This document shows positions 1-64,000 of a stretch of DNA of 64,000 bases, one piece after another (the first letter of the stretch is position 1; each line of letters begins with the position of its first letter). This DNA comes from Callorhinchus milii (taxonomy: Eukaryota). The notes beneath the pieces were generated by a model. It saw nothing but the letters and a program-made list of their open reading frames with translations. It searched no databases and was not told where the DNA came from. The stretch spans positions 7,440,001 through 7,504,000 of the forward strand of contig NW_024704764.1 in NCBI RefSeq assembly GCF_018977255.1, in the 5' to 3' direction. A program made the position numbers and the translations under genes.

Positions 1-530
1 CACAAAAATCGGGTCTGCCTTCAACCTTCCTCGTTCCAATGAAAAATGTTCCAACATTATAATAATGATAATGATAATATTAAGAGATTATCAATATTAT
101 CCTGTATTATCGTCTTTGTGTGTGATTGTTCCACAGTTACGTGGCTTATCGTATTTTCTTTTTTGATCAGAATATTAGTAAACATGTCCGAACAATTATA
201 ATCAGAGCATCTACTATTTCCTCCACGGCTTCCCTCAGCATTCTTGGATACATACCATCGGGCCCCGGTGACTTTTCCACTTCGAATTCCATCAGCAGTT
301 TTAGTACCACTTCCTTTTCTATAGATATCCCTTCTAATTGCTGCACATCCTCTCGTCCACTCAGTTTGTCCCTCTGTAAAAAAATTACGTATCCCTGCCA
401 GTCCATTCATTTTCCATGACTTTATCCTGTTTCTTCCGCCTCTAATTGGCTCTCTTTAAACTTTCTTTGACTGATTTTTTTTTTAGGTTTTATAAGTTCA
501 TAAAACCCTTTGAGACTTTTTTCCTCGTTA
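1..530 (-). mobile_element. Degraded CR1-type LINE ORF2 fragment
   Basis: - strand peptide EKSPGPDGMYPRMLREAVEEIVDAL is typical of the CR1 region just before the RT domain. Confidence 0.75.
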
Positions 531-539
531 TCTACCAGC

Positions 540-905
540 CTTTCCGGTGGAGGATAATAATCCCTCAAGAAAAAAAATAATAAATTGGTCATTTCAATTC
601 CAGGAGTGTTTGTGGGGACGCTGCTGTGCGCAATTGGCTGCCGCGTTTCGCCACAAATGTACAGTCACTTCACTTTACAGTATATTCTGTGAAGCGCTTT
701 GAGACGTCGAGAAGACGTGAAAAGCGCTCTATCAAATGCAAGGATTATTATTATTATTATTTTTATAACTTCCCTTGGCCTGCAATCACTTATTGACCCA
801 CAAAGTACACATTCCCTCCACTTTACAATATATTCTGTGAAGCGCTTTGAGACATCTCAATGATCTGACAAGACTCGACACCAAATGCAAGGGTTATTAT
901 TATTA
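540..905 (+). mobile_element. 5'-truncated copies of the dominant tRNA-SINE (two tails)
   Basis: Shared body tgtttgtggg..gctgtgcgcaattggctgccgcg.. and tail aaatgcaaggattattatt. Confidence 0.8.
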
Positions 906-1284
906 CACGTCTACATTTTCGACACCCTCTAATTTTCTGTTGTAGTACCTTCAGATTTAATTCATGCCGCTGGTATTTTCATGTTAAGTACTACACTCAT
1001 CCAAAGAGCCTTAGTTTTTATGACTTTATAACTTTATTATTATTTCCCATTTATTACTGTGGGAATGTGCATGATCTGTACCTCATTCATCTGATGTTTG
1101 AAAATTTCCCACTGTTCATCTCTAATAATAATCCTTCCATTTGATAAAGATCTTTCATGTTGGGAGGGTCACACAGTGTTTCATATGATGTAATGACTGT
1201 ATAGTTTGTAGGCTTTGAGACGTCTCGAAGATGTGATAAGGCACCATATCAAATGCAAGGATTATTATTATTATTATTGTTATA

Positions 1285-1575
1285 GGCGAATGCGGCAGTC
1301 AGATTTGCAGACAGCAATGCACCGTGAGTAATCATGAAGTGAATGACCAGTTTTATTTGGGGGATTGCTGGCCGGGGCACCAGAAGAAAATCCCTTCTCT
1401 TTTCGAACAGTTTTATGGCTTCTTTAATCCAACAGGTAGATAGGACTTTGGTTTATCTTTCATCTGAAGGACAGCACCTCCCACAATGGACTGTGAGTTC
1501 AAAAGTGGGGCTTGAACCCATAACCTTCTAACTGCAGAGGCAAGAGTGCTGCCAACTGACCCAGGCTAGACTGAC
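1285..1575 (-). mobile_element. Older Deu-type SINE (SacSINE1/AmnSINE-like) fragment
   Basis: catctgaaggacagcacctcc and ggggcttgaacccataaccttctaact motifs. Similar copies at ~39770-39950, 45400-45590, 47450-47710, 55870-56090, 61030-61340. Confidence 0.55.
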
Positions 1576-1814
1576 CCACGTAATACATATACTGCATAAA
1601 TATATACAGTACTGTAAAGTGGAGAGATTGTATATTTTGCAGAGTATTTTATATGTATATCAAATACATTTCACCCACAAAATCTACAGTGAATTCACTT
1701 TGCAGTATATTCGGCAATGCGCTTTGAGACGTCTCGAAGATGCGATACGACGTTGTATCAATGCAAAGACAATTAGATTATTATCATTAAATATAAAAAA
1801 AATCATATGTATCA

Positions 1815-1927
1815 TCTATTGCCTTGTCCCCAGTCCATAGCCTTGTCCCCAATCTATTGCCTTGTCCCCAGTCTAGCGCTATATTGCCTTTTCCCCAGTC
1901 TAGTGCTATATTGCCTTGTCCCAGTCT
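1815..1927 (+). repeat. 26-bp minisatellite, left part (~4-5 degenerate units)
   Basis: Repeats of ctatattgccttgtccccagtct. Confidence 0.85.
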
Positions 1928-1928
1928 T

Positions 1929-2765
1929 GGCTGGACTCTCCACCTCTCAAAGCCAGTCAGGAACCTCGGCGTTTTGTTCGACCCTGAGCTGTCCTTTCTC
2001 CCTCACATCCGCACCACAACTGGCACCGCCTTCCATCACCTCCGGAACATCGCCAGACTACGGCACTACCTCACCCCTCACGCTGCTGAAACCCTGGTCC
2101 ACGCCTTCGTCACCTCAAGGCTGGACTATGGGAACTCTCTCCTCGCCGGCCTTCCACCTGCCTCCACACTGCAGGTCATTCAGAACTCTGCAGCTCGTGT
2201 ACTGTCCCGCACCAGGCTTCGGGACCACATCACTCCCACCCTCGCTCGCCTCCACTGGCTCCCCATCCCCCAGAGGATTGATTTCAAGATCCTCATCCTC
2301 ACCTACAAGGCCATTCACGGCCTTGCTCCCTCCTACCTCTCCGACCTACTATCCCCCTACTTACCTGCCCGTACCCTCCGTTCCTCTGGCTCCGGTCTGC
2401 TCCACGTCCCCCGCCCCAATCGCCCTACCATCGGTGGTCGGGCCTTCAGCCTCTCAGCCCCGAGGCTCTGGAACTCCATCCCCCAGTGCCTTCGCCGCTT
2501 CCTCCCTCTCCTCCTTCAAGGCTGGTCTCAAAACCTTTCTCTTTGACCGAGCCTTCAGCTCCCCTCTCGACTCTCTTCCCCCTCCTCGCTCCCTCCCTTC
2601 CCTCCCCTCACCCTGACCATTTCCCCCCTCCTCGCTCCCTCCCCTCCCTCACCCTGACCATTTCCCCCTGCTCGGGTCATGACCCAACTGTGCAGCGCCT
2701 TGGGACGTCCTCCTGACGTGAAAGGCGCTCTATAAATGGAATCTTGTTGTTGTTGTTGTTGTTGT
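1929..2765 (+). mobile_element. 5'-truncated L2-clade LINE with (TTG)n tail
   Basis: ORF2 C-terminus VRNLGVLFD...SRLDYGNSLLAG...HITPTLARLHWLP...RAFS..APRLWNS. Near-identical to 31390-32130. Confidence 0.92.
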
Positions 2766-3771
2766 AGTGCTATATTGCCTTGTCCCAGTCTAGCCCTATA
2801 TTGCCTTGTCCCCAGTCTGGACTATATTGCCCTGTCCCCAGTCTGGGCTATATTGCCTTGTGCCCAGTCTGAGCTATATTGCCTTGTGCCCAGTCTGAGC
2901 TATATTGCCTTGTGCCCAGTCTGGGCTATATTGCCTTGTCCCCAGTCTGGGCTATATTGCCTTGTCCCCAGTCTGGGCTATATTGCCTTGTGCCAGTCTG
3001 GGCTATATTGCCCTGTGCCCAGTCTGGGCTATATTGCCCTGTGCCCAGTCTGGGCTATATTGCGCTGTGCCCAGCCTGGGCTATATTGCCCTGTGCCCAG
3101 TCTGGGCTATATTGCCCTGTGCCCAGTCTGGGCTATATTGCCCTGTGCCCAGTCTGGGCTGTATTGCCCTGTGCCCAGTCTGGGCTGTATTGCCCGGTGC
3201 CCAGTCTGGGCTATATTGCCCGGTGCCCAGTCTGGGCTATATTGCCCTGTGCCCAGTCTGGGCTGTATTGCCCTGTGCCCAGTCTGGGCTGTATTGCCCT
3301 GTGCCCAGTCTGGGTATATTGCCCTGTGCCCAGTCTGGGCTGTATTGCCCTGTGCCCAGTCTGGGTATATTGCCCTGTGCCCAGTCTGGGCTGTATTGCC
3401 CTGTGCCCAGTCTGGGCTATATTGCCCTGTGCCCAGTCTGGGCTGTATTGCCCTGTGCCCAGTCTGGGCTATATTGCCCTGTGCCCAGTCTGGGCTATAT
3501 TGCCCTGTGCCCAGTCTGGGCTGTATTGCCCTGTGCCCAGTCTGGGCTGTATTGCCCTGTGCCCAGTCTGGGCTGTATTGCCCTGTGCCCAGTCTGGGCT
3601 GTATTGCCCTGTGCCCAGTCTGGGCTGTATTGCCCTGTGCCCAGTCTGGGCTATATTGCCCTGTGCCCAGTCTGGGCTATATTGCCCTGTGCCCAGTCTG
3701 GGCTATATTGCCCTGTGCCCAGTCTGGGCTATATTGCCCTGTGCCCAGTCTGGGCTATATTGCCCTGTGCC
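2765..3771 (+). repeat. 26-bp minisatellite, main array (~38 units of GCCCAGTCTGGGCT(A/G)TATTGCCCTGT)
   Basis: Period 26 read directly (unit starts at 3121 and 3147). Confidence 0.97.
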
Positions 3772-3929
3772 CTGAGAGCGGCGCTATGCCTTTGTTGCGG
3801 ACCACAGTCGGGATCTCGGAGCAGGAAGTGGCTGCGGAGCCGCAGCAGCGACTCTGGAGAGGGAGAAGGAGAGAGAAGAGAAAGGAGGAAGAAGGGGGAA
3901 GAGAAAAAGTTCGGGAAGAAGCGGAGACG

Positions 3930-34383
<30,454 letters not shown>

Positions 34384-36785
34384 ACGGGACGAGGAGCTCT
34401 CCTGCCTCTCCCAGACGCGGCCAAAGACACACCGCACCCATGGTCTCGGGTCGCTCCAAGGATAGTGACCTTGACCTGCTGTCAGCAGCAGGAGCTGCTG
34501 CACGTTGTGCCCCCGAACATCCAGCCTCCGGGTTGATCTGTCTCGAGCACCCCCCTCCCCCCCCACACCTTCCATCCCCATCCCACCCCTACCCTCACGC
34601 CGGACTGGGAATGCCGGGCTGGGAATACCCATGCTCCGGGTTGGGAAGCGTTGAGCCAGCCTACGCCGAGGAGTGCTGGTGAAAGGAACACTTAAGAGGG
34701 CTGGCAGCGGGGCGACGGAGACCAAACCATAGAGTCTCGGAGCTCGGACACCGGCACGCAAGGAGCCCGGCCGCTCGGGCTCAGCCTTTAATGTGAATGT
34801 ATTTCTCTCGGATGGTGATGATGATGATGATGATGATGATGATGAGCAGGGCAGAGCCCCTGACGTTCTTTTTTCTCAAAGTGTTCTTGAGACATTTGAG
34901 CTACAGACGCACACACAGCGCCTTTCCAACTAGTATGGACCCCCTCCCACCAAGCCCCCGTTTCCCCCCCACCCACCCCACCAACTCCCTCCATGGCCCC
35001 ACCTCCCCCCCCCACAGCCTCCCACACGCGGCGATAGAGGTATTTGCGCACAGCTGTGTCCCACAAGTAGCCATGTTGAGTGGGTGACCAATTGTATTCG
35101 GGGTTGGGGGAAATGGGGGTTGTGGTTCTGTAATAGTGAGACCAAGAATGCTCCAGCCAGTTCCTACATAATGTCCCCACTTTTATAATCAGCGCCTATT
35201 TTTAAATCGATCGCTCCCTGGTACCCTGTTCCCTCTGCTGCCCACACCCCATGGCGTTAGTTATTTACGCTTCAGGTAACACTCGTACTACTGATTTTCT
35301 TTTTTCTATGAAGTGCAGAACCTCACCACAGCCTCTTAACCGAACGGCATTTGCCTCGTGAGTGAACGTCTCCCCAGTCTGTCCTGTGGGAGGACGAAAC
35401 CCAGATTACAGTTACACACTCTATTTGCAGAAAGTCCCCCTTCCTCACCCACCCATCCACCCACCCACTCTCGCACTGATTGCCCTCAAACACCCCCACC
35501 CAAGGGTCTCTGTGTTCCCCACCCCCCTCCCCACCCCACCGCACAGTGGCTGGTGCTTGGAGCCTTGACCCACCAACCGTTCTCCCTCCCATCCTCCCCA
35601 CCCCGACCAGTATCAAACACAATCCAATTTTTATTGCTGAGAATAAGTAAATGTCACTCTATTTTTAATCAGTGTTTCTGTTCTTATTCTCAAAGAGAAA
35701 AGGCTGATTTTATTCCCGGAATCACAACAGTCCCACGTCTCAGGGAACCTGCAATGCAGTTTAAGCTCTGCGTCCGTGTTCTCTCTCTTGTTCTTGTTCC
35801 TCCTTTCCTTTCACACACACACACACACACAATAATTCTCCCACTCTCTCTGTCGCACACTATCGCTCACAGACTCGCAAACTTACCACGTAATATAATA
35901 ATAATTCTTGCAGATATAGCACCTTATCGTGTCTGAGACGTCTCAAATACGCACACTTTCGTGCATACACAGATTCGGCCACTCTCACTGTTTCGCTGCT
36001 TCACACACTCACACTCACTGTCTCATTGATTTACACTTGACTGTCCAGAACACCAGGAAGTGAAAATTCTACGCGGAGAGTATTTACAATAGCTATCAGG
36101 ACTTGGGAGAGGCTGGGCCTCTCACTCTTCTGCTTCCTGCTGTGTTGGCACCAGCTGTTAGTGCTTCGGGAAACGGATAAAGGCTCATCTCTGACCCAAA
36201 GGCCGGCCATTTGTGGAAGAGGCACTGACCATACCTTGCCTTTGAGGAGTGCATCCTCTATTAGAATTGGCTGCTGTAACACACATATCTCTAGCTCCAA
36301 CAACAACTTGCATTTATCTAGAGCCCTTCACGCAGGGTAGCGTCCCGGGACGGAATCTGACAATGAGCCAGGGGGAGAGGGAGGGGGGTGGGGAGGTGAC
36401 CGTAAGCACGATCAAAAAGGAAGGTCTTTAGGCGGGATCTCCGTCACTGGGTGGGTATCAGTTATTCCCCATCAGGGCTGGAATAAGGCAGGGCTGTCTC
36501 CATTCCTCCTCCTCCTCCTCTTCATCCTCCTCCTCCACCCTTTTCATCCTCTGCATTAAACCCACTAGTCCATCAGGAGGGACCCTAGGAGTCCCTCACA
36601 CAGGAGTCAGCTCTCCCCATCCGCGGATGCCATCACTGCTTGTTGCTCAGGTCCTCGCTCGGACTCCAGGTCGCTGTGGATACCCGACCGCTTTGAATGG
36701 TCTCGAGCGGTAAGATGGACCAGGAGGTCAGGTGGGGTCGTGCACTGCGGTAACTGGTCTGACCTCACTTCACCCTGTAACAAAT

Positions 36786-37159
36786 ATAATAAACCTTGCA
36801 TTTGATATAGCGCCTTATCACGTCTTTGAGACGTCTCAAAGCGCTTCACAGGGTACACTGTGAATAAAGTGAATTGACTGCATGATTTGTGGGTGAAACG
36901 TGGCAGCCAATTGCACGCAGCAGCGCCCCACACACAGTCATGGATTGAAGTGGCCAATTTATTATTATTTTTTTTGAAGGAATTATTACCTCCGGAAAAG
37001 CGATCCGCCAATCGACTAACAACCAGGTTCCCACTTACCGTTAGGTAAACAGGCATGTGGAGTAAGGAAACTTACCCAACATTTTGCCGGGCTGGAAATC
37101 GAACCCAGGTCTCTCGCTTGCGAGGCGAGTGCTCTAACCACTGAGCTACAGGACTCCAC
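36786..37159 (-). mobile_element. tRNA-derived SINE, full length
   Basis: Consensus match ending ctgagctacaggactccac. Confidence 0.9.
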
Positions 37160-38066
37160 ACACCCTAGGATGTACCCAGGATGGCTGTCCAACGCTGAGA
37201 ACAGCTTGGATGGTTTGTCTTATAAGTAAGACTTTCCTAGATAGACAGTGAAACCATGAGGGGCGAGACAACAGTAAAGCAATAAATGCAAAGTGTGCCT
37301 TGTTCGTAGATTATATTTTCCCGATAAAATATTGATTTGGGGGAAAACAAACTCTTGACAGTCACGGGTTGTATAACTTTTTATTGTGCCATCAACTGAG
37401 AGATAGAAGGCTTCGCTCAACTAGGAATGAATTCAGCATTTTATCTGATGAACTACGAAAAAACACACACAATACAACCCCCTGCATTCATATAGCGCCC
37501 TTCACACGGGGTAGCATCTCGGAGAGCTTAACAGTGGTGGAGTCTAATACCGAGTCTGGAACAGAGGGGAAGAGGAAAGACTTCAGGTGTGATCTGAAGA
37601 TGGGAAAAGAGGAGGGAAAGGTGGAGGGATTAAAACAGGGAGTCATACACACAGACACACGCAGATACTCAATCTACGACTGGTTACTCAATCTACGACT
37701 GTTTGTGGGATGCTGCTGTACGCAATTGTCTCGAAGACATGATAAAGCGCTGTATCAAATGCAAGGATTATGATTATTATTATGATATACATAGAAACAC
37801 CCCCACACCCACAAAAAAGCAACATATAGCGTGAGTTCAGTACACACAGACACAATTGGGCTCCAGCACACAATGTCCATGTTTGCGAGGATTCTCGCGA
37901 CCATCTTAAGCTTGAGTGAATGTGATAAAAATTCCAAAGATTCAGACTTGAGGACCGGCACATGAACCGTAGCCATAGATTAGTGTCTCGCTGGGTTCTA
38001 CAAACTAGGAAGACATTTTGTTGCATTGATAAATATTCATAGGATGTTGGTCTGTCAGTGTCCTGC

Positions 38067-38760
<694 letters not shown>

Positions 38761-39477
38761 ACAGCCCTGCTGTCAGGTCTGGGAGGAGACCGGGCCTCTG
38801 TTTCGCCTGCTTCCTGTTGTGTTGGAACCGGCTGAGCTGTCGGTGCACTGGGGAGCTGGGCCGGGGCGAGGGCTGGGACTGTGATGCTGCATATTGTGCT
38901 TTTTGTGGAAGGGTTTTGTTTTCAGCAATGGCATAGCAACACCATTGTTCGTCGGATCAAAGGATCATCACGGACCTGACGGAACTCAGCCTCCCCAACC
39001 CCCGCTCCCCCCTCGAGGCAATCAGTACTGAAGAATGGTCGGAGTCTCAGCAGTAACAGGGGAGTGAGGTTGTGGGGGCGGGGGGGGTGGTGGAGGTGGT
39101 GGGGGGTGGGGGGTAATGAGAATGGCTGTGGGTACTTCTCCCCATACAGCACAGTCTGGATCGGGAACGCAGAGAATTCCAAGATGTGTGTGTTTTGCCC
39201 AGGAGCACCGGACACAGGGCAACAGAGTAGCCCGACTGACCCCCTGACCAGCGCCTTGGGACGTCCTCCCGATGTGAAAGGCACTTTACAAACGTAATCT
39301 GTTGTTGTGGTTGACTTCAATACTGACCCTGACCCCACCCCCCTGTTCCACCGAACACTGACCCCCGCTCCCCTGACCCCTGCTTTACTGAATCGTGACT
39401 CTCTTTCTCTCTCTTTCTCTCCCGCCCCCACCCTTCCCCCACGGTGAAGGAAAGAGAAGGGCCAGAATGGCAGTGAG

Positions 39478-39655
39478 TGCATTTTCAATCTACGACTGTT
39501 TGGGGGACATTGCTGTGTGCAATTGGCTGCCGCGTTCGCCCACAAATATACAGTCAATTCACTTTACAGTCTATTCTGTGAAGCGCTTCGGGACGTCTAG
39601 AAGACGTGAAAAGTACTATATCAAATGCAAGGATTTTATTATCATTATTATTATT
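39478..39655 (+). mobile_element. 5'-truncated SINE
   Basis: 3' body and (TTA)n tail. Similar pieces at 14108-14258, 22705-22880 and 41715-41880. Confidence 0.85.
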
Positions 39656-41168
39656 TAACGTTCAATGGGGGCGGGTGAAACTAGGGGCAGAAAGACCAAG
39701 AGAGGGACCCAGCCACTGAGCCACAAGGGCAGCCACTTCCATAAGGTCTCCACAAAGACCCATGTTTTTTGTTTCTGGAGTGCACTGACCAACAACTGAA
39801 ACATGTTCCATGTCTCGTCTGAAGGCCGGCACCTCCAACAGCACAGCGCTCCCCCAACACTGTACTGGAGTGTCAGCCTGGACTCTCTTGAGTTCAAAAG
39901 CACTCGTCCCCTAACCCTGAGAAAAGACGCTTCACATCCAGAACCGAGCCCCAATTATTCACATCGTCCTTTCCTTCGTTTCTACCTCCGTCCTGACCAA
40001 GGGAGGCTGTGACTAACAATAGAATTGGAAGCTGAGTGGGGATTTTGTAGGCTTAACATGTGCAACCAGCTTCTGCTGCTTAGTTCAGGGGATTTATTCT
40101 AAATATAGATAGCGTTGCGTCAACTATGTGAATGTTGCCAGATTAACCCCTTGCCTGCTGCCAGTGATTACTCACACCTCATGCTGATCCCACGCTAAAC
40201 ATACTCCAGAGAGTCCCTGAGCATCCAAATCCCAAGCTTACACACACACACGCCTCACACACACACACACACCTCACGCCATCTCACACAAACCTCATGC
40301 CAGCTCACACAAACCCGCCAGCTCACACAAGCACACCCAATGCAAGTACACACCACCTCACATGCACCTCACACCAACTTACACACATCTTTCACCCGCG
40401 CACACACCTCACACCAGTTCAGACACACACACACACACACCCAGCTCATATACGCACACCTGACACTAGTAAACACTACCTCACACACACACCAGCTCAC
40501 ACACACCTCACACACCTCACGCCAGATCACACAGCTCACACACAACTTCCACGTATCTCACACCAGCTCACAATCATGTTGAACGTATAATCCTAATTTC
40601 CCGTGATGGAAACAAGCAGTTCCCATGTCAACAAACTTCCACACCATCAATCCCCCACTGCATCACTTGCCCATTCCACACTGCAGTGCCATGCACCACT
40701 CAATCATCTACTCCTCTCCCACATCAACAAGCACCACTGCATCCCCTGCTTCTCCCCAACGGATTACCATGCTGCAATATGCATTCCCCACTGCATCACC
40801 CGCCTGTCCCCCATGCAGGGCCAAACACCCCTGCATTGGCGAGGTGTCAGACTCCTACTCACACCAACGTCACCTCCTACGTCAACAATGGAAAGAGAGA
40901 CATCTGTCTTGGTCAGTGTGTGGCCTTGGTGCTCATTCCTCCAACCCGTATGTGCACACGAAAGTCAACAGCGTGCAATGTCCCAATCAGAGCGACCCAT
41001 GTGCCCACACTATCAATGCCAGGCACCTGCAGTTTGTGCCCATTGCTTGGCGCGATGCCTCACAGCGCCTGGTCGCTGGCAATCATCACGTGCCGCCCAC
41101 TTGTTTACCATTGGGAAGCCCAGCTCCTAGCGGCATCAGTCGCTGGGCACACTGGCTCAGAACAGGAC

Positions 41169-41564
41169 ATGGTCACTTTGCCATCCTCCCCTGATCTCAG
41201 GAGGCTGCGTTGGGTCCTGGCAGCATGTCTGATGTTGACTCATTCGGCAGTGCCCGACCTGGCGAGAGACAACGCTGTCCTGGCCAAGAGCGAGGCTGAC
41301 TATGTGTTGGCTGATTACTGGGGTAGAGGCTGCGTCGCTGAAAACGGATTCGTGTTTGCGGTCGGAGCCAGATACTACCCCAGTTCAACAGCTTGTCCCT
41401 GCACCTGCACCGAGGAGGGGCCGGTGTGCACCAAACCCGACTGCCCTAGAATCCACCCTCGCTGCATCCGTGTCACGTACCAAGGCTGCTGTCCACGGTG
41501 CCAGAAGATACGCAAGATGTGCGAATATGGGGGCCGAATGTTCAAACCCTTCCAGGAGTTCTTG
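41169..41564 (+). CDS. Brorin/VWC2-family protein, coding exon 1 (signal + first vWC domain); start uncertain
   Basis: DYWGRGCVAENGFVF...CPCTCTEEGPVCTKPDCPRIHPRC...CCPRC...CEYGGRMFKPFQEFL matches the VWC2/VWC2L pattern; donor gtaact. A possible alternative acceptor lies at 41200. Confidence 0.88.
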
Positions 41565-41894
41565 GTAACTTTCCAACTCTTTGTGGGGGAAATGTACTGC
41601 TGCTTTTAAACTGCTTTGCAATCGATGTATTTTTTGTCTTACAGTACTATGTCTCCCTTCTGTTCCTGCAGACGAGGTGTTCTGATGGCTTAGCAAGTTT
41701 ATCTTACAGAAATAATAATAATTTGGTCACTTCAATCCACGCTGTTTGTGGGACACTGCTGTGCGCAATTGGCTGCTGAGTTCCACCCACAATATATAGT
41801 CAATTCACTTTACAGTATGTTCTGGGAAAGAGTTTGAGACGTCTCAAAGGTGCTACATCGAATGCAAGGATTATTATTTTTATCTACTGAATCT

Positions 41895-42200
41895 CTTTGA
41901 GCTACATATTGGAAGTTTGCAAGTTTCATGTCCTCGTCTGTGCTCGATTACTGATCTCAGCGAAGATGCGACTTGTAGGATTTGCAATGAGCCTCTGGGC
42001 TCTTGGGTTTGAGAGGGGGTAAATTTGACAGCAGTCTCGTCATTGATCACTATTCAGAGACCTACCTGCTCATAAATGCACGGGTGAATGTTGGTGAGGG
42101 CGGGATCAGGACTTGCCTGAATGCTCCCAATGTCCATTAACCCATCTTGACAGCACGATGGAGCTGGTTGATGGACCGGTGGATAGTCTAATGGGAGCGC
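41895..42200 (+). mobile_element. Ancient LF-SINE-like repeat
   Basis: gtctgtgct...ctgatctcag...tgatcactattcag...ggtgagg.c.ggatcagg resembles a recalled vertebrate LF-SINE-like consensus. Confidence 0.35.
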
Positions 42201-42964
42201 GTTCTCAGTGTAGGCACCTGAACAATCAGCAAAACCACAACCGCAACCGAACCGTGGCGGCAAAACATTTGGGCCAAAAATTCACAACTTTCTTGTCATT
42301 TAATTTGTGGATCTTTTGAACGGGAAAATGTCAGCTGAGGCAGGATGATGGCAATAATGATCCTTGCATTTTATAGAGCGGCTTATCGCATCTTCGAGAC
42401 ATCTCAAAGCGCTCTCATGATCTGCTCTGGGTCTGCTCCCTGTAAGTAAGGTGGCTGTCGTTGTTGTCTTTTCAAGCTAATTTGCCAGGCATTGACTCCT
42501 TTCAATGCATTGCGCGTGGGCGGCACTGAAATCCTTTGCCAACGAGCGACTGCGGTATTGACAAAAGGTATGCGGTGCAACGGCGTCACCTGCCAACCAC
42601 AAGGTGGTACTGCAAGAAACATCCAGTGAAGTTACCACCACCATCGCATTGCCCTGAGCCACGCCCTGCGCTGCCCGAACTACCCCTCCGCTGCTTCAGA
42701 CCGCAATCCTGCCGTGCGCCATCGGCTGCCGCGTTTTGCGCCCCACGCACGCAGTCGCCACGCTTTTAGAGTAGTGCAGTGGTCAACGCTATTCTGTAGC
42801 ACGCCGCGAGTCGTCTCGAAGGTGCGATCAGGCGCGCTTATCAAACGCAAGGATTATTATCATCGACGCACGTGGCGTCCCGAGATTTTCGAGACGGAAC
42901 GTTTTGTCGCCGAGCCTGAATCCGTGAGATCCGGCATGAGCGTGAATGTCTCGTGTTCCTGCAG

Positions 42965-43094
42965 CTGTCTCCCTGTGAGAGGTGCCGGTGTGAAGCTAAC
43001 CGAGCCGTGTACTGTTTGACCACGGAATGCGCTCGTGTGCTCTGCGTCAATCCTTCGTATGAATCCAAACTGTGCTGCCCTATCTGCAAACAGG
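42965..43094 (+). CDS. Brorin/VWC2-family coding exon 2
   Basis: LSPCERCRCEANRAVYCLTTECARVLCVNPSYESKLCCPICKQG; cag|..|gtaagt. Confidence 0.92.
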
Positions 43095-43471
43095 GTAAGT
43101 GACTAACAGAGTAAGTGGAGCATCTTGGCGTTAAATAAGCGGCTGCTTTAGCTCAAACATGATGTTTGCGAGTGTGCTGGCTTCCTCGGGATATACTACA
43201 TTTGGGAATGAACAGCACTGCCTTTTCCCACAGCGCCTTAGAACAACAATTTGCACTAATTGAATATCTTTCAGAACGAGATATGTAGCTTGTTGTGGGA
43301 AGAGACTGAGCACTGGAAAAATTCTGGATAATCTGGAGCTCATACCACTAGTGGTCCTTCATTGTTAGTAAAATCACTACATAATTAGTACAACTAACAT
43401 AATTATACGTTTCTTGTATTGTATTCTTTCTACAAGTAAGTTTAATTTCCTGATGTTTTCTGTCACTGCAG

Positions 43472-43683
43472 GCCCTAACTGTTTTGCAGGAAACATCATT
43501 ATCCCTGCTGGTGTGAAAGTGGAAATGAATGCGACTACGCTTTGCTACTGCCCATACAAGGATGGCTCCTGGGAACCCCAGCAGCAAGCTACCTGCATTG
43601 CACGCGGCAGAAGGAATGTCCATCATGATATTCGGAAGGACAGCCACGTGGATTTGTGGAGAGAATGGGAAGAGGTACCGTAG
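43472..43683 (+). CDS. Brorin/VWC2-family coding exon 3 to stop
   Basis: GPNCFAGNIIIPAGVKVEMNATTLCYCPYKDGSWEPQQQATC...EEVP*. Confidence 0.92.
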
Positions 43684-44771
43684 CCCCATTTCCTGTGCTA
43701 CGCTGCTCCCCGAGCAGAAACAAGCATTTAAACTTACTGTCGGCAATTGTGGCTAAAACTGCGGGTCAAGTTCCCCCGTACAATGTCTCTTAGTAGCTAT
43801 CGTTCGGAGTCAAACGTGCTTTTCTGTTGTCTGTTACTGATGAACAGCTTATGGGTGTTCCAGTCACATACCTGTGCTCATGTGTAATGTATCGTTGCTG
43901 GATACGGATTCAAAACCTTCCACACTTTTTACAGATTGCTGGGCATTTATTGTAAAAAAAATAAAAGTTGTTCGGTGGTAGATACATTTGAACAGAGTTG
44001 TTGCAAAGTCCACGCATGAACTTTTTTTTGCACTGCCTGGAATTCATGATAAATAACAATAAAGAATGCCCCTGTACCATAAGCTTTATGTAAATTGGTA
44101 TCGTCCTGTAGTCTCCAATTATTGGCCAAATATGACCATGATACAACTATTTAATGTTATAAATATTATCTGGTTTCTCACTGAGTTTGTGACATCAGGA
44201 CAGTACACCATCACTGTGGTGCAGGACTAGAATGCACGCATTCAATCGTTCAAATACTCTGCACAGACGAGTGATTTAGTCATGGTAACATAATGAACAG
44301 CGAGATGCAGTTTCGCTGTGAGTGGAGAGAGCTGGAGGAGAACTTAGTGTAGAACAATTCAAATCCTGATATCTGATGCTTAGTTCAACGATCATACAAT
44401 AGGTTTGAATAATGAAAGGACTGTCTGACAGAGCTTCATGCTAACATTGAACATTAGACAACGTGCAGATAAGTAGACAAGTCAGGTTTATAGGATGGTC
44501 ATTAAATGCAGGTTGCAACAATTTGAATCTTATTAGCAGAGCATTTACATTCAGAAATTTTCACAGCCATGTGTTTTCAACTATTGCCCCTGGTATAGAT
44601 ACTAGTAATTATTACAGTGTGTACAAATACATCTTGTGGGACAGTAATCTTACCAATAGCAGGGCTTATTTGGGCACAACAGGTGAAATTATTGTTTTGT
44701 TAAGAGAGCAGCACTGATCCTTCAAATGAATATCACATCAGAAGGCTAGATTTATGCAGGGGGGGCACATG

Positions 44772-44869
44772 CTAACACGCTGTGGCTCCATAGAAATTAA
44801 TCCTGATACTGGTACAGGGCAAGCAGTTCACATCGTTAGTGGGGCTGTACATCCCATGATCGCAAACAA
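44772..44869 (-). CDS. ZPBP2: ZPBP2 exon 8 to stop
   Basis: VVCDHGMYSPTNDVNCLPCTSIRINFYGATAC*. Confidence 0.92.
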
Positions 44870-47800
44870 CTGTGGAAGAAAAAGCAAAGACAAGTATTTA
44901 GTGTTCCCAGCAACGGAAATATTCTCATTTCAACAAAACGCCTTCCTAGATATTCAACACAAAACCTCTTCCGACTGTTTGGAAATTCCATTACAAAAGC
45001 ATAGCCTAAAGGTGAGATAGCTCAGTGATCTAACTCACAGCTACACAAGTGAAAGTTCCTCATGGTCTTAGCCTGTGCAGCCATTTTGTCTTCAAATTTA
45101 AGATGAGTGGGGAATTTTTAAATTTGGAAGCCAATTGTACAGTTCTTAAAAATAAACCAACCTCCAAATGAGGTTCAAATTTAATAATATTCCACATTCT
45201 GTACTATCTTAGATTTTAAGACAAGGTGAGGACAAGTGGAATTGCAGGCCTGGCATGTGGGTATGTTCCAAAAGCAATCTCATTAGTCTCACAATTGCTA
45301 TGGACATATGCAGAGAATTGTTAAGAAACTCCATTCTACTTTCAAATAATGCCATGGGGTCATTAACATCCAACAACAACAAATTACAAATGTACGTAAC
45401 AGGCTGGCAGAACCTTTGGTTTAACATCTCATCCGAAGGATAGCACCCGCAAAATGCCGTGCTCCACAGGACTGCACTGGAGTGACAGCCTAGATTTTGT
45501 GAGTTGGAGATTCGTATGCGGGGCTTGAACCCACAACCTTCTAACTCAGAGGAGAGAGTGCTGCCAAAATGAGCCAGGCTGACATCTAAGATGTGTATAA
45601 AACACGCTGTCCGTTAATCATCTTTCCCCTCTGTGAGTTCCCAGCCTCTCTGATACCTCTTCCGAGGTCCAGTGAGCTGGTTGCACCCAGCATGAACAGG
45701 AAATAGATTGTGTTGGAGCTGCGTTCCCACAGGTAGGTGTAATGTAATTCTGATTAACGGAAGAATGCCTTATTAAGAAATGGCACTGTATTCTAGTTGA
45801 GTTGGGATATAAGTAACCTAAATAGCAATCAAGACTCACCACAGCATTCGGAGCAATCTGAATGAGTGATCTTATTCTTCCCAAACCCAGGGCGACAGTG
45901 GTCTACTCGTGACACTTGCAGAGAGTTGTCAATGTAGTAGAAGGTGGGCAGTGCATTTTTCATTCCTGCCAATACAATGCTCTGCTTCATAAAGAAAGCT
46001 TGCACACGATTCCGAGCCTAAAACACAATCACACACAGGCTACTATTGTATGTTGCTAAGCTCTTGTGCTAGTGAACCAGTTCCCACTCCTTAACATTAG
46101 TGCATAGCTAGTGGCTCCCACCTCAACGCTACAGCCTCCAGACCCTAAAGCCCAGCTCGAGGCCCCAGAATTTAGCTTCCAGAGCTTAGCTCCCGATCCC
46201 AAACCAACCTCCAACTCCCAGAGCTCAGCCCCTGGCCCCCAAATCCTCCTCAACATACATTCTCTACTCTTCTGTTAAGTTCATCTTGACAGTTATGTTC
46301 GAGTTTTTTGCACAATGCTTCCCATCCATTGGCAAAAGGATCAACTGCAAATTTGAAGAAGAAAGAAATTATTACTTTTTTAGTTGGTGGTTGATCTTTC
46401 ATGGATTCTAACAAATTTAATATTAAGAGACAACTGCAACATGGGCTAGACATGAGTACTTTGGACCAGTCATTTGCAAAAGTCTTAACACTCTTACACA
46501 CATTACATTATTGTTAACATAATGGAATGTGTTTATGTCTGTTATGTAAACCCCTTGTGGTTACCGGAGTGTTCCTGTGTGTTTCGGTCTGTGTTGGCCA
46601 ACTATGCGATTTTAGCAGGTTAAACTAGCAGTCACCCCAATGCACACTCTGTGGTTCCCAAGCCTTGGCTCTTGCCAACCTGCTTCTAATACTCTCTGGA
46701 ATTAGGTAAGAAGTAATGTGCACTTCAATCCAGAAATGGGAATTTCCACTGTGCATAGAACTCAATTTGTTTTGGATACTCTTAAGCATAATGATAGGTT
46801 TCCATATGTATCAGACACCTGGCTGACCAAACAAAAAATTGTCCATATTGTAAGCTTCTTGTCGTAACAGACATGTTCCCATGAGTTTCTGTCTTAGTTA
46901 CAAGTGAGTTCCTATGTATTTTTTTCAGCATTCTTCTTTATCTACTGACATATTCAGTTAATTAAATACTCTAAAACGACACAAACATACTTCAACCTTT
47001 CAGACAACATTAAGAGTGCTTTACAGATACAAACAGTAATATGAAAATCACCTCTGAAATTAATGAAGAGCTCGGTTACAAGGCCTTTGTGTGGTACTCT
47101 AACGACATGGCAATGCATCCTGATGTCAGATATTCTGCAGGCTAGATCATCAATCAACTCTTTTTCCACTGAATTTAACTTGTGAAAGAACTGACTGTTA
47201 GCAGGCTCATGGCAACCTTTGGTGTGATAGCGGGTCGCAAACATAAACGAATAATCGGGCTCACGATAAGCTGGAAGAGTTCAATAAAAAGTTTCTTTAT
47301 GAGAACTTCTGGGAATGAATAATACCAAAGTATTCTTATAAATGATAATAATAACAACAATCCTTGCATTTGTTATGGCACCTTTCAAGTCAGAAGATCT
47401 CAAATTGCTTCACAGGATTTACTGCAGTGATTATGTATTTTGTAGGTGAAATGTGGCAGCCAATTTGATCACGAACAGCTATGACACGAAGGACCAAATG
47501 GAGCATCGTTGGGATAAGCTCCCTTCTCTTTTTAAGTAGTATGAAAACAAAAAAAAGGAAGTCATTTTCATGCCTCATTCAAAGCAGAACCTCCTAAAAT
47601 GCAGTGCTGCCCCAGTATTGTATTGGAGTCAGCCCAGATTGAGTTCAAAATCCCAATTTGGGCCTTCACAATCCACAAACGTTTAACTCAAGAGTTGATC
47701 CAGGCTGACACCTAAATAAGACCTTATGATAAGGTAGAATTAAGAACCTGTGAATGAAACAGCACTGAAAGCTCACTGCCATTGAATGCATTTGCATCCG

Positions 47801-50800
47801 TGCTGTGTAGGCAGCAATACTGTCCTGTATGGGCAGGTGCCCTATCCTGTGGAGGCAGCAGCACTTATCTATGCTTGTGTAGGCATACTGTGCCATCTCA
47901 GATTCAGTTAGGCCAGTATCCTCTGCATAAACTTAGTTTATTCTAATAAAGGCCATTTTAAGCATTCAAAAATGATAAGCAGAAATCCAAGATGGTAGTG
48001 GCCAGGCTTTAAAGACCGGCTATGATTATTCAGAAATGAGGGACTATGAGGGTGAATAGATATTTCAAAACACTTTTTTTAAGCAACCATTACTCCTTAA
48101 ATACGGAACGGAACTTGTTTAGGAAAGCTGCAGTTTTCACTTCATGGTGTTTTCTGCGGAGGACTTTCCAAGGGGAAAGCTGAAAGAGACCTGGAGGGGG
48201 TTTGCGGTGAGGGGGTTAGTTAACTCATTATTTACCATACACTGAGAATTTCATATCAAGGAATATTTCTTTCTTCTTTTCAATATTCTTGTAGGAAACT
48301 GTACAGGTATAGTCTCCCGACATGAACTTTCTGAATGATTTCAATATGAGTCGTCCTGTTTCAGTGATCTTCGCATAGGACTCCCCTGAAATGCAGCACA
48401 AACAATGCTGTGAGAAAAATAATGTTTAAAAAGGTCACCACCCTTTGACTCATTAAAAAAAACAGCTTAAGGCTCTGATGGGACAGCGAGCGGTAGGGTG
48501 GGTGGAGGCATGAGATCATATGGGCCGAAGGGCCATATGATTTTTTTTTACAAAAAAATTAAGTAAAACACATTTTTATTTTAACTCTCAATTGTGCCAC
48601 TTAACTGGTAATTTAGAATTCCAACAAAGTGCAGAAACCCTTGTAACAGGTTCCCAAGGTGCCTTGCAATGCTAATTACAATTACTGTTGTGTGAGTAAT
48701 GGTAAAAATGTGTTAAAACAACGTAACACAGAGTCTCTGCAGATTGAACCTCACCATCAACTGCAAAACAGCAGTAATGAAACAACTGGCAGGCCACTAT
48801 AAAATATCTACAACCTTTCGATGAAAAAGCTCCACTAATTCATTCCCACCTACTTTCTAACCACACAGTAAAACAACTTACACAATGTTAATGATGATAT
48901 CAACAAATTGTCTGTCCTGCCATGTGCACAAGGTTTGGCTGAAGCCCTGGAAAAGTTAAAGAGCATCTTACCTTTTATATTTTTTCCAGATGGTCCAATC
49001 CATATAAAATATGGATCTATTAATTCATGCTCTTTAAGATCCTCAGTTGTACAGAGAAGAATTGGACTGTCATGGTAAATCTTCACATAAACTTTTACTT
49101 GAAAAAAAAGTTAATAATTATTGTCATATGATATAACTTGATGTTAAACATTAAAGTTCTTGGGAAAAGTATCTTTATTAGCCAGGAATCATGTGTCTGT
49201 CCTTCCCTGTGGAGAATATTTGTTCTCCCTCCCTGTATGAGGTAATTAGCCTTCTCCCTGTGGAGATTACATAGTCTTTTTTAGGGTGATAGTAGACGTG
49301 TTTTCTGCTCTGATGTTGAAATTCGCTTTGTGAGATACACTTATAGGATTATGAACTATAAGTGGCATTTTCACGAAGTGAAATGCTGCCTGTTCACATT
49401 GGAGAAATGTTTTTGAATCTAAACTTAGCTGGACACTAAACGAGAATACTCCAAGTAGCAGTCCAGCAAGTTACTTCACGGGAAATGGGAGGCATCACTG
49501 AAAAAGTACATCAACTGGAAACTTAAATCCTCAAATTATCTTTGATATACTGTGTGTAGAAAAGCCCCTGCTTGAATCAGTCTTACTTTTAAGTTACCTG
49601 GTTTGCTGTTGCTGCTGCCGAAAATTTTTGAAACAGATCTGTCAGTTCCATTTTTTTTGACTTGAGGATCAGTGGGCGCACCAACTTTCACTGCATGTAA
49701 CAAAGTTTAAAACTGTAACTAATTTTATTTATCCGCTTGAAAAACACTTATGTTTATTTTCAATATTTTTGAATTGAAGAGTGTTAAAGAACCAGACGTG
49801 AAACACGTTATATCAAATGTATCAAAATGTAAGGATTATTATTGTACCTCAATTGGCTGCTCATATTATTTTGTTTATAAAACATTGGTTACATAGATCA
49901 GCTGCTACATCTGTTTGTATTAACATTCACTTAATTTCCATTCAATTATATTTTGTAAACCTCGGATACATTTGTTTTTCAACGTGAAAAGAACTTTATT
50001 AACAAGTTTTTGTTGCGGGAACGTTACCCGCTCTTCCAAAATACTTGTAATGTTTTGGTTGAAACGTGGCTCAACCTGGCTCAGTTGGTCAGACTCTCAC
50101 CTCTGAATCAGAAGGTTCTGGGTGTCAAGCCCCGAGTCGGGTCTTTAAACTCATGGTACTCTTTGACACGCCATACGTTACTCGAGAAGAGAAGTGAATG
50201 TCTCCTGGCGTCCTGGCCAACAGCAGCCCCAAATAACACCAGTCGCTCACTCACTTCATGGCGGTTCGTTGGGACACCGCCGTACCCAAATCGGTTTCTC
50301 GGTTTGCCCGCAAAATACAAAGCCACCGCACTTTCAACGGTAAAAGCGCTCGGTGTGAGCACTTTTCCCTGCATTCGATACGGCGTCTTACCACGTCGGC
50401 GCGACGTCTCAAAGCGCTTCGCGGTAATCCGCCAGGGCGGCAGCCGGCCGCGTGCAGCGGCGACCCACAGACCGCCGCGGCGCCAAGGGACCAAATTATT
50501 AACTCGATAAGGTTTAGCGCTTCGACCTCATGACTTCAGCCTAAACACCGTCCACCCCAAGGCGGTCAGCTTGGGGTGGGGGGGGGGGGCGGGGGTGAAT
50601 GGGGGGGTGGTGCGTACCCGCGTCTCTCCCTCTTCCGGACCCGACGCGCCTTTGACCCCCACACGGGGGTCAGAGTCGCGCTTCGCCTTCGACCTGTTGA
50701 CTTTCAAAACACCCGGGAAACTTCCCCTCCTCGCGCCGCTGGCCGAAGGGTCTCTCTTCGTCCCCACCCACCACCACCACCATTACCGTGACCCCTCACC

Positions 50801-51073
50801 CCCCGGGGGTTACACACATATACACACAGTCCCAGAAACAGGAGGAGGCCATTCAGGCCCTCGGGCCTTGTTCCGCCATTTTATAAGATCACGGCTGACC
50901 AGTACCTCGAGTGACCTTCCCCTCCCATCCCTGACCGCACGAGTATCTCTCTCTCTCTCCCTCTCTCTCTCTCTCTCCACCGCCACCTTACCTAAAGCGG
51001 TGGAGAGAAGGATATTGTAGACGGCGAACGCGAGCAGTTTGCGGTGCCGGTGACCGGGCAGCTCTCTCCTCAT
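44772..51073 (-). CDS. ZPBP2: Zona pellucida-binding protein 2, whole gene span (8 exons, 343 aa)
   Basis: Eight AG/GT exons total 1032 nt in frame. Ig-like and Sp38 motifs: IDPYFIWIGP, AYREPDYS, VDPFANGW, CRPGFGKN. Head-to-head with an Ikaros-family gene. Confidence 0.9.
45840..46017 (-). CDS. ZPBP2: ZPBP2 exon 7
   Basis: ARNRVQAFFMKQ...LPTFYYIDNSLQVSRVDHCRPGFGKNKITHSDCSECC. Confidence 0.93.
46259..46344 (-). CDS. ZPBP2: ZPBP2 exon 6
   Basis: VDPFANGWEALCKKLEHNCQDELNRRVEN. Confidence 0.92.
47052..47270 (-). CDS. ZPBP2: ZPBP2 exon 5
   Basis: AYREPDYSFMFATRYHTKGC...DLACRI...CHVVRVPHKGLVTELFINFR. Confidence 0.93.
48236..48385 (-). CDS. ZPBP2: ZPBP2 exon 4
   Basis: GESYAKITETGRLILKSFRKFMSGDYTCTVSYK...KFSVY. 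Confidence 0.92.
48972..49097 (-). CDS. ZPBP2: ZPBP2 exon 3
   Basis: VKVYVKIYHDSPILLCTTEDLKEHELIDPYFIWIGPSGKNIK. Confidence 0.92.
49598..49690 (-). CDS. ZPBP2: ZPBP2 exon 2
   Basis: VKVGAPTDPQVKKNGTDRSVSKIFGSSNSKP; phase 1-1. Confidence 0.78.
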
Positions 51074-51880
51074 CGTCGTCGTCAGCGCCTCTTTTTTTTC
51101 GTCGTCTCTCTCTGGTTGGCCGACAGGACGGCGCGGCCTCGCACCAACCGCCAACCGCACGCGCCGCCGTCGACCGCCCGCCCGCGCCTGCGCACGCGCA
51201 CTGCCTCGGGTGGGAACGCCCGGACGTCACCGCGCATGCGCCCGGGCGGGGGGGAGGGTGGGGGGGAGCACTTCGCCTGCGCGTGATTTTGTGAAAGCGG
51301 GAAAGAGAAAGCACGTGATGGGGGGGAGGGGGGGAAGCGGGAAAGAGCACTGCGTCTGCGCCTGCGCCATCCGCCCCCGCGCACCAACACGCGCGCGCGC
51401 TTGAACCCCCCCCCTCCCACTTCCCCCCCTCCCTCGCATTCGATCGCTCATTCATGACAGCAGTCACGTGCCCGACCCTTTCGCCCCGCCCCATAGTTTT
51501 TCCCCGCCTCCTGCCCCGCCCGCTTGCCCCACCCTCGGCCCCGCCCCCTACCCCTGCGCCGCCCCCTCCTCTACCCCGCCTCCTGCCCCGCCTCCTCTCC
51601 TGCCCCGCCCCCTGCCCCGCCCCCCTCCCCGCCCCCTCAGCAAGCATTTCCAGGCGTCCGCCGGCCGGTCTGACGTCACCGCGCACAAATATCCCAGCTA
51701 CGTCTGGCGTCACGGGAGGGAGGGAGGGAAAGGCGCGCCGTGGGATTCTCCCGCCCTTCCGCGCGGTGTGAATGTATCCATGTGAATGGGGGCAGAGCGG
51801 CAGCACGTGGAGCCGCGAGGAGAGAGCAGGTCAGCCTCGCACACAGCACAGCCCCCGGGCACACGGCGGGGCCGGGAATG
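50250..51880. promoter_or_regulatory. CpG island / bidirectional promoter between ZPBP2 and the Ikaros-family gene
   Basis: Very CpG-rich. NRF1-type motifs GCGCCTGCGC (51184, 51358) and GCGCATGCGC (51232), CRE TGACGTCA (51671), CACGTG boxes, and many CCCCGCCC GC boxes at 51480-51640. Confidence 0.85.
50992..51073 (-). CDS. ZPBP2: ZPBP2 exon 1 (signal peptide)
   Basis: MRRELPGHRHRKLLAFAVYNILLSTAL then donor GTAAGG; phase 1. Confidence 0.72.
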
Positions 51881-51889
51881 GGGGGGGTT

Positions 51890-52370
51890 CTGTGTGTTGG
51901 AGGTGTGTGTGTGTGTGTGTGTTGTGGGGGGTCTGTGTGTGTGTGTGTGTTGGGGGTGTGTGTGTGTTGTGGGGGGTGTTGTGGGGGGGCTGTGTGTTGT
52001 GGGGTGTTGGGGGGTTGTGTGTGTGTGTGTTGTGGGGGTTGTGTGTGTGTGNNNNNNNNNNNNNNNNNNNNNNNNNNNNNNNNNNNNNNNNNNNNNNNNN
52101 NNNNNNNNNNNNNNNNNNNNNNNNNNNNNNNNNNNNNNNNNNNNNNNNNNNNNNNNNNNNNNNNNNNNNNNNNNNNNNNNNNNNNNNNNNNNNNNNNNNN
52201 NNNNNNNNNNNNNNNNNNNNNNNNGGTGAGGGGTGTTGTGTGGGGGGGGCTGTGTGTTGGGGGGTGTTGTGTGTGTTGGGGGGTGTTGTGTGTGTTGGGG
52301 GGTGTTGTGTGTGTTGGGTGTTGTGTGTGTGTGTGTGGGGGGGTGTTGTGTGTGTGTGGGGGGGGGTGTA
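51890..52370. repeat. (GT/GGT) low-complexity tract around N gap 52052-52224
   Basis: Read directly from the sequence. Confidence 0.9.
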
Positions 52371-52389
52371 TTGGTTATTTTTTCTCCAG

Positions 52390-52507
52390 GATGAGTTGGA
52401 AGCCATAATAATCGTTGCATTTGGATAAATAGACTGAATGACTTTAGGTTTCCAGGGACAGGAGCCCCATCATTGGAAAAGGAAAACTGTTTTGAGAGTT
52501 GTCAAAA
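52390..52507 (+). other. Candidate 5'-UTR exon of the Ikaros-family gene
   Basis: Strong acceptor tttttctccag and donor gtaagt in unique sequence. An upstream candidate donor CAG|GTCAGC lies at 51829. Confidence 0.45.
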
Positions 52508-55500
52508 GTAAGTGTGTGTGTGAGTGAGTTTTTTAAAAAATATATATACATATATATCCAGACCCCGAGGGATTTAATTAATTGGTTAAAGCAGGATGTG
52601 TTGTGTGTGTGTGTGTGTGTGTGTGTTGTGTGTTAATTAATGTTGATCATGAAAGCTCGTGTAGGTGGCGTCGTAAAATCACGTAGATTACAAACGGGTT
52701 AAATCAGATCAATTAGACGGTATGTCAGATGAAGTGCGAGTGCGCGAGTGTGTTTTTTTTAAAAAAGAAGAAAAAACGCGCGCGTTTGTGTCGTGGACAC
52801 TGAACCCCACGTATTACTGATTAACAGCGTCGAAACCGCCTTTGACGGAGGGCTTTGTACACTTTGGAACGTGATGGCGTTCAGTGATAGTCGGAGAGAG
52901 AAAACGTGCAGCAAAGTGGTGATTTGTGGCCAAAGTCGTTTGAGCGACAAAGTGCACGTTTGGAGAGGTTGATTTGTTACAAGTCTTGGTGGTTGGCTGT
53001 GGGATTTCACGAGCTCATCTTTTTTTTTTCCAACCCCCCCCCCCACCCCTGTTGTTGCTCTGCTCCCATCGGGACGTTTCTTTGGGTTGCTATCATTTGA
53101 ATAATGCACTGTATTATTTACCTGGTGACCCATATGGTGTGTGTGTGTGTGTGTGTGTGCGCGCGTTACAGTATTGGTGATTGCAAGTCTACCTCTGTCA
53201 CATCGGAAATATCCATGTCCTTTTCAGCTGAGGAAATAAAAAAAAATGACACGTACAGTAGTTCTTTCTTTCAAGGTTCGATAAGATCAGACTCTTCTCG
53301 AGAATCACTCTACTGGAGTTCAACCGATAGCAGTGTTTATCTCGGTTGGGTTTATTAGACTCATTGCAGTGTTTCAAAGAATGAGTTCACGGTGCCTATA
53401 AGAGTGTCTGTACTTACGAGCACTTAAAAGAGCTGTAACGGTTGGTGAAAAGTAATTCAGCAATGTAAGCTTAACCATCTGCGCTGCTCACATGCAATGA
53501 ATGTTACTCTACTTATTGGGATGTAACGCGTTAGTTTAGTAAGCGTTGGATTACTTATTGGGATGCAGTGTAATTTTTTTTAAAAAAAAGAGAGATCGGC
53601 CAAGCCCTTCAAATGCGATGTTCTTCTCGAGAATTGTTTCTGGAGCTGATAGACCGTTGAGCTGCTTCCTCTGGGATACGAGGGAGACGCGGCTTTGGGA
53701 ATCTGCCCACGGAAGATGGGGCTAAAAGAATCCAAAGTGTGGATCCATCCCCAAACGGTAGACCCATGAAAGTAGATTCAAAATAACTTGTGACTACAGT
53801 TCAGGATAGACTGAACGGGTCGATCTCAACCAGGAACAAGTTGATAGACAATAACTTTACAAGCAGAAGCAAGTTAATGGCTAATAACTCTTCATTTGTA
53901 ATCAGTATTTTGATGCTTTCGGCTGGTATCTTTGTTGACTGAAGTGTTGACTTACTCTGGTGCTTTCCAAGCCGCGACAGTAAGGGAGGATTTCTGTGAA
54001 TTTCTACAGATTCTGTTAAAACTGCTCAGCTGCTTTGCATCACCATCCAAATTTAGACTTTAATTATTCAACCACCGGTATAGGAGGCCATTTTGAGGAT
54101 CGATTACAACGGACAGCAACTTTGCACTTCATATTATTGTGATAAAAATGAGAGCGAGAGGGTATTTAGCTTTCCTCAAGACACAGCTCATGAAATAATA
54201 GAATTTTTAAGGGGCATTTCACGTTGAGACGACTTATCAAACTGCAACTGCGTGTGTGTGTGTGTGTGTGTGCATATATGGTAGGGTGCGGGTGCGGGTG
54301 GGGGGAGAGCCGGTCGAAAAAGGAAGTTTGACCTGCTTTGTACAGCTCAATGGGTAATGCTGCACTCGCTGGTCTATTGGGGGAGCACGATGGGACCTTA
54401 ATTAAGGCTACAAGAACAAGAGGAGGCCATTCATCCGGTTTATGGCAGATCTTTCAGTTCCATCTCCAAGCATTGAACTCCTTTTTAACCGTCTCAATTG
54501 ATCGGCCTGGACGGCCCTCTGGAGCAGTGCCATCCAAATTCTCACAGCATTCGTGTGAATGCATCGGTTCACAAAGACACTTTGGAATTATTATAGCAGG
54601 TTGAGTAACTGAATTATAGTCGTCGATAAATTAGAAAATTACACTGGAGATGTGAAGGAGGAGTACCAAACGTTGCTATTTATGTAGTCAACTTTCTCAG
54701 ACCTGGTTGCGGGTTTAGCTTTCTTATTAAGTGCTTTGTGGCTGCAGACTGTCTGAGGAAAGAGAGAAGCAGAGTGCTGACCAGTAGTGTGAATGCAGTT
54801 CCATTAAATAAAAGTTGCTTAAAAAAAAAAGTGCGTTGAAAGAACCAAACAAATGAGAGAAAAACAACAAGATATTGAAAGCAAGTCGAAGAGAAAACAA
54901 GGCGACAAAGCAAAGCAGGGGGAAATGATTTGATTTAAAAAATAATACTATTTTGAGAAGGATATGCAAAGATTTGGCTTTCAAGTTCGAGATGAGCAAA
55001 GCGCTCGCGGACCAGTCAATGAGTGGAGTGAGGACGGATCGGGGCTGCAAATGGAAGGTAAAATGCTACACCTGCTGGAAATCTGAAACCGAAGTCGCTT
55101 TGGGCGCACGCGGCAGGTCGGGCAGCATGAAAGAGAGGAAAGCGAGTTAACGTTTTTAGATCGATGACCTTTCATCAGAACGATGACCTTTCTGCTGGAT
55201 GCAGTCCGTGGGTCGTTCTCGATAACACTTAGATCCTGGTGTAAGATGACCCTCCGTTGCAGTGCAGGGGCGGTGGGTGGTGTGGCACTGTCAGGGTTGC
55301 CGTCCGTTGGATGGGGCGTTAAACTGAGGTCCCACTGCCTTTTCATGTGGTCAGCAAAGATCCCACGCACTATTCGAAAAGTGAAGGGAGTTTCTCCCAC
55401 TTTACAGACCAACAAATCCCCCCCACCCCAATAAAATTGTTCACTCACTCCATGGTTGCTGTTGGCACATTACTCTTTGCAAACTGTCCGCCGCATTTCG

Positions 55501-56391
55501 CCCACAAAGTACACAATGCGCACTTTACGGTATATCATGTGAAGCGCTTTTAAACGATTCGATGAAGCGATAAGGAGCTAAAATCGAATGCAAGGATTAT
55601 TATTATCACATCCTCGAGAACAGCTTAAAGCGCTTCACAGGATATACCGTAAAGTGGTGTAACTGTGTGTCTTTTGTGGGAGAAATACACATACTACTGC
55701 AAGTTCTTAACTATTAATTTGATTTACCTCAAACCGTGGGTGTTAAAACCCTTTACAAGCAGGTCATAGAACTATAGAGCAATTTCATTAATCATTGACC
55801 TATATTACTGCTGGGGTGAGTTTCTCTTCACTGAAGTTACTGTGAAGTGTAGTGATTGTGCATTTGTACACAAATGTGACAGCCAACTTTTCACACAGCC
55901 ATGTCCCACAAACAGCCCAGAAGCGAGTGACCAATCTTATTTGCCAGATTGTTGGTCAGGACACCAGGAGAAACTCGCTTCCCTTTTTGAATAGCATCAT
56001 CGGATCTTTAATGTCCATCTGAACAGACAGGACCTCGGTTTAGTGTCTCGTCCAAAGGAGGACACCTCCAGCAGTGTCAGCCTAGATTGTGAAGGGTGAG
56101 ATATAATGTACCTACAGCTGGGAAATTGACAGCACGTTGACCTAAGTGGTAGTGACAAGTTAAGCCCGTGTCAAGTTATCAGGAGTTTACTGTAGTTTCA
56201 AGTCGTTGTTTTGGTGCAAATACCGCAGGAAACTCCTGCGTTTTATTTATTCTAGAAAGATTACGTGAAAGAACGTAACAGCCTCGACTCTAGTTTCATT
56301 CGGTGTGGAGTAAATTCCATCCCCTCTGTAGCAATAAGTTTTCTTTTAGGAAAAATGATATGATCAGTATTCTTGTGGGACATAGTTTGGA

Positions 56392-56737
56392 ACAGTGGTG
56401 AGAGCACTCGCCTCGCCAGCGGGAGACCTGGGTTCCATTCCGGGCAGGGCGAGATGTTGGGCAGGTTTCCTTACTGTTTACTTAGCAGTACGTAGGAACC
56501 CAGTTGTTAGTCGATTGGTGGATCACTTTTCCGGGGATAAAAATTCCTCCCCCCAAAAATTATTTGGTCACTCAGCCCACGAGTGTTTCATGGGGACGCT
56601 GCTGTGCGCAATTGGCTGCTGCGTTTCGCCCACAAATACACAGTCAATTCACTTTACAGTATATTCTGTGAAGCGCTTTGAGGCGTCTCGAAGACGCGAA
56701 AAGCACTATATCAAACGCAAGGATTATTATTATTATA
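56392..56737 (+). mobile_element. tRNA-derived SINE
   Basis: Head cagtggtgagagcactcgcctcgc through (TTA)n tail. Confidence 0.88.
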
Positions 56738-59057
56738 ATACAACTGTAGCGACTTCTCTTTCGACGGTCATTTGCGACTCCGCTACCCCCTTGTGAAGGG
56801 TTTGTTTTAAGAGGAGGTTTTAGGTTAGTGAACTAAATGAAGTGTAAACACATTTAATCAGAAAACAAAATTTTCCAAAGCGACGAGCGCAATAAGTTAA
56901 AAGCAAACAATCAACTGCATGAAATGGACTTAAGCCCATGGAGAGCATACAGTTTCATGTTTGTATCAAAACGAAAAACAGAACAAGATTTCAGTTGTTA
57001 CTTTATTCAAAGCGAATGACTGTAATGATATTTCTGCATTCTCATGGGGTTTGAACCCACAAAGGAAAATAATATGTGTAATTACAAAGACAGGCCATCT
57101 GGACTCGGTTTGCATTAGACAAACACGCCATCTGGGTCCGCTTTTAATAAGGAGAATTGCAACTCAAGACACCTCTTCAAGAGGACAACGTGCCAACGGA
57201 TTCTCTTTGGAGGAGTTAGATATGTGATTTGAGCTCATTTTAAAAACTTTTTCAAAGCATTACGATTACCTGAAACCCAGGTTTCAGTTTTGATCTGTTT
57301 CTGTTCATATTTGTTTAAATGTTCTTGTTCTAGAGCTAAGTGGCGTTGAGATCTTCTGGGGAATTGGCTGATGGAAGTTAGTTACTGAACCAACCGAGTG
57401 AGGGAGCTGAAATAGCAAATACCTACCATATATGGTTCAAGTGACTTGATCACAAAAGTTCATGATTAATGACTGTTTACACTGTTGGGTACCTGAGTCA
57501 TAATTGTATTGATTCAGCCTCTCTGCCCCCCACCCTCTGGAACCCCATCCCACAGTTCCTCCTCCTCACCACCTCCTTTGCCTCTCTCAAGACCATCCTC
57601 TTCTGTGGCTTCGGTCACCCTCCTACTCCTCCCCTCCCTACCTTCCACCACTCCTGATCCCAACCAGAACCCCGGCATTTGGGATGCCCTCCTGATGTGA
57701 AAGACGCTATAGAAATGTAATTTGTTGTTGTTGATTCAATGCTGATCTTAAAGAATTTAACAACACTTAAGATATTTGCTATAGTCAAAGTAGTTGTATA
57801 ACAGCCATTGCTTGCCGGCGTTGTGGTTAGCGCAGTATGTTATGCTGACAGACCTATTCTGTGCGGTACTAGAAAGCAAACTACTGCCCGTGCTCTCTCA
57901 GGAGTACCAGTTTTGAGAGTTGATGCTCCATCTTCTGCACGGAGCTGACCAAAGATTATTAAAATTCTGTATGCGTCAGGAGTTCGCTAGCCACGCTGGA
58001 GGCAAACCATCTAAACTTTTCTTTTTCACCAGTTTGCCCTGCCAGTTTTCTTGCCTCCTCTCTCAAAGATACTGATTCCATTTTCCTTACCACTGGGGTC
58101 TGTTCTGTGGGTACTGTTGGTTTTCCAGTGCCTTGTCCAAGTGAACATTTTGCATGTACGTGCCTTGACATCAAGTGTCAGTCAATAAGCTATTCCACCG
58201 TAGCTGAGCCCAATCCTCTTCTCACTTGATATCTAGACACATATACCATACGTAGGTCTCGAATGATGCCATTAGACCATGCCAGGAGCTCAGTGACATA
58301 ACCTTATTAAACATACAGGACAATCCTGTTACTGCACGAGTTTTGTTGTAACATTGGTGTCCTTTGGACGTGCAAGCTTGGTGGATGACTTTGTTTCACA
58401 CTTGGAGCACAGGAAATAGTATCTGCCACACATCCTGAGATTACATCAGCAATTGCTTTTTATTCAGGAAACGTGCAGCATGCAGGAATTGAATTTGCGG
58501 CAGCCAATTTAGCTTCATGTCCTATGATAAAAGCGATGTTTTGGGTTTATGAAACCAATCATTATTATGGAATTTTTCCTGCGTAAAACTTAATCGATAT
58601 GGCGATGTATAAGAATTTGCGTAGCAAATAAAAATGACTAAGACGTTGAAATAAAACGTGATCGATTGTCTCCGATTACTATATTCATTCCCTTTTTTTG
58701 TAGTGTACGAAAACAGCACCAACCCGAGTGGGGCGAGTGTACGAAGTGCAGTGTGATTACTTACATTGTGGAGAAAGTTACAAGGAAACCAGTCAGGACT
58801 TGGAAAGGTTGGGTTGTTGGAGATGTTAGATCAGGTATGTGATGACATTCTCCTTGATCTCTGCAGCCTTTGACGCAATCGACCCCTCCATCCTTTCCAT
58901 CACCTGCGCTCCATCTTTCCAGTTCTATCCTATCGGGTCTTCTCTTTGACTCATCTAGTGGCTTCACTTTCCCGCACAGTCACACACCGTGTTCCTCAGG
59001 GCTCTATCCTCAGACTTCTCCTTTTCAGCGTCTGTGTCCTCCTACTTGGTGACATCA

Positions 59058-59420
59058 GTAATAATCCTTGCATTTGATATAGTGCCTCATCGCATCTTCG
59101 AGACGTCTCAAAGAGCTTCACAGAATATACTATAAAGTGAATTGACTGTATATTTTGTGGGTGAAAGGCGGCAGCCAATTGCTCACAGCAGTGTCCCACA
59201 AACAGTCGTGGACTTAAGTGACCAACTTTTTTTTCAAGGAATTATTAACCCCGGAAAAGCGATCCACCAATCGACTAACAACTGAGTTCCTACTTACTGT
59301 TAGGTAAACAGAAGCGTGTGGAGTAAGGAAACCTGCCCAACATTTCGCCCTGCCGGGAATCGAACCCAGGTCTCTCGCTTGCAAGGCGAGTGCTCTAACC
59401 ACTGAACTACAGGACTCCAC
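59058..59420 (-). mobile_element. tRNA-derived SINE, full length
   Basis: Consensus reverse complement, close to 36786-37159. Confidence 0.9.
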
Positions 59421-59600
59421 TGCAGAAACGGGGTTCACTTCCCCCTCCCTTCCTTCTTCAGCTTCCTGCCCCAGCTCAGGGGTGCCAAGCCAGCAACATG
59501 AAGAGCTTTGAGATATTCTCCCAACGTAAAGGTGTTGTGTAAATGTCTTATGTTGCATTTCTTATATTTGTTTAGGATTTTATATATTTATTTCCAGAAT

Positions 59601-59649
59601 ATGACTGATATGGGAGGAGAAGAGACTCAAGAAATGTTTCCGCCAGAAG
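59601..59649 (+). CDS. IKZF3: Ikaros-family zinc finger (probably Aiolos), first coding exon (exon starts 59598)
   Basis: tttccag|aatATG..GAAG|gtaatg. MTDMGGEETQEMFPPE resembles Ikaros N-termini (recalled METEEAQEM / MDADEGQDM). The IKZF3 call rests on synteny with ZPBP2 and ERBB2; no zinc fingers are in the window. Confidence 0.62.
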
Positions 59650-60482
59650 GTAATGCTTACTTGAGTTGAACTACTTTCCAGATACATGGCTGCTTTGACA
59701 AAGGAAGTCCTGTTAAATTATTGTGCCACTAGCAATAGCTAACACCTCGACAGTATAGCAAAGCGTGTATGTCAGAGCAAGAGGTCTGCTTACAGATGGA
59801 AACCACAGATAATGCTATTCTCACTGAGACCAACTCCTCCATTTGGGAGATCAAGATTTCAGCGTGCCAGAAAGGAGATAAATGTAACACTAATTATTAA
59901 AGCTGCAAATAAAACAAGCTATGTCTATTTTAGACTATTACATGAGGACCTCAGGCCTCTGAGCTGAGCTGACTTATATTTCATGCATTTATTTGTGGTG
60001 CTATTGCATTAATTGGTGGTGGAAGACAACCATTAAAATTAATAATAATAAATAATAATAAAACCTTGCCTTTGATGGAATGCTTTTCACGTCAGGAGGG
60101 AGGACGTCTCTAAGTACAGCACAAGCTTTATTGTAAAGTGTCGACTGTGTTTTGTAGGTGAACCCAGCAGCCAATTTGTACACAGCAATGTCCAACAACA
60201 GCCATGGGGTGAATGAGTAATTTTATCTGCTGGGGATTGTTGGGCAGGACACCGGTAGAAGCCAGCACTGCAATAGCGTGCTAGCCGAGACCAATGTGGT
60301 GCTTAAACCCACTAACTTCTGATTTGGAGGCGAGAGTGCTTCATAGTCCTGCTTGAAAAGACAAAACTACTTAGACTTGAAAAGATGGCCTCTTGAACTG
60401 ATGACACCAGTTGAATGAACTTTGAGTTCTTGATTCATTTAACATTTAAATACTTTTCATATTTTAACTTTTTGATGAGCAG

Positions 60483-60599
60483 GTACCAAGGACGTCCCCC
60501 CAGCAACGGAAGACCCAAAGCTGACAGAGAGGACAGACGTATCTGACCCTGCTCCAGAACCAGCTGTCCAGAGCCAGTTTGACACCGACAAGATTACTG
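60483..60599 (+). CDS. IKZF3: Ikaros-family gene, second coding exon
   Basis: Phase 1-1 exon GTKDVPPATEDPKLTERTDVSDPAPEPAVQSQFDTDKIT. GAGCAG tandem acceptor gives 117 or 120 nt; donor gtaagg. Confidence 0.6.
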
Positions 60600-63500
60600 G
60601 TAAGGCAGGCTGTTTTAAAGCGGACAGTACAATAAATTGGACAAAACAACCCATCCACCTCACCAATGAAGAAATAATAATAATAATATTTTCATTTGAT
60701 ATGGATTAATCATCCAATCACTTACACTAACCTGAGGGTTTCCATTACATGCATATTTCAATAAAGTCAATATGCATAGGGCGAAATGTCTTGCGCTATT
60801 TATGTCTTGCATTTTCTCCCCAAATTCCATGAATTTCAAATTATTTTGCCGATAGGGAATTGCATGAAGTTTCTAGCCTTTGGTTGCATATAAATAGTGT
60901 CTTTGAGGGTAAGCGATATTTTGATGGCGCAAAAATCATATGAAAGAGAATCTTAACTGTAGGACGCTAAAATAAATAATCCTTGCATTTGACTTTGTTC
61001 AAAAAGTCTCAGAGACTTTGATAGGAGGTGTATTTGTAGGTGAAAGGGTAGCCAAATGCTCAGCAGTATCCCACAAACAGCAGTGAAGTAAGGAAGATCT
61101 GGAGGACTATTGGCCAGGTTGCCAGTAGAAACTTAATTCCCTCTTGAATCAAGGCGTGGGATCTTTAACGTCCATCTAAACAAGACAGACAGGACTTTGG
61201 TTAATGTGTCATTCAAAGCAAGTCATCTCAGTCAATACAGTGCTCCATTAGCACTGCACAGAGTGTCAGGCTATAAGCTCAAAAGGTCCAATGTGGGAAT
61301 TGAACCCACAACCTCCTCACTCAGAGGCAACAGCACTCACTACCAATTGACTCACGCTGACAGCTAAATATGATTGTTGTGTAGGTCAGGTTGTCGGTGA
61401 GTTCTGGGAAATGGAGACAAACATTTTGCCTGGCTTTCTGGTCACATTTGATTGAAGGAGCGCTACTTCTTTTGTGTTCTGATGTGAATAGAGGCCGAGA
61501 TGGGGATGAAATTAAGCAATCTATGCTAAAGTAGCTTGGCTGCAGATTTCCAGTAAGCGCTGCACAGAATAATAATGATCCTTGCATTTGATATAGCGCC
61601 TTATCACGTCTTCTAGACATTTCAAAGCGCTTCACAGTATATATTGTGAATTTATACAAGTGGGAAAATTCTATGGATGCCTAACTGAGAATCTTTTAAC
61701 AGGAATCTCGTGCTGAACCCAGTAAAAGGGTGGCCTTTAATGCTTGGGGCTCTGACCCCAAATTTATGCTGTTAGAGGGGAATAACCCCTCCTGTTATGC
61801 TTAAACAAGGATATTGGTTTGCGTGGGCTGTTGGAAGAAACAGGAAACCGTAGCAATAAATAACACATTAAGCAGCAAGTCGCTTGAACTTCAGGTAACC
61901 AGAGTTGTCAGAAGCCTTCAGATGGTGGCAAAGTATGTGAAGAATTAAAGATGAAGGATGATCTTTATACCTAATTGTAGTTCATCTGTCTTTTGGTTGT
62001 TGTACTCTGTGTCCTTGTAACTGCTCCATATTAGCACCTGATGTAGAGCTGTGAGGGCTTGTCTGACCAGAATTTAGGGTGAATTGAGCTGTATTTTTTT
62101 TATTGTAGGAGTAACAAACCTATCAAATGGATTGATTGCCAGCGAGGCCAGTAATAACCGCCAGAACTCCTCCCAGGGTTCTGTTAGTGTGACGCTGTGA
62201 GATGTGTGCAACATGCGTTCTCTCCAGAACCTGTTTAGTTTGGGGAAAATGGGTAATAACATGTCAAAGCTCTTTGTAAAGTTGCACGGTTTTCGCTGCT
62301 TACATGGACAGCTGTACATTCAGTTATAGCAAAATGATGCCAGGTATTTAATGTTGCAGTTCAGTATCATTCCTTGAAACCTGTAATCATGACAATCAGT
62401 CACTTTTCTCCCCCTCACCTCCCTCCTGTCCTTACTGCATTTTGTATATGTATATAAAGTACATATTTTATGTTCTTTTTGCGTAGTCACGTTGTTTTAA
62501 AGAGCAAACCAAAAAGTGTGCTCTGTTTGCAGTTTTATTTAAAAAAAATATAATTCAATTGCCATTCATCACATATTGAAATTCTGAATTGGGTTTTGTG
62601 GTCTGACCTTGCTTATGCCACTTCCAGAGTGTCAGTAAGCCAGGTCTTCTGAACCTTGTTGAGCCCGTGTGGTTAGCAGCAGTCCTCCTGGAAACCCCCC
62701 CCTCCTTTCCACGTGCTAGCAATACGAACCCAGGGTGGTTTTAGAACTGCGTCAGACGCTCAAGCATTTAACCGCTATCTTGTCCTCATTGAAACCTAAA
62801 CAGCGATTGCCAGAGTGGAAACTTTTTTTATTTGTAGATTATCATTTATCCTGGGAAAAAAAATCAAATAAAATTAACCTTACGCAAATTATTCCACAAT
62901 ATTTCTGCCTTCGTTGAAAAGTTACTGTGTACATTGAGGTGCAGAATTTGTTGTTTGATTGAATGCATTTTTAAAAATATATTATATATTGTTACATATA
63001 TGTGTGTGTTTACACATAGGCAAAGGCAAAAAGATTATTTCCAGTTATCAGTATCTTTAAGTACTTTCATAGACAGGATATATTTTACATGGTCCATTGC
63101 TATTTGAGCTTATGATGATCCTTCACATTGCCATGGTCAATGAATGGGTTCACCAATGGAGAATTGCTCCATTTAGTGTTGAGTGAGCCTGATTATGTTT
63201 CAGTAATTTGCACCGAAGAGATCTATATTTGGTGTCAACCTGACTCTCACTGTTTCTCACCTCTGAGTCATAAGGTTGTGGGTGCAAGCCCCATATCGGG
63301 TCTTTGAACTTGTCTGTGCAGACACTCCAATACAGGTTTGGGGGTGGGGGGACCACTACGTTGTTGGAACGTTAAACCTGTCTACCTGTTCAGATGAATG
63401 TCACCTTCAAAGCTCTTTACGGTCTTGCTCCTCCCTACCTCTCTGACCTTCTAACTCCATATCAGCCTGTCCGCTCCCTCCGCTTGGTGGACCCCAGCTT

Positions 63501-64000
63501 GCTTCAGTTCCCCCCACTTCCCGCTCCACCATTGGTAGTTGGGCATTCGCTGGTAGCTGGTAGGAATACCAGACAGCTGCTGGTAGCTATCACTAACTGG
63601 TAGGAATACAGTAAGAGAAACCAATTAAGCTATCATCCATTCTAATGTAACATACATTTTTTTAATAAGTATCACTATTGCTGCTGCTCAAATGTGCCAG
63701 TTAGAACCAGCAGCTACACCCACGCATAGATGTGCTTTTGTGTGGATATAGTTTTGTAATGAAATGAATGATTAAGAGGTTCTCACACATGTTGGTTGTT
63801 ACCTTGGTGACTGATGTTCACTGCGGTGTGGGTCATAGGGTTGAATTGCCTGTTATGAAATTTGGTTTATTAAATCAGGGTATGGCTTATGGAATGGAGT
63901 ATCTGTGGGAGTTGGCAGAGCAAAGAACACAGCGATGAGATCTTTTGGCAATTAAGCCCAGGTTTGTTATGACACTGACAGACAAATGGTACATACGAAA

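What the first reader, a model, noticed from the sequence alone, without database searches (positions are those of the whole stretch)
41169..43683. A third Brorin/VWC2 paralogue retained in the ERBB2-ZPBP2-IKZF3 block
Seen: an intact ~245-aa secreted vWC-domain gene lies tail-to-tail with ZPBP2, followed by a + strand Ikaros-family gene. Known (recalled): human VWC2(+)-ZPBP(-)-IKZF1(+) lies on the EGFR arm, VWC2L lies near IKZF2/ERBB4, and I know of no VWC2 gene at ERBB2/IKZF3/ZPBP2. Inference: this is a whole-genome-duplication copy (ohnologue) lost in mammals, a candidate uncharacterised BMP antagonist or AMPA-receptor partner. It may already be annotated generically as brorin-like in other non-mammals.
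Basis: partly seen in the sequence, partly recalled or inferred. Interest (0 to 1): 0.82.

Follow-up and report, generated by a model that had tools for sequence, protein, structure and literature searches.

The report
Third Brorin-family gene in elephant shark
This is a real, expressed elephant-shark gene for a small secreted cysteine-rich protein, a third relative of the BMP-blocking brain proteins Brorin and Brorin-like that fishes kept and land vertebrates seem to have lost; databases already hold it under misleading generic names.

Summary
Window 41169-43683 (+) is the full coding region of a three-exon, 245-codon gene of Callorhinchus milii. RNA contigs join the exons exactly at the predicted GT..AG sites. 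All three Pfam VWC2L-type domains are present. NCBI already models it as XP_007899634.1, 'VWC2-like', with a probably false N-terminal extension.

A maximum-likelihood tree of 56 proteins puts it in a third jawed-vertebrate clade (support 100/100). That clade is separate from VWC2 (100/100) and VWC2L (100/99) and sister to VWC2 (96/87). It holds cartilaginous fishes, ray-finned fishes (zebrafish name si:dkey-283b1.7) and coelacanth. None of 74 named members is a tetrapod.

The clade has lost one cysteine pair of the C-terminal domain and gained a tail.

The block assignment is only partly tested:
- The upstream receptor kinase leans ERBB2: 4 of 7 exons score best against human ERBB2.
- The downstream minus-strand gene is ZPBP-family, paralogue untested.
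- No Ikaros zinc-finger exon lies in the window.

Separate VWC2 and VWC2L genes in this genome could not be checked. BMP antagonism is inferred by homology only. Six paper searches found no description of this clade. Verdict: a new, unnamed member of a known kind, of moderate interest.

The parts
41142..41168 (+). Minimal 5' untranslated part: start of the spliced RNA contig up to the ATG
   Evidence: The X3 contig begins at 41142 (table 8). No contig of X3 covers about 40796-41141.
41169..41564 (+). Coding exon 1 (132 codons): hydrophobic N-terminus, first VWC2L-type domain, first half of the second
   Evidence: Translation. Pfam VWC2L_1st E 9.2e-20. 100% identical to XP_007899634.1. RNA joint at 41564|42965.
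41565..42964 (+). Intron 1 (1400 bases, GT..AG); holds an abundant interspersed repeat at about 41669-41880
   Evidence: Joint 'skips 1400, GT..AG (cut +1)' in X3. Summed contig depth is 15497-30881 in bin 41669-41835 in all 4 runs.
42965..43094 (+). Coding exon 2 (43 codons plus 1 base): second half of the second VWC domain
   Evidence: Translation. Pfam VWC2L_2nd E 9.5e-11. RNA joints on both sides.
43095..43471 (+). Intron 2 (377 bases, GT..AG, phase 1 in a Gly codon)
   Evidence: Joint 'skips 377, GT..AG (cut +1)' in X3, X4 and X7.
43472..43683 (+). Coding exon 3: C-terminal VWC2L_C domain with 4 cysteines, then a 28-residue tail ending in Pro; stop TAG at 43681-43683
   Evidence: Translation. 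Pfam VWC2L_C E 7.3e-18. Cysteine counts.
43684..44104 (+). 3' untranslated region (at least); AATAAA at 44058
   Evidence: The X3 contig runs to 44104. Poly(A) signal scan.
44775..49110 (-). Context: ZPBP-family gene, tail-to-tail. Exons seen at 48853-49110, 48231-48425, 45832-46017 and 44775-44897.
   Evidence: Pfam Sp38 3.2e-11 and 2.7e-12; EGF_Sp38_C 1.1e-07 and 6e-08. Paralogue (1 or 2) not tested.
15806..34383 (+). Context: ERBB-family receptor kinase gene upstream (exons tested between these coordinates). Leans ERBB2.
   Evidence: PDB comparisons of 7 exons: ERBB2 best in 4, EGFR in 2, ERBB4 in 1. The last exon matched only the EGFR tail weakly; no ERBB2 match was returned.

Best explanation
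Window 41169-43683 (+) is the complete coding region of a transcribed, correctly spliced gene of the elephant shark (Callorhinchus milii). It has three coding exons and 245 codons.

The product has a hydrophobic leader, two chordin-type VWC modules and a small C-terminal cysteine module. This is the architecture of Brorin (VWC2) and Brorin-like (VWC2L).

The gene belongs to a third orthology group of jawed vertebrates, whose zebrafish member carries the placeholder name si:dkey-283b1.7. This group split from VWC2 before cartilaginous and bony fishes diverged. It is kept in cartilaginous fishes, ray-finned fishes and coelacanth, and was not found in tetrapods.

Shown: gene structure, transcription, domain content, clade membership, and the clade's loss of one cysteine pair with gain of a C-terminal tail.

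Inferred: the protein is secreted and binds BMP-type ligands outside the cell as an antagonist, as reported for its two relatives. The altered C-terminal module may change partner choice.

Inferred: it arose with the duplication of a block that also gave the ERBB, ZPBP and IKZF paralogues.
For: Gene model and expression:
- Translations and splice sites.
- Spliced RNA contig 41142-41563 | 42964-43093 | 43471-44104 in X3; the intron-2 joint stands in 3 of the 4 runs laid.

Family:
- Pfam VWC2L_1st, VWC2L_2nd and VWC2L_C, each above its cut-off.
- All 24 core cysteine columns are invariant across 44 aligned jawed-vertebrate proteins (17 of the third clade, 14 VWC2, 13 VWC2L).
- AlphaFold core pLDDT 82-96.
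- Foldseek best matches are VWC repeats of NEL (E 8.4e-05) and the collagen IIA VWC domain (TM 0.62 on the target).

Identity: 100% match to XP_007899634.1 of Callorhinchus milii.

Clade:
- Careful ML tree of 56 rows: third clade 100/100 (18 rows), its cartilaginous-fish part 100/99, VWC2 100/100, VWC2L 100/99, VWC2 plus third clade 96/87.
- The AU test rejects cartilaginous-fish genes plus VWC2 as one clade (lnL 33.2 lower, p 4.5e-05).

Derived traits:
- 4 instead of 6 cysteines in the C-terminal module in 18 of 18 tree rows and 78 of 81 HMM-assigned proteins. VWC2 has 6 in 113 of 115 and VWC2L in 41 of 41.
- Ciona and both lamprey genes have 6, so the loss is derived.

Introns: read-through fragments of all three clades break after 'EEF+1' and after 'CK.G', the two intron positions of this gene. 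Two introns at similar places are reported for mouse and zebrafish brorin (PMC5407822, passages).

Function of relatives: BMP antagonists and AMPA-receptor interactants (PMC5407822 abstract and passages; PMC6502786 passages).
Against: - No binding or activity data exist for any member of this clade, so the function is inferred by homology only.
- The clade evolves faster than its relatives. The window's end branch is 0.63 against a median of 0.15. It also lacks a disulfide that the relatives and the outgroups keep, so its partners may differ.
- The runs used are only guessed to be RNA ('RNA?'). That they hold cDNA follows from the intron-free joints. All come from one study, and the tissue is unknown.
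- Block origin is not shown. The ERBB neighbour is ERBB2-like in only 4 of 7 exons, the ZPBP paralogue is untested and no IKZF exon was identified.
- Absence from tetrapods rests on searches limited to the 8000 candidates sharing most words. No genome search was possible.
Confidence: 0.85

Rival explanations
1. It is simply the elephant shark's VWC2 (Brorin) orthologue, fast-evolving or moved, and cartilaginous fishes have no separate third gene.
For: No cartilaginous-fish protein fell in the VWC2 clade: none was among the best 120 of 445 hits listed. The local order VWC(+), ZPBP(-) mirrors the VWC2-ZPBP-IKZF1 order of human chromosome 7 (recalled). Linkage of brorin with ikzf1 is stated in PMC5407822 (passages). 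Identity of the gar third-clade protein to bat VWC2 (57-59%) is as high as to shark third-clade proteins (57%).
Against: The cartilaginous-fish genes group with the gar, teleost and coelacanth third-clade genes at 100/100. The AU test rejects a clade of them with VWC2 (p 4.5e-05). They share the derived 4-cysteine C-terminal module.
Confidence: 0.03
2. It is a third paralogue, but it arose by a local or segmental duplication of VWC2 in an early jawed vertebrate. It is then not an ohnologue of the two rounds of whole-genome duplication, and its place beside an ERBB gene is secondary.
For: The tree dates the split only to before the crown of jawed vertebrates. The neighbours' paralogue identities are not settled. 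Cyclostome genes do not pair one-to-one with the three clades.
Against: The gene sits between an ERBB-family gene and a tail-to-tail ZPBP-family gene. This is the same kind of neighbourhood as VWC2 has in human and zebrafish (recalled; partly PMC5407822), which a block duplication explains most simply. The intron positions are kept, so it is not a retrocopy. In 4 of 7 exons the kinase is closest to ERBB2, the paralogue expected beside a sister of the EGFR-linked VWC2.
Confidence: 0.12
3. The protein is not mainly a BMP antagonist. It works through other partners, for example as an extracellular interactant of AMPA-type glutamate receptors or of a scavenger receptor, or it has a clade-specific ligand.
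For: Brorin and Brorin-like were found as AMPA-receptor interactants whose postsynaptic role is unknown (PMC6502786, passages). VWC2L bound CD36 in a cell-surface screen (PMC9578707, passages). The third clade has lost a disulfide and gained a tail in the C-terminal module.
Against: The two VWC modules, the parts that bind BMPs in chordin-type proteins (established knowledge), keep all 20 cysteines and many flanking residues. No data for any partner exist for this clade.
Confidence: 0.3
4. The locus is a decaying or silent copy, and the open frame is kept by chance.
For: The end branch is long (0.63). Public models carry odd N-terminal extensions.
Against: The frame is open over 245 codons across three exons. 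All 24 family cysteines are kept. Spliced contigs stand in 3 of the 4 runs laid. The one coding difference seen in RNA, 43671 A>G, is synonymous. Orthologues are kept in 16 elasmobranch entries of one 90% cluster.
Confidence: 0.01

Closest known systems
VWC2 (Brorin)
   Same: Same three-module architecture (Pfam PF23333, PF23334, PF23331). The 24 core cysteine columns are shared. There are two coding introns at the same places. It is the sister clade in the tree (96/87). It also has a ZPBP-family gene as a neighbour (recalled for human).
   Different: It is a separate clade (100/100). VWC2 has 6 cysteines in the C-terminal module and ends a few residues after the last one; this gene has 4 and a 28-residue tail. 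VWC2 has a long N-terminal region (proteins of about 300-335 residues against 245 here). VWC2 is present in tetrapods.
VWC2L (Brorin-like)
   Same: Same architecture, similar size (222-258 residues) and the same intron positions. It is the name NCBI gives this gene.
   Different: It is a separate clade (100/99). VWC2L is very slowly evolving (end branches 0.01-0.16 against 0.63 here) and has 6 cysteines in the C-terminal module. Elasmobranchs carry it in addition, on other contigs.
Zebrafish si:dkey-283b1.7 and its fish orthologues (uncharacterised)
   Same: Same orthology group by the tree, through carp, Sinocyclocheilus, reedfish and coelacanth proteins that carry this name. Same 4-cysteine C-terminal module and a tail ending in Pro.
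   Different: The teleost tails are longer and acidic and end in '..IP'; the elephant-shark tail ends in '..VP'. About 47-52% identity to the window's product. The zebrafish protein itself was not among the rows I examined.
Chordin-type VWC proteins (chordin, CV-2, NELL, collagen IIA propeptide, CCN3)
   Same: The VWC fold of the two main modules. Foldseek matches NEL VWC repeats (E 8.4e-05) and the collagen IIA VWC domain (rmsd 2.5-3.0 over about 60 columns).
   Different: There is no sequence-level match to any solved chain (0 hits at E up to 1 for the gar orthologue). The protein is much smaller and has a family-specific C-terminal module.

Membership tests
Brorin family (VWC2/VWC2L-type proteins) | N-terminal VWC2L-type domain (Pfam PF23333) | tested here: met
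   E 9.2e-20, 70.7 bits against cut-off 27, profile 1-40 of 40.
Brorin family (VWC2/VWC2L-type proteins) | Second VWC domain (Pfam PF23334) | tested here: met
   Exon 2 alone: E 9.5e-11, 42.2 bits against cut-off 27, profile 17-55 of 55. The first 16 positions lie in exon 1.
Brorin family (VWC2/VWC2L-type proteins) | C-terminal VWC2L_C domain (Pfam PF23331) | tested here: met
   E 7.3e-18, 64.7 bits against cut-off 27, profile 1-39 of 42. It has 4 rather than 6 cysteines.
Brorin family (VWC2/VWC2L-type proteins) | Secretion through an N-terminal signal peptide | tested here: inconclusive
   There is a hydrophobic stretch after Met 41169, predicted as a helix at residues 139-155 of P0001. Orthologues of 226-240 residues start at the same place. 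No signal-peptide predictor was available.
Brorin family (VWC2/VWC2L-type proteins) | Two coding introns at conserved positions | tested here: met
   RNA joints at 41564|42965 and 43094|43472. Read-through fragments of all three clades break at the same two places. PMC5407822 passages.
Brorin family (VWC2/VWC2L-type proteins) | Binds BMPs and inhibits BMP signalling | not testable with these tools
   Known for mouse and zebrafish Brorin and Brorin-like (PMC5407822; PMC6502786). No data exist for this clade.
VWC2 orthology group | Falls inside the VWC2 clade | tested here: not met
   The VWC2 clade (100/100, 15 rows) excludes it. The AU test rejects the joint clade, p 4.5e-05.
VWC2L orthology group | Falls inside the VWC2L clade | tested here: not met
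   The VWC2L clade (100/99, 13 rows, among them 4 elasmobranchs) excludes it.
Third clade (si:dkey-283b1.7 group) | Falls inside the clade of gar, teleost, coelacanth and elasmobranch genes | tested here: met
   100/100 for 18 rows. The nearest rows are Carcharodon and Stegostoma.
Third clade (si:dkey-283b1.7 group) | C-terminal module with 4 cysteines and a tail ending in Pro | tested here: met
   The window's product has 4 cysteines and ends in ..VP. 18 of 18 tree rows have 4 cysteines. Pro is the last residue in 94% of the 17 aligned clade members (16 of 17).
Ohnologue of the ERBB2-ZPBP2-IKZF3 paralogon | The neighbouring receptor kinase is the ERBB2 orthologue | tested here: inconclusive
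   Best human chain per exon. ERBB2 in 4 of 7: 89.2 vs 72.3 EGFR; 71.3 vs 64.5; 104.3 vs 95.2; 54.0 vs 45.7. EGFR in 2. ERBB4 in 1. No tree was possible.
Ohnologue of the ERBB2-ZPBP2-IKZF3 paralogon | The neighbouring ZPBP-family gene is ZPBP2 | not tested
   Family shown by Pfam. The Atlas search of one exon gave only generic Ig fragments. No protein search was left.
Ohnologue of the ERBB2-ZPBP2-IKZF3 paralogon | An IKZF3 gene follows on the plus strand | tested here: inconclusive
   No C2H2 finger pattern in 50000-64000. The candidate exon at about 60483-60600 has no Pfam match.

The most novel reading that the evidence does not exclude
The three Brorin-family ohnologues were sorted out reciprocally. 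Tetrapods kept VWC2 and lost the third gene. Cartilaginous fishes kept the third gene beside ERBB2 and may have lost VWC2: no cartilaginous-fish VWC2 appeared in any listing. Ray-finned fishes and coelacanth kept all three. With one disulfide fewer and a new tail, the third gene would be a BMP or synaptic modulator with its own partner specificity. The divergent teleost zgc:113531 group could be the missing fourth ohnologue.
Probability: 0.2. Interest if true: 0.55.

Novelty: new member of a known kind. Interest (0 to 1): 0.42.

Why it matters
Brorin and Brorin-like are treated in the literature as a pair of neural BMP antagonists and AMPA-receptor interactants. Fishes, including zebrafish, carry a third gene that has no name of its own. 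Databases label it with the names of the other two. In reedfish, two different genes are both called 'brorin'.

This matters in three ways:
- Knock-down and knock-out work on brorin and brorin-like in zebrafish may be buffered by this third gene.
- The gene adds one more marker to the ERBB/IKZF/ZPBP paralogon used to study the early vertebrate genome duplications.
- Its loss of a conserved disulfide gives a natural variant for asking what the C-terminal module does.

It is not a new kind of molecule.

Tried and rejected
Rejected readings:
- VWC2 orthologue (tree; AU test).
- VWC2L orthologue.
- Silent or decaying copy.
- The longer public N-termini of 375 and 537 residues. The RNA contig starts 27 bases before ATG 41169, and orthologues start there. 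Contigs cannot prove a start.

Led nowhere:
- The PDB could not settle EGFR against ERBB2. EGFR kinase constructs fill the best 60 rows. No ERBB2 match was returned for the last exon, so the ERBB2 tail could not be compared.
- The ARF-like neighbour is uninformative for the paralogon. It is closest to ARF1 in the PDB. The Atlas calls it 'putative ARF1' at 0.98. Its 90% cluster is named ARL14.
- The Atlas search of a ZPBP exon gave only generic Ig fragments.
- No solved relative by sequence exists for the gar orthologue.
- Earlier notes of the scan hold nothing on VWC2, VWC2L, IKZF or ZPBP.
- Paper searches for a third paralogue found nothing:
  - 'brorin / VWC2L / paralog': 14 papers, 11 listed, none on it by title or start of abstract.
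  - 'dkey-283b1.7': 0 papers.
  - 'dkey-283b1': 0 papers.
  - 'vwc2l2, vwc2la, vwc2lb, brorin-like 2, vwc2b, vwc2a': 0 papers.
  - VWC2 / ZPBP / IKZF1 / ohnolog / paralogon / VWC2L: 15 papers, 14 listed, none evolutionary.
  - ERBB2 / IKZF3 / ZPBP2 / elephant shark: 31 papers, 10 listed, none relevant.
- Supplementary tables were closed and may list si:dkey-283b1.7 in expression data.

Not done:
- A search for VWC2 and VWC2L in this genome.
- dN/dS (no orthologous coding DNA).
- Tissue of expression (runs are coded).
Full report
WHAT IS THERE

The window is from the elephant shark, Callorhinchus milii. Exon 1 of the finding is 100% identical to the NCBI protein XP_007899634.1, 'von Willebrand factor C domain-containing protein 2-like [Callorhinchus milii]' (P0001).

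Read from the DNA and translated exon by exon, the gene has three coding exons:
- 41169-41564: 132 codons, phase 0.
- 42965-43094: 43 codons plus one base.
- 43472-43683: two bases plus 69 codons, stop TAG at 43681-43683.

Where a full-length protein was needed I used the public model P0001 that a tool returned.

Each exon alone hits one of the three Pfam domains that define this family:
- VWC2L_1st: E 9.2e-20.
- VWC2L_2nd: E 9.5e-11.
- VWC2L_C: E 7.3e-18.

IS IT EXPRESSED, AND IS THE MODEL RIGHT?

Thirteen public runs were listed for the stretch. None is on record as RNA; seven are guessed to be RNA. I laid four runs of one study on window 40500-45500 (5001 letters).
- Run X3 holds a 1186-base contig that lies on 41142-41563, 42964-43093 and 43471-44104.
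- Both joints are marked GT..AG with the cut one place to the right, which gives 41564|42965 and 43094|43472. These are exactly the predicted splice sites.
- The second joint also stands in X4 and X7, so it is in 3 of the 4 runs laid. X6 has a contig that starts at 43471.
- Intron-free joints show that these runs hold cDNA.
- The contig ends at 44104, 41 bases after an AATAAA at 44058.
- It begins at 41142, 27 bases before ATG 41169.

These are read through an open frame in a CA-rich repeat: 375 residues at NCBI and 537 in UniProt A0A4W3HP56. Three points favour ATG 41169:
- Orthologues of 226-240 residues begin with a hydrophobic leader at the place of Met 41169.
- In X3, two of the three depth bins between 40834 and 41167 are at zero depth.
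- The AlphaFold model gives low confidence for residues 1-130 and a helix over the hydrophobic stretch at 139-155.

Contigs cannot prove a transcription start.

Two differences from the window stand in the X3 gene contig. 43671 A>G is synonymous by my reading of the frame. 43915 A>G lies in the 3' untranslated region.

WHICH GENE IS IT?

Three searches collected the family:
- A profile of the first hits, run against 1.84 billion representative proteins, found 378 proteins at E up to 0.001; 150 were listed.
- A profile search of the 5.8-billion collection with third-clade proteins gave 118 proteins at E up to 1e-10 among 8000 scored candidates.
- A profile search with VWC2 and VWC2L proteins gave 445 proteins; the best 120 were listed.

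From the 433 proteins then held I chose 56 rows for full length and spread of taxa:
- 18 third-clade rows.
- 15 VWC2 rows.
- 13 VWC2L rows.
- 5 cyclostome rows.
- 3 rows of the teleost zgc:113531 group.
- 2 Ciona rows as outgroup.

Fragments and most teleosts were left out. No cartilaginous-fish VWC2 was available to include.

The careful maximum-likelihood tree (LG+C20+F+G4, 283 columns) gives these supports:
- VWC2L: 100/99.
- VWC2: 100/100.
- A third clade: 100/100. It holds the window's protein, four elasmobranchs (together with it 100/99), coelacanth, bichir, sturgeon, paddlefish, gar and eight teleosts.
- VWC2 and the third clade as sisters: 96/87.

Inside the third clade the order roughly follows the species tree.

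Holding the five cartilaginous-fish genes together with VWC2 costs 33.2 log-likelihood units, p 4.5e-05. I named the group after seeing the tree, but it is the hypothesis stated beforehand in the finding.

The tree tool warns that long branches meet at the VWC2 / third-clade join and at the outgroups. The sister relation and the root are therefore less sure than the three clades themselves.

WHO HAS IT?

Of the 79 named rows, 74 are third-clade by clade HMMs. By the organism names in the listing these are 6 cartilaginous fishes, 1 coelacanth and 67 ray-finned fishes. None is a tetrapod. The other five rows are VWC2 of a bat (2), a trout and a cod, and one hagfish protein.

One 90% cluster adds 15 further elasmobranch entries.

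Tetrapod VWC2 and VWC2L fill the listing, so tetrapods are well sampled. Their absence here is therefore meaningful, though it is not a genome search.

Several bony fishes carry VWC2 as well as the third gene: reedfish, eel, milkfish, arowana, medaka.

At least seven elasmobranch species carry VWC2L as well as the third gene, on contigs of different length. In Stegostoma these are 41.8 and 108.4 Mb; in Carcharodon 54.6 and 153.3 Mb.

I could not show that Callorhinchus itself has VWC2 and VWC2L. Neither was among the rows listed, and no cartilaginous-fish VWC2 was seen at all.

WHAT SETS THE CLADE APART?

All 24 cysteine columns of the two VWC modules and the core of the C-terminal module are invariant in all three clades.

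VWC2 and VWC2L have two more cysteines in the C-terminal module. The third clade lacks both:
- 18 of 18 tree rows have 4 cysteines there.
- Among proteins assigned by clade HMMs, 78 of 81 third-clade proteins have 4. The three exceptions look like faulty models.
- 113 of 115 VWC2 and 41 of 41 VWC2L proteins have 6.

The HMMs include this module, so the assignment and the count are not fully independent.

Ciona, both lamprey genes and the zgc:113531 group have 6, so the third clade lost a pair.

The clade also has a tail after the last cysteine. It is predicted disordered (pLDDT 50-55) and ends in Pro in 94% of the 17 aligned members (16 of 17).

The two intron positions are shared by all three clades. 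Read-through fragments from raw assemblies break after 'EEF' plus one residue and after 'CK.G'. The gene is therefore a genomic duplicate, not a retrocopy.

FOLD AND LIKELY MECHANISM

No solved structure matches the gar orthologue by sequence: 0 chains at E up to 1.

The AlphaFold model, built from an alignment of 49 sequences, has pLDDT 82-96 over residues 181-350 of P0001. Foldseek finds VWC repeats of NEL (E 8.4e-05 and 1.1e-04) and the collagen IIA VWC domain (TM 0.62 on the target, rmsd 2.5-3.0 over about 60 columns).

What is reported for the relatives:
- Brorin and Brorin-like are secreted, neural BMP antagonists (PMC5407822, abstract and passages).
- They are AMPA-receptor interactants of unknown postsynaptic role (PMC6502786, passages).
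- VWC2L also bound CD36 in a screen (PMC9578707, passages).

By homology, the most likely working of the elephant-shark protein is extracellular binding of BMP-type ligands through its two VWC modules. I put this at about even odds. The changed C-terminal module leaves room for other partners.

THE BLOCK

Downstream, on the minus strand, lies a ZPBP-family gene. Sp38 hits exons at 48850-49086 and 48228-48401. EGF_Sp38_C is split over 45829-46005 and 44775-44897. It is tail-to-tail with the finding: its last identified coding exon lies 1.1 kb beyond the stop codon.

Upstream lies an ERBB-family kinase. I compared seven of its exons with the PDB, leaving aside one tandem EGFR construct that scores twice.
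- Human ERBB2 is best in four exons:
  - 89.2 bits against ERBB4 73.4 and EGFR 72.3.
  - 71.3 against 69.5 and 64.5.
  - 104.3 against 99.9 and 95.2.
  - 54.0 against EGFR 45.7.
- EGFR is best in two. In these, ERBB2 is not among the best 60 rows, which EGFR constructs fill.
- ERBB4 is best in one ectodomain exon: 71.7, against EGFR 69.9 and ERBB2 67.5.
- The last exon matched only the EGFR tail, weakly (E 0.068). No ERBB2 match was returned.

This leans to ERBB2 but is no tree.

For IKZF I found no zinc finger in 50000-64000. There is only a CpG-rich stretch and a candidate exon with AG..GT borders at about 60483-60600, whose likeness to Ikaros N-terminal exons I can only recall, not test.

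The sister pairing of VWC2 with the third clade matches the EGFR/ERBB2 and IKZF1/IKZF3 pairings as I recall them. That is a lead, not a test.

IS IT KNOWN?

As a sequence, yes. NCBI, Ensembl/UniProt and ZFIN-derived names cover it in many species. The names are those of its relatives or a clone-based placeholder. Two different reedfish genes are both 'brorin'.

As a described gene, I found nothing. Six full-text searches gave no paper on a third paralogue. The zebrafish brorin paper discusses only brorin and brorin-like (passages).

VERDICT

- The block assignment is half tested.
- The function is inferred.
- It is a new, unnamed member of a known family, of moderate interest.

Noticed in passing
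window 38070-38636 (-): An intronless 189-codon ARF-type GTPase gene lies between the ERBB gene and the finding. Its best PDB match is ARF1 (217 bits). The exact protein is in public collections, and its 90% cluster carries the UniProt name 'ARL14' (V9L5F0). It may be a retrocopy. It says nothing about the paralogon.
   Followed up: partly
window 41669-41880 (intron 1 of the finding), with many look-alike stretches elsewhere in the window: An interspersed repeat collects very many RNA contigs in all four runs: summed depth 15497-30881 in one bin. Its translation recurs in ORFs all over the window. It is probably an abundant SINE-like element of this genome.
   Followed up: no
window 40297-41168 (+): A CA-rich, His/Thr-coding open frame runs straight into the start codon. 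Public models read it as protein (375 and 537 residues). These are probably annotation artefacts.
   Followed up: partly
proteins P0084, P0107, P0126, P0191 (teleosts): There is a further, very divergent group with the same three-module layout and 6 C-terminal cysteines, named zgc:113531 in seahorse. It branches outside all vertebrate clades on a long branch. It could be a fast-evolving fourth paralogue.
   Followed up: no
listings: No cartilaginous-fish protein of the VWC2 (brorin) clade appeared, while their VWC2L and third-clade genes are plentiful. This is either a limit of the listing (best 120 of 445) or a real loss.
   Followed up: partly
window about 60483-60600 (+): A candidate 118-base exon has a pyrimidine-rich AG acceptor and a GTAAGG donor and codes for an acidic, Pro-rich peptide. 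It has no Pfam match. It is possibly an early coding exon of the gene whose CpG island lies at 50.5-52.4 kb.
   Followed up: partly
names: NCBI calls both the true VWC2 (P0319, 317 residues) and the third-clade gene (P0417, 235 residues) of Erpetoichthys 'brorin'. In sharks, both VWC2L and the third gene are called 'VWC2-like'.
   Followed up: yes
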